A stretch of 64,000 nt of DNA. Origin: Candidatus Cloacimonadales bacterium. GTDB taxonomy: Bacteria > Cloacimonadota > Cloacimonadia > Cloacimonadales > JAIOQZ01. The position numbers and the translations under genes were made by a program. The stretch is taken from positions 2,496,001 through 2,560,000 of the forward strand of contig OY771587.1 in NCBI GenBank assembly GCA_963674825.1, given 5' to 3'. This document shows positions 1 to 64,000 of the stretch, piece by piece. The notes under the pieces are model-generated. The model ran no database searches. It worked only from the letters and a program-made list of their open reading frames with translations, and had not been told where the DNA came from. Within the stretch, counting starts at the first letter, position 1; each line of letters opens with the position of its first letter.

Positions 1-3000
1 GTAATCGGAACCGGAACGGTCATTGTGTTTGTAGGATATCTTCGAGAATACGCGATATTTACTCAGCAGGTATAGCGTGAGGCTTTCGGAGAGGCCCATG
101 CTTTTTATCGAGTACTGGTTGTCTGAAAGGCGTTTATTACCATCTTCTGTTGTGTAGCTCAGCTCCGTCTGCAGGAGGAGGTTTCGGCTGGTGCGGGTGG
201 TTATTTCCAACGTGTAGATATCACTTTCTGTTCTTGAATCGTAGTAAGAATCCTCTTCTATCAGATTTTCCCAGGAAACCTCGACGTCATTGTTTTTGAT
301 CTTCGTATAGCGTGCGGAGTAAAACCACGACTCTTCCATATAGTCCGATGTTTCCTGGTAACGATTGTCCAGACTCATATCTTTTCCATACTGGCCTTTG
401 AACAACAGCGTTTTGGGAATGAGATCGTACCAGAGTGTTTGCCGAAATGAGTTTTGCCCATAGATCGTATATTTGCTGTCCATTACGCGATCGGAGGAGA
501 GGAGATAGACTTTCCATTTGTCTTTGGAACGAGAGTTTTCGGTAATAGCGACATAGCTTTCGGACTGGAGCCGGTTGAGGATCGGCGTATCGGGCAGCAG
601 GGACTTTGGGTTGAGAAAGAGCGAGCCGTCGGTCGTGACTTCGATGGATAGCTCCGATTCGCCGGATGTGATGTAAACCCAGTCGAAATCGCCTTCTTCG
701 ACATAGACGCCGGTGCTGTCATATTCGCCGAGGCCTTCGCCGATGTACTCCAGCTCTCTGACCTTCGGGTAGAATTCGAGGTTTTGGAGGGAGTAATTTA
801 GGTTGAGCGAAATGGCGTCTCTAAGGAAATTGCTGACGCTGGTGATCTCCGCGACGTCGTAATTATCCTCGTCCCCCATGTTATCTACGATGCGATGCAA
901 GTACCGTAATTTGAGTCGGTGGCGACTATAGTTCATGAGGTAGTCGAGTTGCCATGTGTCGGTGTCTTGCTCGTAGTCTGAGGTGTCGATGCGATATTCG
1001 TCACGAGAATAGGAGACTTGCGCGGCAACTTGCCGGGTATCGTGTGTTCCTGTATATACTTTCCAGGTAAGGTTTTGGTCGCGGTAATCGGCTTCGCTCC
1101 GGTACTTCTCATCAAACTGGTTGTGGTAATATTCCCCACCGAATTTATAGTTGCGGATGATGTAGTACGAATTCAGGTTCAGCCTTCGGATGGATGCGAA
1201 ATCCTGTTCCAGCGAGGGATCGAGGTAATCCTGATCCGAGTTCATATATCGAAGATAGATATAGGGGATCAGGCTGAACTGATCGAGTGTGCCGGTGTAA
1301 ATGCTTTGCCGGAAAGCTGCGTAGTCCTTGTATTCCTTTTCAGTGTAGGTGACGGACGGTGTGAAAAGATCGAACAGTCGCATTGTGTAGTTTCCGAAAA
1401 ACTCGGTTCGACTCACAGTGTCGTTTCTTGCGAATTCATAGGTCTGATAGCTCGATTCCGGATTGTCAATCTCCGCGAGTGGCTCCAAGCCTTTACGGAA
1501 ATAGCGGTAATAACCTATCAAGCGTGGCTGTAGGAGTTCAAATCCCGGATCGATCTCGAATCCGGCGTGGGTTGCCCAGGAATCGTTATCGCTGTCGTCC
1601 TTGGATGACCATGTGTTCTTGTCGAGGGTGGTAACCAGGGTTTCTGTCTCGAGCTTGAGGAAATCGCCGCGCCAACCTGCTGCGAAGTCGTAGTTGATCT
1701 GACGTTGGGGAGAGGCGAGCTTGCGCACGGGTTCGTAGCGGCCTTGTCCTTCGCCGACGTAGTAATATACGGATGGTGACTGCTGTTCGTAGGAGCCTTC
1801 GCCGCTTCCGACATAGGAAAATGAGAGGACGTAGGTTCCTGTGCTGTCGTACCCGACGTACTCGTAGTAGCTTTCATCGCCTTCTGTGATGAGAATGTAG
1901 TTTCCGTTGCCTACTTCGGTTTCAGTGATGCCATTACCCCAGGCGATATTATCACCTGCGGCGCGCAGAATGGCTTTGTCCTCGTCGCTGAGGGATTCCT
2001 GGAGCGGATTACTCTTATCGTCGTTCTGCACGATTGCGTGGGCGTCGAGGTAGAATCTGCCGACAGGTTTGGTCTCAGTAGAGGCCATGTAGAGATTTTT
2101 GCGGTAATCTTCGTCGGAATACTGATAGACGACCATGATGTAGCTCTCGTCGTCGATGAAATGGTTGTTGGTGAAGGTGATGGTTCCTTCTTCGTAGTCG
2201 ATGGTGTAATCGCTACCTCGCTGCATGGATACGCCGTTTAGATATACGGTCTCAGAGCCGGAGACGACCTGTATGGTGAAGCCGTCGGTGTTGAGATAAT
2301 AGGGCCCCTGTTTGGCTTGCTCACCGTTGAACTCGACGGTTTGCGTTTGAGCTCGTGAAACCGCGAGTGCACCGCGAAAAGTGTTTTTTCCGTACCATCC
2401 GGCACGGAGACCTTCGAATTGCAGATCGACGTTCATAAACTGGGTGTCCTCGATGGGAAAATCAAGATCACCAAACGCCACCTCGTAGTTATTGCCGTAA
2501 AGCTTGATGAAAACCTGGTCGAGGTTGCTGATTTCACGGGAATCGCCTTCGGGCGTAATGGGCGAACTGTTGTCCGATAACTGAGCCTGGACTTTCATGC
2601 CGGGCGAAAGCTCACCGTCCATCTTCACGAAGAGCGATTGATCGATGCTGACATCGTCCTGGCTTCCGACAGTGAGCGATATCGATTTACTACCTGTGAT
2701 GTTGAGGTCGGTGCGGGTACCGAGATCCCAAGTCTTGCGTTTGCGCATTGGCGGCACGGCAGTTGAATCTCCACGTTGCAGGGTGTAGTAGTAGAATCGT
2801 TCGCGCAGTGCTTCCGGGTAGATTCGGTAGCTTAGGGTCAGGAAGCGCACGCCTTCAGGCAGCTTCAGTATGCTGAGGATACCATTCTGGAAATCGAGGG
2901 TGTAGTCGGTATTCCGCCGGAAGGTGACGTTCGTTGAATCTTGCGGGTTCATCACAAAGAGCGAATCGCTGCCGACGATGATGTTGCGATGTTCGAGCCG

Positions 3001-3129
3001 GATTGCCTCACGTTGCGTGGTCAGGTCGATAGTCGCCTCGCGCTGGATGGGGGAGAAAAAGTTGTAGGCTGCGAGATTGACCGCCGAAAGCAGTAGCAGG
3101 ATCAGCAAAACGGGCCGAGTGGATGTCAT
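1..3129 (-). CDS. Large exported/outer-membrane protein of an FCB-group conserved family (partial, runs off window start)
   Basis: Absent from the ORF track because it is truncated. ATG at 3129 overlaps the tsaE stop (ATGA). Signal peptide MTSTRPVLLILLLLSAVNLAA. Motifs GSKSISLTVG..QSLFVKMDGEL..LSDNSSPITPEGDSREISNLDQVFI and QGPYYL..VSGSETVYLNG. Confidence 0.75.
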   Translation of the reverse strand, partial: MTSTRPVLLILLLLSAVNLAAYNFFSPIQREATIDLTTQREAIRLEHRNIIVGSDSLFVMNPQDSTNVTFRRNTDYTLDFQNGILSILKLPEGVRFLTLSYRIYPEALRERFYYYTLQRGDSTAVPPMRKRKTWDLGTRTDLNITGSKSISLTVGSQDDVSIDQSLFVKMDGELSPGMKVQAQLSDNSSPITPEGDSREISNLDQVFIKLYGNNYEVAFGDLDFPIEDTQFMNVDLQFEGLRAGWYGKNTFRGALAVSRAQTQTVEFNGEQAKQGPYYLNTDGFTIQVVSGSETVYLNGVSMQRGSDYTIDYEEGTITFTNNHFIDDESYIMVVYQYSDEDYRKNLYMASTETKPVGRFYLDAHAIVQNDDKSNPLQESLSDEDKAILRAAGDNIAWGNGITETEVGNGNYILITEGDESYYEYVGYDSTGTYVLSFSYVGSGEGSYEQQSPSVYYYVGEGQGRYEPVRKLASPQRQINYDFAAGWRGDFLKLETETLVTTLDKNTWSSKDDSDNDSWATHAGFEIDPGFELLQPRLIGYYRYFRKGLEPLAEIDNPESSYQTYEFARNDTVSRTEFFGNYTMRLFDLFTPSVTYTEKEYKDYAAFRQSIYTGTLDQFSLIPYIYLRYMNSDQDYLDPSLEQDFASIRRLNLNSYYIIRNYKFGGEYYHNQFDEKYRSEADYRDQNLTWKVYTGTHDTRQVAAQVSYSRDEYRIDTSDYEQDTDTWQLDYLMNYSRHRLKLRYLHRIVDNMGDEDNYDVAEITSVSNFLRDAISLNLNYSLQNLEFYPKVRELEYIGEGLGEYDSTGVYVEEGDFDWVYITSGESELSIEVTTDGSLFLNPKSLLPDTPILNRLQSESYVAITENSRSKDKWKVYLLSSDRVMDSKYTIYGQNSFRQTLWYDLIPKTLLFKGQYGKDMSLDNRYQETSDYMEESWFYSARYTKIKNNDVEVSWENLIEEDSYYDSRTESDIYTLEITTRTSRNLLLQTELSYTTEDGNKRLSDNQYSIKSMGLSESLTLYLLSKYRVFSKISYKHNDRSGSDY

Positions 3130-3563
3130 GCGATGGAAACCGATTCGATCCAGGGTTGATTGCCTTCCAGGGTTACTTTGCGATGTTGATCACGGTATTC
3201 GAAATTCAGATGGATGGTGTTCCGGGGGAGGATGGACTCCGCAAGACTTGGCCACTCGATCAGGAGTGTTTTACGACCGAATATCTCGTGCAGACCCAGT
3301 TCCCAGACTTCCTCTTCACTATCCAGACGGTAGAGGTCGAGATGGACGACATCGTCGCCGTACTCGTGCATTAGAACGTAGCTCGGGCTGCTGACGATCT
3401 CTTGAACGCCCAGCGCAGCGCAGAATTCGCGTGTGAAGAAGGTCTTGCCGGCTCCAAGTGGACCGGACAGCGCTATGACATCGCCCCTCTGGATGTACTT
3501 GGCTAGCTCCCGTGCAAAGCTGCGCGAGGCTGCTTCATCGATAAGTTCAAACTCTTTTCGCAC
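3126..3563 (-). CDS. tsaE: tRNA threonylcarbamoyladenosine biosynthesis ATPase TsaE
   Basis: GPLGAGKT P-loop, VSSPSY, HLDLYRL and IEWP motifs. Confidence 0.95.
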   Translation of the reverse strand: MRKEFELIDEAASRSFARELAKYIQRGDVIALSGPLGAGKTFFTREFCAALGVQEIVSSPSYVLMHEYGDDVVHLDLYRLDSEEEVWELGLHEIFGRKTLLIEWPSLAESILPRNTIHLNFEYRDQHRKVTLEGNQPWIESVSIA

Positions 3564-3895
3564 ATTGACTCCACATAGTGTAACACTCGAAACACGAAAT
3601 GTTTCGCTTGGATCAGATTGTCAATCAATATTGCGAGGAGGCTGTTACGCGAGCTCGATGCCTTTCGTTGCAGATGGTCATCCACCGGCCTATTCGTCCT
3701 ATTGCTCCCTCTAGCGGGGATATACCGCGACTTTCTGACTATCGGACATGGGTGTTAAGTCGCGGAACACCACGCTTGCGGTCGCAAACGAACGAATATG
3801 CTCGTTGGAGCATGCTGGTTGCAATTCATCTTTTTCTTTTGACAGCGATACCCGGGTGGGGTAAATTTCGTCCAATCGAGAAACAGGAGATGTAC

Positions 3896-4609
3896 ATGAA
3901 ACGTATCGCATTAACGATGATCATTTTATGCGTTGCTTTTTTTCTTATCGCTGAAGAAAAAGAACCGCTTCAGGTCTATCAGGAAAATCCCAGCAACGAG
4001 ACTTTTAACAGCGCGGTTGGAGCTTACCGTATGCAAATTGAAGCCGAACCGGACAACTTCCGTCCGCGGCTTATGCTTTCGTATATGTTGCTGATGGAGC
4101 TTGAGCGTAACAACGAATATTTCGCCACCAATATCGATTCGCTTCCACTTCCGGCTAAGTTCCAGTATGCGAACATGTTGCTCGAACTCGGCAAGAACGA
4201 AGAAGCAATCGAGATTTACGCGATGCTCAACGAAGCCTCACCCAAGTGGAGCTGCCCGTGGCGTCATCGCGGCGAAGCGAACATGAATCTCAAGAATTAC
4301 GAAGCTGCAGAAGAAGCGTTGCTCATGGCGATCGAAACCCGCAAAGAGCACTACGACGCCTATGTATGGCTCGCACAGACGCAGCAAGCTCTCGGCAAGA
4401 ACGCCGAAGCGCTGGCGACACTTGAGACTGGTCTCACCTATAAAGGCGAGGATATCGAGGATCCCGATAAGGAAACTGACTCGCTGGACGTCTCGTTCCT
4501 CCATCTTGAACTGCTGAAAGCAAATGGAAAGACGGACGAATTTAAGAAGCTTGCTGAGAAAATCAAAGCGATCGCACCCGATGACGAACGCTGGGAATCA
4601 CTCCAGTAG
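3896..4609 (+). CDS. Exported TPR-repeat protein
   Basis: AGGAGA RBS before ATG 3896; signal peptide MKRIALTMIIL..; TPR-like helices. Confidence 0.8.
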   Translation: MKRIALTMIILCVAFFLIAEEKEPLQVYQENPSNETFNSAVGAYRMQIEAEPDNFRPRLMLSYMLLMELERNNEYFATNIDSLPLPAKFQYANMLLELGKNEEAIEIYAMLNEASPKWSCPWRHRGEANMNLKNYEAAEEALLMAIETRKEHYDAYVWLAQTQQALGKNAEALATLETGLTYKGEDIEDPDKETDSLDVSFLHLELLKANGKTDEFKKLAEKIKAIAPDDERWESLQ

Positions 4610-4657
4610 CGATAAATTGTTGACAGGTTTGTCCGGGGTGTAAATTCCGGTACACGC

Positions 4658-4734
4658 GTCCCCGTAGCTCAGCTGGATAGAGCGCTTGCCTCCGGAGCAA
4701 GAGGCCGTGCGTTCGAATCGCGCCGGGGACGCCA
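4658..4734 (+). tRNA. tRNA-Arg(CCG)
   Basis: Acceptor stem GTCCCCG/CGGGGAC, D arm GCTCAGCTGGATAGAGC, anticodon arm CTTGC-CTCCGGA-GCAAG, T loop GTTCGAATC, encoded CCA. Confidence 0.97.
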
Positions 4735-4740
4735 TTTTTT

Positions 4741-5349
4741 TTAATATCTAAGCGACATCCCGATATATTCACCATCAGAATAGACCTGTACCGGTTCTTG
4801 ATCAAGAGCGAATGCCGTGTTCACGATTGCCACGATTGTGCAGATGCCCCCCATGATATACTTACGGGTACGTTTTTCCTTCAAGTCGCTGCGAGTTTCG
4901 CCTTCCGCGTGGGCGATTGACAAATCAAGGTCGCTAGCATCTATGAAATAATCGACAGCGAGCGCTCCGCTCAATAGGCTGATGGGAATCAGATAGGAAC
5001 GGCGGAGCTGGGGATGTGATGCTGCTTTCTCGATTGCTTTTCTGGCGTCATTATGCTTATCGCGTTGGAGGGATTCGTAGGTAACTGCCTCCTGGCACTC
5101 GGGATCGATAAAATCCTCCTGACGGAATACTCCGAAGGTAATAGGGTGATTCTCGCGAATGACATCGGAGACTTGGCTGCGATGAAACGATATCACTGTG
5201 TTTTTGGCTTGTAGAAAGATTACATCACCCTGTTTTCCAATGATCTCACCATAGAACCTGACGTGGTCCTTGGTTCTGACTTCGACGACTTCCGCGAGGG
5301 CTGTCACGACTGCGAGAGAGAATAGGAGAATGCTGAGTATCCACTTCAT
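4741..5349 (-). CDS. Hypothetical exported/membrane protein
   Basis: AGGAG RBS, signal peptide, C-terminal hydrophobic segments. Confidence 0.7.
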   Translation of the reverse strand: MKWILSILLFSLAVVTALAEVVEVRTKDHVRFYGEIIGKQGDVIFLQAKNTVISFHRSQVSDVIRENHPITFGVFRQEDFIDPECQEAVTYESLQRDKHNDARKAIEKAASHPQLRRSYLIPISLLSGALAVDYFIDASDLDLSIAHAEGETRSDLKEKRTRKYIMGGICTIVAIVNTAFALDQEPVQVYSDGEYIGMSLRY

Positions 5350-5429
5350 GAAACCAACTCCTTGAAAAGTTAATTCTATTATCTTATTTTCATGCGCGAG
5401 AAGTCATGGAGAAATAGTAGCTATCTAAA

Positions 5430-5948
5430 TTACTTCTTCTGTTTCACTTTGTCCCGGTAACCGCAGCTGATCAGCCCATTCGTGATATTTTCTTTCGCTT
5501 TCTGGAGATCATCAAGATAGCCATTCACCTTTTCGAATTCGTCAAGGATTTCCCGGTTGGGGTTGCCGTGGCTGAGCCCAAGCTGGCGCAACGCGTCGAT
5601 ACCCCTTTTAAGGCCCGAAATCGCGGTCATCATGTTACGGCATTCCTGGGCAACGAACTGACAACCAACCTCCTTCTCGATTAAGAGTGAGGCCTGGTGC
5701 AGATGTTCGTGGGCGATATCCAGTTCCTCTAAACATTTATCCACGTAATATTTGAGGTTCTTCCAGTTGGTGTCGTAGTTCAGGTTGTTCTTGTCGTCGC
5801 GAATGTACTCAGAATGGATGAGGGCGAAGTCTTGGTTATCGCTAAAAAGGTTCAGCTGATAAATGGCCTTGTTGAAATAAGCATAAATCGGATCGTATAA
5901 CTCGACTGCGTTATCGAGGATAGATGGTGCGACGCCGTTTCTCAGCAT
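5430..5948 (-). CDS. Hypothetical helical protein, possibly the frameshifted C-terminus of 5942-7297
   Basis: ORF overlaps the end of the upstream ORF; start uncertain. Confidence 0.5.
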   Translation of the reverse strand: MLRNGVAPSILDNAVELYDPIYAYFNKAIYQLNLFSDNQDFALIHSEYIRDDKNNLNYDTNWKNLKYYVDKCLEELDIAHEHLHQASLLIEKEVGCQFVAQECRNMMTAISGLKRGIDALRQLGLSHGNPNREILDEFEKVNGYLDDLQKAKENITNGLISCGYRDKVKQKK

Positions 5949-7297
5949 CTTCCCGTTAACAATCTCGTAAAGCGAGAGGTCCCTTCGTAGGAGTAAATTT
6001 CCCCTGAGTAGGGCAGGTCTGAGTTGAGGATACCCTTGAACCAGAAACCATCCGCCCACAGGTAATCCATCACGTTGTGGTCAACTGCGCCTGTCGGGTA
6101 TATGCCGAATGTGCTGTCGAATTTGAAATCTTCAGGGTGAAGAGGGCTGAATCCGATGCGGGTGATTTTGTCGGCATCGTAATTGAAGGTAGCTCCGATC
6201 GACATATGGTGATGCTTATCTGGGTCTTTTTCCGGTCCGCCGATAAAAAAGTAGGATGATTTGGCGCGGATGTAGTTAGGCCCGTAGCGTGCTTCCAGTT
6301 CATCGTATGTCATCTGTTCTCCGAAACCGAAGGCTTTCAGGATAGATTCATTCGTTACTTTGATGCCGATAGATTTGATGATGGTGTCGTAGTTGCCTGT
6401 CTCGATGACGACCGACTGGTCTTTCGATTTTACGTACTCGTCGTCCTTGGTGAAGCCGTATTTTTCCTGAATCACCTTCCAGTCGTTGCTGCAATAGTCC
6501 TTTTTGTTGAATAGGTAAAGCATGCTTTTTGTCTTGCTACCGAAGTACGGTTCCCAGATATCGGGAAGTGGCTCTTCGACGACCGGTTTCGATTGCGGGG
6601 GCTTCGTCGCGGCATTCAGGCTGTTGTTTTGCTGGCTGGTCTGAGCGATTCCTCCACGTGCTTTTGCCATGACGTCTTTGATCGACTGACGTTGGTCGGT
6701 GACCATATATTGCACGTAATCATCGGCGTCCCCCCACCATGTGTTCAGAGGGAATTTATTGAAGTCGCCGGAAATGGCAATATAGTGGATAACGTATTTA
6801 CCATCTTCGCGATATTGATATAGTAGCTTCACTTTCGCATCCAGTTCACTTCCCTTTGGGTAGAACACCATTTTTGAAGCTTCTGGATTTTCTTCCGTAG
6901 CGTTATCTTTGTATTGCCAGATATCCCGAAGTGAAGCGTTATTATTATAGGCTTCGAGAAAATCCTGAAAATGCGATGGCAGGCCGTAAAATGATGTCAG
7001 CTCAGAGAAAAATTGTTCGGATTGACTATCTTTATAATGTGCTATCTCAGCCCTGCGGAAGCCTTCATTGAGCAACAGGCTGATCGATACCATGTAATCG
7101 CCTTTGTAGATGGTTTCAGACGAGGAGTTCAAGAACTTATCAAGTGTGAAGCCGGTATTTGCAAGATAATATAGGACAAGCGGATCGTCGGCGGGTTTAC
7201 CGATCAGGAGGTGCAAATTTGGCGACGCGGGATTGAAATCGGTGGCAGCGATGGATAGCGCAAGGCACAAGAATAGAAGCGATAGCAAGGTTTTCAT
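5942..7297 (-). CDS. Hypothetical exported protein
   Basis: GAGGA RBS, signal peptide MKTLLSLLFLCLALSIAA, 451 aa. Confidence 0.75.
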   Translation of the reverse strand: MKTLLSLLFLCLALSIAATDFNPASPNLHLLIGKPADDPLVLYYLANTGFTLDKFLNSSSETIYKGDYMVSISLLLNEGFRRAEIAHYKDSQSEQFFSELTSFYGLPSHFQDFLEAYNNNASLRDIWQYKDNATEENPEASKMVFYPKGSELDAKVKLLYQYREDGKYVIHYIAISGDFNKFPLNTWWGDADDYVQYMVTDQRQSIKDVMAKARGGIAQTSQQNNSLNAATKPPQSKPVVEEPLPDIWEPYFGSKTKSMLYLFNKKDYCSNDWKVIQEKYGFTKDDEYVKSKDQSVVIETGNYDTIIKSIGIKVTNESILKAFGFGEQMTYDELEARYGPNYIRAKSSYFFIGGPEKDPDKHHHMSIGATFNYDADKITRIGFSPLHPEDFKFDSTFGIYPTGAVDHNVMDYLWADGFWFKGILNSDLPYSGEIYSYEGTSRFTRLLTGRC

Positions 7298-7353
7298 AGT
7301 CGATCCTCGAAGATTTTCCGAAAGCTATGAGGTGCATTCAAGATCGTCAAGAC

Positions 7354-7384
7354 AAAAAGAAAAGGGCGAATGTCTTCGCCCTTT
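7354..7384 (-). terminator. Intrinsic terminator of amt
   Basis: AAAGGGCGAA-tgtc-TTCGCCCTTT hairpin with a U-tract on the minus strand. Confidence 0.75.
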
Positions 7385-7402
7385 CCAATAGCCGATGCTT
7401 TA

Positions 7403-8620
7403 TTACAGCACGCCTTCCTGATAAGCCACTTCTTCATGAAGCGCTGCGTCGAGTCCCTTGAGCTCTTCTTCTTCAGACACGCGAACTTTCGTGATCTTGT
7501 TGATAACGAAAAGCATGATGTAGGTGAAGAGGAAGGCATAGACGCTAGCGCCGATAACGGCAACCACCTGCTTCACGAAGAAGCCGGTTCCGCCGAATAC
7601 CAGCCCAGCCGGTGCATTGGGATTGACTGCTGTGGATGCGAAGACGCCAAGCATGATGGTTCCGACCACACCGCCGACACCGTGAACGCCCCATACGTCG
7701 AGTGCGTCATCCCAGCCCTTCTTGTTCTTGAGCTGAACGGCAAGGTAGCAGACCACACTCGCGGCGATACCGATGATTGCGGCAGCCCATACCGGAACGA
7801 ATCCGGCAGCGGGTGTAATGGTGGCCAGACCGGCGACAGCGCCAGTGAGAAGGCCGACGAGTTTTGGTTTGCGAGCGTGCATCCACTCGATGAAGAGCCA
7901 TGTCACGGTTGCGAAGGATGCTGCGATATCAGTATTAACGAATGCCTGGACGGTGATTTCGTCCACGGCGAGTTCGCTACCGGCGTTGAAGCCGTACCAG
8001 CCGAACCAAAGGAGGCCGGTTCCGATTGCCACGAGCGGAATGCTGTTAGGTGTAGAAGTTTGTTCTTTTCGAGCTCCGACATAGAAGACCGAAGCGAGTG
8101 CTGCGAAACCGGCTGTTGCGTGAACGACGATACCGCCTGCGAAGTCAAGAACGCCCCATTGTGCAAGGATTCCACCACCCCAGACCATGTGGACAAACGG
8201 GTAATAAACGAAGATTTGCCACATGCAAAGGAAGATAAGATAGGATTTGAACGAGACACGGTTTACGAATGCGCCGGTAATCAGCGCAGGCGTGATGATC
8301 GCGAACATCATCTGATACGCGAAGAACAGGTATTCCGGGATATGATCGACCGGAGGTGCAAGGACGGAATGGATCGTGACGCCGTTTAGAAACGCCTTGT
8401 CCAGGTTTCCGATGATTGCTCCGTCGCCGCTGAAGCACAGCGAGTAACCGATAGCGAACCAGAGAATCGTAGTGATACCCAAAGAAACAAAACTCTGGAT
8501 CATGATTCCGAGGATGTTGCGCTTGTGGGCAAGTCCACCATAGAAGAATGCCAGACCTGGAGTCATGAGCATTACGAGACTGGTTGCCAGTAGCATGAAT
8601 GCAATTGATGCGTAGTCCAT
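7403..8620 (-). CDS. amtB: Ammonium transporter Amt
   Basis: LMTPGLAFFYGG, DFAGGIVVH, LLWFGWYGFN, DDALDVWGVHGVGG. Confidence 0.97.
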   Translation of the reverse strand: MDYASIAFMLLATSLVMLMTPGLAFFYGGLAHKRNILGIMIQSFVSLGITTILWFAIGYSLCFSGDGAIIGNLDKAFLNGVTIHSVLAPPVDHIPEYLFFAYQMMFAIITPALITGAFVNRVSFKSYLIFLCMWQIFVYYPFVHMVWGGGILAQWGVLDFAGGIVVHATAGFAALASVFYVGARKEQTSTPNSIPLVAIGTGLLWFGWYGFNAGSELAVDEITVQAFVNTDIAASFATVTWLFIEWMHARKPKLVGLLTGAVAGLATITPAAGFVPVWAAAIIGIAASVVCYLAVQLKNKKGWDDALDVWGVHGVGGVVGTIMLGVFASTAVNPNAPAGLVFGGTGFFVKQVVAVIGASVYAFLFTYIMLFVINKITKVRVSEEEELKGLDAALHEEVAYQEGVL

Positions 8621-8732
8621 ATATTCACCCCTGAATGTACTTTTCTCTGGCTGGAACCAGAGGATGGTGCATATTGAGAAAATTGAATAAAGGTGTCAAA
8701 CTGAATATTCAGTCTTGAATGAGATTTTCCAT

Positions 8733-8748
8733 TGGTCGCGTAATTGCT
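8733..8748 (+). promoter_or_regulatory. Degenerate sigma54 (-24/-12) promoter of pilin-like gene 1
   Basis: TGGTCG-CGTAA-TTGCT, 36 nt before the ATG, the same spacing as in copy 2. Confidence 0.5.
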
Positions 8749-8784
8749 TCATAGTTTCGTCAGGAAATAATATAAAGGGATAAT

Positions 8785-9186
8785 ATGGGACAGCAACAGA
8801 TACTTCTTATCGTTATCGGGGTAATCCTGATTGCCGTAGCGGTTGGCGTGGGAGCGCAGCTATTCCGCGATCAGACACTCGATGCGAACCGTGACGATCT
8901 GCGTGCTGATCTCGTGTGGCTTGCCGAAAAAGCCTACAAATATCGCATGATGACATCTGTAATGGGTGGTGGAAGCGGCTCCTATAACAATCTAGTAGAA
9001 GATGACCTTGGGATCGCAGATGCGCTCGATAATGATCACGGTACTTTCGAATTAGTCTCCGTCGATGCTGATGAAGTGGTTCTGCAGGCGACCGGCAAAA
9101 TTGGGGAGACCCCGTGGATCCTCCAGTGTGTGATGGATGGCAGCGGTAATAAAACGATCACGGTTGTTCAAGACGCAGCGTTCTGA
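8785..9186 (+). CDS. Type IV pilin-like protein (MGQQQ family), copy 1
   Basis: MG|QQQILLIVIGVILIAVAVGVG hydrophobic N-terminal helix; 133 aa; paralog of 9405-9806. Confidence 0.75.
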   Translation: MGQQQILLIVIGVILIAVAVGVGAQLFRDQTLDANRDDLRADLVWLAEKAYKYRMMTSVMGGGSGSYNNLVEDDLGIADALDNDHGTFELVSVDADEVVLQATGKIGETPWILQCVMDGSGNKTITVVQDAAF

Positions 9187-9204
9187 TCTTTGACTTCGAA
9201 TATG

Positions 9205-9368
9205 TGTAAGATTTAATATACAGATTGTAAGATATCTGTGACAGATTTTCGGTGTAGCAGATGGCAGGGCCAATTCATCAATGCCAATTTTTACGCCGAT
9301 AATAACGTAACTTGCTGATATGTGGTTGTATATAAATATTCGGCCAATTATTTGGCACAGGCATTGCA
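9205..9368 (+). promoter_or_regulatory. sigma54 promoter with IHF site and upstream activator sequence
   Basis: TGGCAC-AGGCA-TTGCA at 9353-9368; IHF consensus WATCARNNNNTTR on the minus strand at 9308-9320; palindrome ACAGAT-N8-ATCTGT at 9220-9239 plus repeats spaced 21 bp apart. Confidence 0.8.
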
Positions 9369-9404
9369 AAGTAAAATGACAAATCACAAAACAAGGAGAT
9401 TACA

Positions 9405-9806
9405 ATGGGACAACAACAAATTCTGCTCATCGTGCTTAGCGTTATCCTCGTCGGTGTCGCTGTAGCAGTCGGTATTACCATGTTCAGAGACCATGCTCTT
9501 AACTCGAACAAGGATGCGATCATCGCTGACCTTACCAACCTTTCCGCAAAGGTTTACAAGTTCAGAATCACCCCGACCGGCATGGACGGTGGTGGCGGAT
9601 CATACGCTGACCTCGAAGATGGCGACCTCGGTACTGCCGAAGCGCTTGACAACGACAACGCGACCTATGAAATTATCTCCGCAGACGCTGATGAAGTTGT
9701 TCTTCAGGCGACCGGTACTCAGGGTGCTACTCCCTGGATTATCCAGTGCACAATCGACGCAAGCGGAAACAACACATTCACGACGACACAGCAGGCAGCT
9801 TATTAA
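9405..9806 (+). CDS. Type IV pilin-like protein (MGQQQ family), copy 2
   Basis: AAGGAG RBS; MG|QQQILLIVLSVILVGVAVAVG; 133 aa. Confidence 0.8.
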   Translation: MGQQQILLIVLSVILVGVAVAVGITMFRDHALNSNKDAIIADLTNLSAKVYKFRITPTGMDGGGGSYADLEDGDLGTAEALDNDNATYEIISADADEVVLQATGTQGATPWIIQCTIDASGNNTFTTTQQAAY

Positions 9807-9826
9807 TCGTAATGTGACTTGATATT

Positions 9827-9859
9827 AGCGGGGACTGATTGCAGTCCCCGCTTTTTTTT
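9827..9859 (+). terminator. Intrinsic terminator
   Basis: AGCGGGGACTG-attg-CAGTCCCCGCT followed by a T run. Confidence 0.9.
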
Positions 9860-9888
9860 ACCCAAACAGCCATTTACGAATGAGGTCC

Positions 9889-10065
9889 AAACGCGCTCGT
9901 CCAATGGGTGGGTGGGCTGATTCGCTTTCTATGGAAGGGAATTTGCCCGGAATTTCCATTGCTCTCATGCTTGTTGCTGGGAGGGTTTCGGATGAGGCCC
10001 TCGGTATTTTAGCAAATTCCATTACATAGAAAGCGGATCGGGACCGCAATCTCTCGAGCGCGTTT
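9889..10065 (+). ncRNA. Candidate rod-shaped structured ncRNA (6S-like architecture or novel)
   Basis: Nested inverted repeats 9889-9899/10055-10065, 9917-9933/10025-10041, 9938-9946/10012-10020 and hairpin 9981-10002; non-Watson-Crick pairs in the 17-bp stem and apical hairpin are G-U only on the plus strand. Confidence 0.5.
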
Positions 10066-10185
10066 CAACGAATACCTTCAATGTCTCTCATTCAACAAAA
10101 ACAACCTTAATCCATACTCAAGAGCTTTAACTTGCGGAAAGTAATCTTCATGTATAACATGAGATATAAAGTTTTAACTTTTTGC

Positions 10186-10214
10186 TTGACAACTAATTGG
10201 GTTTTCCGTATAGT
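10186..10214 (+). promoter_or_regulatory. sigma70 promoter of the virion operon
   Basis: TTGACA-17nt-TATAGT; palindromes TCATGT-ata-ACATGA and AAAGTT-tt-AACTTT just upstream. Confidence 0.8.
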
Positions 10215-10360
10215 GTTCACGAATATCAAGTGAGTGATCCCGGTGCCATACACCGTAAAAAATGAAGCGTTACAACTTACGATCCGATGAGGATCAACAC
10301 ATCCAAACAAAATCAAACAATTCCAAGCTGACAGAACAGCGACACAAAATGGAGGGAACA

Positions 10361-10927
10361 ATGTCATTACAGGAATTATTCGAGAAGTATTCCGTGGATA
10401 ATCAAGAGCTCATAACCGAAATGCAGGCATTCATCGATCAAGCGCTGACAGACAAAGGTGAGAACCATATCCCGAAATCCCGTCTGGATGAAGTGATCGC
10501 GCAGCGCAACGAGCTTCGTGAGGAACTTCAAATGAAAGAGCGGGAGCTCAATGGTTACGTTAACAGGCTGGGGCAGTTCGAACAGATCGATATCCAGTCG
10601 CTTCAGGAAGAGAAAGCGAAGCTTCAAGCTGTAGTGGACGAAATCCGCCGTAAAGAATGGGAACAGTACAGCCGATTCCTCGATGTTCCAGAAAACCACC
10701 CGCACTATGACAGGATGCTGCGTATTCGCGATGATTTCAAGTTCGGAACCGATACTGAACCGCTCACAGGAGAGGATATCCACCACAATCTGCAGGCAAT
10801 CAAGCCCTATCTCAAAGCAGGATACTTCACGAATGGACACGACTTCGACAACACCCGTCCAGTCCAGGGGATCAAGCCCCGCAAGCGGACGGATCTAACC
10901 GACATGTTCAAGGCATTTGGAGGGTAA
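10361..10927 (+). CDS. Capsid scaffolding protein
   Basis: GGAGG RBS; HIPKSRLDEVIAQRNEL scaffold-type motif and coiled coil; directly upstream of the capsid gene. Confidence 0.75.
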   Translation: MSLQELFEKYSVDNQELITEMQAFIDQALTDKGENHIPKSRLDEVIAQRNELREELQMKERELNGYVNRLGQFEQIDIQSLQEEKAKLQAVVDEIRRKEWEQYSRFLDVPENHPHYDRMLRIRDDFKFGTDTEPLTGEDIHHNLQAIKPYLKAGYFTNGHDFDNTRPVQGIKPRKRTDLTDMFKAFGG

Positions 10928-11887
10928 ATGGCAAGTGCAACACTCATGAAGCTGGCTGCTGCGTATAACGTACCAAACCAGACAGCGATCATCGATTCGC
11001 TCATTCGCGAATCCGGAATTCTGGAAACCATGCCGTTCATCAAGGCGACCCACGGCATATACCACAAGTACAAACTCAAGCAGGAGCTCCCGGGCGGAGG
11101 ATTCCGCAGCGTGAATGGCTCCATAATCCCGCACACTACCGAAGACGTGGTGCTTCAGGAAGATCTCAAGATACTCACCGACATCCAGCAGGAAGACAAA
11201 GCGATCTGTGAGAGCTACCCTGGTGGAGTCGAAAAATACTTCGCTGACGAACTTCCTGCATTCGTAGAGGGACTCGGGCAAACTGCCGCACGCCAACTCG
11301 TATACGGCACCGACTCGACTTTCGGTGACGAAGAGGGCTTCAAGGGCCTCCGTCAGCATGCGGTTAAGAACGGCAACACCATCGACGCCACCGGTACATC
11401 GGGCAACAGAACCACCATCCTGGCAGTTCGCTGGAAAGCTGGAAGCTGCTGCGGTCTGTTCAATGAAAACGCCTTCTCGGATGGCAACCTGATCACCGTA
11501 CGTCCGCTTAACAACGGCAACCCGGTAATGGTTGTGGTCAATACAGCTACCGGCGCAGTCAAGCCTGTCTATCAGGCACTCTACGAAGCGTATATGGGAC
11601 TCCTGTGCGCGACCAGCGACAATGTCGCAGCATACGTCTCCATTCAGGACGCTACAGGCAAGAAGCCGACTGCGGGTAACATGGACAAGCTGATAGACAT
11701 GGTTCGCGGAAGCGTTAGCGATACCTTCATCTACTGCAACCGCACCGGTCGCAGACTGCTTTGGGAACTCAAGGAAAGCAAGATGCAGGTTTCCAGCGCC
11801 GACACAGACTACAACCGCCTGATCGAACGCTGGAACGGAATCCCGGTCGTTCTCGAAGAAAACATCTCATCCACCGAAACCATTTAG
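10928..11887 (+). CDS. Major capsid protein (HK97 fold, BPP-1 Bbp17/epsilon15 gp7-like)
   Basis: IIDSL..ILETMPF..H.Y....LP...FR.VN, LVYG......FKGL, IDATGT....TI....W, FIYCNR, RWNGIPV....IS.TET. Confidence 0.85.
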   Translation: MASATLMKLAAAYNVPNQTAIIDSLIRESGILETMPFIKATHGIYHKYKLKQELPGGGFRSVNGSIIPHTTEDVVLQEDLKILTDIQQEDKAICESYPGGVEKYFADELPAFVEGLGQTAARQLVYGTDSTFGDEEGFKGLRQHAVKNGNTIDATGTSGNRTTILAVRWKAGSCCGLFNENAFSDGNLITVRPLNNGNPVMVVVNTATGAVKPVYQALYEAYMGLLCATSDNVAAYVSIQDATGKKPTAGNMDKLIDMVRGSVSDTFIYCNRTGRRLLWELKESKMQVSSADTDYNRLIERWNGIPVVLEENISSTETI

Positions 11888-11896
11888 GAGTAAACC

Positions 11897-12352
11897 ATGA
11901 GCAAATACTACGGCTATCAGGTAGATGAAAACATGATCCTTTCGGATGCTCAGGCGGTATTCGACGGGACGGGAATGGATTCAAGCAACATCCGCTACGC
12001 AGGCAACAGCGGCGGTTTGGTGGAAATTCGCGTTTATGCGAACACCGCGATCACGATCGCTACAGACGAGATCCTCAAAATCGAACTCGAGTGCTACTCG
12101 TCTCAGACCGCTGCCAGCGCGGCGCCACCGTTCAAAAACAGCGCCAGCGGCTGGGTCGATGACGCCCATTTCTATATGCTGTATAAAGATGCCAGCGATG
12201 ACGGGCTGTCGTTCAGCGCAGGTGACCTCATCACCGCAATGGTGATTCCCGAAGGTCTGCTGCGGGATCGACCTTACGTGCAGCTCAAGTACGCGACCAC
12301 CACCAGCGACTCATCTCAGAAAGTCGACGCGTTCCTGCACGTTCTCGCGTAG
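11897..12352 (+). CDS. Capsid cement/decoration protein (Bbp16-like)
   Basis: N-terminal VDENMILSDAQAV..SSNI and C-terminal IP....RPYVQLKY.....KVDAFL resemble the Bbp16 jelly-roll; follows the capsid gene. Confidence 0.7.
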   Translation: MSKYYGYQVDENMILSDAQAVFDGTGMDSSNIRYAGNSGGLVEIRVYANTAITIATDEILKIELECYSSQTAASAAPPFKNSASGWVDDAHFYMLYKDASDDGLSFSAGDLITAMVIPEGLLRDRPYVQLKYATTTSDSSQKVDAFLHVLA

Positions 12353-12358
12353 CAAATC

Positions 12359-12381
12359 CGGGGAGGGGGAAACCTCTCCCC
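12359..12381 (+). terminator. GC-rich GAAA-loop hairpin after the capsid genes (mRNA stabiliser or weak terminator)
   Basis: GGGGAGGGG-gaaa-CCTCTCCCC, no U-tract. Confidence 0.5.
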
Positions 12382-12406
12382 ATATCTTGATAAAAGGAGA
12401 CATATA

Positions 12407-13144
12407 ATGGCTTGGGCAAATGCTGTGCTTTCAACACCAAATTCAATCGCGCGGATCGACGCTGAGGTGAATATTCTCGCCGGTGGGACCGTTCATCAGT
12501 GCTATAAAGGCGACGGCGCTAGCAGCATCGATTTCCCGGACGAAGTTGCCCGTATCGAGTGGTACGATCCCGATGGCAACGTGACCAGCGTCGACTTGTC
12601 AGTAACCTGGATCGTTCCCGAAGACACATACGTCTTTCGCATCGTGGGCTACGGGATTGACGACACCAGAATTAGCGAATACAATTGCGACGAAGGCGTA
12701 GAATTGGTTGCACTGGATGTCAGCGGAAACGGCTATCATGCAGAGCTTGATTCCACCTCGCTTCACGCGACCTACACAGTTCCTGCCAACTGGCTCGATA
12801 AGATCGCTATGGCGAAGAAGATCATCGGAAGGAGACTGGAAAATCAGCTCTCATCGCAGGGGTATAACGTCGATGAAAGCTCGGGAAAGGCACTACTCGA
12901 TATCGTGGCCAACCCCGAATTGTTCGACATCTGCAGCGACTACCTTACCCTTCACCTGATTTACACCGACCTGGCAAATGCGATGGGACGTGAGATGTAT
13001 TGGACCAAAGCTGAATTCTACCATCGTGTCTTCAAAGACCACTTCGATGTCGCTTCAAAAGCGGTTAATCTGGATACAACGCTCGACGGCGCGGTAGACC
13101 GCTATCGCGCCAATGTTTTCTCGACCACCCGGCACAAACGATAG
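12407..13144 (+). CDS. Putative head-tail adaptor with inserted beta (LamG-like) segment
   Basis: Position after head genes; helical C-terminus ..YLTLHLIY..YWTKAEFY..D...DG..D; insert YNCDEG....LDVSGNGYH. Confidence 0.55.
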   Translation: MAWANAVLSTPNSIARIDAEVNILAGGTVHQCYKGDGASSIDFPDEVARIEWYDPDGNVTSVDLSVTWIVPEDTYVFRIVGYGIDDTRISEYNCDEGVELVALDVSGNGYHAELDSTSLHATYTVPANWLDKIAMAKKIIGRRLENQLSSQGYNVDESSGKALLDIVANPELFDICSDYLTLHLIYTDLANAMGREMYWTKAEFYHRVFKDHFDVASKAVNLDTTLDGAVDRYRANVFSTTRHKR

Positions 13145-13153
13145 GACAACACT

Positions 13154-13606
13154 ATGCACGTATATCAAAATGAAGTACTCAACTGGATGAAAGATACCCT
13201 GAAAAGCGGCGACCAATTCGCATACGTGGGCGATTTCCCGGATGACATCGATCGCTTCGGCAGAAACCTCCCGGCTATCCTGGTTCAAGACGGCGACCAG
13301 CCGGAGTTTGTCATGATGTCAGGCGGACAGATTCGCTACACCTACGAAGTCAACGTCTGGCTTTACCACAAACCGGGGCAGAATCGCGTCATCAACATGA
13401 ATGTTCTGAGCGACCTGGTGATCGAGAAGATCCTCGGTGCGGCTGGCATCGCAGACTATGTTTTCAACCTTGAAACCGTGTCAGTCGAGAAAGGCGAAGC
13501 CCATGGAGAATCGACTGACTACCTGGCCCCGGGAATCTATAACAACCTTACCATTCGGAAGATCGGGTTCAGAATGCAAATCCTCGACACCCGAACCGAT
13601 GACTGA
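13154..13606 (+). CDS. Putative tail terminator/completion protein
   Basis: 150 aa, LPAILV motif, directly upstream of the tail tube. Confidence 0.6.
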   Translation: MHVYQNEVLNWMKDTLKSGDQFAYVGDFPDDIDRFGRNLPAILVQDGDQPEFVMMSGGQIRYTYEVNVWLYHKPGQNRVINMNVLSDLVIEKILGAAGIADYVFNLETVSVEKGEAHGESTDYLAPGIYNNLTIRKIGFRMQILDTRTDD

Positions 13607-13620
13607 CAACTGGAGGACGT

Positions 13621-14577
13621 ATGTGCGCATATCGATATGGATATAAATATCTGGTGACACTGTTCAAGGAGCAGGACTCAGGCACGGGCAGCGGCTACGG
13701 CAACTATGCCGGTGACTACAGCTCAGCCGACAGAATTCTGGCCAGCGCAATCGAGATGAAACCGACACGTGAAGCGATCACCGTTCGCGCCAAGACCGAC
13801 ACCCTGGAGCCACGAGGTTCCGAGATGCTGGCTGGTCGCAAAGGCGGTACAGTTACACTGCGTGGGGAATTGACCTATCTTCACGATATCATGTTGCAGG
13901 GGCTCTTCTCAAAGAACACCTCGCCTTATCAGGTTCAGAATGTGAAGAATCCCTATTCCTATGAAATCCATCAGTTTTTCACCGACGACAAGAAGGGGAA
14001 TGTCGCTACCGGCTGTGTGCTGGAGAGTCTCAACATCTCCGGCGAGAGCAGCGGTGCGGTGAACTTCGAGGCTGTCTTCCGCGCTCGTACCATTGAAACG
14101 GAAGTTGATCTGGCAACCGGCGATTATGCTGCTTACGGAATTATTGCAACGCCTTCCGCGAAGACATTCCTGGTCGGTGATATTCAGTCGATTAACCTGT
14201 TCGACTCCTCATACAGTTCGTTTAACACGTTCAGCCTGGCACTTTCGAATCGTTTTGTGAACGACAACGCATTGTACCAGAATTCCTTCGTTAAGCAACG
14301 TGAGTTGCTCGAGGCGTTCAGCGGCGAAGCGACCTTTGATACCAACTACGATTCCACGAATGGCTGGTTTGAAGACGAACTGATCTCTCCGGATGTGGCG
14401 GTGGGCAATATCGATTTCACCATGTCCGACGGAACGCATCACTGGGCGGTGGAGACCAACGGTAAGATCACCGGCGTCAATCCAGCAGATCCCGAGCGGC
14501 AGATCTTCAACATGTCGGCAACGGTACAATTGATGGCGGATAACACCAATCCGTCAGTCAAGATCACCATCTCGTGA
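13621..14577 (+). CDS. Tail tube protein (non-contractile type)
   Basis: Beta-rich, 318 aa; GR..GTVTL.GEL, ATGCVLESLNISG, FSLALSN; position before the chaperone and tape measure. Confidence 0.7.
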   Translation: MCAYRYGYKYLVTLFKEQDSGTGSGYGNYAGDYSSADRILASAIEMKPTREAITVRAKTDTLEPRGSEMLAGRKGGTVTLRGELTYLHDIMLQGLFSKNTSPYQVQNVKNPYSYEIHQFFTDDKKGNVATGCVLESLNISGESSGAVNFEAVFRARTIETEVDLATGDYAAYGIIATPSAKTFLVGDIQSINLFDSSYSSFNTFSLALSNRFVNDNALYQNSFVKQRELLEAFSGEATFDTNYDSTNGWFEDELISPDVAVGNIDFTMSDGTHHWAVETNGKITGVNPADPERQIFNMSATVQLMADNTNPSVKITIS

Positions 14578-14584
14578 GGACACG

Positions 14585-14986
14585 ATGAGCGATAAAATCA
14601 AGAACTGCTTCGAAGATCATGGCGCGGCGTTGACCCGTGAGGTCTTTTTCGACGGTGAGCGAATCGCAACAATTCGCGCGCTGAGGCCACTCGACCGTGA
14701 CGCGTTGCTTCCGTTCATGGGTAAGCTCAGCTTCAACGGTGAAGAACCTGTCTACGAGGGCATTCAGCCCGAAGCGCTACGCCTGGCAAAGATCGTTCTG
14801 GCGTTGGGCGGAGAGCTCGACGGAAGAAGACACCAGGTGGATCGTGAAGGATGGATATTCGAGCGATCCGTTACACTGGAGAGCGTAAATCTGCTTCGGG
14901 AAGACATCCGGGATGCGCTCTGGCATGAGATTGTCGCGATGGAAGAAGATTTCAGGCAGAACCGCGAGGCGATCCGAAAAAACTGA
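14585..14986 (+). CDS. Tail assembly chaperone (lambda G-like)
   Basis: Lies between tube and tape measure; ends CGA AAA AAC TGA (slippery A AAA AAC). Confidence 0.75.
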   Translation: MSDKIKNCFEDHGAALTREVFFDGERIATIRALRPLDRDALLPFMGKLSFNGEEPVYEGIQPEALRLAKIVLALGGELDGRRHQVDREGWIFERSVTLESVNLLREDIRDALWHEIVAMEEDFRQNREAIRKN

Positions 14987-15330
14987 CACGCGCCCTCCGG
15001 TTGATGATCTATTCGGGTGATCGCTGGGAGGGCATGATTCAAGGGTATGCGGGTGAGAGAACATTCTGCGGTTATTGCCGGATGCATCGGACGTGCAGAA
15101 GGGAGCGCGCCGGAAATCCGTTTCCGAAGGTTTTACCGGGAGTGCGGATGGTGCTGGATTACCTGATTGAAAACGCCCGTGGCGTGGTGCACTATCCCTG
15201 GGATGGCGATCACCGCCGGCAACCACAGTGGTTTATGGAACTCTACGCACTCGCGGAGAGATTGCAGCGAGAAACGATGACAGAGAAGCTTCAACGGGGG
15301 CAAAATGAAACGAAACACAACATGGGATAA
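14983..15330 (+). CDS. Tail assembly chaperone extension (lambda T-like), expressed by -1 frameshift
   Basis: The -1 frame is open from the slippery site; YPWDG...QPQWF motif. Confidence 0.7.
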   Translation: MTRALRLMIYSGDRWEGMIQGYAGERTFCGYCRMHRTCRRERAGNPFPKVLPGVRMVLDYLIENARGVVHYPWDGDHRRQPQWFMELYALAERLQRETMTEKLQRGQNETKHNMG

Positions 15331-16390
15331 CCAGACGTTCACCGATGCGAATCGTAACGTCAGTACGCTCAATGGCGCGCTGGGCAATACCGATCAGCTT
15401 CTGAAAACCCTTCAGAAGACAATCGATTCGGCGCGAAGCTCGATGGATTCCTTCGGTAGCTCGTCGCGAAAAATGCTGCCCGGGAAATCGGCGATGGCGA
15501 CCTTGCGCGAAAACCACCAGCAAAATCTGGATTGGATGCACGAAGAAGCCAGAACCCGCGAAGAACTCGATTTGAGCGCGATGGAGAGCCAGAAACAGCA
15601 ACAGCAGGTGATGCTTGATACCTTGCGTAACTCGCTGGATCTGAGCTCCGATATGCAGTATTCGGAGTATCTGAAGTTGCAGGAAATGGCGATCGAGCAC
15701 CAGAGCGCCAGCACCGCCATCATGGAATATTACACCAAGGAGCGCAACGACATTCGCCAGAAGGAGCTCAAGCGAGAGTTGGCACGTCAGAAAGAGCTAC
15801 TTTCCGGTACAGCGGATATGTTTGGCGATATGGCCGACATCGCCCGGGCATACGGGCGAGACGGATTCGAGGCGTGGAAACGGCTCTCGATGGTACAAGC
15901 GGTTTTGGATGGCTTGCAAGCCGTGCAGTCCGCATACGCCTGGGGAATGAAATACGGTGGCGCGGCAGCTCCGTTCGTGGCAGCAGCTGCGGCTGCTGTG
16001 GCGACAGCCAAGACAGCGGCAAACGTCGCGGAGATAGAGGCCCAAACATACGCTTATGGTGGCTATGTGTCAGGCCCCGGTAGCGGGACATCCGATTCGA
16101 TTCCGGCTTTCTTGAGCAACGGTGAGTACGTGGTTAACGCGCAAGCGGCAAGCGGGAATCTCGATCTGCTGCACGCGATCAACCACGGCAGCACTGGCAG
16201 CCTCGGAGAAAAGCTCGACCGGATATCATCACAGCTTCGTGCGCTCAACATCAACCTGATCAAGAAAGAATTCAGCGTCCGTACAGGCAGCGGTCGCGAC
16301 AGCGAAACCATTGTCGCGCAAATCGATGCGGTCAGGCAACGACTCACCCTTGGAGGCTACGATGGCTCAGGTGAAAATCTGGCATTATAG
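15305..16390 (+). CDS. Short tape measure protein (361 aa)
   Basis: Coiled-coil, Ala-rich hydrophobic segment, YAYGGYVSGPGSGTSDSIPAFLSNGEYVVNA motif typical of tape measure C-termini. Confidence 0.85.
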   Translation: MKRNTTWDNQTFTDANRNVSTLNGALGNTDQLLKTLQKTIDSARSSMDSFGSSSRKMLPGKSAMATLRENHQQNLDWMHEEARTREELDLSAMESQKQQQQVMLDTLRNSLDLSSDMQYSEYLKLQEMAIEHQSASTAIMEYYTKERNDIRQKELKRELARQKELLSGTADMFGDMADIARAYGRDGFEAWKRLSMVQAVLDGLQAVQSAYAWGMKYGGAAAPFVAAAAAAVATAKTAANVAEIEAQTYAYGGYVSGPGSGTSDSIPAFLSNGEYVVNAQAASGNLDLLHAINHGSTGSLGEKLDRISSQLRALNINLIKKEFSVRTGSGRDSETIVAQIDAVRQRLTLGGYDGSGENLAL

Positions 16391-18134
16391 AGACCACCAC
16401 AACGGCGCGAAGTTTGATGGCAATGTCTATGTCAATAGCAACGTCGCGCTTGATGCAGCCGATCTCATCACGCCGGTTCGGTGCCGATTTCGCTTTGCCG
16501 AGTTCGGGATGGGTGTCAGCGTGAAAAGCGTGTGGGGTGTTGGCAACGGAGACGATGCCTGGTCGCTGAAAGTATATTCGACGGGTGGAAAGTATCATCT
16601 GCGTATCCGCTTTCTGGATACGGATTACGATTATACGGATTTGGACCTTAACACCGACGAGATCTACAATGTGAGTATCTATCTGATTGCGACACCGGCA
16701 ATCGTTCTGGATGTACGCGACCGGTACAATAATCCTGTTTACAGCGAAACGCGTGCATCTACATCGTCAGGTACGCTGACAACATCGAATTTGTTTATTG
16801 GCGCGACCAGCGACAGCTCCGGCAATCCGCAGCAGAAGTTCACGGGTACACTGTTCGATTTCTGGTACTACAAGTCTTCAACGCACCGTAAGTTGGTGTT
16901 TTACAAGAACTACGGCGGAGTTGGCGACGCCACGATCAAGGATTTCTTTGGAAACAGGAACGCGGCTGTCTGTGGGACAATTCCAATCGATTTCTGGTCT
17001 GCAAAGACGGATATCTCCGGGGGTATCACCGATATCTCGCCGCTCAAGCACGAGACGGACAGCTATCGCACGCCGGTTCTCACGGATATGTCGTTTACCT
17101 GGTACGGCGAGCAGGACATCCGAATCAACGACACCATCGGAATCGAGGATCCAGTCTCCGGTAAGCAGAACTGGTTTTACCGTGTCTATCGAACCGAGGA
17201 GCAGGATCAAGGATTGATGCGGATCTACTGTGAGAGCATCTTCACCGCGCTCGATCAGGTTCGTTCTGATAGTTTTCTGAACAGCACCAATACATTCACC
17301 ACCACGCGTATCGACTGGTGGAGCAACTACTCTCCGGAATTCTTTACGGGCTCGAATTACGATTCAACAGAATACTATTACGATGCTGGAGTGAGCTCAC
17401 GAAGATGGATTACTCCGATCTTTATCTTCAAGAGCGTGCTGCATTTTCTGCAATACGACAACCTCCTTGCCGTTGACGTAACACAGATTGCAAACACGCT
17501 GTCGGACTTCAGCGATTCCGCATACACGCTCTACTACAAGTGGTTTGCTATTAGCCACTACTCTGTGCGCTTCGCAGGACGGGCAAACAAGGACGACAAT
17601 GACAGCGCCGATATGTCGACGCTACTGCGGGAACTGCTTCTCGTGCTACGGCTGACGTTCTTCATCAATGATGCTGTGGTGACCTATCGTAAGGTGAGTT
17701 ATGGAACAACCGCAATCGCAAACGACGAAAGTTTCGATTACCGGCAGAACATCGAGACGCAGAGAAAGTTCTTCCAGATCAATCAGACTCGGCTGGCAAC
17801 AGGGACGGATTATTGGGATAGCTGGACATCGGACGACTCTGAGGAAATCTCAGTCAGCAATATCAGTAGCTCCTACAAGGTACGGAATTCCGTCATCGAT
17901 GTGAACCTGACAGATCACTTCATCATCCAACGTCACGGTAGCACCAGTAATGCGATTGCGGAGATTGTACCATCGTTTTTAGAGCAGTTGGCCAATACGA
18001 TGGATTGTTCGTTTCGACGCGATATCGCTTACCGCAACGTGAAGACAGGCCTCACTGTAGATATGAACGAAACCTACGTCAGAAAAATCGACGACCTTGT
18101 GAACCAGACATCAGAAATCAAGCAGGAGGTTTGA
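16362..18134 (+). CDS. Tail tip/hub protein with N-terminal LamG-like domain
   Basis: GGAGG RBS; LFIGA......KFTGTLFDFWYY LamG-like motif; follows the tape measure. Confidence 0.55.
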   Translation: MAQVKIWHYRDHHNGAKFDGNVYVNSNVALDAADLITPVRCRFRFAEFGMGVSVKSVWGVGNGDDAWSLKVYSTGGKYHLRIRFLDTDYDYTDLDLNTDEIYNVSIYLIATPAIVLDVRDRYNNPVYSETRASTSSGTLTTSNLFIGATSDSSGNPQQKFTGTLFDFWYYKSSTHRKLVFYKNYGGVGDATIKDFFGNRNAAVCGTIPIDFWSAKTDISGGITDISPLKHETDSYRTPVLTDMSFTWYGEQDIRINDTIGIEDPVSGKQNWFYRVYRTEEQDQGLMRIYCESIFTALDQVRSDSFLNSTNTFTTTRIDWWSNYSPEFFTGSNYDSTEYYYDAGVSSRRWITPIFIFKSVLHFLQYDNLLAVDVTQIANTLSDFSDSAYTLYYKWFAISHYSVRFAGRANKDDNDSADMSTLLRELLLVLRLTFFINDAVVTYRKVSYGTTAIANDESFDYRQNIETQRKFFQINQTRLATGTDYWDSWTSDDSEEISVSNISSSYKVRNSVIDVNLTDHFIIQRHGSTSNAIAEIVPSFLEQLANTMDCSFRRDIAYRNVKTGLTVDMNETYVRKIDDLVNQTSEIKQEV

Positions 18135-18168
18135 CGGATGAAACGCTATCCGGGAGAAGGAGGATTCT

Positions 18169-18618
18169 ATGGCATATTGGGGTAACGAAGCTCCCGTCAT
18201 ATACTACGGGACAGCGTATGGTTCCAGCTGGGACCTCGCTGAAGAAGACTGCAACTTCGAATATTCATGGTTGAAAGACCGGGTATTTCACACATCGGTG
18301 ATCACGGGTAAGGTCTCGGTTTATGAGAAGGCATCCAGTGCTAATTACGGCAGGATGCAGGCCGAGATCGTCATCTACAACCTCGATCGCGACTCAATGA
18401 ACATCTTTAAAGCATTACGGGATCAGGAGACGCTCAAGCTGTGTATCCACGGGGACGTAACCGGTACCAACGGATGGGATGTAATCTTCGTTGTGGAAAA
18501 ATACCAATCGTTCGCAACAGGTGAAAGTGGCCTTCCGTATCCACAATACGACAGCGTCTATCTCAAGTTGATCAGTCAGGACTATATAGATCTGAAAAAT
18601 ATCGCGTTAACCACTTGA
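18169..18618 (+). CDS. Putative distal tail protein
   Basis: AGGAGG RBS; 149 aa beta-rich; position in the tail module. Confidence 0.45.
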   Translation: MAYWGNEAPVIYYGTAYGSSWDLAEEDCNFEYSWLKDRVFHTSVITGKVSVYEKASSANYGRMQAEIVIYNLDRDSMNIFKALRDQETLKLCIHGDVTGTNGWDVIFVVEKYQSFATGESGLPYPQYDSVYLKLISQDYIDLKNIALTT

Positions 18619-18647
18619 TATCAATCATAAAAAAAGCAGGAGGGAAC

Positions 18648-18902
18648 ATGGACCGAATTGAAAAGAGTATGCGAATGGTGCCGGAGGATTTCGACATCAT
18701 CAGCGATACTTCCACGCATACCGGAGACTGGTATGCAATCCAGAGCTATAACGCATCGTTTCCGTCTTCCGGTAACACCGTGGGCGGAGCGGACAAGGAT
18801 CTCTCGTCGCTTAATGGCGAGCTTCCTTACGGCGACATCACCTACGGTCACTTCACGCAGATCAGACTCAGCGGCGGGAAGATCAAAGCCTACAAGGGTT
18901 GA
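18648..18902 (+). CDS. Small virion protein
   Basis: AGGAGGG RBS; C-terminus ITYGHFTQIRLSGGKIKAY. Confidence 0.55.
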   Translation: MDRIEKSMRMVPEDFDIISDTSTHTGDWYAIQSYNASFPSSGNTVGGADKDLSSLNGELPYGDITYGHFTQIRLSGGKIKAYKG

Positions 18903-18905
18903 GCC

Positions 18906-19805
18906 ATGCGTAACGTAGCAATCAACATCCTCACCGATTCTCCGCCCGAGCCGATGGTTGTCATCAAGGCATTCATCACGAATTTCGCCAGCCAGACAGT
19001 GACGATAACCATTCGTGGTATCAGCGGGGCATCATCGAGGATCGACTGGGGCGACGGATGCGCAACCGAATGCAGCCACAACGATCTGGATATCGAATAT
19101 ACGCATACCTATGCCGACAACGGTACATTCACGATCAATATCACAGGTAAACTAAATCTTATCAAGCGCTTCTACGCGTACAACCAGAGCTATATCGGCG
19201 TCAAGATCGAGACGCTCCGCTTTATGAAATCGGTTGATAATCTGTATTGCCATTACACGGCCAGCTACGGCGACATTTCGGTAGGACTGGCTCCCCTGAA
19301 ATCGCTCAAGATTCTCTATCTGAAGCAGACGAATCCTGATAATATCTACGGCGATCTCTCGGTGTTCAATGGTAAGACGTCGACCCTTATTATCGATCTC
19401 AGCGGTAATATCAGGCTGACCGGATCGCTCTCAAACTTCTCGGGACTGGCCGGCATGACGAAGTTGTCTTGCTCGGGAGTGAAGGTCGATGGCGAAATAT
19501 CGGATCTTGCCGATAAACCGCTCGAACTTCTGAGGCTGGACAATACGGGCATTACCGGCTACACCTCAACCGCTCTCTCCTGGAATGTGATCCAGGCGAA
19601 TTTCGACAACCTGTACGGTCTGACAACTCACGAAATCTCGCAGATACTTGTGGATGTGGAAGCTATCGGTAACAGCGGCGGTTCGCTCGATTTCGGTGGG
19701 TGCGGAACCGGATATTCCGACCTCGACTTGGATGGACAGACTGCACACGATATCCTTCTTTCCAGAAGCTGGGATATTACTCTGGATTCTGCGGAGGTAT
19801 TATGA
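18906..19805 (+). CDS. PKD-like plus leucine-rich-repeat protein, candidate receptor-binding/fiber protein
   Basis: IDWGDG..HTYADNGTFTINI (PKD-like); repeated GDIS.L..L..L..L.L....I.G units. Confidence 0.65.
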   Translation: MRNVAINILTDSPPEPMVVIKAFITNFASQTVTITIRGISGASSRIDWGDGCATECSHNDLDIEYTHTYADNGTFTINITGKLNLIKRFYAYNQSYIGVKIETLRFMKSVDNLYCHYTASYGDISVGLAPLKSLKILYLKQTNPDNIYGDLSVFNGKTSTLIIDLSGNIRLTGSLSNFSGLAGMTKLSCSGVKVDGEISDLADKPLELLRLDNTGITGYTSTALSWNVIQANFDNLYGLTTHEISQILVDVEAIGNSGGSLDFGGCGTGYSDLDLDGQTAHDILLSRSWDITLDSAEVL

Positions 19806-19996
19806 CTGAACTGACACTGCGCTACAGGCTGATCTGGGAAGGGTCAACCAATGTGGTCCGCTGTTGCAAAGAGTTCAATAACGGAACCGTCACTCGCACC
19901 AATCATCCGTGTTTCGAGACCGATACTGCGTCGGAGATCGCAAGCTGGGTCGAACAGGAGAACCTGATCGTACCTGATACGATACAACTTCCATAG
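19802..19996 (+). CDS. Small protein (64 aa), possible fiber chaperone
   Basis: GGAGG RBS; ATGA overlap with the upstream gene. Confidence 0.6.
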   Translation: MTELTLRYRLIWEGSTNVVRCCKEFNNGTVTRTNHPCFETDTASEIASWVEQENLIVPDTIQLP

Positions 19997-20017
19997 GGTG
20001 TTCAACAGGAGGGCAAT

Positions 20018-20194
20018 ATGGATTGGAAAGTCATACTAAGACATGTAATGAACGTGCTGCCGGTCAAGGTGATCGTCGATGCGTTTATTGACTGGCTCGA
20101 TGAAATGGCGGAAAAGACCGAAAACAAACTCGACGACCACTCAGTTGAAGTCCTGCAACTGATTCTCTACAACGCGTTCGGATGGGCTCGCTGA
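20018..20194 (+). CDS. 58-aa amphipathic peptide, lysis-cassette associated
   Basis: AGGAGG RBS; MDWKVILRHVMNVLPVKVIVDAFIDWLDEMAEKTENKLDDHSVEVLQLILYNAFGWAR; below the ORF-track cutoff. Confidence 0.75.
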   Translation: MDWKVILRHVMNVLPVKVIVDAFIDWLDEMAEKTENKLDDHSVEVLQLILYNAFGWAR

Positions 20195-20619
20195 TGTCGT
20201 CAAACAGACATTCTCCCCTTTCATCTGAAAGGGGAGTCTTTTTATCGGAAGAAGGCTGGTGTGCGATCAACTTCTTCGTGCGGGAGGAGTTTCTATGTCG
20301 GTGTTGCGGTGAGGAAAGGATTGCTCGGGAACTTGTCTTGAAGCTCGATGATGCACGGCGTATTGCCGGGATTCCCATGATCGTCAATTCGGGATATCGT
20401 TGCCCGAAGCACAACCGGGAAGTCGACGGCTTCGCCACGTCGAGTCATCTCAGGGGCTATGCGGCCGATATATCAACGCCGGATCATCAAACGCGGTTCA
20501 AGATCGTCCGTGCGCTAGTTCTTGCTGGTTTCCAGCGCATTATCATCTACCGGGACAAACGGTTTGTACACGTCGATGTCGATCCCGAAAAACCACAGAA
20601 TATTATGCCGATCGTCTAA
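20194..20619 (+). CDS. Peptidase M15A-family Zn endolysin
   Basis: EEFLCRCCG, NSGYRCPKHN, SSHLRGYAADI, FVHVD. Start uncertain (ATG 20194 coupled by TGATG, or GTG 20278). Confidence 0.85.
   Translation: MSSNRHSPLSSERGVFLSEEGWCAINFFVREEFLCRCCGEERIARELVLKLDDARRIAGIPMIVNSGYRCPKHNREVDGFATSSHLRGYAADISTPDHQTRFKIVRALVLAGFQRIIIYRDKRFVHVDVDPEKPQNIMPIV
20213..20244 (+). terminator. Intrinsic-terminator-like hairpin at the 5' end of the lysin gene
   Basis: CTCCCCTTTCA-tc-TGAAAGGGGAG followed by TCTTTTT. Confidence 0.65.
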
Positions 20620-21422
20620 TTGACAGGCAGAAATCCGGTATCTTTAACGATTGCCTGGCCACGCTCGGAAAGGACGAAGCGGACGAAATCGCCGATATGA
20701 CCTCGCGGTTTTCCGTTGGTGTACATGTATAGCTTTCTGGAAAGGGCGTATTCTCCTGAAGATATGGTTTGACTTGAAGGCTCAACTTTTTCTATCGAGA
20801 GAGCTTTCAGGTGGCTTTGCAGGAAACCGATGCCGATATAACCGATAGCGGATTCGGTCATAGCCACAGCATCCGCGACCGATTGATTGCCCTGAACCAG
20901 GATGGCTGTAAGGGTCAGTTCTTCGTCTTTCAGCACGATGTGATTGAACACCTCAAAAGTGCCAGACGAGGGGTCGCGCGAGATAACCAGGATGGGTTTA
21001 TCTGCTCCACCAACTTCCTTCCACGAGGTGATCTTCCCTGTGTAGATATCCTTGAGCTGCTGGAGAGATAAGGTGTTTACTTTGTTGTTGGGATGCACGA
21101 CTACTGCGACACCATCCAGCGCGACCACGGTTCCGTGGAGGTCGATCCCTTTGCTTCTGGCTTTATCGATCTCTATTTTCTTTGCTGCTCGGGAGGCGTT
21201 CCCAACATCCGTTGTTCCATCGATAATGGATGATATTCCCACGCTCGAGCCGGTGGAAGCAAGTTCGATCTCCACGCCTGGATTCTCATCCTCGAAAATC
21301 TGAGCGCACTTTTCGGTAATGGGAAAGACAGTTGTTGAGCCGGTTATATTAATCAGATCGGCTGCAACAAGAGTCGAACCGAGTATAGCGAGTATCGCGA
21401 GACAGAATAACTTCTGATACAT
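20616..21422 (-). CDS. pstS: Phosphate ABC transporter substrate-binding protein
   Basis: GSTTVFP, GSSVGI, ASR, VALDG, SRDPSSGT, LSRKLYMY. Confidence 0.9.
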   Translation of the reverse strand: MYQKLFCLAILAILGSTLVAADLINITGSTTVFPITEKCAQIFEDENPGVEIELASTGSSVGISSIIDGTTDVGNASRAAKKIEIDKARSKGIDLHGTVVALDGVAVVVHPNNKVNTLSLQQLKDIYTGKITSWKEVGGADKPILVISRDPSSGTFEVFNHIVLKDEELTLTAILVQGNQSVADAVAMTESAIGYIGIGFLQSHLKALSIEKVEPSSQTISSGEYALSRKLYMYTNGKPRGHIGDFVRFVLSERGQAIVKDTGFLPVN

Positions 21423-21507
21423 GATCACCTCCGGGCCACTATTTGTATGACCTTTACGGGCAGGATGTTATTTGAGGATAATGATTTGAATAAAGACGCA
21501 TGAACCA

Positions 21508-23526
21508 TCAGACGCTTTCGTCTTCTTCCTCGAATGGATCCGCGTTTGCGCAGCCGAGTTTGACCATCGACGTTCCTTCCGTGTAGTCGCCGTATTGCAC
21601 CCGGTCGAGCTTTTCAATGTGCTCCATGATCCCCATAATTCGTTCAAGCGAGGTTTGAATACGGAAAACGAATCGAAGTTGATCGTCGTCTGCGTCACGT
21701 TTTTCGATATTGATACGCAGCATGTCCAGGTTCCCCTGAATGATCATCAATGGCTGATTGATTTCGTGATTCATGGTTACCGCCATTGCGGACATCGATT
21801 TGAGCCGCTCGAATTCGATAAGCTCTTGCTGCGCTTTTTCGAGCTGTCCGTAAGCGTCGGTGAGCGCTTCATGCTGTTCGCTGATCTTCATGTGTAGGCT
21901 TCGTTCGCGCCGTAACCGCGCGATAATATACCAAAGAAAAACGATCGCGCCGATCACCAGCAGTGCCATGGAGATCATCACGACCCGCTGATTGCGCGAT
22001 TTCAAGTTTTCTAGCTCCAACTGTGTTTCGTAGTAGAATTTATCGTGTTCAGCCTGTAAACGCTGCGCCGCCAGGTTGTTTTCCAGTTTCTCGATCTCTT
22101 TTTCCTTCTGAAAGCTCTCGAAAAGGATTTCCATCTCGGCCAGCTTCTGGTGTGAAAGATCGTCGTAGAGCTTATCCTGGAGGTTCATCGCCTGACGGTA
22201 ATGGGTGATAGCACTGTGAATGTTGCCCTGCTTCTCTTTCAATTCGGCGATGCTCTTCTCGATCTGAAGCTGATATTCCTTGTTGCCGCCACCTTCACGC
22301 AATACCACTGACGCCTCGCTAAGTGCAGAGATGGCTTCTGTGCTGTTTCCGGCCATGGCCTGAACGTCGCTGAGGTCGATCAGAAGTGCGGTGAGGAGTC
22401 GTGTGAGGCCTTTATCTTTCGCGATCTCAATCGATTTCTGGCTGTAGCGGATTGCGTCCTGAAATTCTCCTGATTCTGCCAGCGAAAGTCCGATCTTGCT
22501 ATTAGAAAGCGCCATACCTTCAAAGTTCTCGACCTTTGTGTAGGTCGAAAGCGCTTTTTTGAAGTACGTCAGGGCTGTATTGTCCTGCTTAAGATCGTTA
22601 TAGAGTAGGCCGAGATTCATGTAGTTGTCGCCCACATTCGCCCAGTTTTGCAGGCTGATATTCAGTATCTGCGCGTTGGTCATGTATTCGATTGCTTTAG
22701 GGATCTCGCCCAACTTCCGGTAGATAGTGGCCACGCGATCATAGACCACAGCCAGCATATCCTTTCTGTTAGCTTTGGAAAAACTGTCGATCGCCTCGAA
22801 GTACGCTGCCAGCGCTAAATCGAATTCTCCTTTACGCTGATGCGCGTTACCGACATTGATTGCCAGTTCCGCCGAAAGCAGTGGATCGTCGAGTTCCTGC
22901 GAGAGGATGTACGCTTTATCGTAGTATTCCAAGCTGTTGATGATCATCCCCTGGCGGTCGAAATATTGTCCCAACTGCCGGTACGCGCGAATCATAAGCG
23001 TGCGATCGGAGAGGGCGTTGATCTCCAGCACGGCTTCCATTGCCTCGCGAGAAGCAGCACGCATCAGGTTCTGCTGTTCGAAGAAAGTGGCGATTTCAAG
23101 GTGCAGGACAGCGATGAAATGCGAGGGGAGGGTCAATTTGGCATGCTTGATGGCATTTCGATAGAGCTTCTGGGCTTCTTCCTGATCACCGGCTTTGTTT
23201 TCCAACCGCGCGAGTTCCCATTCCGCGAAGGCCTCGGCAGAGTGCATATCGTGCCTTCGGCTGAGTTCCAGCGCTTTGCGGATATAGCGCGTAACCGCTT
23301 TGCTGTCGATGCCGGCGACATTGCTGCTGAGAAGCAAGTAGCTGACTCTGCGCTGTACTGGCAAAGGGCTGTCCTCGTTGATTGCGTCGAGTAGTTCAGA
23401 TTTCCAGCTGACCGGATCGCTCCGAACCGAATCGGCAAGTTCAAGATAGTCGTCAAGCCAGGCTCCGAAGAGCAGATTTCCAATCAAAAAGAGAAGACCG
23501 ATAAGCGACAGCCTCTTTATGATCAT
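21508..23526 (-). CDS. Exported TPR domain + TM + HisKA/DHp protein lacking HATPase domain
   Basis: Signal peptide, TPR repeats, TM helix, H-box TMNHEINQPL, then stop after ~80 aa. Confidence 0.8.
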   Translation of the reverse strand: MIIKRLSLIGLLFLIGNLLFGAWLDDYLELADSVRSDPVSWKSELLDAINEDSPLPVQRRVSYLLLSSNVAGIDSKAVTRYIRKALELSRRHDMHSAEAFAEWELARLENKAGDQEEAQKLYRNAIKHAKLTLPSHFIAVLHLEIATFFEQQNLMRAASREAMEAVLEINALSDRTLMIRAYRQLGQYFDRQGMIINSLEYYDKAYILSQELDDPLLSAELAINVGNAHQRKGEFDLALAAYFEAIDSFSKANRKDMLAVVYDRVATIYRKLGEIPKAIEYMTNAQILNISLQNWANVGDNYMNLGLLYNDLKQDNTALTYFKKALSTYTKVENFEGMALSNSKIGLSLAESGEFQDAIRYSQKSIEIAKDKGLTRLLTALLIDLSDVQAMAGNSTEAISALSEASVVLREGGGNKEYQLQIEKSIAELKEKQGNIHSAITHYRQAMNLQDKLYDDLSHQKLAEMEILFESFQKEKEIEKLENNLAAQRLQAEHDKFYYETQLELENLKSRNQRVVMISMALLVIGAIVFLWYIIARLRRERSLHMKISEQHEALTDAYGQLEKAQQELIEFERLKSMSAMAVTMNHEINQPLMIIQGNLDMLRINIEKRDADDDQLRFVFRIQTSLERIMGIMEHIEKLDRVQYGDYTEGTSMVKLGCANADPFEEEDESV

Positions 23527-23808
23527 CGTTTTCCCCGTACGTGTTTTACTATTCTTACGGTCCCGGTGCAAGACGGTGATAAATTTTCCGTTAAGGCACA
23601 TTGCAGGAGATTAAGACTGCTCTTTTGCGGTGTTGATGAGGACTCCGGACAAAACGTTAACAATCTTCAAGATAGATCAGCTCACAAATGAATATCGTTC
23701 GGCGCATTCTACATGGCCAGGGTAAAATGTTGGTTAGTTTTATACGTGAAGATTGCTTGGGCAATTGTTGAGCTTGACAGCTTCACGAGCGCACGTCATT
23801 GATGCATA

Positions 23809-24360
23809 ATGAAGAAAGAAGAACTCATCCGGATATCCAAAGCGGAAGCGCTCCAGAACTACCAGGCCGTGATGCCGTCCAACAGCGGTGAGGCGATTGA
23901 AAAATACCTGGCGCCGTTTCGCGAGCTGCTGAATAAAAACGGCAACACCACCATGTTTCAAAACTGCGAGAACGGCTACGCGTGGTGCGCTGTGTTCGTT
24001 CACTACTGCATGCTTCAGGCAGGCTACAATATCCCGTTCCAACCAATCCCCGGAAAACCGACGATGGCACTGGTCAGGACATGGTACGACTGGGCGATTC
24101 TGCCCGAAAACAACTTCTGGCGCGAACCATCCTCCTACCTGCCTCAGCCCGGCGATCTGGTGGTGTTCCGGCAGTTGCTCGAAGGCCAGAAAGACTACTG
24201 CCACATCGGCGTTGTGATCGAAGTCGATGCACAGGCGAAAGCGCTGCTTTCTGCAGAAGGAAACGTCGTATTCACGCTCCCTGACGGCTCTACAGGACGC
24301 CGCACCGAGCTCAAACAGCGTGCCATGAATCACACCATACAGGGATATATCGTGTTCTGA
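23809..24360 (+). CDS. CHAP-domain protein
   Basis: AWCAVFV, PQPGDLVVF, HIGVV, AEGN. Confidence 0.75.
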   Translation: MKKEELIRISKAEALQNYQAVMPSNSGEAIEKYLAPFRELLNKNGNTTMFQNCENGYAWCAVFVHYCMLQAGYNIPFQPIPGKPTMALVRTWYDWAILPENNFWREPSSYLPQPGDLVVFRQLLEGQKDYCHIGVVIEVDAQAKALLSAEGNVVFTLPDGSTGRRTELKQRAMNHTIQGYIVF

Positions 24361-24455
24361 TCGGTTCGATCGTGAGTGTATTTCAGGAATTCATTGACGA
24401 AACGCGTACATGATGCCACCATTGCTTATCGAATCATCTGATAAAAGGAAACGGT

Positions 24456-25742
24456 ATGCGCATCGAACTACGGAATTGCACACGAATCCATCCCGGGAAG
24501 ACGGGCTTGACGCTCGTTCAAGGTCCAATTTATATCAAAGACGGCAATATCGTCGAGCAACTCGATACCGTCGATCGGATCATCGATTGCGGCGGACGAA
24601 TCTTGCTGCCAGGGCTGGTCAACGCGCATCATCATATCTATTCCGCACTCGCGAAGGGTATTCCCTCTACCGGGCCGCTCAACGACTTCCAGGGCATCCT
24701 GGATAAGCTCTGGTGGCGGTTAGACCGTACCTTGAACGAAGAAGACATCATCCTCTCCACCGCTCAGACGATGGAAGACTGTATCCGATGCGGCGTTACC
24801 ACCGTATTCGATCACCACATCTCCAGCTCGTTTATCGACGGTTCATTGGAGCGCATGGGCGAGGTTTTCGACGCCTACGGACTCAACGGTGTGCTCTGCT
24901 TCGAGATCTCGGGGCGCAACGGTCGTGAGGTATTCCGGCAATCACTTGAAGAGAACATCCGGTTTCGTGCAAACGCCAAGGGCAATCTGCGCGGCATAAT
25001 CGGGCTGCATGCATCTTTCACCCTGACGGATGAGCAACTCGACGAGATTTCCTCCCGGATCGACGGCGCCCCCATCCACATCCACGTAGCCGAAGCCGCG
25101 GACGATATTCGCATTACCCGCGAGATAAGCGATATGGGGATCATCGAACGGCTCGAGAAACATGGACTGCTGACACCCAATTCGCTTCTCGTCCACTGCA
25201 ATTTACTGGATGAAAGCGAGATGCGCAAGCTGGCAGAGCTGCCATTATTCGTTGTGCACAACATCGAATCCGCCATGAACAACGCGCTCGATATCGGCAA
25301 TATCCACAAGATGATCGCGCTGGGCATGCATGTGGCGGCAGGAACCGACGGCATGAGCTCGAACATCCTGAAAGCGTTACGCACGAGCTTCCTCTATACC
25401 AGACAGCTAAACCGCAATCCCGACATCGGATACGCCGAATTCCAGTCCATGCTTCTCGAGAGCTGGCGCATGAAAGAGGCCTATGGTTTCCAACTCGGCG
25501 TAAATCCGGGCGAGAAAGCCGATCTGGCAGTCTTCGATTACATCCCGGTAACGCCGGTGCACGAAGGCAACCTGGTGGGGCATCTGCTCTTTGGCGTGGC
25601 GGAATCAGCAGCGCGCTGGGTGATCAAGGATCGTGATATTCTGCTGGATGACGGCAGGCTGGTTTGCGACTTCTGCGAAGACCGCCTGGAGAAGAATCGC
25701 ACCATCGCGGAACGATTACACGAACGATTTACAACACAATAA
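24456..25742 (+). CDS. ssnA: SsnA-like amidohydrolase
   Basis: PGLVNAHHHIYS, LWWRLD, GLHASFT, HIHVAE, GTDG. Confidence 0.75.
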   Translation: MRIELRNCTRIHPGKTGLTLVQGPIYIKDGNIVEQLDTVDRIIDCGGRILLPGLVNAHHHIYSALAKGIPSTGPLNDFQGILDKLWWRLDRTLNEEDIILSTAQTMEDCIRCGVTTVFDHHISSSFIDGSLERMGEVFDAYGLNGVLCFEISGRNGREVFRQSLEENIRFRANAKGNLRGIIGLHASFTLTDEQLDEISSRIDGAPIHIHVAEAADDIRITREISDMGIIERLEKHGLLTPNSLLVHCNLLDESEMRKLAELPLFVVHNIESAMNNALDIGNIHKMIALGMHVAAGTDGMSSNILKALRTSFLYTRQLNRNPDIGYAEFQSMLLESWRMKEAYGFQLGVNPGEKADLAVFDYIPVTPVHEGNLVGHLLFGVAESAARWVIKDRDILLDDGRLVCDFCEDRLEKNRTIAERLHERFTTQ

Positions 25743-25757
25743 CATTAGGATAAAGCT

Positions 25758-28700
25758 ATGATAGGAGAACGAGTTATACGAATTGACGGCGAAGCGAAGG
25801 TACGGGGACGAGCCCAATTTGGCGACGACCTGAATCTTCCCGGTATGCTATATGCAAGCTGCCGTTTTGCCGATATCACCTGCGGGAAAATCACCCGGAT
25901 CGATCTTTCCAAAGCAAAGGAAGTCCCCGGTGTGGTGCGAATCGCGATGCACGACGATGTCCCGGGAAAACCAACAATCGGGCTCATCCGGCAGGATCAA
26001 TACCCGCTCGTAGACGACCGCGTCTATTACCAGGGTGATGTGATCGCGATTGTGGCCGCGACAACCCTCGAAGCCGCGCGTAAGGCGGCGGAGGCGATTG
26101 AAGTCGAATACGAGGCAGAAGAAGGTATCTACGATATCGAAGAAGCCTACAAGCCTGGTGCAAAGCTGATCCATCCCGAATACGAGACCAACGTCGTGGT
26201 GCACTATCCGCTGCGGAAGGGCGATGTGGAGAAGGGTTTTGCAGAGTCTGATCGCGTAATGGAACGGACCTACCGCACCGGCTATCACGAGCACGCCTAC
26301 ATCGAGCCGGAGACAGTCGCGGCCGAGTCTGATATCAATTCGGGCGGCGTTCGGGTCTATGGCTCGATCCAGAATCCATATAATACGCGCGGAATTCTCG
26401 CTGGGTTCCTCGGCGTCCCGCTGAATCGCGTGAACGTTCTCGCTTCGGTTCTGGGCGGAAGCTTTGGCGGCAAAGACGACACAGCCACCGCGATGGCATG
26501 TCGTGTAGCGCTACTGGCGCTCCTTACCGAGAGGCCCGTCAAGCTTACTTATCGCCGCGAAGAATCCTTCCGCGAAAGCTACAAGCGTCATCCCTACATT
26601 TTACGCTATAAGGTGGGCTACAACACCGACGGCAAGCTCACCGCCATGAAAATCGACATCCTTGCCGATTCAGGCGCGTACTCCTCACAGACTTTCTTTG
26701 TCAACTGGCGTTCCGTCGTTCAGGCGACAGGTCCCTATGTGGTCCCCAATGTCCACACAGATATCCGCGGAGTCTACACCAACAATGTATACACTGGTGC
26801 GTACCGTGGCTTCGGTTCGCCGCAGATCATTTTTGCGCAGGAGACGCTCATGGACGAGATCGCCGCCGAATGCGGACTGAGCCCGACGGAGATTCGCGAG
26901 ATCAACGGCTTCAAAAACGGCTCCAAGACAGCTTCCGGTCAAGCGCTGGATGGTCATGAAGTGTCCGTGCTTCAGGTGATGAAGCGCGCTGTGGAGAAAT
27001 CGGATTTCCAGCGGAAACGCGAACAATACATCCAGAAGGAAGACGACCGCTATCGTTACGGTATCGGGCTGGCTATCAGCCATCGTGGATGCTCGCTAGG
27101 CGCTGAAGGCACCGATGCCGCAGCCGCAGTAGTTTCCATGCAGCCCGACGGCTCGGTGTATGTCATCACTGGACTTACCGAGAACGGGCAGGGCCTAAAG
27201 ACCACGTACTGCATGATCGCGGCGAAGGAACTGGGCGTAGAGCTCTCCGATATCGTTTTTCTGGATCCTGAGACAGCAACCGTCACCGATAGTGGCGCGA
27301 CGGTCGCGTCGCGCGGAACGCTCATGGGGGGTAAGGCGGTGGAAGTCGCGGCCAAAGAGGTCAAGAAGCGGCTCTTCGGTTCCGTGAAGGAGCACTTCGA
27401 AGCGGAGACTCCGGACGATCTCGTCTGGAAGGACGGCATGATTCACCGCGAAGGCTATGAATCGCTGGCAATGAAAGACGTCGCGAAAAAGACAGCCTTC
27501 TCTGGTGTGAATCTCTCGGCCTATGGCTGGTACCGTATGCCGGACGCCGAATGGCACCATCATACCGGCCAGGGACGCGCCTATAACACGTTTGTCTATG
27601 GCTGCCAGGTAGCGGAAATCCGCGTGGAGAAATCAACCGGCAAGCTCGAAGTATTGAAAATCACCGCCGTGCACGATGCTGGCACGATCGTGAACCGAAC
27701 CGGTGCCGAAGGCCAGGTCTATGGCGGTGTCGCGCAAGGTATGGGCTATGGTATGCTGGAGGACTACAACGTCCAGAACGGCGTGCTGAAATCCGAGAAC
27801 CTCGACGAATACCTCATTCCTACAGCAATGGATGTTCCCGATATCGATGCGGAGTTCATCGAAAATCCGGACGACTACGGTCCTTCAGGCGCGAAATCGC
27901 TGGGCGAGCCAACCCTCGAACTGACTGCAGCCGCCGTGAACAACGCCTTTGCTCACGCCATGGGAAGGCCGAGTGATTCCATTCCCATCAACCTTGAGAA
28001 AGCACTTATCGGCAAGCCCCTCAATAAACCGCATCGCAGCAGCGAGACTGGCGAAGCGAAGAAGCTCAGGCTGGGTAATCTGAGCGTCGAGCAACCCGCG
28101 ACCATCGCAGAGGCACTCGATATGAACCGTGACCAGGCAGCACGCTATCTTGCAGGTGGAACAGACCTGCTCGTACAACTGCGAAACTCCGCGAAGTCCG
28201 CAAGGCTGATCGACCTGAGTCGCATCCCAGAACTAACCACCTTTACACATAAAAGGATCGGGTCGGGCGTTACATTCACGAAGCTGTTGCAAGATACGGA
28301 ATTGATGGCTAAATATCCCGTGCTGCGGGAAGCGATCAGCCGTATCGGCGCGTTGCAGATCAGAAACCGTGCCACCATCGGCGGAAACATCGTCAACGCT
28401 GCGCCTTGTGCCGACTCCGTGCCGCCGTTGATTCTCTACGATGCAAAGCTGCGCATCGTTGGCCACGATGGTGAAAGGGAGGTAAACGCGGCAGATTTCG
28501 TGCGAGGAGCATACAGAACCGCGCTCAAGCGAGGTGAAATTCTGGAATCGATTCTGCTACCTGAGCCTGAGGGGAATTTCCTCTGGGCGTACTACCAACT
28601 TGGCCGGCGCAACGCCATGAACATCACGCGCATGAGCTGTGCAATCACGGCGAAGCTCGATTCGAGTGGCATCATCGAAGGTTGCCGGATCGTGCAAGGA

Positions 28701-28919
28701 TCGCTTCTGGCGAGGCCGGGAAGGTTGCTCGAGGTAGAGAAGGCGATGACAGGCCAAAGCCCGATTCATGGCCTCACAGATGATGCCGAAGCAGTGCTCA
28801 GAAAGATTCTGGAGAACGAGATTGGCGGACGCTGGTCGTCAGAATACAAGATCCCGGCGTTCATAGGGATGGTAAACGATCTCTTCCGCGAACTGGCAGT
28901 GAAAGGAGGGCTGAGATGA
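25758..28919 (+). CDS. Xanthine dehydrogenase-family Mo-binding subunit fused to a C-terminal FAD-binding subunit
   Basis: GGSFGGK, AYRGFG.PQ, GAKSLGE; then LAGGTDL, QIRNRATIGGN. Confidence 0.9.
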   Translation: MIGERVIRIDGEAKVRGRAQFGDDLNLPGMLYASCRFADITCGKITRIDLSKAKEVPGVVRIAMHDDVPGKPTIGLIRQDQYPLVDDRVYYQGDVIAIVAATTLEAARKAAEAIEVEYEAEEGIYDIEEAYKPGAKLIHPEYETNVVVHYPLRKGDVEKGFAESDRVMERTYRTGYHEHAYIEPETVAAESDINSGGVRVYGSIQNPYNTRGILAGFLGVPLNRVNVLASVLGGSFGGKDDTATAMACRVALLALLTERPVKLTYRREESFRESYKRHPYILRYKVGYNTDGKLTAMKIDILADSGAYSSQTFFVNWRSVVQATGPYVVPNVHTDIRGVYTNNVYTGAYRGFGSPQIIFAQETLMDEIAAECGLSPTEIREINGFKNGSKTASGQALDGHEVSVLQVMKRAVEKSDFQRKREQYIQKEDDRYRYGIGLAISHRGCSLGAEGTDAAAAVVSMQPDGSVYVITGLTENGQGLKTTYCMIAAKELGVELSDIVFLDPETATVTDSGATVASRGTLMGGKAVEVAAKEVKKRLFGSVKEHFEAETPDDLVWKDGMIHREGYESLAMKDVAKKTAFSGVNLSAYGWYRMPDAEWHHHTGQGRAYNTFVYGCQVAEIRVEKSTGKLEVLKITAVHDAGTIVNRTGAEGQVYGGVAQGMGYGMLEDYNVQNGVLKSENLDEYLIPTAMDVPDIDAEFIENPDDYGPSGAKSLGEPTLELTAAAVNNAFAHAMGRPSDSIPINLEKALIGKPLNKPHRSSETGEAKKLRLGNLSVEQPATIAEALDMNRDQAARYLAGGTDLLVQLRNSAKSARLIDLSRIPELTTFTHKRIGSGVTFTKLLQDTELMAKYPVLREAISRIGALQIRNRATIGGNIVNAAPCADSVPPLILYDAKLRIVGHDGEREVNAADFVRGAYRTALKRGEILESILLPEPEGNFLWAYYQLGRRNAMNITRMSCAITAKLDSSGIIEGCRIVQGSLLARPGRLLEVEKAMTGQSPIHGLTDDAEAVLRKILENEIGGRWSSEYKIPAFIGMVNDLFRELAVKGGLR

Positions 28920-29383
28920 AACGTATCCAATTGAATGTGAACAGTATAGATCATGTAATCGAAGTAGAGGACAATCGCAGATTACTGGATGTTCTGCGCG
29001 AAGACTTGGGTCTCACCGGTACCAAGGAAGGCTGCGGCATCGGCGAATGCGGAGCCTGCACGGTGATTCTGAACGGTGAAGCGGTTAATTCATGCCTGGT
29101 CCTGGCGGTTCAAGCCGATGGCGGAACCATACTCACGGTGGAAGGGCTGGAGCAGGAGGGCGAGATGAGCCGCCTGCAGAAAGCGTTTCTGGAGCATGGG
29201 GCGGTTCAGTGCGGCTTTTGCACACCTGGCATGTTGATGTCTTCCAAAGCACTTCTTGACCGCAATCCGCATCCCTCCGAAGCGGAGATTCGCGAGGCGA
29301 TCGCCGGTAACCTTTGTCGCTGTACTGGCTACAAGCAGATTGTGGAAGCTGTCGGGGCTGCCGCGAACGAGCTGGACGCATGA
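28916..29383 (+). CDS. Xanthine dehydrogenase-family 2Fe-2S subunit
   Basis: GCGIGECGAC, QCGFCTPG, LCRCTGY. Confidence 0.95.
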   Translation: MKRIQLNVNSIDHVIEVEDNRRLLDVLREDLGLTGTKEGCGIGECGACTVILNGEAVNSCLVLAVQADGGTILTVEGLEQEGEMSRLQKAFLEHGAVQCGFCTPGMLMSSKALLDRNPHPSEAEIREAIAGNLCRCTGYKQIVEAVGAAANELDA

Positions 29384-30720
29384 AACTGCTAAAGCGGGTG
29401 CGTATCCCGCGAAACAATCGCACGAAAGTCGTGCATATTGCTTATGACCGGATTATTCATGCAATATATAGCGAGCTCCCGGACGAATCCGAATTCGAAG
29501 AGGTTATCGATCTCAATGGAAAGATCGTATTACCCGGCTGCATAGACGCGCATGTCCATTTCAACGATCCCGGTTTCACCGAGCGTGAGGATTTCACGAC
29601 CGGTACCGCTGCCGCAGCGGCAGGTGGTATCACCACGGTCATCGACATGCCGTGCACATCGCTGCCGCCTGTGACCGATATCTCCGCGCTGCGAATCAAG
29701 CTTGAGGCAATCTCCGAGAAAGCTGTTGTCGATTACGCGCTCTGGGGCGGAATTCGTGCTAACGATTCATTCTCTGAAATGCGCATTGAGCGACTCTGGG
29801 ATGAAGGTGTTACCGGATTTAAGATCTACACCGTTTCCGGTATGGATACCTTCGCGGCACTCTCCTATCGCCAGATCGACCGAATCTTCCGTGTTTTCAA
29901 CAATTCCAGCCTGCTGTTCGCATTCCATGCGGAGGACACGGAAATCATCGGGGACGCAATCTGTGATCCCTCTGACTGGCGTAATTTCATCAAGATCCGT
30001 AGTGTCGAGGCAGAATGTGAAGCGATACGAAAGATTCTTCTCACGCAACATGATAACAGAATTCATTTCGTGCATGTCAGCTCGAAGGCCGGTGCGGAAA
30101 TGATCCTCGAAGCCAGACGCAATGAGCATGATGTAACCTTCGAGACCTGTCCGCACTATCTGGAATTTATATGGAAGGATTACGCGCAACTCAAAGGTAA
30201 GCTAAAGACGGTTCCGCCGGTCAAGCGGGATACCGATCGCAGGGCTTTACGGCAGATGGTAGCCAGCGGAGACGTCGATTTCATCACCACCGATCACGCT
30301 GGTGTCGATTATGCGCAGGGCAAGGATATGGTGCGGTTTGAGGACATCTATTGCGGTATTCCCGGAACGCAGACGATGGTGCCGTATATCGTCTCGGAAT
30401 ACTACGTCCGGCGAGGTGTGCCGCTTCAAACAGTGGCAAATCTGCTATCCACGAATGCGGCGAAACGTCATGGACTCTATCCGCGCAAGGGAGCTCTGGA
30501 AGTGGGATCGGATGCGGATTTCACGGTTATCGAGCTGGATGTGGATGAGGTATTCGACGAATCAAGCCTGCGCAGTAAAGGCAGATACAGTCCTTTCAAC
30601 GGCAGGAAATTCCCGGCAGTAGTTGACCAGACCATTGTTCGAGGTAGAACAGTCTATTCCCGCGCGAATCCAGAGCGGATCAAACCCGGTTACGGGGAGT
30701 GGATCCGTCGAACTACGTAG
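29380..30720 (+). CDS. allB: Allantoinase/dihydroorotase-family cyclic amidohydrolase
   Basis: DAHVHFNDPG, GGITTVIDMP, HAED, ETCPHYL, TDHA. Confidence 0.75.
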   Translation: MKLLKRVRIPRNNRTKVVHIAYDRIIHAIYSELPDESEFEEVIDLNGKIVLPGCIDAHVHFNDPGFTEREDFTTGTAAAAAGGITTVIDMPCTSLPPVTDISALRIKLEAISEKAVVDYALWGGIRANDSFSEMRIERLWDEGVTGFKIYTVSGMDTFAALSYRQIDRIFRVFNNSSLLFAFHAEDTEIIGDAICDPSDWRNFIKIRSVEAECEAIRKILLTQHDNRIHFVHVSSKAGAEMILEARRNEHDVTFETCPHYLEFIWKDYAQLKGKLKTVPPVKRDTDRRALRQMVASGDVDFITTDHAGVDYAQGKDMVRFEDIYCGIPGTQTMVPYIVSEYYVRRGVPLQTVANLLSTNAAKRHGLYPRKGALEVGSDADFTVIELDVDEVFDESSLRSKGRYSPFNGRKFPAVVDQTIVRGRTVYSRANPERIKPGYGEWIRRTT

Positions 30721-30724
30721 TCTC

Positions 30725-30960
30725 TGAGCAACTCTCTATTGGATCGCCAAGCTCCTGCTTGGCATTCCCCTTGAGCAACTCTCTTTTGGATCGCCAAGCT
30801 CCAGCTTGGCATTTCCCTTGAGCAACACTCTATTGGATCGCCAAGCCCCAGCCTGGCATTCCCCTTGAGCAACCCTCTATTGAAGCGCCAAGCTCCAGCC
30901 TGCATTCCCCTTGAGCAACTCTCTTTTGGATCGCCAAATTCCAGCTTGGCATTTTCTTGA
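30725..30960. repeat. Five tandem ~47-bp REP-like palindromic units
   Basis: Unit TGAGCAACTCTCTWTTGGATCGCCAAGCTCCAGCTTGGCATTYCCCT starting at 30725, 30772, 30819, 30866 and 30912. Confidence 0.9.
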
Positions 30961-31018
30961 AGTAACCAAGCGTACATATCTCTCATGTACGCCGGCACCT
31001 CGCCAATTCTACCCTCTA

Positions 31019-31459
31019 TTATTGATCGATCTTGTAGTCGAGTGCCTTGAGCGTCAGGCTGATATCCTTGATGTAGAACAACAGAGAAATGATCAGCGAG
31101 ACCAGGCAGAGGAAGAACTCAACCACGATGATGATGGTAATGGGCAGCCTGTAGAGCTGAGAGATGAACAACGTGATGATAATAAGCGCCGCCATCAACA
31201 CCGAACCAATCATCAATATAATGCCCGACCTCAGATTTTTTGCCCGTTTGTATAAATTTTCAATCTGCATGTGCAGTACGCGCTCCATTTCTGGTTCTAC
31301 GACCTTTTTCTCGTCGGTCAGTTGCCGAACGCGGTCAATCACACGAGCAATGCGGTTTGTCATGGAAAGCAGTAACAGCCCGATACCGGAAATCAACACC
31401 ACCGGCGAAATGGACGACTGCATGAGTGACGAAAGTTCCTGAATGCTATCGACGTTCAT
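31019..31459 (-). CDS. DUF2721-like membrane protein
   Basis: ISPVVLISGIGLLLLSMTNRIARVIDR, three hydrophobic helices. Confidence 0.8.
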   Translation of the reverse strand: MNVDSIQELSSLMQSSISPVVLISGIGLLLLSMTNRIARVIDRVRQLTDEKKVVEPEMERVLHMQIENLYKRAKNLRSGIILMIGSVLMAALIIITLFISQLYRLPITIIIVVEFFLCLVSLIISLLFYIKDISLTLKALDYKIDQ

Positions 31460-32246
31460 CGATCCTCCTCTTTATGGCGCGAATCGTTTCGGCGTCCGTT
31501 CCGCAACAGCCACCGACCATTCTCGCTCCCAGTTCGATCGCTTTTTCTACCCATTCCGCGAATTGTCCAGCCGAAAATGGGTAAATCCCTCTCTGAGGTA
31601 TTCCCGCGTTGGGTTTGTACACGATTGGAGTATTGGGAAAAAGTTTGCAGAGCGATTCCACATAGCGTAGCATCTCCTGTGGACCGTTTCCGCAATTAAC
31701 GCCGATCGCTGTTACACCGGCGTCCAGCGCTGCTTGCGCACACCGAATCAGGTTCTTTTCAACAGGTGAGAAGGTGCAAACGATGGGCAATGTTGACGCG
31801 TTACGGCATGCTTTTACGGCGATAGCTGCCTCGTCAGGATCGCGCAAGGTTTCGATAGTGAGTATATCCGCGCCGCTTTCGCTGAGGATCAATGCTTGTT
31901 CGTGCCAGGCGTCGAAGCTGATTTCGGGATCAAGACAGGTAGGGCCTATTGTTCCGCTGACCAGCCGGCTGGGTCCTGCAGCATTCCGGGAGATCTCAAC
32001 CGCCTTCCGGTTGATCTCTTTCAGATTGCCTTCTATTAGCCGATGTCGGTTTGCGCCGAAAGTATTCGTGCCGATAATCATGCTGCCGGCATCGACGTAC
32101 GATTTCGCGATTGCCAGAACGCGATCCGGTTGCTGTATATTGGCTGTCTCCACGCAGCCGAGATCCAGCAATTGGTATCCCCAGCCACCATCCAGGAGAA
32201 TAATCCGGTTTTCCTGTAGCAATTGCTCGAGTGTTGGTTTCTTCAT
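31446..32246 (-). CDS. Homocysteine S-methyltransferase domain protein
   Basis: LLDGG.G, TNTFGA, GVNCG, KPNAG.P, GGCCGT. Confidence 0.9.
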   Translation of the reverse strand: MKKPTLEQLLQENRIILLDGGWGYQLLDLGCVETANIQQPDRVLAIAKSYVDAGSMIIGTNTFGANRHRLIEGNLKEINRKAVEISRNAAGPSRLVSGTIGPTCLDPEISFDAWHEQALILSESGADILTIETLRDPDEAAIAVKACRNASTLPIVCTFSPVEKNLIRCAQAALDAGVTAIGVNCGNGPQEMLRYVESLCKLFPNTPIVYKPNAGIPQRGIYPFSAGQFAEWVEKAIELGARMVGGCCGTDAETIRAIKRRIDERR

Positions 32247-32314
32247 AAGTGCAGAGGAAATCATGCGCGGAAGATTGTCGAGAAAAACCAGTAGATATAA
32301 CATTTTGAAGAAAT

Positions 32315-32343
32315 AGAGAAACCCGTGCGTGACGGGTTTCTCT
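32315..32343 (-). terminator. Intrinsic terminator
   Basis: AGAGAAACCCGT-gcgtg-ACGGGTTTCTCT. Confidence 0.7.
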
Positions 32344-32369
32344 GGGGATTTTATGAGAGTTGGGGAGGT

Positions 32370-35300
32370 TTATTCAATTTCGATGAGATTATCGTCCGGC
32401 TTGGGATCAATCAAGATGTGATAGGGATCGATACCGGCAAGGTCTGGTTTCTCATCGACGGTCAGAGTAATGCTGCCCTCGAGGTTACTGAGGAGCCTTT
32501 TCTGCATAAAGATCGGGCGGCCGGGTTTGATACCGTCGCTGTCCGCGAATAGCGCAACATCGACCATTGTATCCATCGGCGTTATTGTTTTGCTTCCAAG
32601 GCTGTCTGAAACAACTCTTTCAGCGCTGTACTGTAATGTAACCTGCCACTTTCCGTCATCGAGCTGTGTCGCTTCCACATTTGTCGCTTTGTTGTCGTAG
32701 AGCACAATACGGCGGAAGAGGTCGTCCATTGTCGATTGTAGTGAATCAGGTGTTACGGCATCAAGCAGCGCCAGATATTCCAGCGAATTGGTGTAGGGAG
32801 GTTCCTGGTAGCCAACCTGCCGAATGTATTCCTGCATCGTCTGGTTCACGACATCCTCTCCCAGGTAATCCTGTGCGGCGTACATGACCAAAGAACCCTT
32901 GTTGTAGTGGATATACGCCTGGTTTTCCACCAGGTAGAGTGGCATCTCTTTTTTGCTTTCCGAGCCGCGTCCGTCCATATAGTCATCCAGCTCGTAGCGC
33001 AGGTATTTATCCATCTTGTCCGCGCCCAAGTGCTGCTTCATCACCATCATGGCGGTGTATTGAGCGAAGGCTTCCGCCATCATGACCGATCCCTGTACAT
33101 TACCGCCTATCACCTCATGAGCCCACCATTGGTGTCCCATCTCATGTGATGTGACGTAGAAGGGATAGTCGAGATCCTCGTCGCGCACATTGGCGATGAA
33201 ACCGATCGATTCAGAGAAGGGAATCAGCGTCGGGAACGACTGCGCGTAGCTGTGATAGCGCGGGAATTCTGCGATACGCACCACGCGATGTGGGTATGGA
33301 CTGAAGTTTTTGCTTCCGTACTCGAGCGTGGTCTTTATTCCGTCGATCATACGCTGTACGTTGTAGGGATGATGTTTGTCGTAATAGATCTCGATCGCGA
33401 CATCGTTCCAGTGATCGCGCTTGACCTCGTAGCGTGCCGACATCACCGGGAAATAGTAGAGGATTGGCATATCCATCTTGTACTCGAAATAGTGCCGGCC
33501 TTTCTCCATCCAGTCCATCTGAAGATAGCCCGGTGTAAGCGCTGTCTGGTCTGCTTCTGTGCCGATTACAGCATGGTAATCGATCCAGTCGCCGTCGTCC
33601 GAGACGTAGTTTGACATGCGAGCCTGTATGTCGTCAACATCGGCCATGCGTGGCTTGGGAGGAAGATCGAATTTTCGTCTCGATTTATCGGACGACAGCT
33701 CGTATCCTTCTTCGTAACCAAAGGACGGCAGCACCCGATCCATCGTGAAGAATGTTCCGTTGTATGTCAGGCTGGTTTCCGGACTGCCCTCTCTAAATCC
33801 CTTTTCTTGATAGGAGGCATCAAAGTGGAGTGTCATTTCCTCGCCGGGTTCGAGAGGCGGGTTCAGCTTGAAGATACGATAGCCGTATTTTTTATCGTAT
33901 ATCGCCATCTTATATTCGCGTGAGAGAGAAAGTTCGTTGATGTCCATCTCGGTGTTGATTGTCACGTGCAGTGAATCGATTGTAGCATCAGTTTTGTTTT
34001 TCAGGATCATATCGGCAACAAAATCAGCGTGATTCTCCGATGGGTACAAGTCGACATTCCAGTCCAGTGCGATGACTTTCGGCTGCGGAACGCCACGGAA
34101 CTTGCCGTAATTCTGTTCGTACTCGAACGCGTCTTTCTGATCCTGGCGTGAAGTGGAAAAGTCGTTCAGGATACAGGTGTTGTAGTAAATCCAGCTACCG
34201 GAAAGGATGAACATAGCCAGCAGTGTGGCTGTCGCCCAGCGAAGTTTGCCCTGAAAGCGTCCCGCGGCTACTTTCAGCCGGTTTTTAACATTGTCATCGG
34301 TTCCGCGTACGAAAAACAAGTAGGATATGATTATCATGATGCTCATTGCGATGAGCCAGTGGATCTTGTAACTGAAGTAACCGGGAAGGAATTCGCCGAA
34401 ACCGTTCATATCTGAGTAGGTCAGCCTCGGTGTGCGTCCATAAGCCCATAGTTTGTGCTCAAGCCCGAATTGCGGCATATAGCTGAGCAGCATGTAAACA
34501 GCCAGCACCACCAGATGCGCGACGAATTTGCGGTTGATCAGTATGTGGATCAGAAAGACCATCGACGCTAGCGTGATAAAAGTAAGAAGCTCCAGCGAGA
34601 AAAACTCTGCGTAGAGCGCGAAATTGATCTCGAAGTATCCGCGAAATACCTGCGCGCCGAGTCCGACAAGTGATATCATGATCCACAGCACGACCGGGAT
34701 TACGATGACCGCGATCATCTTGGAAAATAGATAGACACCGGTTTGTACAGGCTGTGAATCGATGAGCAGGTGCATGTTGTGCTCTCGATCGCGCCAGAGG
34801 AGTTCGCCTGTATAGATTGTTAGCAGCACGATCCCCACGAACATGAAAAGCTCGCGAAGTACGCCGATAATCATGTAGGTGACAGGCAACATCGGCGTTC
34901 CGTAGATTGACCCAGTATAGATCACACTCTGGATGAAGAGGAACGCTCCCGCGATGCTGATCACGATAAACCCGGAGCTGCGCATAATGGTCTTAGCTTC
35001 CATCTTGGCAAAGCTGAAGGTCTGCTGGATTGTGTTCCAGAAGGTGAATGTCCTGCTGGGATGGGGAAGAGGAATATCGGTGGAAATCGCGGCTTCAGTT
35101 TGCACTGCCTGATTCTTCTTTGATGAAGCCGTGGTCATGGAAAAACGGAAGTAGGATATTGCCAGGAGCGCTACGGAGAAGGCCAGCCAGACCAGCCTGT
35201 TGATCAGGTAAATCCCGCTGAAGGTCAGGTACCGTGTGTTCTGCTCCGCGACAGACCAGTACTCGGTCATGCGGACCATCGTACTGAAGCCAAAGGGATC

Positions 35301-35966
35301 GAGAATTGCAGCGATATCTTTGGTATCCAATGTCGCTTCCATCAGGTTAATACCGATCAGGTATGCGATGAAAAGTACGATTCCGCCTACATAAACAGGC
35401 ATCATCTTTTTACGCCAGACCACCAGCGCGAAGAAGATTGCACCGGTTGTCAGAACATTGGGAATCACGCTGATGTAATATGGATTCAGGAACGCGAGCA
35501 GATTGAATTGTCCGAACGCTTCCTTGTCCAAACCAGGAAATAGCATCGCGATTCCGAATCCGAATCCGATACCAGTCATGATGAAAGACGATACCAGGAG
35601 ATTCGCGGTAAAACGGCCCATGAGGAGGCTGAAACGCGAGATGGGCTTGGAGAAAAATAGCGGGAAGCTACGTCGTTCATAATCGCGATAGAGAGCATTG
35701 CCCATAAGCGACGCCGTGATAAACAGGCCGAATAGACTCAAGATGCTGGTGATCATCGACATAAAGAAGGGGCTGTTGAGGTGAAGTTTGTCCCCAGTAG
35801 CCGATATCTGGACAGTGATCGCACCGAATTTACCTGCTGCCGAGAGCATGACCATCAGGCCGATAGCCAGCATCACAAGGAAGAAAACCCAGGTGTTACG
35901 CGCCTTGAAGCGGTAGGCGAGTTCGAATCGGAAGATTTCAGCGAAACCTGCTAAGGAATTTTTCAT
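32370..35966 (-). CDS. ABC-2 permease fused to an M1 aminopeptidase domain
   Basis: Two multi-TM permease halves; HEMGHQWW..E, YNKG motifs. Confidence 0.9.
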   Translation of the reverse strand: MKNSLAGFAEIFRFELAYRFKARNTWVFFLVMLAIGLMVMLSAAGKFGAITVQISATGDKLHLNSPFFMSMITSILSLFGLFITASLMGNALYRDYERRSFPLFFSKPISRFSLLMGRFTANLLVSSFIMTGIGFGFGIAMLFPGLDKEAFGQFNLLAFLNPYYISVIPNVLTTGAIFFALVVWRKKMMPVYVGGIVLFIAYLIGINLMEATLDTKDIAAILDPFGFSTMVRMTEYWSVAEQNTRYLTFSGIYLINRLVWLAFSVALLAISYFRFSMTTASSKKNQAVQTEAAISTDIPLPHPSRTFTFWNTIQQTFSFAKMEAKTIMRSSGFIVISIAGAFLFIQSVIYTGSIYGTPMLPVTYMIIGVLRELFMFVGIVLLTIYTGELLWRDREHNMHLLIDSQPVQTGVYLFSKMIAVIVIPVVLWIMISLVGLGAQVFRGYFEINFALYAEFFSLELLTFITLASMVFLIHILINRKFVAHLVVLAVYMLLSYMPQFGLEHKLWAYGRTPRLTYSDMNGFGEFLPGYFSYKIHWLIAMSIMIIISYLFFVRGTDDNVKNRLKVAAGRFQGKLRWATATLLAMFILSGSWIYYNTCILNDFSTSRQDQKDAFEYEQNYGKFRGVPQPKVIALDWNVDLYPSENHADFVADMILKNKTDATIDSLHVTINTEMDINELSLSREYKMAIYDKKYGYRIFKLNPPLEPGEEMTLHFDASYQEKGFREGSPETSLTYNGTFFTMDRVLPSFGYEEGYELSSDKSRRKFDLPPKPRMADVDDIQARMSNYVSDDGDWIDYHAVIGTEADQTALTPGYLQMDWMEKGRHYFEYKMDMPILYYFPVMSARYEVKRDHWNDVAIEIYYDKHHPYNVQRMIDGIKTTLEYGSKNFSPYPHRVVRIAEFPRYHSYAQSFPTLIPFSESIGFIANVRDEDLDYPFYVTSHEMGHQWWAHEVIGGNVQGSVMMAEAFAQYTAMMVMKQHLGADKMDKYLRYELDDYMDGRGSESKKEMPLYLVENQAYIHYNKGSLVMYAAQDYLGEDVVNQTMQEYIRQVGYQEPPYTNSLEYLALLDAVTPDSLQSTMDDLFRRIVLYDNKATNVEATQLDDGKWQVTLQYSAERVVSDSLGSKTITPMDTMVDVALFADSDGIKPGRPIFMQKRLLSNLEGSITLTVDEKPDLAGIDPYHILIDPKPDDNLIEIE

Positions 35967-35974
35967 GGTGACTC

Positions 35975-36856
35975 CTATACGATCTCGCTGGTGGGGATGG
36001 TGTGGAAATATACATCTTCCAGCGTTGGCTCCGTCTCCACGAATCCGTCGCCGGGATGCTCTTCCGAATATGCGTGCAGCAGCAGATGACCGCCGTACAG
36101 CCGGTGCGAGATAACCTGATATCGATCCTGGAACGCTGCCAGATCATCCTTGTCGATCTCGACGCGCCAGATTTTACCCTGAAGCTTCTCTACTGAATCG
36201 TGTGGTCTTTCCACCAGTACTACCTGGCCTTTGTGAATAATGGCCATTTCCTGGCAGAGGTTGCGCACATCATCCACGATGTGCGTGGAGAGGATCACGA
36301 TCATGTTTTCGCCCAGCTCGGATAGCAGGTTGTGGAAGTGATTACGCTCTTTAGGGTCGAGTCCCGCGGTGGGTTCGTCTACGATCAGTAGTTCAGGTGA
36401 ACCGAGTAGAGACTGCGCGATGCCGAATCGCTGTTTCATACCACCGGAATATTCCCCTAGCTTTTTCCTGCGATGCTCCCACAGGTTGGTTTTCTTGAGC
36501 AGCGTTTCAACAGTATCCTTGCGCTCACCTCGATTGGATATCCCCTTGAGAACCGCGAAATGATCGAGGAGGTTGAGTGCGGTGACTTTGGGGTAGAAAT
36601 CAAATTCTTGCGGCAGAAAGCCGAGGATTTTTCGCACTTCATGTTTGTCCTTCAGCACGTCGATTCCGTTGAAGTTAATGGTGCCTTCATCTGCTTCCTG
36701 CAGTGTTGCGATGGTGCGCATGAGCGTGGATTTTCCAGCTCCGTTGGGACCGAGTAGCCCGAACATGCCAGGCTTGATGGTGAGGGATACACCCTTGAGC
36801 GCATGGACGCCGTTGGCGTAAGTCTTACTTAATTTATCGATTACGAGTTCCTTCAT
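35975..36856 (-). CDS. ABC transporter ATP-binding protein
   Basis: GPNGAGKS, YSGGM, IVDEPT, STH. Confidence 0.95.
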   Translation of the reverse strand: MKELVIDKLSKTYANGVHALKGVSLTIKPGMFGLLGPNGAGKSTLMRTIATLQEADEGTINFNGIDVLKDKHEVRKILGFLPQEFDFYPKVTALNLLDHFAVLKGISNRGERKDTVETLLKKTNLWEHRRKKLGEYSGGMKQRFGIAQSLLGSPELLIVDEPTAGLDPKERNHFHNLLSELGENMIVILSTHIVDDVRNLCQEMAIIHKGQVVLVERPHDSVEKLQGKIWRVEIDKDDLAAFQDRYQVISHRLYGGHLLLHAYSEEHPGDGFVETEPTLEDVYFHTIPTSEIV

Positions 36857-37125
36857 GAGTACCTCCAATGCAGCAGTTTTAGTGTATGGGTCAACCATTA
36901 CACCACAACTCTTAATGTCAACACAATTCTTGAAATTTATAGATGTTAAGGATCGTGTGCTTTTTTTTAGATCAACATAATGTATTGCGCAGCAATGACA
37001 AAGACGAAGTCGAATCGGCTTCATACATTATTCTTGATCTCTCATTAATACAAAATACTTGGCAGGTGGGAATTCGAAGATAGATTTTTTTTATTGGCAA
37101 AATAAAATACAATCGGAGGATTTTC

Positions 37126-39396
37126 ATGAAAAGATTGCTTAGTGTGTTTATAATCATGTTTCTTCTTGGCTGCATCCTATACGCAGACTGGAATGAACAG
37201 AAGCTGGTTTCCAGCGATTTGGAGTTATACGACGGTTTTGGGTATGATGTCGCGATAGACGGCAACTTCGCAGTCGTTGGGGCATACAATGAGGGCGCGG
37301 ATTGGTCAGCTTATGGAGCTGCATACGTGTTCCAGAAAGTCGATGGTTCATGGACGCAGATGCAAAAATTAACTGCTTATGATGCTGATCTATACGACAT
37401 GATGGGATATGCCGTTGCCATTTCTGGTGACTATATCGCTGTCTCATGCTATATGGACGACGACAACGGGACAGATTCCGGTTCCGTGTATATTTTTCAT
37501 TTCAATGGATCTACTTGGGTATTTCACCAGAAACTGATCGGTACGGAGGTTGACGCCGGAGACCAGTTCGGTAATAGTTTATCGATGAATGGTAGTTATC
37601 TTGTCGTTGGCGCATTTGCTGATGCTACCGGTGGGACGAACATGGGTGCGGCTTATATCTTTGCTTTAAACGGTACGATCTGGACCCAGACAAACCGATT
37701 GACCGCATACGACGGAGAAGCCGGGGACAACTACGGCGTTGACGTTGGTATCGATGGCGACACGATAATAATTGGTTCTTCTGGCGATGATGATGTCGCA
37801 ATCACGGCTGGTGCCGCATATGTGTATATCAATTCAGGAAGGGGTTGGAACTTTCAGACAAAGATTCTACCGGTTGGGCTTGGATACAACAGTGCATTTG
37901 GCAAAAAACTGAGCTTATCCGGCGATTTTGCAGCCTTCGGTATTGATACAGATGACACATATGCGATAAATGCCGGTTCTGTACATATCTGGCATCGAAA
38001 CGGTACCGCTTGGAGTCACTATGCAGTTCTGTATGCGGATGTTCCAGGAGAAAGCTACAATTTCGGTTCCGATGTAGCGATCGATGGTAATTATCTCGTC
38101 GTGGGTGAATGGGAAGATGAACTAGAAGGTACATTATCCGGTTCTGCGTTTATTTTCAACTACAACAACTCACAATGGACACAGGTAAAGAAATTATACT
38201 CTGCGGATGGATCATACAATTCATGCTTCGGGTATGCTGTTGCTATAAGTGACAAAAGCGTCCTCATCGGGGCATTTGGTCAGACGACCGGAACACTAGA
38301 ATATTCCGGTGCTGCATATGCATACGAAGGGCCAGCTGCCGGTACCGGCAATGACAGTGGAACGCCTGGTGATGACGAATCGCTTCAGGTCAATGTCGAG
38401 CCGCTTGATGCCTACGACTACGACGGTGGTGGTGCGGTGGTGGTCGATCCCAATGTCGATATCAATCCGGACGAACCCGGCGCAACAATCACTGTAGATA
38501 TTGTCGTTACAATCGGAAACAATGACGTGTATGTCCCTGTGAATGCTTGCCTTACATATGATGTGTCCGTCTTTGGCACGAATCAGCAGGTTGAGGTTGT
38601 TCTTCATTTTGACGGGCTGCCTTTTGCCCCGGATGAACTGGTTTGGGATAATGAAGGAACCTGGCAGACGGTAAGCGGTGTAACCTGGGATTATCTCGCG
38701 GAAACTGCGACCTTCTACTGGACGTTCGTCGGCCCGATTCGAGATGGTGCGGAAACTTTCGTTATGAACGAAGGCGATGGCTCTACTTTGCCAGTGGAAT
38801 TGAGCAGCTTCATGGCGAGTGTGACCAACAGCAACACCGTTATGATTGAGTGGACAACCCAGTCAGAATCGGATATGATGGGTTATTATATCATGCGTAG
38901 CGATCATGATGATATCGAAGAAGCAAGCTTCCTCAATTCCTCGCTCATTCCAGCTCAGAATAGCAGCATGCAGACCGATTATCAGTTCGAAGATATCGAA
39001 GTTACAGCCAACCAGACCTATCGCTACTGGTTGCAATCGATCGATTACAGTGGCTCAGTGAGTTTCTTTGGTCCGGTTATCTGCACGGTGACACCGGGAG
39101 AGGAAGATCCTGACGCTCCGGATGTCGAGATGATTACAAGCCTTCGTGGCAATTTCCCGAATCCTTTCAATCCCAGCACCACGGTTAGTTTCAGCCTTGC
39201 AAAAGACTGTGACGTAACGATCGATGTATTCAACGTTCGTGGTCAGAAGGTTGAAACGCTTGCTTATAACGCTCCAATGGCAGCCGGAGACCATAGTATT
39301 CTGTGGGATGCTGTCGATATGGGAAGTGGTGTTTACTATGTGCGACTAACCGTAGCTGGAGAAACGTTCATCCATAAAATGATGCTGATTAAATAG
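37126..39396 (+). CDS. Secreted FG-GAP beta-propeller protein with T9SS-type C-terminal domain
   Basis: Repeats FG..VAI.G..AVVGA; LPVELSSF; NFPNPFNP..KMMLIK. Confidence 0.85.
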   Translation: MKRLLSVFIIMFLLGCILYADWNEQKLVSSDLELYDGFGYDVAIDGNFAVVGAYNEGADWSAYGAAYVFQKVDGSWTQMQKLTAYDADLYDMMGYAVAISGDYIAVSCYMDDDNGTDSGSVYIFHFNGSTWVFHQKLIGTEVDAGDQFGNSLSMNGSYLVVGAFADATGGTNMGAAYIFALNGTIWTQTNRLTAYDGEAGDNYGVDVGIDGDTIIIGSSGDDDVAITAGAAYVYINSGRGWNFQTKILPVGLGYNSAFGKKLSLSGDFAAFGIDTDDTYAINAGSVHIWHRNGTAWSHYAVLYADVPGESYNFGSDVAIDGNYLVVGEWEDELEGTLSGSAFIFNYNNSQWTQVKKLYSADGSYNSCFGYAVAISDKSVLIGAFGQTTGTLEYSGAAYAYEGPAAGTGNDSGTPGDDESLQVNVEPLDAYDYDGGGAVVVDPNVDINPDEPGATITVDIVVTIGNNDVYVPVNACLTYDVSVFGTNQQVEVVLHFDGLPFAPDELVWDNEGTWQTVSGVTWDYLAETATFYWTFVGPIRDGAETFVMNEGDGSTLPVELSSFMASVTNSNTVMIEWTTQSESDMMGYYIMRSDHDDIEEASFLNSSLIPAQNSSMQTDYQFEDIEVTANQTYRYWLQSIDYSGSVSFFGPVICTVTPGEEDPDAPDVEMITSLRGNFPNPFNPSTTVSFSLAKDCDVTIDVFNVRGQKVETLAYNAPMAAGDHSILWDAVDMGSGVYYVRLTVAGETFIHKMMLIK

Positions 39397-39429
39397 GCCA
39401 GCTAAGCTGAGCTTATAGAGCTACATTGG

Positions 39430-39460
39430 AAAGCCGGAAGTTTTTGCTTCCGGCTTTTAT
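39430..39460 (+). terminator. Intrinsic terminator
   Basis: AAAGCCGGAAG-tttttg-CTTCCGGCTTTT. Confidence 0.8.
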
Positions 39461-39517
39461 TATTCTCGCCTGAGAATGGTTGAGGAGTCTGCGGCGAATC
39501 AGAATTTCTGTTTTGTT

Positions 39518-39736
39518 CTACGATATTCGATAATATACAGCCGTGGAAGATTGCAACGGCTTACTGCATTTAGTGTGGATTTTTACCTCGAAAGGGCAGT
39601 TCTTCTCAATGGCACCACAATCGATGCAGTTGCTGGCATTGCTTTCCAGTTCGAGATAGTGCTGCTTCGCCAAGTTGTCTCCAACTTGAAAGAGGCCCAG
39701 GAACTTATGCACAATGGCGATCTCTTTTATGGTCAT
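39518..39736 (-). pseudogene. Remnant of the C-terminal 4Fe-4S domain of an aldo/keto reductase-like protein
   Basis: GDNLAKQHYLELESNASNCIDCGAIEKNCPFEVKI, one Cys lost, no N-terminal domain. Confidence 0.55.
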
Positions 39737-39737
39737 T

Positions 39738-40748
39738 TCAATCATCGAGTCTGATAAGTGTGTAATTCTGTGTTCCAAGGCCGAGTTGTTCGCTGTAATC
39801 GAGTTGATGATTGCCACTGACGTTATTTACGTCTAAAAAGGCGTCTTGGGTTTTAGCCGCTTCATTGACCATATCCAGGCTTGCTTTGTCGATTGACACA
39901 GGGTCGGTGGAGGCCATGATGCCGATATCGTGCACGAAAGGATCATGCGGATGCCCGAAGCAATCGCAGTCTTTCGATATATTGTTGATGAAGTTGATAT
40001 AGACCATGTTTGCGTTGTCCGCTACGCTTTTTGCGTACTCGGAGAGCTTCTCCATGAATAACTCTTTTTCCTCTTTGCGATCAGCCATTCTGAAGCATCC
40101 CTGGGGGCAGGCTGAAATGCACTTACCGCAGCCCACGCATTCAGCCGGATGTACACGTAACGGGTTAAGTGTGATTGCATCCGCAGCACAGCTCTCCAGG
40201 CACAGACCACAACTGATACAATTTTCAGGAGTTGTCTGCGGATAGTGTGAGCGATGCATGGCGTTCTTTCCCGAGCGGGAGGCCATTCCCATGGAGATGT
40301 TCTTGATAGCTCCTCCGAAGCCCGACATGACATGCCCTTTGAAATGAGTGCATACGATGTATGTGTCATAATCGTTTAAATGGGTTCCAACCCAGGCTTC
40401 ATTGATATGGCTGAAGCTGACTTCGAGGGGCATCTCGCCTTCGCTGTCGAGGATGTCGATCGGTGCGTAATCGAATCCGTGCTCTTTAGCCAGCGCGATG
40501 TGGCTTTCGGTCTTCTGGCGTCTTCCGGGGTAGATAATGTTCGTCTCGACAAACGTCGCGTTGGTCTGTCGCTGTAATTCTTTCAGAAAATCCGGCCGGA
40601 TATGATAGTGGTTACCATCTTCGCCGAAGTGAAGTTTGATGCCGACTTTGCCGGTAATGCTTTCGTTGATTTTCTCATATAACCGCATAACGGCTTCTGG
40701 ACTGAACTCGCGAGTAAAGTAAACGATTGCAGCGCGTTGCTCTTTCAT
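39738..40748 (-). CDS. DUF362 4Fe-4S protein, paralog 2
   Basis: KLHFGE, HFKGH..GFGGAIKN, two CxxCxxCxxxC motifs, DPVSID. Confidence 0.9.
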   Translation of the reverse strand: MKEQRAAIVYFTREFSPEAVMRLYEKINESITGKVGIKLHFGEDGNHYHIRPDFLKELQRQTNATFVETNIIYPGRRQKTESHIALAKEHGFDYAPIDILDSEGEMPLEVSFSHINEAWVGTHLNDYDTYIVCTHFKGHVMSGFGGAIKNISMGMASRSGKNAMHRSHYPQTTPENCISCGLCLESCAADAITLNPLRVHPAECVGCGKCISACPQGCFRMADRKEEKELFMEKLSEYAKSVADNANMVYINFINNISKDCDCFGHPHDPFVHDIGIMASTDPVSIDKASLDMVNEAAKTQDAFLDVNNVSGNHQLDYSEQLGLGTQNYTLIRLDD

Positions 40749-40804
40749 ACTACCTTCCTGATAGGCTTGTGATGTGCGTTTAAAATCCATATGTGCCGGC
40801 ATGG

Positions 40805-41932
40805 CTATTTATTGAGCTCTACCAGCGTGTATTGCTGCGTTCCCAGCCCGATTTTCTCACCGTAAGTAAGTTGGTGGTTTCCACTCACACGATTGACTTT
40901 CAAGAATGCGTCATCGGAACCGACTGCTTTATTTACCATGTCGAGGCAAGCCTTATCAAGCGCAACAGGATCGGTCGATGCCAGAATGCCGATGTCGTGA
41001 ACGAAAGGATCGTGCGGATGTGAGGAGCAGTCGCAATCGGGGGAGACGTTGTTGATAAAATTGATGTAGACCATGTTGGTGTTTTCAGATATCCCTTTGG
41101 CGTATTCGGAGAGTTTTTCCATGAAGTACAGGCTGCCTTTCTGATCTGCGACAGCAAAGCATTTTTGCGGGCAAACCGCGATGCATTTACCACAGCCCAC
41201 ACAGGCAGATGGCTTGACTCTTAGAGGATCCAGCGTGATGGCGTTGGTGGCACAGTTTTGCACGCAAAGGCCGCAATTGATACACTTTTCGGGATCTGTG
41301 AGCGGGTAGTGCGAGCGATGCATGGCTGTTTTACCGGAGAGCGATCCCATTCCCATGGAAATGTTCTTGATCGCGCCACCGAATCCCGCCATCATGTGTC
41401 CCTTGAAGTGGGAGACCATGATATAGGTATCGTAGTTGCTGAAGTGTGTGCCGACCCATACTTCGTTGAAGTGATTCATATCGGTGCGCACAGCCATCTC
41501 GCCTTCGCTGTCGAGAATGTCGATCGGTGCGTAACCGAATCCGTGTTCCTTGGCGAGCTCAATATGGCTGTCCGCCGATTGCCGTGGTCCCGGGTAGAGT
41601 GTGTTGGTCTCGACGAATGTGGCGTTGGTCTTCTGCTGGAGTGCTTTTAGAAGTTCCGGGCGAACATAGTACTTATTACCGTCTTCACCGAAATGAACCT
41701 TGATGCCTACTTTGCCTGTCACGTTTCCATTGATCTTCTCATAGAGTCGCATGACACCCTCGGAGCTGATGTCGCTGGTGAAGTAAACAATTGCCGGCTT
41801 TTGCTCTTTTACAGGTTCCTTCTGAAATGCGCTGAGATTGACGATATGGAAAAGCCCGATTGCGAAGCAGACCGATAGTACGATCCAGAATGCGGGTCGG
41901 TGATAAAGATTTTGCACAAAACGAAGACGCAT
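40805..41932 (-). CDS. DUF362 4Fe-4S protein, paralog 1 with N-terminal TM/signal
   Basis: GGAGGAG RBS; same motifs as the downstream paralog. Confidence 0.9.
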   Translation of the reverse strand: MRLRFVQNLYHRPAFWIVLSVCFAIGLFHIVNLSAFQKEPVKEQKPAIVYFTSDISSEGVMRLYEKINGNVTGKVGIKVHFGEDGNKYYVRPELLKALQQKTNATFVETNTLYPGPRQSADSHIELAKEHGFGYAPIDILDSEGEMAVRTDMNHFNEVWVGTHFSNYDTYIMVSHFKGHMMAGFGGAIKNISMGMGSLSGKTAMHRSHYPLTDPEKCINCGLCVQNCATNAITLDPLRVKPSACVGCGKCIAVCPQKCFAVADQKGSLYFMEKLSEYAKGISENTNMVYINFINNVSPDCDCSSHPHDPFVHDIGILASTDPVALDKACLDMVNKAVGSDDAFLKVNRVSGNHQLTYGEKIGLGTQQYTLVELNK

Positions 41933-42066
41933 AACTCCTCCCGGTATTGTTGTTGATTCTGTGAACTGATCTGAAGCCATTGATCGATAACGTTCTGAGC
42001 GTTGATACTGTAGAGAACGATGGCAACAGCGATAACAGCAAGTGCGCTGAGAATGATTTTTTTCAT
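41809..42066 (-). CDS. Short exported peptide or gene remnant
   Basis: Clear signal peptide MKKIILSALAVIAVAIVLYSINA; 3' end overlaps the DUF362 gene. Confidence 0.35.
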   Translation of the reverse strand: MKKIILSALAVIAVAIVLYSINAQNVIDQWLQISSQNQQQYREELCVFVLCKIFITDPHSGSYYRSASQSGFSISSISAHFRRNL

Positions 42067-42087
42067 TGATCAGGCCCCTTCTGCTAA

Positions 42088-43026
42088 TTATTGGCTGTCA
42101 CTCGAGATTTGAAGGATATTGCGGATGTCCCGCATGGGCGGTGCGCCGAAGAGGCGACTGTATTCCCTGCTGAACTGCGAAGCGCTTTCGTATCCAACTT
42201 CTATCGATGCGCTGGCGGCGTCCATCCTTTCCATCAGCATCAGGTGACGTGCTTTGTGCAGGCGGAGCCATTTCTGGTATTGAAGCGGTGTCATGGTGGT
42301 GACAGTGCGAAAGTGGTGGTGAAAGCTCGATACGCTCATCCCAATATCGCTGGAGAGATCTTCGATGCGGAACGCTTGTGTGTAATTTTCCTTCAGCCAT
42401 TCGATCGCACGCGCGATCTGATGCCCATGGCTTCCTGCCGTTGCCATCTGACGAAGGCGTGGTCCCTGGTCGCTCATCAGAAGGCGATAGATGATCTCTT
42501 TTTGAGCCAGCGGTGCTAATAGAGGGATGCTTTCCGGTTCGTCCAGCAAATCGACAAGTCGCTGGAATGCTTTGATCAGCGGTGCGTTTACCTGGGTGAT
42601 AGCCATTCCAGGTCCGATCTTGACCTGCTTCGGTTTGGGAAGGTTTTCTTTGATGATCATCTGCGACACTTCGTTCAGGTCGAGCGTGAAAACCAGGCCG
42701 AGGCATGGTTTCTTCCAGCTCGCCTCAACAACCTGTGAGATTGTCGGCAGGTTGACCGATGTCAGCAGAAAGTGCTCAGAATTGTAAGTATAAGCTTCAT
42801 CTCCCAGCACAACACGCTTTGCGCCTTGGGTAATCAGGCAAACACTTGGGGCATACATACCGGTTGACGGTTCCGTCGGTTTTGTGTATCGGAATGCTGC
42901 CAGATCAGGAATCCTGGTATTGATGAAATCTTCTGATCGCAGTGTTTTCAAAATGCTTTCAGACAAGTTCTTTCTCTCAATCTCGCACAATGCAAGCTCT
43001 GGTATCTCATACGACATATTTTGCAT
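42088..43026 (-). CDS. AraC-family regulator (YqhC-like, AraC_N domain)
   Basis: PSVCLITQGAKRV; MSVSSFHHHF..MTPLQYQK; VGYESASQFSREYSRLFG. Confidence 0.93.
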   Translation of the reverse strand: MQNMSYEIPELALCEIERKNLSESILKTLRSEDFINTRIPDLAAFRYTKPTEPSTGMYAPSVCLITQGAKRVVLGDEAYTYNSEHFLLTSVNLPTISQVVEASWKKPCLGLVFTLDLNEVSQMIIKENLPKPKQVKIGPGMAITQVNAPLIKAFQRLVDLLDEPESIPLLAPLAQKEIIYRLLMSDQGPRLRQMATAGSHGHQIARAIEWLKENYTQAFRIEDLSSDIGMSVSSFHHHFRTVTTMTPLQYQKWLRLHKARHLMLMERMDAASASIEVGYESASQFSREYSRLFGAPPMRDIRNILQISSDSQ

Positions 43027-43118
43027 ATTCGTTTGAACCCCCTTCCTTGATTCAATACGTATTACGAAGATACATTACAGAACGTGCAAATCGCAAGCAA
43101 GCATTATTTTACACCTAT

Positions 43119-43154
43119 TGCAGGATCAGGCAATAATCAAATAGGATCGGTCTA
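43119..43154 (+). promoter_or_regulatory. Candidate AraC-binding direct repeat
   Basis: AGGATCAGGCAA and AGGATCGGTCTA 21 bp apart, upstream of the divergent gene remnant. Confidence 0.55.
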
Positions 43155-43199
43155 ACACCCGTTGTTTTTTTTGAATAAACTATCTACGGGATCAAAATT

Positions 43200-43480
43200 G
43201 AATGGTGTTTGCAATGATCCGAAGAGAAATTTTCATCGCTGTAATGGCTCTGGCATTAGTTGTTCCGTATTATTTCCATACAGATTCTCCGGAAAAGACC
43301 GATTCAGGGTCCTTAGTCCTGAGATAAGAAACGCAGAAAGAGATGAAGGCCGGTCCCGAAAACTTCACTGGAGACGTGGTCGTTTCAATGTTGCACACCC
43401 TACAGAAAACACGCATGTTCTTGCAGCAAATGTTACATTTCGATCCGGTCTTGAACATAGATACGGCATGCTCAGCTGAT
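43200..43480 (+). pseudogene. Decayed cupin-like gene
   Basis: Fragments GPENFTGDVVVSML and NVTF in different frames. Confidence 0.45.
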
Positions 43481-43842
43481 TTTATTTCCAGAATCACAAA
43501 AAACTACTCAAGCATTGGGTGCAGTTTTTATCTTCTAGGTCACGGACACTCATCAGAAATCGTTGTTTCTTATAATAAAAATAGTGAATAATGCTCAAAT
43601 AAGTTTTTCTGAAAGAATCAATTAGCGAATTATTGCCCTGGAAATCATCATTGACGAGAACCCCTAAAAGAGAAAAATCAAGAATGTAAATTTTTTATGA
43701 ACAAACACATCTTTCGTACTCTTTTTCTTGTCGGCTCCGGTTTTTTTTCTTTACTGAATATCACGCAATGCTATGATAAGACTATGGATTCGACTTTTCA
43801 TGTCGAAATGAATTCAGATAAAACATTACTGAGGGAGAGAAT

Positions 43843-46800
43843 ATGAAAGCAAGATTGTTTGTTGTGATCTTAGCGCTTCTGTCACTGCATGTGAGTGCGG
43901 TTGTGCTCTTTGAAGAAAACTTTTCTGGCGATGTCTGGTCGGAATGGTCGAGGATTGGTGCCAATAATGGTCAGAACTGGATTATCTTTGGTTCCGACAA
44001 TGCCGGTGGATCATCCCCGGAAGCCCGTTTCCAATACGATCCAAGAATCGTTGGAGAACAGGAACTGATCAGTCCGAGTATCGATACATCCAAGTATCGG
44101 GATTTGAGCCTCACGTTCAAGTATATGGTCGATCATTTTGCAAACGGTGCATATACTGTCGGTGTAAAGGTCTATGGCTCTGATGGATCTGAAACCGTTC
44201 TCTGGAGTACTACTCCAGTGGGGAATATAACAGCGTCAGAGATGACGGTAGTCATAGATGACTCCATTGTCGATACAGACGATTTCACTATTTCGTTTTT
44301 CTTCTCGGGTGATTCATACTACATTGATTTCTTCTTCGTGGATGATGTCGTATTGGAAGCAGATGAGCAGCTTCTTTATGGTACCTACAATAATGGTGAC
44401 GAGCTGCACGTTCAGGCTGAAGCATCGGTCCCGGTCGGAGAAACGCTGATCCTCAATCCTGGATCATCTGTGCTCTACGATGGAGAATTCAATATTACGG
44501 TTGAAGGCGATATTATTGCAGCCGGTAGCGAAGTGACACCTGTCATGTTCTCGCCTGCTGTCGCTGGTTACCATACCGGCCATTTCGTGTTCTACAACCA
44601 TAATTCGGGCGGTACATCATTCGATTGGTGTGTATTCGACGGTTTATCCCTCAATACGAACGATCCATTTGATGGTGTTGGACCGGTAGCGGTTCTTTAC
44701 AACGCGTACGATATAACCTTCTCAAACTGCACGTTCTCGAATAACACAACGTTGGGCGCTGGAGGCGCTGTTGGACTCTTGTTGTCCGAAATCTCATTTA
44801 TCGACTGTAAATTTATGCACAACTCAGCACCAGGATTTGGTGGCGCTACATATTTAGGCTATTCAACCATCAATTACAACCATTGCCTTTTTGCTGATAA
44901 CTCAGCACAAGCCGGCAGTGTAATATACTGCGATAGCGATGGAGAACTCAATCTAACGAATTGTACCTTCACCGAGAATACAGATCCGCTGTATGGTACG
45001 GATATCTTATCGTATTCGAATTCCTCGGATGTCATCGACATCAACATAGAAAACACAGTTTGGTGGAATAGTAGCCCATACTTCATCAGAAGCGATGATT
45101 CGGGCACAACAAATGTCGATGCAGTTTATTGCAACTTGGCGAATCTTTCTGGAATCGTTGGAACGAACCTCAATCTGACTACGGAAAATATAATCTCAGC
45201 TGATCCGCTCTGGGACGCATATTATGCTCCGACCTGGAGCTCCTATCCTGCTCGAGACGAGTATCGTTCGCCTCTGATCGATGCCGGTGATCCTGAGAGT
45301 GATCCGGATGGAGATAACACGGTGTCCGATATAGGTTATACGTATTACGATCAGGGCCCGCATGTGATGGGAGAAGTTTCAGGAATATGGTCTGCATCGC
45401 AAAGCCCGTACAAAATTGGTGGGCCAGTTCTTGTTCCCATCGGATCGACACTTACTATCGAGCCCGGCGTGGAAGTCCTGTATAACGGGCCGTGGGTACT
45501 TACTGTGCAAGGTGCAATCGAAGCGAACGGTACCGATAGCGATCGCATCAGCTTCGGTCCTGTTGTTCCGGGTGTCGAGACCGGTAACATTTTTCTCGAT
45601 TCGAACGTTCCGGGTTCCAGTACTTTCAACGCCTGCGATTTCACCGGATTTAACTTGAGCTCAGATGACTTGTCATACAGTCATGGTGCTGCCATTGAGG
45701 CATATCTGTCGTATGATATCACCATCTCGAATTGTAACTTCACCGATAATTTCTCGGATGATGAAGGTGGAGCATTAGCATTGGTCGTTTCCAGTGCAAT
45801 GATTTCCGACTGTACTTTCACCGGAAATGCATCGACCAATCTGGGCGGCGCGATTTTCACTCAACGTTCTGATGTGGACCTTATTCGTTGTCTGTTCGCT
45901 GGTAACAGCTCACAGGCCGGAACATCCATATACTTCGGGCACAGCACGCAAAGTTCGATCACAAACTGTACTTTTGCCGATAATCATACGAATCTGTACG
46001 ATGGTGATCTATACTTGTATTGCCTTTCAGGATACCCAATGAACCTCACCGTTACAAATAGCGTTTGGTGGGATTGCGACAACACCTTCATTAAAAGCAG
46101 CGGTTCAGGGCACAGCACCGTGGATGTGTCTTATTGTGACCTTGAATACCCGTCTGGTTTTAGCGGTGCGAATATGACGTTGACTACCTCGAATATCAAC
46201 AATGAAGATCCGCTCTGGGATGATGATTATGCTCCAACATGGGCATCATGTCCGAATGAAGATGATAACAAATCTCCGCTGATCGACGCGGGAAACCTGG
46301 CATTCACCGACGAAGATGGTACAATTGCTGATATCGGTTATGTATACTTTGATCAGTCACGTCCGTTTATCGCGCATGTGAAGGATATCCCGGGTGATCA
46401 GGGGCATCAGGTTCAGGTGCTTTGGGCTGGAAGCTCGCATGACAGTAATTACGATTTTACAGCTTTCTACAGCTTGTGGAGACTCGACGATGTTGTACGC
46501 TCCAGCAACGATGTGATTTACGACAACGCGGAAGTCCTCATGGCGGCTGCTCAGTCAAGCTCACAGACGCTTTACCTGCGCCTCGATGACCAGTACTGGG
46601 CATTTATCGCGTCTATTCCGGCTACTTCCAGTGAGTTCTATATCTACAACGCACCGACGTTGGCCGACTCCTCCACAACCGGCACTCATGACGCGACCTT
46701 CATGGTTCGGCATCACCGCCAGGAAGGTCTGTGGACATCCGATACAGCTTTTGGGCATTCCGTCGATAATATCGCGCCGGATCGTGTGTCGCTTGTAACG

Positions 46801-47040
46801 ATCAGCTGCGTAGCTTCCATGATCGAGCTCGAGTGGTCCGCAGTTACATCCGGCAGTTACGAAGGTAACAGCTATCCGGAACTCAATGGTGTCTGGTATA
46901 AGGTATATGCCGGTTCCTCTCCAGATTTCGAGTGCAATCCGGACAGTTACCTCTTAACGACACAGGATCCTACTTCCGTATTCGATCCGGGAGCTGGGGA
47001 ACGTCTGTTTTTCAAGGTTATCGCCAGCGATCAACCGTAA
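43843..47040 (+). CDS. Large secreted protein: N-terminal jelly-roll, duplicated beta-helix modules, FN3-like C-terminus
   Basis: Signal peptide; two ~330-aa units ending DPLWD..YAPTW..SPLIDAG..DIGY.Y.DQ. Confidence 0.85.
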   Translation: MKARLFVVILALLSLHVSAVVLFEENFSGDVWSEWSRIGANNGQNWIIFGSDNAGGSSPEARFQYDPRIVGEQELISPSIDTSKYRDLSLTFKYMVDHFANGAYTVGVKVYGSDGSETVLWSTTPVGNITASEMTVVIDDSIVDTDDFTISFFFSGDSYYIDFFFVDDVVLEADEQLLYGTYNNGDELHVQAEASVPVGETLILNPGSSVLYDGEFNITVEGDIIAAGSEVTPVMFSPAVAGYHTGHFVFYNHNSGGTSFDWCVFDGLSLNTNDPFDGVGPVAVLYNAYDITFSNCTFSNNTTLGAGGAVGLLLSEISFIDCKFMHNSAPGFGGATYLGYSTINYNHCLFADNSAQAGSVIYCDSDGELNLTNCTFTENTDPLYGTDILSYSNSSDVIDINIENTVWWNSSPYFIRSDDSGTTNVDAVYCNLANLSGIVGTNLNLTTENIISADPLWDAYYAPTWSSYPARDEYRSPLIDAGDPESDPDGDNTVSDIGYTYYDQGPHVMGEVSGIWSASQSPYKIGGPVLVPIGSTLTIEPGVEVLYNGPWVLTVQGAIEANGTDSDRISFGPVVPGVETGNIFLDSNVPGSSTFNACDFTGFNLSSDDLSYSHGAAIEAYLSYDITISNCNFTDNFSDDEGGALALVVSSAMISDCTFTGNASTNLGGAIFTQRSDVDLIRCLFAGNSSQAGTSIYFGHSTQSSITNCTFADNHTNLYDGDLYLYCLSGYPMNLTVTNSVWWDCDNTFIKSSGSGHSTVDVSYCDLEYPSGFSGANMTLTTSNINNEDPLWDDDYAPTWASCPNEDDNKSPLIDAGNLAFTDEDGTIADIGYVYFDQSRPFIAHVKDIPGDQGHQVQVLWAGSSHDSNYDFTAFYSLWRLDDVVRSSNDVIYDNAEVLMAAAQSSSQTLYLRLDDQYWAFIASIPATSSEFYIYNAPTLADSSTTGTHDATFMVRHHRQEGLWTSDTAFGHSVDNIAPDRVSLVTISCVASMIELEWSAVTSGSYEGNSYPELNGVWYKVYAGSSPDFECNPDSYLLTTQDPTSVFDPGAGERLFFKVIASDQP

Positions 47041-47063
47041 TAGAGATTTCTGCCATACTACCC

Positions 47064-47096
47064 AAGCAGGCCGCATCCATTTGCGGTCTGCTTTTT
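47064..47096 (+). terminator. Intrinsic terminator
   Basis: AAGCAGGCCGCA..TGCGGTCTGCTTTTT. Confidence 0.8.
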
Positions 47097-47189
47097 ATTG
47101 GTAATCGTCAATAGCGATGAATGTAGATAACTCTGCTTGACATTTCCATTCGTTCTCGCGTTTCTAGCGGATCAAGAACCGGAGGAATT

Positions 47190-47738
47190 TTGGATACACA
47201 ACTTGTACGTCTCTACAACGACGAAACAATGCTGAAACAGTATTACCTGTGGCAATTGAACGAAGAGAACAGAGATCATTTCTGCTATACACCCGTAGGT
47301 AACGGAAAAATGCCATACACGGAAGAGGGATGGGAACGATTTCATGATGCAGCGCGCGAAAGATTGCTCAAGAAAGCCTACGTAGAGATGCTGCAAAACA
47401 GGGAGACTGGTGATTATCTTGGCTGGATCAGCCTTCAATCTTACAACATGCGCAACCAGTGCGCGGAAATAAGCTATTACATGCCACCTGAGCATCGCGG
47501 AAAGGGTCTTGGCTCAATCATGATCGATCATTTTCTACGCAAAGTTTTTTCGGATGACTTCTTCTGGTCATTGCATTCAATCATCGCGGAGACAGGTGAC
47601 TTCAACACGCCGTCCATACGTATCCTCGAAAAAGCCGGTTTCAAGCTCGACGGTCGTGTACGCGACCACTATTTTCTGAACGACACATTCCACGACCAGC
47701 TAATCTTCACGCTTCTCAAGTCCGAGTTCAATAAATAG
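47190..47738 (+). CDS. RimJ/RimL-type GNAT acetyltransferase
   Basis: GGAGG RBS, TTG start; EISYY..HRGKGLGS, N.PSIRILEKAGF.LDG. Confidence 0.85.
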   Translation: MDTQLVRLYNDETMLKQYYLWQLNEENRDHFCYTPVGNGKMPYTEEGWERFHDAARERLLKKAYVEMLQNRETGDYLGWISLQSYNMRNQCAEISYYMPPEHRGKGLGSIMIDHFLRKVFSDDFFWSLHSIIAETGDFNTPSIRILEKAGFKLDGRVRDHYFLNDTFHDQLIFTLLKSEFNK

Positions 47739-48717
47739 CTGATACGATCCAGAAGGTTGTTAACGAGATAACCACGAAGAGAATACTGCCCATTACCAGC
47801 GAACGTGCGCCGGATTTACGGATCGATGCCAGCTTCACGGATAGTCCCATCGCTGCCATCGCAATGAGGATAAACCAGCTACTTAGCTTCGACAGAATTC
47901 CCGTCAGCGCTTCCGGGAGGATGTTCAGGCTGTTCAGGACGCCTGCCAGAACGAAAAAGAGCACATAGAAGGGAAACTTGACCTTCGCCTGCGGGTCATG
48001 CGTTTCGTGGTTCTTGACGCTGAAGAACAATGCGACCGGTACCAGCATCAGCACTCTGCCCATCTTGACGATGGTTCCAAGTTCGCCAGCTCTATCTCCC
48101 CCCGCGAATGCCGCTGCCAGTGCGTGTGCCACGCCTTGAAGCGAGATGCCAGACCAGATACCGAATTGCTCAATGCTGATAAAATGCTGTGCCGCGATAA
48201 AAGAATAGGCCAGCACGCCGATTGCGCCCAGAAAGTTAACGATCGAGACAGCCACCACCGATTCTTCATCCTTTGCCTTCACGACATGTGACATCGCCAC
48301 GATTGCCGACGCGCCGCAAATCCCGGAGCCGATTCCAACAAGCAGGGGAATCTTGTCTTTGATTCGGAAGGCTTTACCCAACATATACGCCGCAAAGATT
48401 GCTGTTGGTGTGAAAATGACGATCAGCAGAATGGTCTTGAAGCCGAGGTGGAACACAGCGCTAAAATTGAGCTTGAATCCCAGAAGGATGATACCGTATT
48501 GCAGGATGTGATGTGAACTGAAACGCATTCCAAAGCTGGTCGCCTTGGGTAGCTTGAGCGTGTTGGACAGGATGATGCCCAATACGATGGCGATGGTCAC
48601 AGCCTCGAGATGCACTGTGTGTTTGATCGATTCATTGATGAAAAAAGCCGCGAGCGATACTGCCAGAACAAGCAGGAGGCCGGGCGCGTATCTTTTGATT
48701 GTGCCGGAAAATCCCAT
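47728..48717 (-). CDS. YeiH/putative sulfate exporter family membrane protein
   Basis: GSGICGASAI, IVKMGRVLML, AMAAMGL. Confidence 0.9.
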   Translation of the reverse strand: MGFSGTIKRYAPGLLLVLAVSLAAFFINESIKHTVHLEAVTIAIVLGIILSNTLKLPKATSFGMRFSSHHILQYGIILLGFKLNFSAVFHLGFKTILLIVIFTPTAIFAAYMLGKAFRIKDKIPLLVGIGSGICGASAIVAMSHVVKAKDEESVVAVSIVNFLGAIGVLAYSFIAAQHFISIEQFGIWSGISLQGVAHALAAAFAGGDRAGELGTIVKMGRVLMLVPVALFFSVKNHETHDPQAKVKFPFYVLFFVLAGVLNSLNILPEALTGILSKLSSWFILIAMAAMGLSVKLASIRKSGARSLVMGSILFVVISLTTFWIVSAIY

Positions 48718-48784
48718 GTGTTATTCCTCTCTTCTAGGATAAACGCTGCGTCATGGGAAATGTGTCAACCGGATAATCATGGAT

Positions 48785-48824
48785 AAAAGAAAACACCCGG
48801 CACGTTGAGGTACGCACCGGGTGT
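48785..48824 (-). terminator. Intrinsic terminator
   Basis: ACACCCGG..CCGGGTGT hairpin with a U-tract on the minus strand. Confidence 0.6.
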
Positions 48825-48868
48825 CAATCGGGTCAACTACACGGGAAGATTAATACTGACTTTTTTTC

Positions 48869-51800
48869 TTATTGTGTAGCGGTTACCCGGAAAAACTTCT
48901 TTGTGCTACTGGGAGATGACATGATCCAAGTTCCGGTAGTGTACCAGTAGATTTCGTATTCACCGTTCGGAGCGTCGGACCAATAGATATTGTAACCGAT
49001 CGCGCCTGGGACTGCTTCCCAGGAAATGGTGAGCATCTCCCCCGACATGGTTACCGAGATATTGGCCGGGGCAAGAAGTACGAAGCCTTCGCGTTCATCC
49101 GCACCGATACAGGATGGATCGCTGCGCAGGTCGCCGTCGATGTCGGTAGTGATTTCCGTGATGGCTACGCCAGCGCCAATGGCCGGTGACGTATCGAGCA
49201 GATGCAGCATGTCAGCTACATCATAAAGCGGATCCGCGTTTATTGCTCCGGTCTCACCGGTTGCTGTGGTCCAGTCTGCAAGCGTGTTGTACCATGTGTA
49301 GGTGGCATCGTTATCAAAGTGAAGCGCGATGACGTTGTTGTCTGCGTTCGCGGTATAGTACAGGTTGTTCGAAATTTCGCTGAACGGCGGAGTATAGGTA
49401 CCTGTACTCCGGATATAGACAGCAGTTGCGTAAGTTTCGAGGTCATTACCAGTGCGCTCGCCGAGTCGGTTGTCGAAGATATTATTTTTCATGGTTATTC
49501 CCGTAGGGCAGATACCGCTGCTGTTATCGAGCATGATACCGGTACTGTATGTAAAGTCGCTGTCGTAACTCCCCATGCCATAGGTGTCGTCGTAGGGGAG
49601 ATAGACGGTATTGTAACATACCGAGATGCCACCAACCGAGTCACCATTGAGGCGGATACCGGCAGGTGTATAAGTCGGATGGTCACAGTCGCCGCCGAAA
49701 TGCCAGATCATGTTGTTGTGGATGTTGATATTCGGGTTTGATCCGGTAAGATTGCTGACGAAGATACCGCTTGAAGCCATACCGAATGAGCCGGAATAGA
49801 GTACATCATGGATTTTATTCGAGGTTACATCGACGTTGGTGACGTAGTAGAGGTCAACGCCACGCGGCGCCCATGAATCGGAGAGTGAACCGCCGATATT
49901 GTTACCAGTGATTGTCAGGTTGTTCTGGTAGCGTACGTAGATGGGCTCGACCAGGAAGAATTCATCTGTATTGTCGCTTCCGATACGGCTGTTCTGAATC
50001 GTGATATTCTCACAGTAGTCCAGGGAACTGCCGCTGATGTAGATACCGTAACCACAGGAATGGATATTGACGTTATCAATGAGCAGCTCATCGATTCCAC
50101 CGTTGCTGTTATAGATACCGTAAGCACTCGTATTGATAGACTCGTTCTGGATAAAGAAGTTACAGTTTCTGATGACGGTGTTGGATGTTCCGTCCTTGAT
50201 TTCGAGGCATCTTGCGCGGTAATAAATTGGTGCGAAGGTGAGCTCCATATTGTCTCCACCATCGATCACCACGTTATCGACATCGTCGATTGCGATCAGA
50301 GATCCGGAGAAATCACCTGTGATTGTTACAGGGTTACCTGGAACCGGGCAGATTGTGATTGTGTAACCACCCTCGCCATATTCATCGAGTGTGTCGAGCT
50401 CCGCATTATCTGGTTCTTCAATGTCACCGGTGATCCAGATGGTTGCGTCACCGCTGATACCACGCGACTCAGCATATGCGAAGAAATCGTAGAGTGATGT
50501 GTAAGCCTCGGTAGGCCCTACGTAGTAATCACCCGCAAGTGGTACAACGATTGAGTAGGTCGCGCTGAAGCCTGGTGCGGTTACTGGCGCTTCAACAGTA
50601 CCTGCCAAGCCTTCCGGCTTCGAAGCCACGTTGGGTGATCCCGGTTTATCATCCTGTGCGACGACGAAATACTGCACTACGTCGCTGTCTGTAAGCCCGT
50701 CATAGATGAGGCTGACATCCAGATCGAAATTCCACTCGCTGCCTGTATATGAGCCCTCTGCGTACTTCCATCCATCGAAAGTGGCAACATTGTCGTCCGG
50801 GTAGGTGCCGAATGCATCTGCATTCGAGCTTTTCTTGTAGTACATGCGTGGTGTGACGCTCATGCTGACCGCTTCTGTGATGGTTGCGTTCAGCGTGCGG
50901 CTGTCCGTGCTATATGGAGATGAAAGATAACTATAGCTGATCGCCGGAGCGGTGGTGTCGTCAGCAAGCCGCGAACCTTCCGGATCTGGCGTTGTGAGCG
51001 TGGTTGTATCGCCGGGTATATCAATTGCTGTAGCGATGGCATCGGCTGTCATGTCCAGATAGTTGTAGTCGCCTGGGATATCGTATGCAAGCCAGAAGTA
51101 ATTGCTGCCATCGGCGAGTTCCTGTGCGAAGGTAAAGGCCATGCTTTGTCCGGTTGTGGTGAATACAACCGCGTCACCAAGTTCGTTGGATGACGAGAAG
51201 GAGCTCGATGATCCGGTGAAATATACGTGCGCGGTGCCATGGGTCAGGGTGCCGCTGTTGGTGAAAGTCAAGCCGTTCACGCTGTAGGGGCTACCTGAGT
51301 TGGTCGTATTTACATCGATGCGCAGGATTTGCTGGTTAACGCTTCCCAGTTCAACGCCATTCGAACTGGCTTGCGTTACAACGGCGGAGTTGATGACCTG
51401 ATTCGCCGGGTTGTATGCAAGCCGGTAAACAAGGCCATTATAGAAGTATCCGGCTTCGCTTGCGCCGATTTCGTTATTGTCAACGGTCGTGCTGGCGGTT
51501 GCTGGATCGCCGGGTGTGATGCTTACAAACTGTGTTTCGCCGTTCTGGCGCATGTTCATGCCGACCGAAGCGCTGGCGGTTCCGCCCGGCGCCGTACCGA
51601 ATGTTCCGTAATGGAATTCGATATCGTTGGTCGTCTCGTAGAGCCATATCTGGTAATTCACGACGTTGATCGGATCCATGCTTTTATACCAGTACATATT
51701 GTAGAACTGGACTTTGAGGATGCGATTCGGAGCGCTACCTTCAACTGTATAGCTGATGGAGCCGGTGTCGTATCCGACGCGCTGATAGTCCCACAGTGCA

Positions 51801-52102
51801 CAGACAAGCGGGTAATAGAAATTGCTGGAAAGGTCGTTGCTTCGTGTACTCGTCGTGCCGTCACCGATGACCAGAAAACCGTTTGAGCAGGCACCAAACT
51901 GTGTGAAGACCTCGCCATTGTAGGTGAAATCGAATCCGATATCGATACCGGATGCCGTTTCGTTTGTTTCACTCTCTGCGACGAGTTCGACGCCGGTGAT
52001 TTCGGTATAAGTTGAAGAATCTACTGAGAATACGTAGTCTGTGGATGAAGCCCACGCACTGAACGTGAGCGAGAGAAGAAGAACCACGATAATGTTCCGC
52101 AT
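48869..52102 (-). CDS. Large secreted protein with beta-helix repeats and FN3-like C-terminus
   Basis: AGGAGG RBS; signal peptide; IGFDFTYNG, SPAIGAG..DIDGD.R....IGADE. Confidence 0.85.
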   Translation of the reverse strand: MRNIIVVLLLSLTFSAWASSTDYVFSVDSSTYTEITGVELVAESETNETASGIDIGFDFTYNGEVFTQFGACSNGFLVIGDGTTSTRSNDLSSNFYYPLVCALWDYQRVGYDTGSISYTVEGSAPNRILKVQFYNMYWYKSMDPINVVNYQIWLYETTNDIEFHYGTFGTAPGGTASASVGMNMRQNGETQFVSITPGDPATASTTVDNNEIGASEAGYFYNGLVYRLAYNPANQVINSAVVTQASSNGVELGSVNQQILRIDVNTTNSGSPYSVNGLTFTNSGTLTHGTAHVYFTGSSSSFSSSNELGDAVVFTTTGQSMAFTFAQELADGSNYFWLAYDIPGDYNYLDMTADAIATAIDIPGDTTTLTTPDPEGSRLADDTTAPAISYSYLSSPYSTDSRTLNATITEAVSMSVTPRMYYKKSSNADAFGTYPDDNVATFDGWKYAEGSYTGSEWNFDLDVSLIYDGLTDSDVVQYFVVAQDDKPGSPNVASKPEGLAGTVEAPVTAPGFSATYSIVVPLAGDYYVGPTEAYTSLYDFFAYAESRGISGDATIWITGDIEEPDNAELDTLDEYGEGGYTITICPVPGNPVTITGDFSGSLIAIDDVDNVVIDGGDNMELTFAPIYYRARCLEIKDGTSNTVIRNCNFFIQNESINTSAYGIYNSNGGIDELLIDNVNIHSCGYGIYISGSSLDYCENITIQNSRIGSDNTDEFFLVEPIYVRYQNNLTITGNNIGGSLSDSWAPRGVDLYYVTNVDVTSNKIHDVLYSGSFGMASSGIFVSNLTGSNPNINIHNNMIWHFGGDCDHPTYTPAGIRLNGDSVGGISVCYNTVYLPYDDTYGMGSYDSDFTYSTGIMLDNSSGICPTGITMKNNIFDNRLGERTGNDLETYATAVYIRSTGTYTPPFSEISNNLYYTANADNNVIALHFDNDATYTWYNTLADWTTATGETGAINADPLYDVADMLHLLDTSPAIGAGVAITEITTDIDGDLRSDPSCIGADEREGFVLLAPANISVTMSGEMLTISWEAVPGAIGYNIYWSDAPNGEYEIYWYTTGTWIMSSPSSTKKFFRVTATQ

Positions 52103-52163
52103 TTTTGAGCCTCCTTGTGGAATATTATTCATGGGTCCGATTGAGCACAAGCTGGAAAATATT

Positions 52164-52380
52164 GTCAATATCTTTTTGACTACTCGATGAGAAACTGTGA
52201 AAAATACTTCTTGCATTGGCTGGGAGTAGGCGAAATGCCCTGGGGTCGATCCGAGTCATTCCGTGGTTCTATCGTGCTGTTATAAATAATATAATAAAGG
52301 TATGGTGCGCCGTTCGGGGAGCAGGCTTTCCGTGTATCGATTCCGTGCTGAATGAAATTATTGGTCAAAAAGTTCTTGAC
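52164..52380. promoter_or_regulatory. Two GTCAA-N7-TTGAC palindromic operators in the divergent intergenic region
   Basis: 52164-52180 and 52364-52380. Confidence 0.5.
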
Positions 52381-52480
52381 TGTTAGTTGGGGATATGTGA
52401 AATTGAGTCATGCATTAATCGTTGACTTGTGTGCCGACCGATGGTTTTATCGTTCTACCATCAGTCACGAAGGAGCGAAC

Positions 52481-53845
52481 ATGATTGAGAACGTTTTCAT
52501 TATCAATAAACATACGCAGATCAAAGAGCTGGGCTCGGACATCAAGTTCAGGATTCTGAACGAACTGATTCTCAACTCCGCCACCTGTCAGCAACTGGCA
52601 GATATCCTCGGTGTCAGCAAGCAGAAGGTTCACTATAATCTGAAAGGACTCTTGGGTGAGGGGCTCATCCGAATCGAAGACGACGCGCCATATAACAATA
52701 AAGAGAAGTACTATCGTGCGTGTGCCTTGAATTATGTCATCGACTTCACACTTGGGAAAAACACCGCATCCAGTCCGATGAATAGCCGCGAGCTACTCAA
52801 CGCCATCCTTAAGGAAAACTACGGAATCAACCTCGATTTCCTGGCGGTGAAGCTGCTCAACGACTGTCTCAAGCTGCGTCCGCGTGACAAGCTCCTGGTG
52901 ACTACGGGAAAATACAACATGCCTTTGGTTGAAAAGCTCCTGGTGGAAGCAGGTCGTCGGCAGATCGACCTGACGTTGATCTACCAGCATGCCGATTTCA
53001 TCAAAGCAAAGAACAGCGAATATTCACTTTCAGCGCTGACCCATGATTACGAGCGATTCAATGCGCTTCTTCAAGAGCACGACGTGTTTTTGAACCTCAA
53101 TGGTGAAGCTCGTTATATCCCGATGGAAGGCGATGAACGTATGGCGATTCGGGCGCGCGGATTCGAGAAGAGCCGTGAGATCATAGCGAAAAATGGTGTT
53201 CGCGTTGCGATCATGCCCGGCCTAATGAAAGAGACTTTGCAGGAGAGCGACATACTCTCCGAGATTCGTTTCTGGAAAGCGCTGGATATCGATTACGCCA
53301 AACTTTATCAAGCTACTGACGCTGTAGGAAGCAAACTCCAGAGTCACCGCTTTATGGAGATCAAGGAACAAGGGGCGACACTGCGGTTCGAAATCGATAA
53401 GGTTGTGTGCGAATACGGCTCCTTCGGTGATAGCCCGAGGCAAAGCCCGATCATCAATCTCCCCGGTGGCAAGGTGCTGATCCTTCCCAAGCCCGGGACA
53501 TTGACCGGAACATTCTCTTCGAAAGTAGGGCAGGCGTTTGGTGAGCATATTTTCCAGCCGCGCCTGACATTCAAGAACGACCGCGTTGTCGATTACACCG
53601 CAGATAATCCCGAGCTGATCACAAAAGCGATCGAAGCTGGTGGAAAGGATGGCGGTATGGCGGCGCTGATCTGCATCAATACCAACTACAACATGAGCGG
53701 CGGAGCGATCGACACATCGTTGCAGCATAAAGCACCTGGAATTTTGTCGATCTACTTCGGCGAGAACGTATCATTTGGCGGCACCGTGGAGGGTGAACTC
53801 GAGTGGACCGTCAATTTCGATTCTCCAGAAATTACCTTGCATTAG
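52481..53845 (+). CDS. Winged-HTH (ArsR-like) regulator fused to an inactive M29 aminopeptidase-like domain
   Basis: N-terminal RILNEL....TCQQLADILGVSKQKVHYNLKGL..KYY; C-terminal NLPGG, INTN, FGEN..GG. Confidence 0.75.
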   Translation: MIENVFIINKHTQIKELGSDIKFRILNELILNSATCQQLADILGVSKQKVHYNLKGLLGEGLIRIEDDAPYNNKEKYYRACALNYVIDFTLGKNTASSPMNSRELLNAILKENYGINLDFLAVKLLNDCLKLRPRDKLLVTTGKYNMPLVEKLLVEAGRRQIDLTLIYQHADFIKAKNSEYSLSALTHDYERFNALLQEHDVFLNLNGEARYIPMEGDERMAIRARGFEKSREIIAKNGVRVAIMPGLMKETLQESDILSEIRFWKALDIDYAKLYQATDAVGSKLQSHRFMEIKEQGATLRFEIDKVVCEYGSFGDSPRQSPIINLPGGKVLILPKPGTLTGTFSSKVGQAFGEHIFQPRLTFKNDRVVDYTADNPELITKAIEAGGKDGGMAALICINTNYNMSGGAIDTSLQHKAPGILSIYFGENVSFGGTVEGELEWTVNFDSPEITLH

Positions 53846-53863
53846 TACTAACAGGAGGCATAA

Positions 53864-56800
53864 ATGAAAAAGATGTGGTTTGCGGTTGTTATGATCGCGT
53901 TGTTGAGCACGGTTAGCGCGGAATGGGTGGTACAGGAAAACTTTGAGACAGGCGCGGTTCCCAATGGGTGGACGATCCTCGACGAGGATGGTGACGGAAA
54001 CCAGTGGTCGGTCATTGAAAACGCGGATTACGCGCATAGCGGCACTCATGCGATGTTCTGCCAGAACTACTTCCCGAACGAAAACGAAGATTGGGTCATC
54101 CTTCCTCAATTCACCGTTTCGGAAGGCGATTCGCTTCACTTCTACGCCCGATCCTGGGTGAGTTCAGAAAACTTGCAGGTTTTACTATCCAATGAAGACC
54201 CAGAGATAAACGATTTCGATTATACCTTGCTCGATACGGATGATGTGGGCAATACCTATGAACGCTACAACATTTCATTGGAAAGCTACGTTGGGCAGTC
54301 AGTCTATCTGGCATTCTATTGGGAAGCAGATACTTATGGTATTCTGATCGACGACGTACTCGTCGGCTCGCTGGATGATGTCAACCCCGAGATCGACCTG
54401 CCGGAAAGCTTCAGCTTTGTGCAGGGCGAGGAACTTGTGGTCGATTTCAGTCAGTACATCGATAACGCTCAGCCTGATGACGCCAGCCTGGCAGTTACAG
54501 GCAATACCGATATCAATGTAGTGATTGATGATTTCGACGTGACGTTCTCATCTCCTGACTGGTATGGAACTCAGACACTCACATTTACTGTGACCAACGA
54601 GAACAGCTCTGCCAGCGACGAGGTTGATGTTATCGTCGAGCAAGCCCCGGAGATTGACCTCATCGCACAGCGTATCCTCGCGCCGCAGGTGATGACCTAC
54701 CTCGAAGGAGAACTCTATCCTGCTCTATCCATCTTCAATGATGGAACTGGTACGATATCCAGTTCGTTCGACGTCAGTTGCCTCATCATCGATTCTGGTG
54801 AGGAAGTGTTCTTCGACGAAACAGCGAGCTGCACGGAATCGATCCCGGGTGGTGACTCTATTGCCTTTACCTTCCCGATCTCGTGTACGCCGGATATGGA
54901 AGGCGAATACACCATCACGTTCACAATCGACCTGGAAGATGGCGACCAAACCAACAATGTGATTACTGATGATTTCATAGTAGCCGAGCATTTCGGCGAG
55001 GGTGGGCCGGACAGCTTCAGCTACATGTGGACGGATAGCGAAACCGATGGCGGTCCGACATACAACTGGATCGATATTTCCGAGACCGGCACATCCGCGA
55101 TCATGGCGGGTGTTGATTCTTTTTCCGGTGACGATAACTTTTCCGAACCGCTCGAGTTCGGATTCGACTTCCCATTCTACGGGATCATGTACTCCTCCTT
55201 CTACGTTGACACAAATGGAGAAATGCTCCTTGGCGAAAACACCTGGTACCAGCCCTATCCGAATAACGGCTGGGGCAATGACGGAAACGTCTTCAACTGG
55301 ACGTACCCAATTCCCGGATACTCCCAGATGCCGGGTCTTATCGCCGTGTTTTGGGATGACCTGGAGGCTGACGAAGGTGTTGGTGATATCTATTACCAAA
55401 CCTTCGGCACAGCCCCGGATCGCTACTGCGTGATTCAGTGGCACGATTTCCGGTTCCACTCCGGAACCGACCTTGCTGAGTACCTCAATTTCGAGGTTGT
55501 TCTATACGAAAACGGCGATATCCTCATGCAATATCAGAATGTCACAACCTACCAGACCGGAACACAAGCGCCGCATGATTTTGGCCAAAGTTCCACAATT
55601 GCCATCCAGAATGAATCCACCGATGTGGGTCTCTGTTACCTGCGCGAACTGGTAACCGGAAGCGTCTGGCAAGGTTTCGAGCCGGAAGGAAACCTGCCAC
55701 ACGACGAGCTGGCGATCCGTTTCTACCCTTCAGAGGACATGCAAGCTCCGGTTATCACGCATGAAGCGATGGGCAATACCTTCGATTCATACATCGGCTT
55801 CGATGTAACCATCGTGGATATGAGCGCGGTCGATTCGGCTATGCTGTATTATCGCTACGGCGGTGAATGGATCTCCACATCCTACGACAGCGTTGATGGA
55901 ACCACGTACCATTTTACTACTGGAGATATCCCGCAGGGTTCGAGTGTCGAATACTATCTGGAAGCTTCAGATGAAAATGGATATACTTCGACATTACCTA
56001 ATGGTGCGCCGGATAACATCTATACCTTCAATACGCTGCCTATGCAGGATGTGACGGTGCTGCTCGCCTATTCCGGTACGCAGGACTGGCAGAACATCGA
56101 GTATCCAGTTTACATCGATATACTCGATGATCTCAACATCGATTACGACATCTACGATTGGCAGGAATACGCATCATTCAGGTTCCCGGGTCAGTATTCC
56201 AGTATCATCGTTTTCGCAAGTTCGGGTGCTCCTGGTGAAGACAGCGACACACTCTCCACAGCGCTTGTGGAATATCTCGATTCCGGAACCGAAACAGAGC
56301 CGAAGAACGTTTTCTTCGCGTCGGATGGATTCGCGTATTCTCAAAGCGGAACACCCAACTCCGATCCGCGCAAGCTGCTTCTGACTGCCTACTTCCGTAC
56401 ATCCTACATCGGGACAACGATCGGTGGCGGAACCAACGGCCTGGCCGGCCCCGACTACATCGGCTATGCAGAAGGTACGATCGTCTGTCTGGAAGATTCC
56501 CCCGTGGGAACTCAGGGTGATGAGCTCGATGTTTATGCCAATAGCCCGGATTGTATCTTCGAAAAGGACGCATGCCCTTCCTGGTACGAGGATCAGGTAC
56601 AGAATCCCGGTATTGGCTCTCATAACGCATATATTTTCGAAGATGGTCCGATCAACGGACAAGCATATCTTTATCACGGTGTCTGCGCGACATGGATCGA
56701 TAACCTCATTTATAAGGCGTTCTATTTCTCCTTCGATCTCTCGCAGGTCAGCTCGGACGAAGCGCGCATGGAAATGCTCGCCGATGCACTGGACTGGTTT

Positions 56801-57121
56801 GGAGAAGATATGGGAGAATCGGATGAAGATCTCATTCCACCCACGAATCTAACTCTGCTGCAAAACGCCCCCAATCCTTTCAATCCAGACACCGTGATTC
56901 ATTTCTCGCTGCCGCAGGACGGTAAAGTAGAGCTCAGCGTGTACAATATCAGAGGACGTAAGGTCAAGACGCTGTGTGAGGAAAATCTCACGGCCGGTAA
57001 CCACAGCGTAACCTGGAACGGTACCGACGATGATGGGAAATCCTGCTCATCTGGCGTTTACCTGTATCGAATCAACACGCCAAACGATAGCCGGACCCGC
57101 AAGATGATCCTGCTAAAGTAA
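53864..57121 (+). CDS. Secreted multidomain protein (cleaved-adhesin-like N-terminus, FlgD-Ig/T9SS C-terminal domain)
   Basis: ENFE...PNGWTILDEDGDG..W; GGPDSFSY.W; QNAPNPFNP..YNIRGRKV..SSGVYLY..KMILLK. Confidence 0.88.
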   Translation: MKKMWFAVVMIALLSTVSAEWVVQENFETGAVPNGWTILDEDGDGNQWSVIENADYAHSGTHAMFCQNYFPNENEDWVILPQFTVSEGDSLHFYARSWVSSENLQVLLSNEDPEINDFDYTLLDTDDVGNTYERYNISLESYVGQSVYLAFYWEADTYGILIDDVLVGSLDDVNPEIDLPESFSFVQGEELVVDFSQYIDNAQPDDASLAVTGNTDINVVIDDFDVTFSSPDWYGTQTLTFTVTNENSSASDEVDVIVEQAPEIDLIAQRILAPQVMTYLEGELYPALSIFNDGTGTISSSFDVSCLIIDSGEEVFFDETASCTESIPGGDSIAFTFPISCTPDMEGEYTITFTIDLEDGDQTNNVITDDFIVAEHFGEGGPDSFSYMWTDSETDGGPTYNWIDISETGTSAIMAGVDSFSGDDNFSEPLEFGFDFPFYGIMYSSFYVDTNGEMLLGENTWYQPYPNNGWGNDGNVFNWTYPIPGYSQMPGLIAVFWDDLEADEGVGDIYYQTFGTAPDRYCVIQWHDFRFHSGTDLAEYLNFEVVLYENGDILMQYQNVTTYQTGTQAPHDFGQSSTIAIQNESTDVGLCYLRELVTGSVWQGFEPEGNLPHDELAIRFYPSEDMQAPVITHEAMGNTFDSYIGFDVTIVDMSAVDSAMLYYRYGGEWISTSYDSVDGTTYHFTTGDIPQGSSVEYYLEASDENGYTSTLPNGAPDNIYTFNTLPMQDVTVLLAYSGTQDWQNIEYPVYIDILDDLNIDYDIYDWQEYASFRFPGQYSSIIVFASSGAPGEDSDTLSTALVEYLDSGTETEPKNVFFASDGFAYSQSGTPNSDPRKLLLTAYFRTSYIGTTIGGGTNGLAGPDYIGYAEGTIVCLEDSPVGTQGDELDVYANSPDCIFEKDACPSWYEDQVQNPGIGSHNAYIFEDGPINGQAYLYHGVCATWIDNLIYKAFYFSFDLSQVSSDEARMEMLADALDWFGEDMGESDEDLIPPTNLTLLQNAPNPFNPDTVIHFSLPQDGKVELSVYNIRGRKVKTLCEENLTAGNHSVTWNGTDDDGKSCSSGVYLYRINTPNDSRTRKMILLK

Positions 57122-57222
57122 TTTCGGCTTTGGCGAAGCCAAAACGAAATCATGAGCGATGTGAGTTCGCGTAGCGAATTCATGTTAGTGGATCGTCGGC
57201 TTTGGCTTTGCCAAAACGAAAT
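57121..57222. repeat. Composite hairpin element (two 27-bp direct repeats flanking a third hairpin)
   Basis: TCGGCTTTGGC-nnn-GCCAAAACGAAAT at 57124 and 57196; hairpin 57159-57185. Confidence 0.7.
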
Positions 57223-57309
57223 GGCATATAAAAAACTATTTGACTGAACACAATCGAAAGAGTAAGCTTGGCTTACTCTTTCTTTATATTCAGGAGGTTT
57301 TATGCGAAA

Positions 57310-58749
57310 ATGTTTATTGCACTATTGGCAATGATGTGCTTGAACCTGATCGCGGGTGACAATCTACCATCTCTTATTAAACGATTCGAGCGCGGAAAAT
57401 GGGGTTATCATGAGCTGAACGTCGATCTTGACGGGCAATATTCTCTGTCGAACCAGAATTCCAATTTTCCGGCTCTTGAAACGACTGATTCGGAAATCTA
57501 TGGCTATAAAAACGATTCATCGATCTACGAACGAGAGAGTTACGGATATGGCTTTGGATTTCGGTATGACAGAGAGCTTGAAAGTGAAGGCACTTGCTAC
57601 GATCTCATGCTCAATCCATCGTTCAGCTGGTCTCGAAATGAGCAAGAATATAGTCAGTACATCAACGATAGCGGTGATACGGAAGTGTACAACAATAGCT
57701 ATAACAGAGATTATTACCTGAGGGTAAGGCAGAGCCTTGCTAGTCAGCACTATGTCCGTGATGACTATTACGTCGCTATGAATACCTATATTGATGGATA
57801 TTTGAACGATGACAAAAAGAACGATGATTACTCCAATTCTAAGACCGAGACCAAAGACCTTGAGGCGTCGATTTCTGTTGGTTTTGGTCACGGGAGACTC
57901 CATGATGTGACCAACGTCGTTCGGGCGAAATGGATGGCGGATCGGCTGACTGATCTGCACAATATAAAGCTGACTGACGAACAGATTCTTCAATTGGCGC
58001 AATACCTCGACAGCAAGACAGCTTACGTCAACGCGCTCGATTTCTACAATAACGCCTACGAGACCACTTTCTGGCGCGATGTGATGGATGGCTTGGGGCT
58101 ACAGCTCAGCTACGATCAATTCCTGGATATGACACGTGAAGCACGTAGCGGAACGCTTATGAGGAGGTATCAGGGTTTACGTTATGAGCTCGATGGGTTC
58201 TACGAGTACGGATATTATCACTATGAGCGAACGTACAATTCAAGCTACGAGAGCAAGAAAAAGCTGATATCGGAGAGCCCTTGCTACGGCCTTAGTGGCT
58301 CGGTGAATTACTGGGACAATACCTCGACCCGCAGCCAGATAAACGTGACATTTCCTGTCAAATACTCTATATCGCATGTAAAAAATACCGATGAGGATAT
58401 TGATTATGATGAGCATGATAAGACTGAAGAGACGACTGACTTCACCGTTCTGTCGATAACGCCGGGCGCTTCGTACCTGTATCAGATTACCGATCGCCTT
58501 GCATGCGAGCTTCAGGCCAACATCGGCTACTATCTCTTCGATAAGGATGTTGACTACAGCTACCTCGACTATGAACTGGGAACGGAAGTCACAAACTATC
58601 TCAGCGATTCGATGTTGCTCGTTTTTGCCGCAAGATATACCCGTACCGATTACTTTGACGACGATGCTATCGAAGACGGCGGCAGGCAGTCGGATCGGCT
58701 TAGCTTTGGCCTGAATCTTGAGTGGCGTCCATACGCTTCGATGTTCTGA
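57310..58749 (+). CDS. Putative outer-membrane beta-barrel protein
   Basis: Tyr-rich alternating strands, C-terminal Phe; start ambiguous (see findings). Confidence 0.7.
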   Translation: MFIALLAMMCLNLIAGDNLPSLIKRFERGKWGYHELNVDLDGQYSLSNQNSNFPALETTDSEIYGYKNDSSIYERESYGYGFGFRYDRELESEGTCYDLMLNPSFSWSRNEQEYSQYINDSGDTEVYNNSYNRDYYLRVRQSLASQHYVRDDYYVAMNTYIDGYLNDDKKNDDYSNSKTETKDLEASISVGFGHGRLHDVTNVVRAKWMADRLTDLHNIKLTDEQILQLAQYLDSKTAYVNALDFYNNAYETTFWRDVMDGLGLQLSYDQFLDMTREARSGTLMRRYQGLRYELDGFYEYGYYHYERTYNSSYESKKKLISESPCYGLSGSVNYWDNTSTRSQINVTFPVKYSISHVKNTDEDIDYDEHDKTEETTDFTVLSITPGASYLYQITDRLACELQANIGYYLFDKDVDYSYLDYELGTEVTNYLSDSMLLVFAARYTRTDYFDDDAIEDGGRQSDRLSFGLNLEWRPYASMF

Positions 58750-58942
58750 TCGAGATATTTCTGCCCGCACGTCTCCTTATGTTGATATATGGAATAGCGA
58801 GATTTACATGATAGATCAAGAATAAGAGAGATGGAATGACTTGGGCACCGGCGCTCCGGAGCGCAGGCAGGATAAGGCATAAAAAAACTTGACGGGAAAG
58901 CTGCCCCGCCAGAAACTTAGAAAAAACAGTGTGGGAGAAAAC

Positions 58943-59392
58943 ATGATCCGTGACAGCCGTGGATTCAGCATCTACAAAGTTATCAGCATAATCTCTTTCC
59001 TGGCAATGATCTTCGTGCTTGCACTACCGCAATTCTTCGATCTTGAAGCGAAAGAAAAGTCAACGCAGTGCGTGAAGAACATGGAACAGATTTACTTCGC
59101 CGTTCAACGCTATATGATCGAGCGCAACCTTGAATTCAACGCCGATGGCAGTGAAGACACCGCCGATCTGAAGCGCATGGGCTACCTCGACGCTATCCTT
59201 GAATGCCCCGAGAAAGCCGCCGGCGATAAATATATCATCGAAGGCCTCTGGACAGAACAGGGCAAGAACATGGATCCCGAAACCAGAAAATTCTTACCCG
59301 AAGAGGAAAAGAAAAAACTGATCAAGATTATCGTACAATGCCCGTGGGAAAAGGAATATCCTAACCACGTACTTCCGGAGCAGTACCAGTAA
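58943..59392 (+). CDS. Prepilin/pseudopilin-like protein
   Basis: SRG|FSIYKVISIISFLAMIFVLALPQF; C..NM, CP motifs. Confidence 0.7.
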   Translation: MIRDSRGFSIYKVISIISFLAMIFVLALPQFFDLEAKEKSTQCVKNMEQIYFAVQRYMIERNLEFNADGSEDTADLKRMGYLDAILECPEKAAGDKYIIEGLWTEQGKNMDPETRKFLPEEEKKKLIKIIVQCPWEKEYPNHVLPEQYQ

Positions 59393-59411
59393 TCGAGTAT
59401 AAGAACGTTTT

Positions 59412-59442
59412 AAACCTTCAGGCTCCGCTTGAAGGTTTTTTT
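59412..59442 (+). terminator. Intrinsic terminator
   Basis: AAACCTTCAGGC-tcc-GCTTGAAGGTTTTTTT. Confidence 0.75.
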
Positions 59443-59465
59443 CTTATCCTCTACCACTGAAAAGG

Positions 59466-60758
59466 ATGAAAATGGACTATAAAACCTTCCTCGATACCAT
59501 ATATCAGCGCCATTCAAGCAACGTAAAGCTTGGATTGGAGCGGATGGAAGCCATTCTGGAACGGATGGATTCACCTCATAAAAAATTGTCCGGACTGCAC
59601 ATCGCAGGCACCAACGGCAAAGGCTCCGTGTCTGCCATGTGTGAAGCGATGGCACTCGAACATGGACAGACAACCGGCATGAACACCTCGCCGCACCTGA
59701 TTGATTACTGCGAACGTTTCCGTATCAATGGGCAGAACATCGACTACCAGAAGTTGCTGGAGATCTATTTCGAATGGCAGAAGGATTTTGACGAAACCGA
59801 AGCCTCCTTCTTCGAGATCAGCACCGCGATGGCATTCTATATCTTCCACCGCGAGCAGGTCGATACAGCTATTTTCGAGGTTGGACTTGGCGGAAGACTG
59901 GACGGCACTAACCCGTTCAAGAGCACCGTCAGTGTCATTACCGGTATCTCGATCGATCACCCCAAAAGCCTGGGTGATTCCATCGAATTGATCGCACGCG
60001 AAAAAGCAGGGATTATCAAGCCACGTACGCCGCTCATCATGGGACGCATGCCTGAGATCGCTACCGATGTGATACTCGAATCAGCCCTGATGAAGCAGGT
60101 CCCCGTCCTGCAATATGGCGTGGATTTCACAGCGGAGAACATCCATGTCGATCTCACCGGAACACGGTTCGATTATCAGTCTGGCTGGATGGGTGTTGAG
60201 ATAAATGATATCCGCGTTAACCTTTTAGGCGAGCACCAGGCGACCAATGCCGCCACCGCGATCACAGCGTTTATCAACTATATGAACCGGCGTGGACTGC
60301 CCTACGATCTAGAGAAAATTCGCAGCGCGCTAAACAAGGTCAACTGGATGGGTCGCATGCAGGTTCTTCGCACAGAACCGACTGTTATCATCGACGGTGC
60401 ACATAACGAAGAGGGTGTCAAAGCGTTGGTCGATAACGTGCGCAAGATGTTCCCGGAAAAGCGCTTGCTGTTTGTCGTCGCCATTCTGCGGGACAAGAAG
60501 CTCGACCGGATGATCGAGGACATTTGCACCATCGCGAGCAAGCTATTTATCGCGAAGAATCAATCCGATCGCGCGGCCGATATCGAAGAGCAGGCGGATG
60601 TTGCACGTCAGACCAAGACACCGTTCGAAGTCGCTGATGGCGTGATGAAAGCGGTTGGAATGGCGATGAGTGAGGCGAGTAAAGATGACATTGTGATCGT
60701 TACCGGATCGCTTTATACCATTGCGGAAGTGCTGGCAAAGCAGGAGGAGCTGTCGTGA
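59466..60758 (+). CDS. folC: Folylpolyglutamate synthase/dihydrofolate synthase
   Basis: HIAGTNGKGS, TSPHL, EVGLGGRLD.TN, DGAHN, TGSLY. Confidence 0.96.
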   Translation: MKMDYKTFLDTIYQRHSSNVKLGLERMEAILERMDSPHKKLSGLHIAGTNGKGSVSAMCEAMALEHGQTTGMNTSPHLIDYCERFRINGQNIDYQKLLEIYFEWQKDFDETEASFFEISTAMAFYIFHREQVDTAIFEVGLGGRLDGTNPFKSTVSVITGISIDHPKSLGDSIELIAREKAGIIKPRTPLIMGRMPEIATDVILESALMKQVPVLQYGVDFTAENIHVDLTGTRFDYQSGWMGVEINDIRVNLLGEHQATNAATAITAFINYMNRRGLPYDLEKIRSALNKVNWMGRMQVLRTEPTVIIDGAHNEEGVKALVDNVRKMFPEKRLLFVVAILRDKKLDRMIEDICTIASKLFIAKNQSDRAADIEEQADVARQTKTPFEVADGVMKAVGMAMSEASKDDIVIVTGSLYTIAEVLAKQEELS

Positions 60759-61405
60759 GTATCAGGGCATTCCTCTTCGATCTGGACGGCACGCTTCTCA
60801 ATACTCTTGCCGATATTGCTGAAAGCCTGAACACCGCGCTTGAGGATATCGGGTTGCAACCGCATCCTGTAGAAGCGTACCGGAATTTCGTGGGCGATGG
60901 TGCATTCGAGCTGGTTCGGAAAGCCGTTCCGCCAGCATATCAGGATGATGAAACAGTTGAACAGCTACTGGACAGCTTCCGCGAAAATTACGCAGAGAAC
61001 TGGAGCCACCAGACTTCGATCTATGCAGGTATAAAGGAACTACTTGAGGAACTGCGCGAGCAAGGCATACAGACCTGTGTTCTATCCAATAAACCCGATG
61101 ATTTCACCCGGGTCATGGTCGAGTATTTCTTCGGAGATCATCCATTCGATTACGTCATGGGGCACAAGGCGGATTTCCCGCCTAAGCCGGATCCCGAAAG
61201 CACGCTCTATATGCTCGAAATGATGGGTATCGAGCGTGAAGAAGCCGCGTATGTGGGCGATATGCACATCGATATGAATACAGCGCTAAATGCCGGAATT
61301 ATGCCCATTGGTGTCAGCTGGGGGTTTCAGGATGTCGATGAACTGCGAGATGCCGGTGCGGAACTGATTATATACGATCCGGAAGAGCTTCTCGATCTGA
61401 TTTAA
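60755..61405 (+). CDS. HAD-family phosphatase (phosphoglycolate phosphatase-like)
   Basis: FDLDGTL, SNK, KPDP, VGD...D. Confidence 0.92.
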   Translation: MSIRAFLFDLDGTLLNTLADIAESLNTALEDIGLQPHPVEAYRNFVGDGAFELVRKAVPPAYQDDETVEQLLDSFRENYAENWSHQTSIYAGIKELLEELREQGIQTCVLSNKPDDFTRVMVEYFFGDHPFDYVMGHKADFPPKPDPESTLYMLEMMGIEREEAAYVGDMHIDMNTALNAGIMPIGVSWGFQDVDELRDAGAELIIYDPEELLDLI

Positions 61406-62163
61406 TTGTCTGCCCGGAACAATACGACGGTAATGTTGTCTTTGCCCCCGGCCTCGTTTGCCGACTGGACAAGCGTCGAAGCAGCCATGTCGAGGTCGGA
61501 CGAGTGCTTGACGATTGTCTTGATCTCTCGATCGCTCAAAAGGTCAGTAAGGCCATCACTGCAAAGCAGATAGGTAGCCTTGCGGCGCAGCATGGTCGTC
61601 TGGCTGAAGATGCTCAACTTGTAGTCGATCCCGACAGCGCTGGTCACCAGGTGATTCAGCGGATGACTACGCATCTCGTCTTTGCTGATGATACCCTTCT
61701 CATAGAGCTCCCACACTTCTGAGTGATCTTTGCTAAGCTGGAAGATCTGTTCTTCGCGGCACTCGTAGATTCGGCTGTCGCCCACCGAGAGAATATGCAA
61801 ATTCTGCCCATCAACCAAAGCGGCGATAAATGTCGTTCCCATGCTGTAATATTCTGGATTCTTGTAGGCGTAATCGCGGATGCGCTGGTTGATGTTGTCG
61901 ATATTGATTCGCATGACCTCGAGTGGCGTTCTGGGCATCTTGTTCATGGAGTACCATTCCATTGCAAACCACTGCGTAGCGAGTTTACTCGCCACTTCAC
62001 CTGCGCGATAGCCTCCGAGGCCATCCGCCACAATGAAAAGCTCACCAAGCTTCTTCGTATTGTGCGCAGGTAGTCCGGTAACAGAGGTGTTGTCCGGCAG
62101 GAAGAGGAAATCCTCGTTGTGCCCACGCATCATGCCCCGGTCGGTCAGTCCGAAATAATCCAC
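61402..62163 (-). CDS. PP2C-family Ser/Thr phosphatase (Stp1/PrpC-like)
   Basis: R..NED, VADGLGG, MGTT, GDSR, LLCSDGL, GGKDNIT. Confidence 0.93.
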   Translation of the reverse strand: MDYFGLTDRGMMRGHNEDFLFLPDNTSVTGLPAHNTKKLGELFIVADGLGGYRAGEVASKLATQWFAMEWYSMNKMPRTPLEVMRINIDNINQRIRDYAYKNPEYYSMGTTFIAALVDGQNLHILSVGDSRIYECREEQIFQLSKDHSEVWELYEKGIISKDEMRSHPLNHLVTSAVGIDYKLSIFSQTTMLRRKATYLLCSDGLTDLLSDREIKTIVKHSSDLDMAASTLVQSANEAGGKDNITVVLFRADN

Positions 62164-62164
62164 A

Positions 62165-63628
62165 TTATCTTCCTTCGGCTCGTTCGAGCTTCAATCGAAT
62201 CAGGTTTCCGATCTCTGAGAACAGTACATCTCGAGACGCCAGATTGGCAATGAAAAAATAAAGGACTACAGCGCCAGATGCTATTCCGATACCGATCCAT
62301 CGGCTCTGGTAATAGCTGAAAACCATCGCTGCGGCAAGCATCGCGATCAGAATGAGAATGAAACCAGTCTTGCGCAGGAGCATTGTCATATCTAGGCGCA
62401 CCATACGGAAGATGATACCGAGAAACAGGATATGCGTGAATGCTTTGGCGACCACGAATCCAGCAATCGAGTAGTAGAATCCGAAGTGTGAGCCAATGAA
62501 TAGCCCAGCACTGGTCAGGATCAACGACAGGATCCGCCAGAAAAGCTCAATCTGCGGTTTTCGGAATACCAGCGGGATGGAGCTCAGCGGATTCATCAAC
62601 AGTGTGGTGAGTGCGCTCAATCCCATGATAATCATCAACCCGGAGGTCTTCGTCCATTCGCCACCCAATGCCATTGGAACCAGCTTCGAAGCCAGCAGGA
62701 TGTAAAACAGCACCAGCGGCCACAGCGTGGAGAGGGTGAAGAACAGAAAGCGCTGGATGTTGCGCTGCATATCGGCCTGGTTCATACGTGCGAAAGAGGG
62801 GAAGAACACTTGCAGTGCCGATTCGGTCATGAGTGTGACTGGCAGCGAGACGACGTTCCAGGCGAGGAAATAGATACCGGTGTATTCGATACCGTGCTCT
62901 GGGAAGGCGATCCCCAGCAGGAAGATCGGTCCGATCCCCACGAAAGCGCCCATAAGGTGCATGGCAGTGGTGGTTGTTAGAAACCCAGCATTTTGCTTGA
63001 AGCGATCGACTTTCTCGTGAGCGGAGGTTCGTAACAGCGCATTTGCGACTTTCGACGGGAACTTGCTGCCTTTGCTGAACAGTACCAGCAGCATCTCCAG
63101 GATATCGCCGCAGAAAAAAGCGATCAGCACAATCCATATACTGTGACGGTAGAAGAGGAACAAGACTGTCGCGAGACAGTACAGAAGCACGTTTGCCGTC
63201 TCGAATAAGGAGGTTTCCTTGAATCGAAATTCTTTTTTCAAGCTGACTTTCAGAACCTGTCTGAGGACGTACACCATCAGGATTGGGAAGGTGTACAAAA
63301 TCAGGCTTTTAAGCTCCGGAGTCTTGTACAGTCCTGCGATAGGGCCTGCCAGAATAGGAAGCAAAATGGTCAGCGCCAGGCCGAGTATCAGTGGTAGCGA
63401 TATGAAGAGCGGAAACGCTTTAACAGGCTCTTTCTCGACGATATAGAACGCGTCCAGGCTGAATACTGCAAGCGTAGTCAACAGCGTTATCAGACGCGTG
63501 TAGGTTCCGAACAAGCCCAACGCCTCGCTGTCTATCATCCGTGCGATATAGAGGAACAGTACGATGACCAGCGCTCGTTTCAGAACGGTGGCCGAGAAAG
63601 TCCAGCGGACGTTGCGCAAGGTGCTCAT
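62165..63628 (-). CDS. Wzx-like oligosaccharide flippase
   Basis: Many TM helices, MOP-superfamily pattern. Confidence 0.75.
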   Translation of the reverse strand: MSTLRNVRWTFSATVLKRALVIVLFLYIARMIDSEALGLFGTYTRLITLLTTLAVFSLDAFYIVEKEPVKAFPLFISLPLILGLALTILLPILAGPIAGLYKTPELKSLILYTFPILMVYVLRQVLKVSLKKEFRFKETSLFETANVLLYCLATVLFLFYRHSIWIVLIAFFCGDILEMLLVLFSKGSKFPSKVANALLRTSAHEKVDRFKQNAGFLTTTTAMHLMGAFVGIGPIFLLGIAFPEHGIEYTGIYFLAWNVVSLPVTLMTESALQVFFPSFARMNQADMQRNIQRFLFFTLSTLWPLVLFYILLASKLVPMALGGEWTKTSGLMIIMGLSALTTLLMNPLSSIPLVFRKPQIELFWRILSLILTSAGLFIGSHFGFYYSIAGFVVAKAFTHILFLGIIFRMVRLDMTMLLRKTGFILILIAMLAAAMVFSYYQSRWIGIGIASGAVVLYFFIANLASRDVLFSEIGNLIRLKLERAEGR

Positions 63629-64000
63629 GTCTGGTCGATTCCCAGCATTGCCGGAAGAAATGCGCAGCACATGATGCCATTGGGCGACATCTGCGAAATC
63701 TGCTGCTTACGCATCCATTTGAGATGATCGGCAGCCATCTTGCAGTGGGTGTTTCGGAGTACTGACTCGCATTCCTTCAGCTTTGGGAACTGCTTATCGA
63801 CGCGCGTCTTCATGAACTTGGTGAAGTTTACGGTTGCGAAGTAGCTCGTTGGCTCCCGCCATGCAAATTCCGACGGCAGCAACCACTTGCGCATGCGGTT
63901 GTGAGGGTCGGCCTGACGACGCGCGATCATGCGGTTCGATTTGACATGACCGGTTATCGAAGCCCCGCAGTTCTCCAGCATTCTCCCATTGACCGGGATC
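63625..64000 (-). CDS. Hypothetical protein (partial, starts beyond the window)
   Basis: Open frame to the window end; ATGA overlap with the flippase. Confidence 0.5.
   Translation of the reverse strand, partial: IPVNGRMLENCGASITGHVKSNRMIARRQADPHNRMRKWLLPSEFAWREPTSYFATVNFTKFMKTRVDKQFPKLKECESVLRNTHCKMAADHLKWMRKQQISQMSPNGIMCCAFLPAMLGIDQT

Follow-up and report, generated by a model that had tools for sequence, protein, structure and literature searches.

A candidate domesticated siphovirus-like particle system encoded at two distant chromosomal loci in Cloacimonadales

The 64,000-nt stretch of DNA analysed here (the window; genome G000) carries 15 uninterrupted, co-oriented plus-strand ORFs spanning positions 10262-20619 (Table 1). 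Neighbouring ORFs are spaced by -80 to +54 nt, with the single exception of 212 nt between g13 and g14. Their content comprises scaffold, GP7-type capsid, neck adaptor, tube, frameshifted chaperone, short tape measure, distal tail genes and an M15 peptidase. A first-pass annotation had reported such a cluster devoid of portal, terminase, integrase and att sites. This was confirmed: family searches of the cluster ORFs and flanks found no portal, terminase, integrase, repressor or replication family, and a search for direct repeats bracketing the cluster (att) found none. The nearest tRNA lies at 4658-4734.

The boundaries proposed in that annotation, a promoter and a pstS overlap, were likewise recovered. 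The predicted promoter ranked first among 23 promoter-like sites in 8600-21600, and its -35 element CTTGACA was invariant in 8/8 aligned genomes. Upstream, the terminator-like hairpin probably ends the preceding host gene (pilin-like paralog 2), which would place the left boundary of host transcription there. The leader contains two palindromes, CGGTGNCATNCACCG (10241-10255) and GCTGACANNNCAGCG (10327-10341). The first is found upstream of g1 in 6/8 aligned genomes (3 genera), occurs just twice in the whole G000 genome, and matched no family in an Rfam search. We consider the leader a candidate control region. At the right end, the g15 stop and the convergent pstS overlap by 4 bp, a junction also seen in G003 and G001. 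A misjoin near 10.1 kb was ruled out because the junction there is present in two other species and is spanned by a 22.8-kb read-derived contig.

Table 1. Features of the cluster and its boundaries, in window coordinates.
Feature	Position	Strand	Basis
Terminator-like hairpin, strong	9827..9852	+	11-pair stem, 8 GC pairs, then T run
Predicted sigma-70-type promoter, TTGACA-17-TATAGT	10186..10214	+	11/12 consensus positions
Conserved 5′ leader, two palindromes/hairpins	10215..10360	+	Genome alignment
g1, scaffolding-like protein	10361..10927	+	Weak PF06810 and phrog_194; homology to L042 ORF
g2, major capsid protein (GP7 family)	10928..11887	+	PF20911 E 1e-23; phrog_212 E 4e-24
g3, head or neck protein	11897..12352	+	Ortholog position after capsid gene
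g4, head-to-tail adaptor with inserted beta-sandwich domain	12407..13144	+	AF2 fold
g5, neck or tail-completion protein	13154..13606	+	Role from position alone
g6, major tail (tube) protein	13621..14577	+	Weak families; position directly before chaperone pair
g7, tail assembly chaperone (G-like)	14585..14986	+	Slippery heptamer
g8, -1 frame extension (T-like part of G-T fusion)	14929..15330	+	Open -1 frame
g9, short tape measure protein, 361 aa	15305..16390	+	PHROG families
g10, distal tail or baseplate protein, 590 aa	16362..18134	+	Position 3′ of tape measure
g11, conserved tail-tip protein	18169..18618	+	Orthologs in 6 relatives
g12, small accessory tail protein	18615..18902	+	Present solely in G003, G002, G006
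g13, candidate receptor-binding protein	18906..19805	+	Weak PF00801, PF12799 matches
g14, 58-aa protein overlapping peptidase start	20018..20194	+	phrog_402 (unknown-function family) E 5.7e-5
g15, M15 peptidoglycan peptidase	20182..20619	+	PF08291 E 4.5e-19; phrog_894 E 1.8e-29
pstS-like host gene, right boundary	20616..21428	-	PF12849 E 2.3e-45

The first genes of the cluster are assigned to the head and neck. The g1 frame is open from 10262, with a probable start at ATG 10361 preceded by GGAGG at 10351-10355. Its scaffold matches are weak (E 0.004-0.008, under the cut-off), and it is 29% identical to an ORF that follows the portal region and precedes the capsid gene in an uncultured siphovirus-like phage contig from IMG/VR (L042/L043, 38 kb; L042 below). 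Its dN/dS is 0.10-0.19, compared with 0.034-0.048 for the capsid gene g2. Within the genus, identity is 89-95% for the capsid protein and 81-82% for DnaX. An ortholog of g3 lies 3′ of the capsid gene in 8/8 relatives and in L042, with 95-96% identity in G003 and G002 and 75% in G001 (dN/dS 0.07-0.09), and g5 has a homolog at the equivalent position in L042 (dN/dS 0.046-0.060). Family and PDB searches returned no match for either. By its predicted fold g4 is a neck adaptor: the AF2 model (pLDDT 94.9) gave phage neck/adaptor chains as top VIA-align matches (P74-26 Z 9.5, Mu Z 8.4, HK97 gp6 Z 5.5), and 120 homologs were found at E <= 0.001.

Tail genes follow. The putative tube protein g6 has weak matches (phrog_290 E 3.8e-7; PF18906 E 7e-4, 19.7 bits against a cut-off of 27) and shares 33% identity with its positional counterpart in L042. 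In g7, the heptamer A_AAA_AAC (14977-14983) lies in X_XXY_YYZ phase immediately 5′ of the stop, and a same-phase heptamer occurs at most 60 nt from the g7 stop in 7/8 relatives (not G011) and in L042. The g8 frame is open from 14929, overlapping the end of g7, with its annotated ORF start at 15001 and orthologs in 8/8 relatives. These features support a G/GT chaperone made by predicted programmed frameshifting. Ten of the 15 PHROG families matched by g9 are annotated as tape measure (best E 2.5e-17), and the protein is short in all family copies, at 317-361 aa versus 899 aa in L042. The g10 start was corrected to ATG 16362; orthologs are present in 6 relatives (dN/dS 0.085-0.12), and its nearest Atlas clusters, viral proteins with Laminin_G_3 domains, offer a lead only. 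Orthologs of g11 are 41-83% identical, and family and PDB searches with it gave no match. The most variable gene of the cluster is g13, with a PKD-like N-terminus and a leucine-rich-repeat-like C-terminus: identity is 44-45% where that of the capsid is 95%, and its dN/dS of 0.21-0.29 is the highest in the cluster. Ortholog searches did not find g12 and g13 in G001, or g12 to g15 in G007 or G004. The product of g14 is not an obvious holin, and neither family search nor sequence inspection recognised a holin in the cluster. As a predicted lysis or entry enzyme, g15 closes the operon. The capsid, tape measure, M15, adaptor and G/GT labels of the first-pass annotation were upheld, and tube and scaffold drew weak matches. 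Its cement, terminator, tip, adhesin and peptide labels were positional guesses, because 9 of the 16 ORFs submitted matched nothing in either library (PF and phrog families).

That annotation also spoke of a complete head, which was too strong because the portal gene lies outside the cluster. The genome-wide search for orphan TerL and portal genes that it proposed located TerS-TerL-portal at an unlinked site outside the window (G000:C1:188049-191274), at least 1.56 Mb from the head-tail cluster on a 3.89-Mb chromosome, with dnaX and a glycosyltransferase gene on one side and host genes on the other. TerL matches PF03237 (E 2.4e-12), PF17289 (E 2e-8) and phrog_2 (E 1e-39), and its Walker A, Walker B and three nuclease aspartates are intact; TerS matches phrog_309 (E 8e-15). 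The 457-aa ORF 3′ of TerL is assigned as the portal by phrog_533 (E 7e-7) and by an AF2 model (pLDDT 81) whose top Foldseek matches were phage portals without exception (best E 7e-14). The surroundings of both loci yielded no integrase, replication or regulator gene. Unlike the TerS of known GTAs, described in PMC11841831 as devoid of a DNA-binding domain, TerS here keeps an HTH-like N-terminal segment with weak matches to HTH regulators; packaging could therefore be site-specific. Since G000 encodes a further TerS and a further TerL (the latter at ~2.895 Mb, phrog_38 E 7.5e-62), the pairing of the 188-kb TerL with the cluster rests on homology and synteny, not on uniqueness.

Evidence for that pairing came from the phage contig and from a sister genus. 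L042, the only phage-like relative of the packaging genes, carries them directly upstream of its scaffold and capsid genes, in the order TerS-TerL-portal-x-scaffold-capsid. Its ORFs match G000 at TerL and portal (189-191 kb) and from scaffold to g8 (2506-2511 kb); the remaining matches are three weak ones, of the tape measure and the next tail ORF, to other prophage-like regions. In this nearest phage-like contig identity is 33% for TerL, 28% for portal and only 44% for capsid; g3, g4, g5, tube and g8 are homologous and internal order is equal. The phage differs from the bacterial loci in having its packaging and scaffold genes together rather than at separate loci, in additional ORFs that separate portal from scaffold and others in the neck region, and in its long tape measure and overall length; the bacteria carry a reduced and rearranged version that is fixed in their chromosome. 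In the sister genus (G007 and G004), a single 12.5-kb block, bordered by an amino-acid permease gene and a TPR gene, unites the head-tail genes with a TerL and with the portal ortholog (53% identity); no integrase, lysogeny or replication gene was found in that block. As judged from gene order and homology, these comparisons show that the two G000 loci share one ancestry. The operon in the window would then be one half of a phage-derived particle system retained by its host.

The host family consists of bacteria of anaerobic habitats. The capsid gene is present in 8/8 species genomes of this family (G000 included), reaching genera with DnaX only 51-57% identical, in the single genome of family f5 and in 1/194 genomes from the rest of the order; the cluster is thus family-wide rather than strain-specific. 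The capsid gene is single-copy, the cluster is syntenic within the genus, the junction amt-pilin-cluster-pstS is conserved in G003, and the junction portal-u285-MORN is conserved in G001 and G003, with MORN also in G006. The portal is present in 6/8 family genomes, and the search of G011 (family f5) gave just a piece, cut by a contig end. Searches of G002 (90% complete) and G005 (81% complete) recovered neither TerL nor portal; for G002 an assembly gap is as likely as loss, because the host gene adjoining the locus is missing too. In a concatenated tree, well-supported splits agree with the DnaX tree and taxonomy, confirming vertical conservation across the family. TerS and TerL of genus g2 are only 22% identical to the G000 copies, the outcome of a replacement by exchange with phages at some time.

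Selection on both loci was not relaxed and resembled that on host genes. Values of dN/dS were 0.03-0.29 for all 15 cluster genes, 0.06-0.11 for TerS, TerL and portal, and 0.035-0.15 for 11 flanking host genes, figures that are rough because dS (~0.4 to >3, median >1) was near saturation. Matches in the 8 relatives contained no stop codon, and all 18 genes were open wherever found, across synonymous divergence of ~1 or more. Cluster composition is host-like: GC3 is 0.58-0.74 and codon index 0.68-0.83, against 0.60 +/- 0.07 and 0.76 +/- 0.045 genome-wide, while a multi-copy prophage portal of the same genome has a GC3 of 0.85. These results make it very improbable that the loci are an inert, drifting prophage remnant that lost its early genes and was split in two by rearrangement. 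The absence of lysogeny and replication genes, the split itself, accessory genes that vary between lineages and a low-depth contig from a different sample missing 574 nt within g1 would fit such a remnant; however, open frames under host-like selection, a capsid kept throughout the family, and the retained frameshift site and TerL motifs argue against it. The cleanly deleted prophage listed as an option in the first-pass annotation is disfavoured by the same TerL motifs and purifying selection, and the conservation, synteny, dN/dS and tree analyses it had suggested favour domestication.

G000 also contains multi-copy prophage-like elements at ~1.01 and 2.88 Mb, with a different portal family, up to 3 full copies per genome, and copies 94-97% identical between genomes in which DnaX is 81-82% identical. 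Together with the second TerS and TerL, the phage exchange seen in genus g2 and the HTH-like segment of TerS, these elements leave some room for the view that our two loci are still mobile or helper-dependent, supplying virion parts to, or borrowing them from, these elements or an infecting L042-type phage. We regard this as improbable. The cluster is single-copy, with conserved host junctions, host-like composition and no mobility or regulator gene near either locus, and the other elements encode their own portal, protease-capsid fusion, tape measure and peptidase.

Conservation and selection would fit equally well if the domesticated particle served some other function, whether as an anti-phage device, as a decoy, or as a 'phage-like bacteriocin' or PBSX-like killer; the host would then select the effect on other cells, and packaged DNA would be incidental. 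PBSX of Bacillus is a chromosomally fixed, defective phage-like element with head, tail, terminase and lysis genes that packages host DNA and cannot self-propagate; its ~28 kb form a single contiguous element, which encodes a repressor and a contractile tail. The loci described here are alike in fixation, defectiveness, these gene classes and lack of self-propagation, but no sheath or repressor family was matched, a tape measure with a G/GT chaperone marks the tail as siphovirus-type, and the genes occupy two separate loci. The fast evolution of g13 and the loss and gain of g12 to g15 between lineages are expected of a particle targeting changing cell surfaces, and an M15 peptidase lies at the operon's tail end. 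Nevertheless, selection acts as strongly on TerS, TerL and portal as on the capsid, and catalytic motifs are intact; a particle for which the packaging of DNA was unimportant would hardly account for this, although PBSX packages DNA too. The intact TerL motifs and purifying selection also count against the non-packaging particle considered in the first-pass annotation. In addition, searches of the cluster ORFs gave no match to a sheath or any further contractile-tail family, and no toxin or immunity gene was recognised in the cluster ORFs or flanks. We judge a particle with such a job unlikely.

The reading we prefer, with a probability of roughly 0.6, is that the host has domesticated a siphovirus-like particle system that is not self-transmissible, and that this system is most likely a GTA that arose independently in Cloacimonadales. 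It agrees, as far as sequence can tell, with the earlier suggestion of a new GTA whose packaging genes lie elsewhere. Both loci together hold 18 genes in ~13.5 kb, at two distant sites and with no replication, integration or lysogeny genes, so that particles could not propagate the element; they would thus carry host DNA, as gene transfer agents do. Typical GTAs, as outlined in PMC11841831, consist of packaging and structural genes only, lack replication genes and are spread over several loci separated by hundreds of kb. Compared with the class as presented in PMC11841831 and PMC12946183 (RcGTA, BaGTA, VSH-1, Dd1, VTA, CcGTA, FpGTA), the present candidate system is alike in having just such genes at more than one far-apart locus, in its small total gene length and short tail measure, and in conservation under purifying selection within a host clade. 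It differs in its host lineage, which is new: none of the papers searched combines 'Cloacimon*' with 'gene transfer agent'. Further differences are a phage ancestor with GP7-type capsid and scaffold and a Terminase_6-type TerL, and a cluster without a protease gene. The separated part here is the whole packaging module (TerS, TerL, portal), whereas the main cluster of RcGTA includes them.

From this gene set we infer particle production, packaged content and transfer along the following lines. A host signal would fire the near-consensus promoter and leader 5′ of g1, and a similar promoter 5′ of terS. Procapsids would be built from scaffold, capsid and portal, and DNA would be cut and pumped in by TerS/TerL, probably by headful. 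A short non-contractile tail, assembled with the frameshifted chaperone and the 361-aa tape measure, would be attached via the adaptor g4 and neck proteins. The variable g13 may contact target cells, and the M15 peptidase may aid release or entry. The family retains stripped-down, carefully conserved phage head, tail and packaging genes, which look like a new GTA-type system and not like a dead prophage.

Fifteen plus-strand ORFs, g1 to g15, were found in the window where the first-pass annotation had claimed about 15 co-oriented ORFs. Adjacent ORFs overlap or are separated by no more than 54 nt, the sole exception being the 212 nt ahead of g14. The original observation of a head, tail and lysin operon was thus confirmed, with the starts of g1 and g10 corrected (coordinates in the table below). 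Pfam and PHROG scans identified the major capsid protein (PF20911 GP7, E 1e-23; also phrog_212), the tape measure (15 PHROG families, best E 2.5e-17) and the M15 peptidase (PF08291, E 4.5e-19; phrog_894, E 1.8e-29); the tube and scaffold gave weak family matches only, and 9 of the 16 submitted ORFs matched nothing in either collection. The tape measure, labelled short in the annotation, has 361 aa against 899 aa in L042, an uncultured siphovirus-like phage contig from IMG/VR. The G/GT chaperone label also held for g7 and g8: the heptamer A_AAA_AAC lies in phase just ahead of the g7 stop with the -1 frame open across it, and 7/8 relatives, like the related phage contig, have a heptamer in that phase. 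Tape measure and G/GT chaperone together indicate that the particle would have a non-contractile tail. At 0.15 nm per residue, the 361 aa of the tape measure would correspond to a tail of about 50 nm. PBSX-like defective prophages carry a repressor gene linked to those of a contractile, sheathed tail; among the ORFs here, neither a sheath nor a repressor family occurred.

Coordinates of the features discussed, in the window and elsewhere on contig C1 of the source genome, and of two stretches compared between genera
Feature	Sequence	Coordinates	Remark
133-aa ORF, first paralog	window	8785-9186	between amt and cluster
133-aa ORF, second paralog	window	9405-9806	between amt and cluster
L20-leader match	window	9755-9865	sub-threshold in Rfam
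Terminator	window	9827-9852	strong; left boundary
Promoter	window	10186-10214	region's best promoter match, 11/12 positions
Cluster, 15 ORFs	window	10262-20619	+ strand
Segment of g1 skipped in a 602-nt contig	window	10296-10869	574 nt
g1, corrected start	window	10361	
g10, corrected start	window	16362	
CHAP-domain protein	window	23809-24360	PF05257, E 1e-9
TerL of the packaging locus	C1	188477-189709	PF03237, PF17289, phrog_2 (E 1e-39)
Phage-like module, copy L027	C1	1004000-1023999	outside window
Phage-like module, copy L026	C1	2870500-2890499	outside window
Second TerS/TerL, L075	C1	2893403-2896798	outside window
Small ORFs, TerS and TerL of source genome	L025	9550-11213	compared with L016
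Small ORFs, TerS and TerL of G007	L016	13894-15631	compared with L025

The adaptor label for g4 was supported by its fold. A model predicted from a 70-row alignment (g4 and 69 homologs) reached a pLDDT of 94.9. Foldseek with the full model gave no match at E <= 0.001, so that a wide VIA-align search was required, and its best structural matches were phage neck or head-to-tail adaptor chains (P74-26, Z 9.5; Mu, Z 8.4; HK97 gp6, Z 5.5), neck or portal-tail complexes making up the majority of the top 30 rows. Atlas gave no usable match for g4, a Pfam scan of the 70-row alignment found no family common to its rows, and solved-structure profile searches with the portal, g3, g4, g5 and g11 returned nothing usable. 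Complex prediction for the portal and the g4 adaptor scored 0.00 and gave no verdict.

The cluster is bounded on the left by a terminator followed by a promoter, and on the right by a convergent 4-bp overlap with a pstS-like gene. The absences reported at first pass were borne out: no portal, terminase, integrase, repressor or replication family was detected among the cluster or flank ORFs, and no att-like direct repeat brackets the cluster. Nor does a tRNA adjoin it. An intact temperate prophage would have an integrase, a repressor or replication module and terminal att repeats; no such family was found at either locus. Three neighbouring observations are recorded here. A low-depth (5.6) contig of 602 nt, from another sample of the same study, joins 10295 to 10870 within g1; it is either an assembly artefact or derived from a variant strain whose g1 is broken. 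Two paralogous 133-aa ORFs upstream of the cluster both start with MGQQQILL and have a hydrophobic N-terminus and no Pfam or PHROG match; they adjoin the cluster in two congeners (G003 and G002) and were not found in a 20-kb stretch around that of the third (G001). The CHAP-domain gene, 3 kb downstream of the cluster, has the same place in G003; in G002, which lacks pstS and the TPR kinase at this site, it lies immediately next to the M15 gene.

The window sits in a single 3.89-Mb contig, 99.6% complete, and a search of the rest of the genome for orphan TerL and portal genes, as the first-pass annotation had suggested, found a TerS-TerL-portal module at a distant locus. Ahead of the TerL detected by whole-genome search, and overlapping it by 4 bp, is a TerS-like 143-aa ORF (phrog_309, E 8e-15). 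The 457-aa ORF that follows TerL gave a weak portal match; its structure, predicted from 21 homologs (pLDDT 81), had as top Foldseek matches the phage portals Douge, 80alpha, SaPI1, Bxb1, T7 and SPP1 (best E 7e-14). One flank of the module consists of dnaX and a glycosyltransferase, the other of host genes, namely a 285-aa ORF and one encoding a MORN-repeat protein. Walker A, Walker B, a TPEG motif and three nuclease-domain aspartates of TerL are kept in all bacterial copies aligned. The TerS alignment contains a helix-turn-helix-like segment at residues 20-50, and the TerS profile resembled HTH proteins only weakly, with Aca7 at E 0.011 and an Xre regulator at E 0.23. In the source genome the two loci are separated by at least 1.56 Mb, taking the chromosome as circular; in G001 the distance is about 380 kb, and in G003 they fall on different contigs. 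Displacement of the entire TerS-TerL-portal module is the unusual feature of this system.

The phage contig L042 (38 kb) carries both sets of genes in one order: TerS, TerL, portal, one ORF, scaffold, capsid, g3, g4, g5, tube and g8, with identities of 33% for TerL, 28% for the portal, 29% for the scaffold and 44% for the capsid. When all its ORFs were compared with the source genome, matches fell at 189-191 kb (TerL and portal) and at 2506-2511 kb (scaffold to g8); the sole others were three weak ones, of the tape measure and the next tail ORF, to other prophage-like regions. On this evidence of homology and gene order, we take the packaging and head-tail loci to belong together.

The 188-kb TerL is not the only one in the genome, as a second lies at about 2.895 Mb. 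Five Pfam terminase models run on the whole genome gave no other TerL above cut-off; PF17289 produced a weak match at 2.895 Mb, identified through PHROGs as the second TerL. Since the PF17289 search also missed the known 188-kb TerL, blanks in whole-genome family searches do not prove absence. With two TerLs in the genome, the 188-kb one is assigned to the cluster by homology and synteny, not by uniqueness. The second locus (L075), some 14 kb from the L026 portal, encodes a minor head protein, a 153-aa TerS and a 514-aa TerL (phrog_38, E 7.5e-62). L026 and L027 are paralogous copies of an unrelated phage-like module with an M15 peptidase, a PF04860 portal, a 578-aa XkdF protease-capsid-like fusion (shortened to 151 aa in L027), a Dam methylase and an 887-aa tape measure. 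Their portals are 95% identical to each other and 94-97% identical to copies in G001 and G003. The PF04860 portal is patchily distributed, with at most three full copies per genome, and keeps this 94-97% between species whose DnaX proteins are 81-82% identical. This module looks like a recently mobile phage; the cluster under study has the opposite pattern.

A contiguous version of the system was found in the sister genus g2. In its genomes G004 and G007, a single 12.5-kb block contains the head-tail genes, a TerL, a portal, a possible TerS and three small ORFs, and no integrase or replication gene; an amino-acid permease gene lies on one side of it and a TPR gene on the other. The portal is orthologous to that of the source genome (53% identity), while TerL is just 22% identical, and the stretches compared have small ORFs without similarity and non-orthologous TerS and TerL. 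Because another genus of the family (G006) and a genome of family f5 (G011) have the type of the source genome, TerL and TerS were evidently replaced in genus g2.

Conservation and synteny in relatives bore out host maintenance. The capsid profile detected all eight species genomes of the family (the source included), the one f5 genome and 1/194 from other families of the order. The portal profile detected 6/8 family genomes, and in G011 just a piece of portal, cut by the contig end. No portal or TerL was found in G002 (90% complete) or in the family genome G005 (81%, 460 contigs); in G002 the MORN gene that flanks the module in congeners is also missing, so an assembly gap is as good an explanation for the blank as loss. 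The head-tail operon has a constant position within the genus: the order in G003 is amt-pilin-pilin-cluster-pstS, G001 keeps the pstS side and G002 the amt side. The portal-side flank of the packaging module is kept in G001 and G003, and in G006 the module adjoins a MORN gene. A capsid-only tree lacked resolution owing to long outgroup branches, and a concatenated tree of seven element proteins was used instead. It gave high support to the genus and to the pairs G004+G007 and G002+G003, and had no supported conflict with the DnaX tree, deeper nodes lacking resolution. Separately, one genome of family f3 (G119) has a related capsid (E 3e-64) and portal (E 4e-93) on small contigs (C138, C30, C23), so the find is probably a genuine phage, or a prophage, of the ancestral type; G119 is the only such genome outside the family and f5, and 1/24 in its genus.

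In the available parts of PMC11841831 and PMC12946183, a gene transfer agent (GTA) and a dead prophage are described as hard to distinguish by sequence. An inert prophage remnant, which would share with the cluster its lack of integration and replication genes, is nevertheless very unlikely here. Nei-Gojobori dN/dS against three congeners was 0.03-0.29 across all 15 cluster genes (capsid 0.034-0.048; g10 0.085-0.12; g13, the candidate receptor-binding gene, highest at 0.21-0.29), 0.06-0.11 for TerS, TerL and portal, and 0.035-0.15 for eleven flanking host genes, ratios that are rough at dS of about 0.4 to more than 3 (median above 1) and whose direction is not in doubt. Frames are full length in eight relatives, contig ends excepted, and no ortholog match there has an internal stop codon. 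Capsid identity exceeds that of DnaX both within the genus (89-95% vs 81-82%) and between genera (65-78% vs 51-57%). GC3 and codon usage of the cluster are inside the host range; the multi-copy prophage portal of the same genome (GC3 0.85) lies 3.5 SD above it. These estimates argue that purifying selection still acts on the cluster and the packaging genes.

The 3' end of the operon is more variable. G001 lacks g12 and g13, so that g11 abuts g14, and in genus g2 g12-g15 were not found, three other small ORFs lying 3' of g11. This turnover, with the fast change of g13, suits a domesticated particle with another use, such as killing or a decoy, as well as it suits a GTA-like role, and the sequence fits both readings.

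The control region was conserved beyond the genus. The -35 element ahead of g1 is invariant in 8/8 aligned genomes, and three genera share a leader with the palindrome CGGTGNCATNCACCG and, after it, TAAAAAATGA; another palindrome, GCTGACANNNCAGCG, stands directly ahead of the ribosome-binding site. The first pattern occurs just twice in the source genome. As the stems show no covariation, the palindromes could act either as DNA sites bound by a protein or as RNA hairpins. An Rfam scan of 8600-21500 gave nothing relevant, a sub-threshold L20-leader match being its one hit. The terS promoter, CTTGACA-N17-TACATT, is conserved in the genus. No convincing regulatory motif common to the g1 and terS promoters was found beyond the consensus CTTGACA -35 and AT-rich upstream DNA, and the leader palindromes are absent from the terS locus.

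Other classes of phage-derived element match less well. A tailocin is a tail alone; the genes here also include a conserved capsid, scaffold, adaptor, portal and terminase. Satellites of the cf-PICI type have integrase, replication, and their own capsid and packaging genes, and no tail genes; here tail genes are present and no integrase or replication gene was found. At the two loci and in G007, the phage-type genes identified by Pfam and PHROG serve structure and packaging alone; replication, integration and lysogeny families gave no match. GTAs are described, in the part of PMC11841831 available, as having packaging and structural genes only, at several distant loci, and no replication genes; in gene content and layout the cluster and packaging locus match that description. 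A further GTA feature, host maintenance through vertical inheritance and purifying selection across a clade, was also found. Compared with RcGTA, the system would have a different phage ancestor, to judge from its GP7 capsid, its Terminase_6, the SPP1-type portal of G007 and the scaffold that takes the place of a protease.

Taken together, these results suggest that an L042-type siphovirus was domesticated once, long ago, in the ancestor of the family, perhaps also of f5. All early genes would then have been lost and the tail shortened; later, in the lineage leading to the genera designated g1 and g4, the packaging module would have parted from the head-tail operon. With its genes dispersed, the system would be unable to move as a unit; all its parts, the DNA-packaging motor among them, are nonetheless kept under selection. 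A textbook GTA is argued against by the HTH-like N-terminus of TerS, the trend in GTAs being a TerS without recognisable DNA-binding domain (PMC11841831, in the part available), and by the holin, none having been found. We put the probability of a GTA-like role at roughly 0.6. Considerably more doubtful is the fuller reading of a bona fide GTA, independently arisen in Cloacimonadales, whose architecture was altered after domestication (contiguous in one genus, split in others) and whose packaging perhaps begins at a fixed site. TerS keeps its HTH-like segment, and the portal-side flank (u285, MORN and neighbours) stays linked across genera; packaging may therefore start at a chromosomal site near terS, successive headfuls of the adjoining host region being moved. 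If true, this would be host-owned, built-in lateral transduction, not random packaging, and the first GTA in the phylum.

A literature search of main texts for papers pairing Cloacimon* with gene transfer agent found none, and no such element is described among the listed matches for Cloacimon* and prophage. None of the known GTA lineages in the available part of PMC12946183 belongs to the phylum of Cloacimonadales. Few GTAs are known, nearly all from experiments on cultivated bacteria, according to the same portions of PMC11841831 and PMC12946183. We therefore consider the cluster and packaging locus an independently derived candidate GTA. It shows the comparative marks of the class about as fully as sequence permits, namely family-wide presence, kept host junctions, strong selection on all 18 genes, host-like composition, and a contrast of contiguous and split layouts inside one family. 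Conservation of promoter and leader, and a TerS with an HTH-like segment, offer direct handles on control and packaging specificity.

The phylum is largely uncultivated and can be abundant in anaerobic digesters. In the accessible text of one digester study (PMC9377139), Ca. Cloacimonetes accounted for about 20% of the community. Particles of the kind proposed here, if active, would provide a route of gene exchange in anaerobic digester communities, and an additional independent domestication event in which to study how phages become host organelles.
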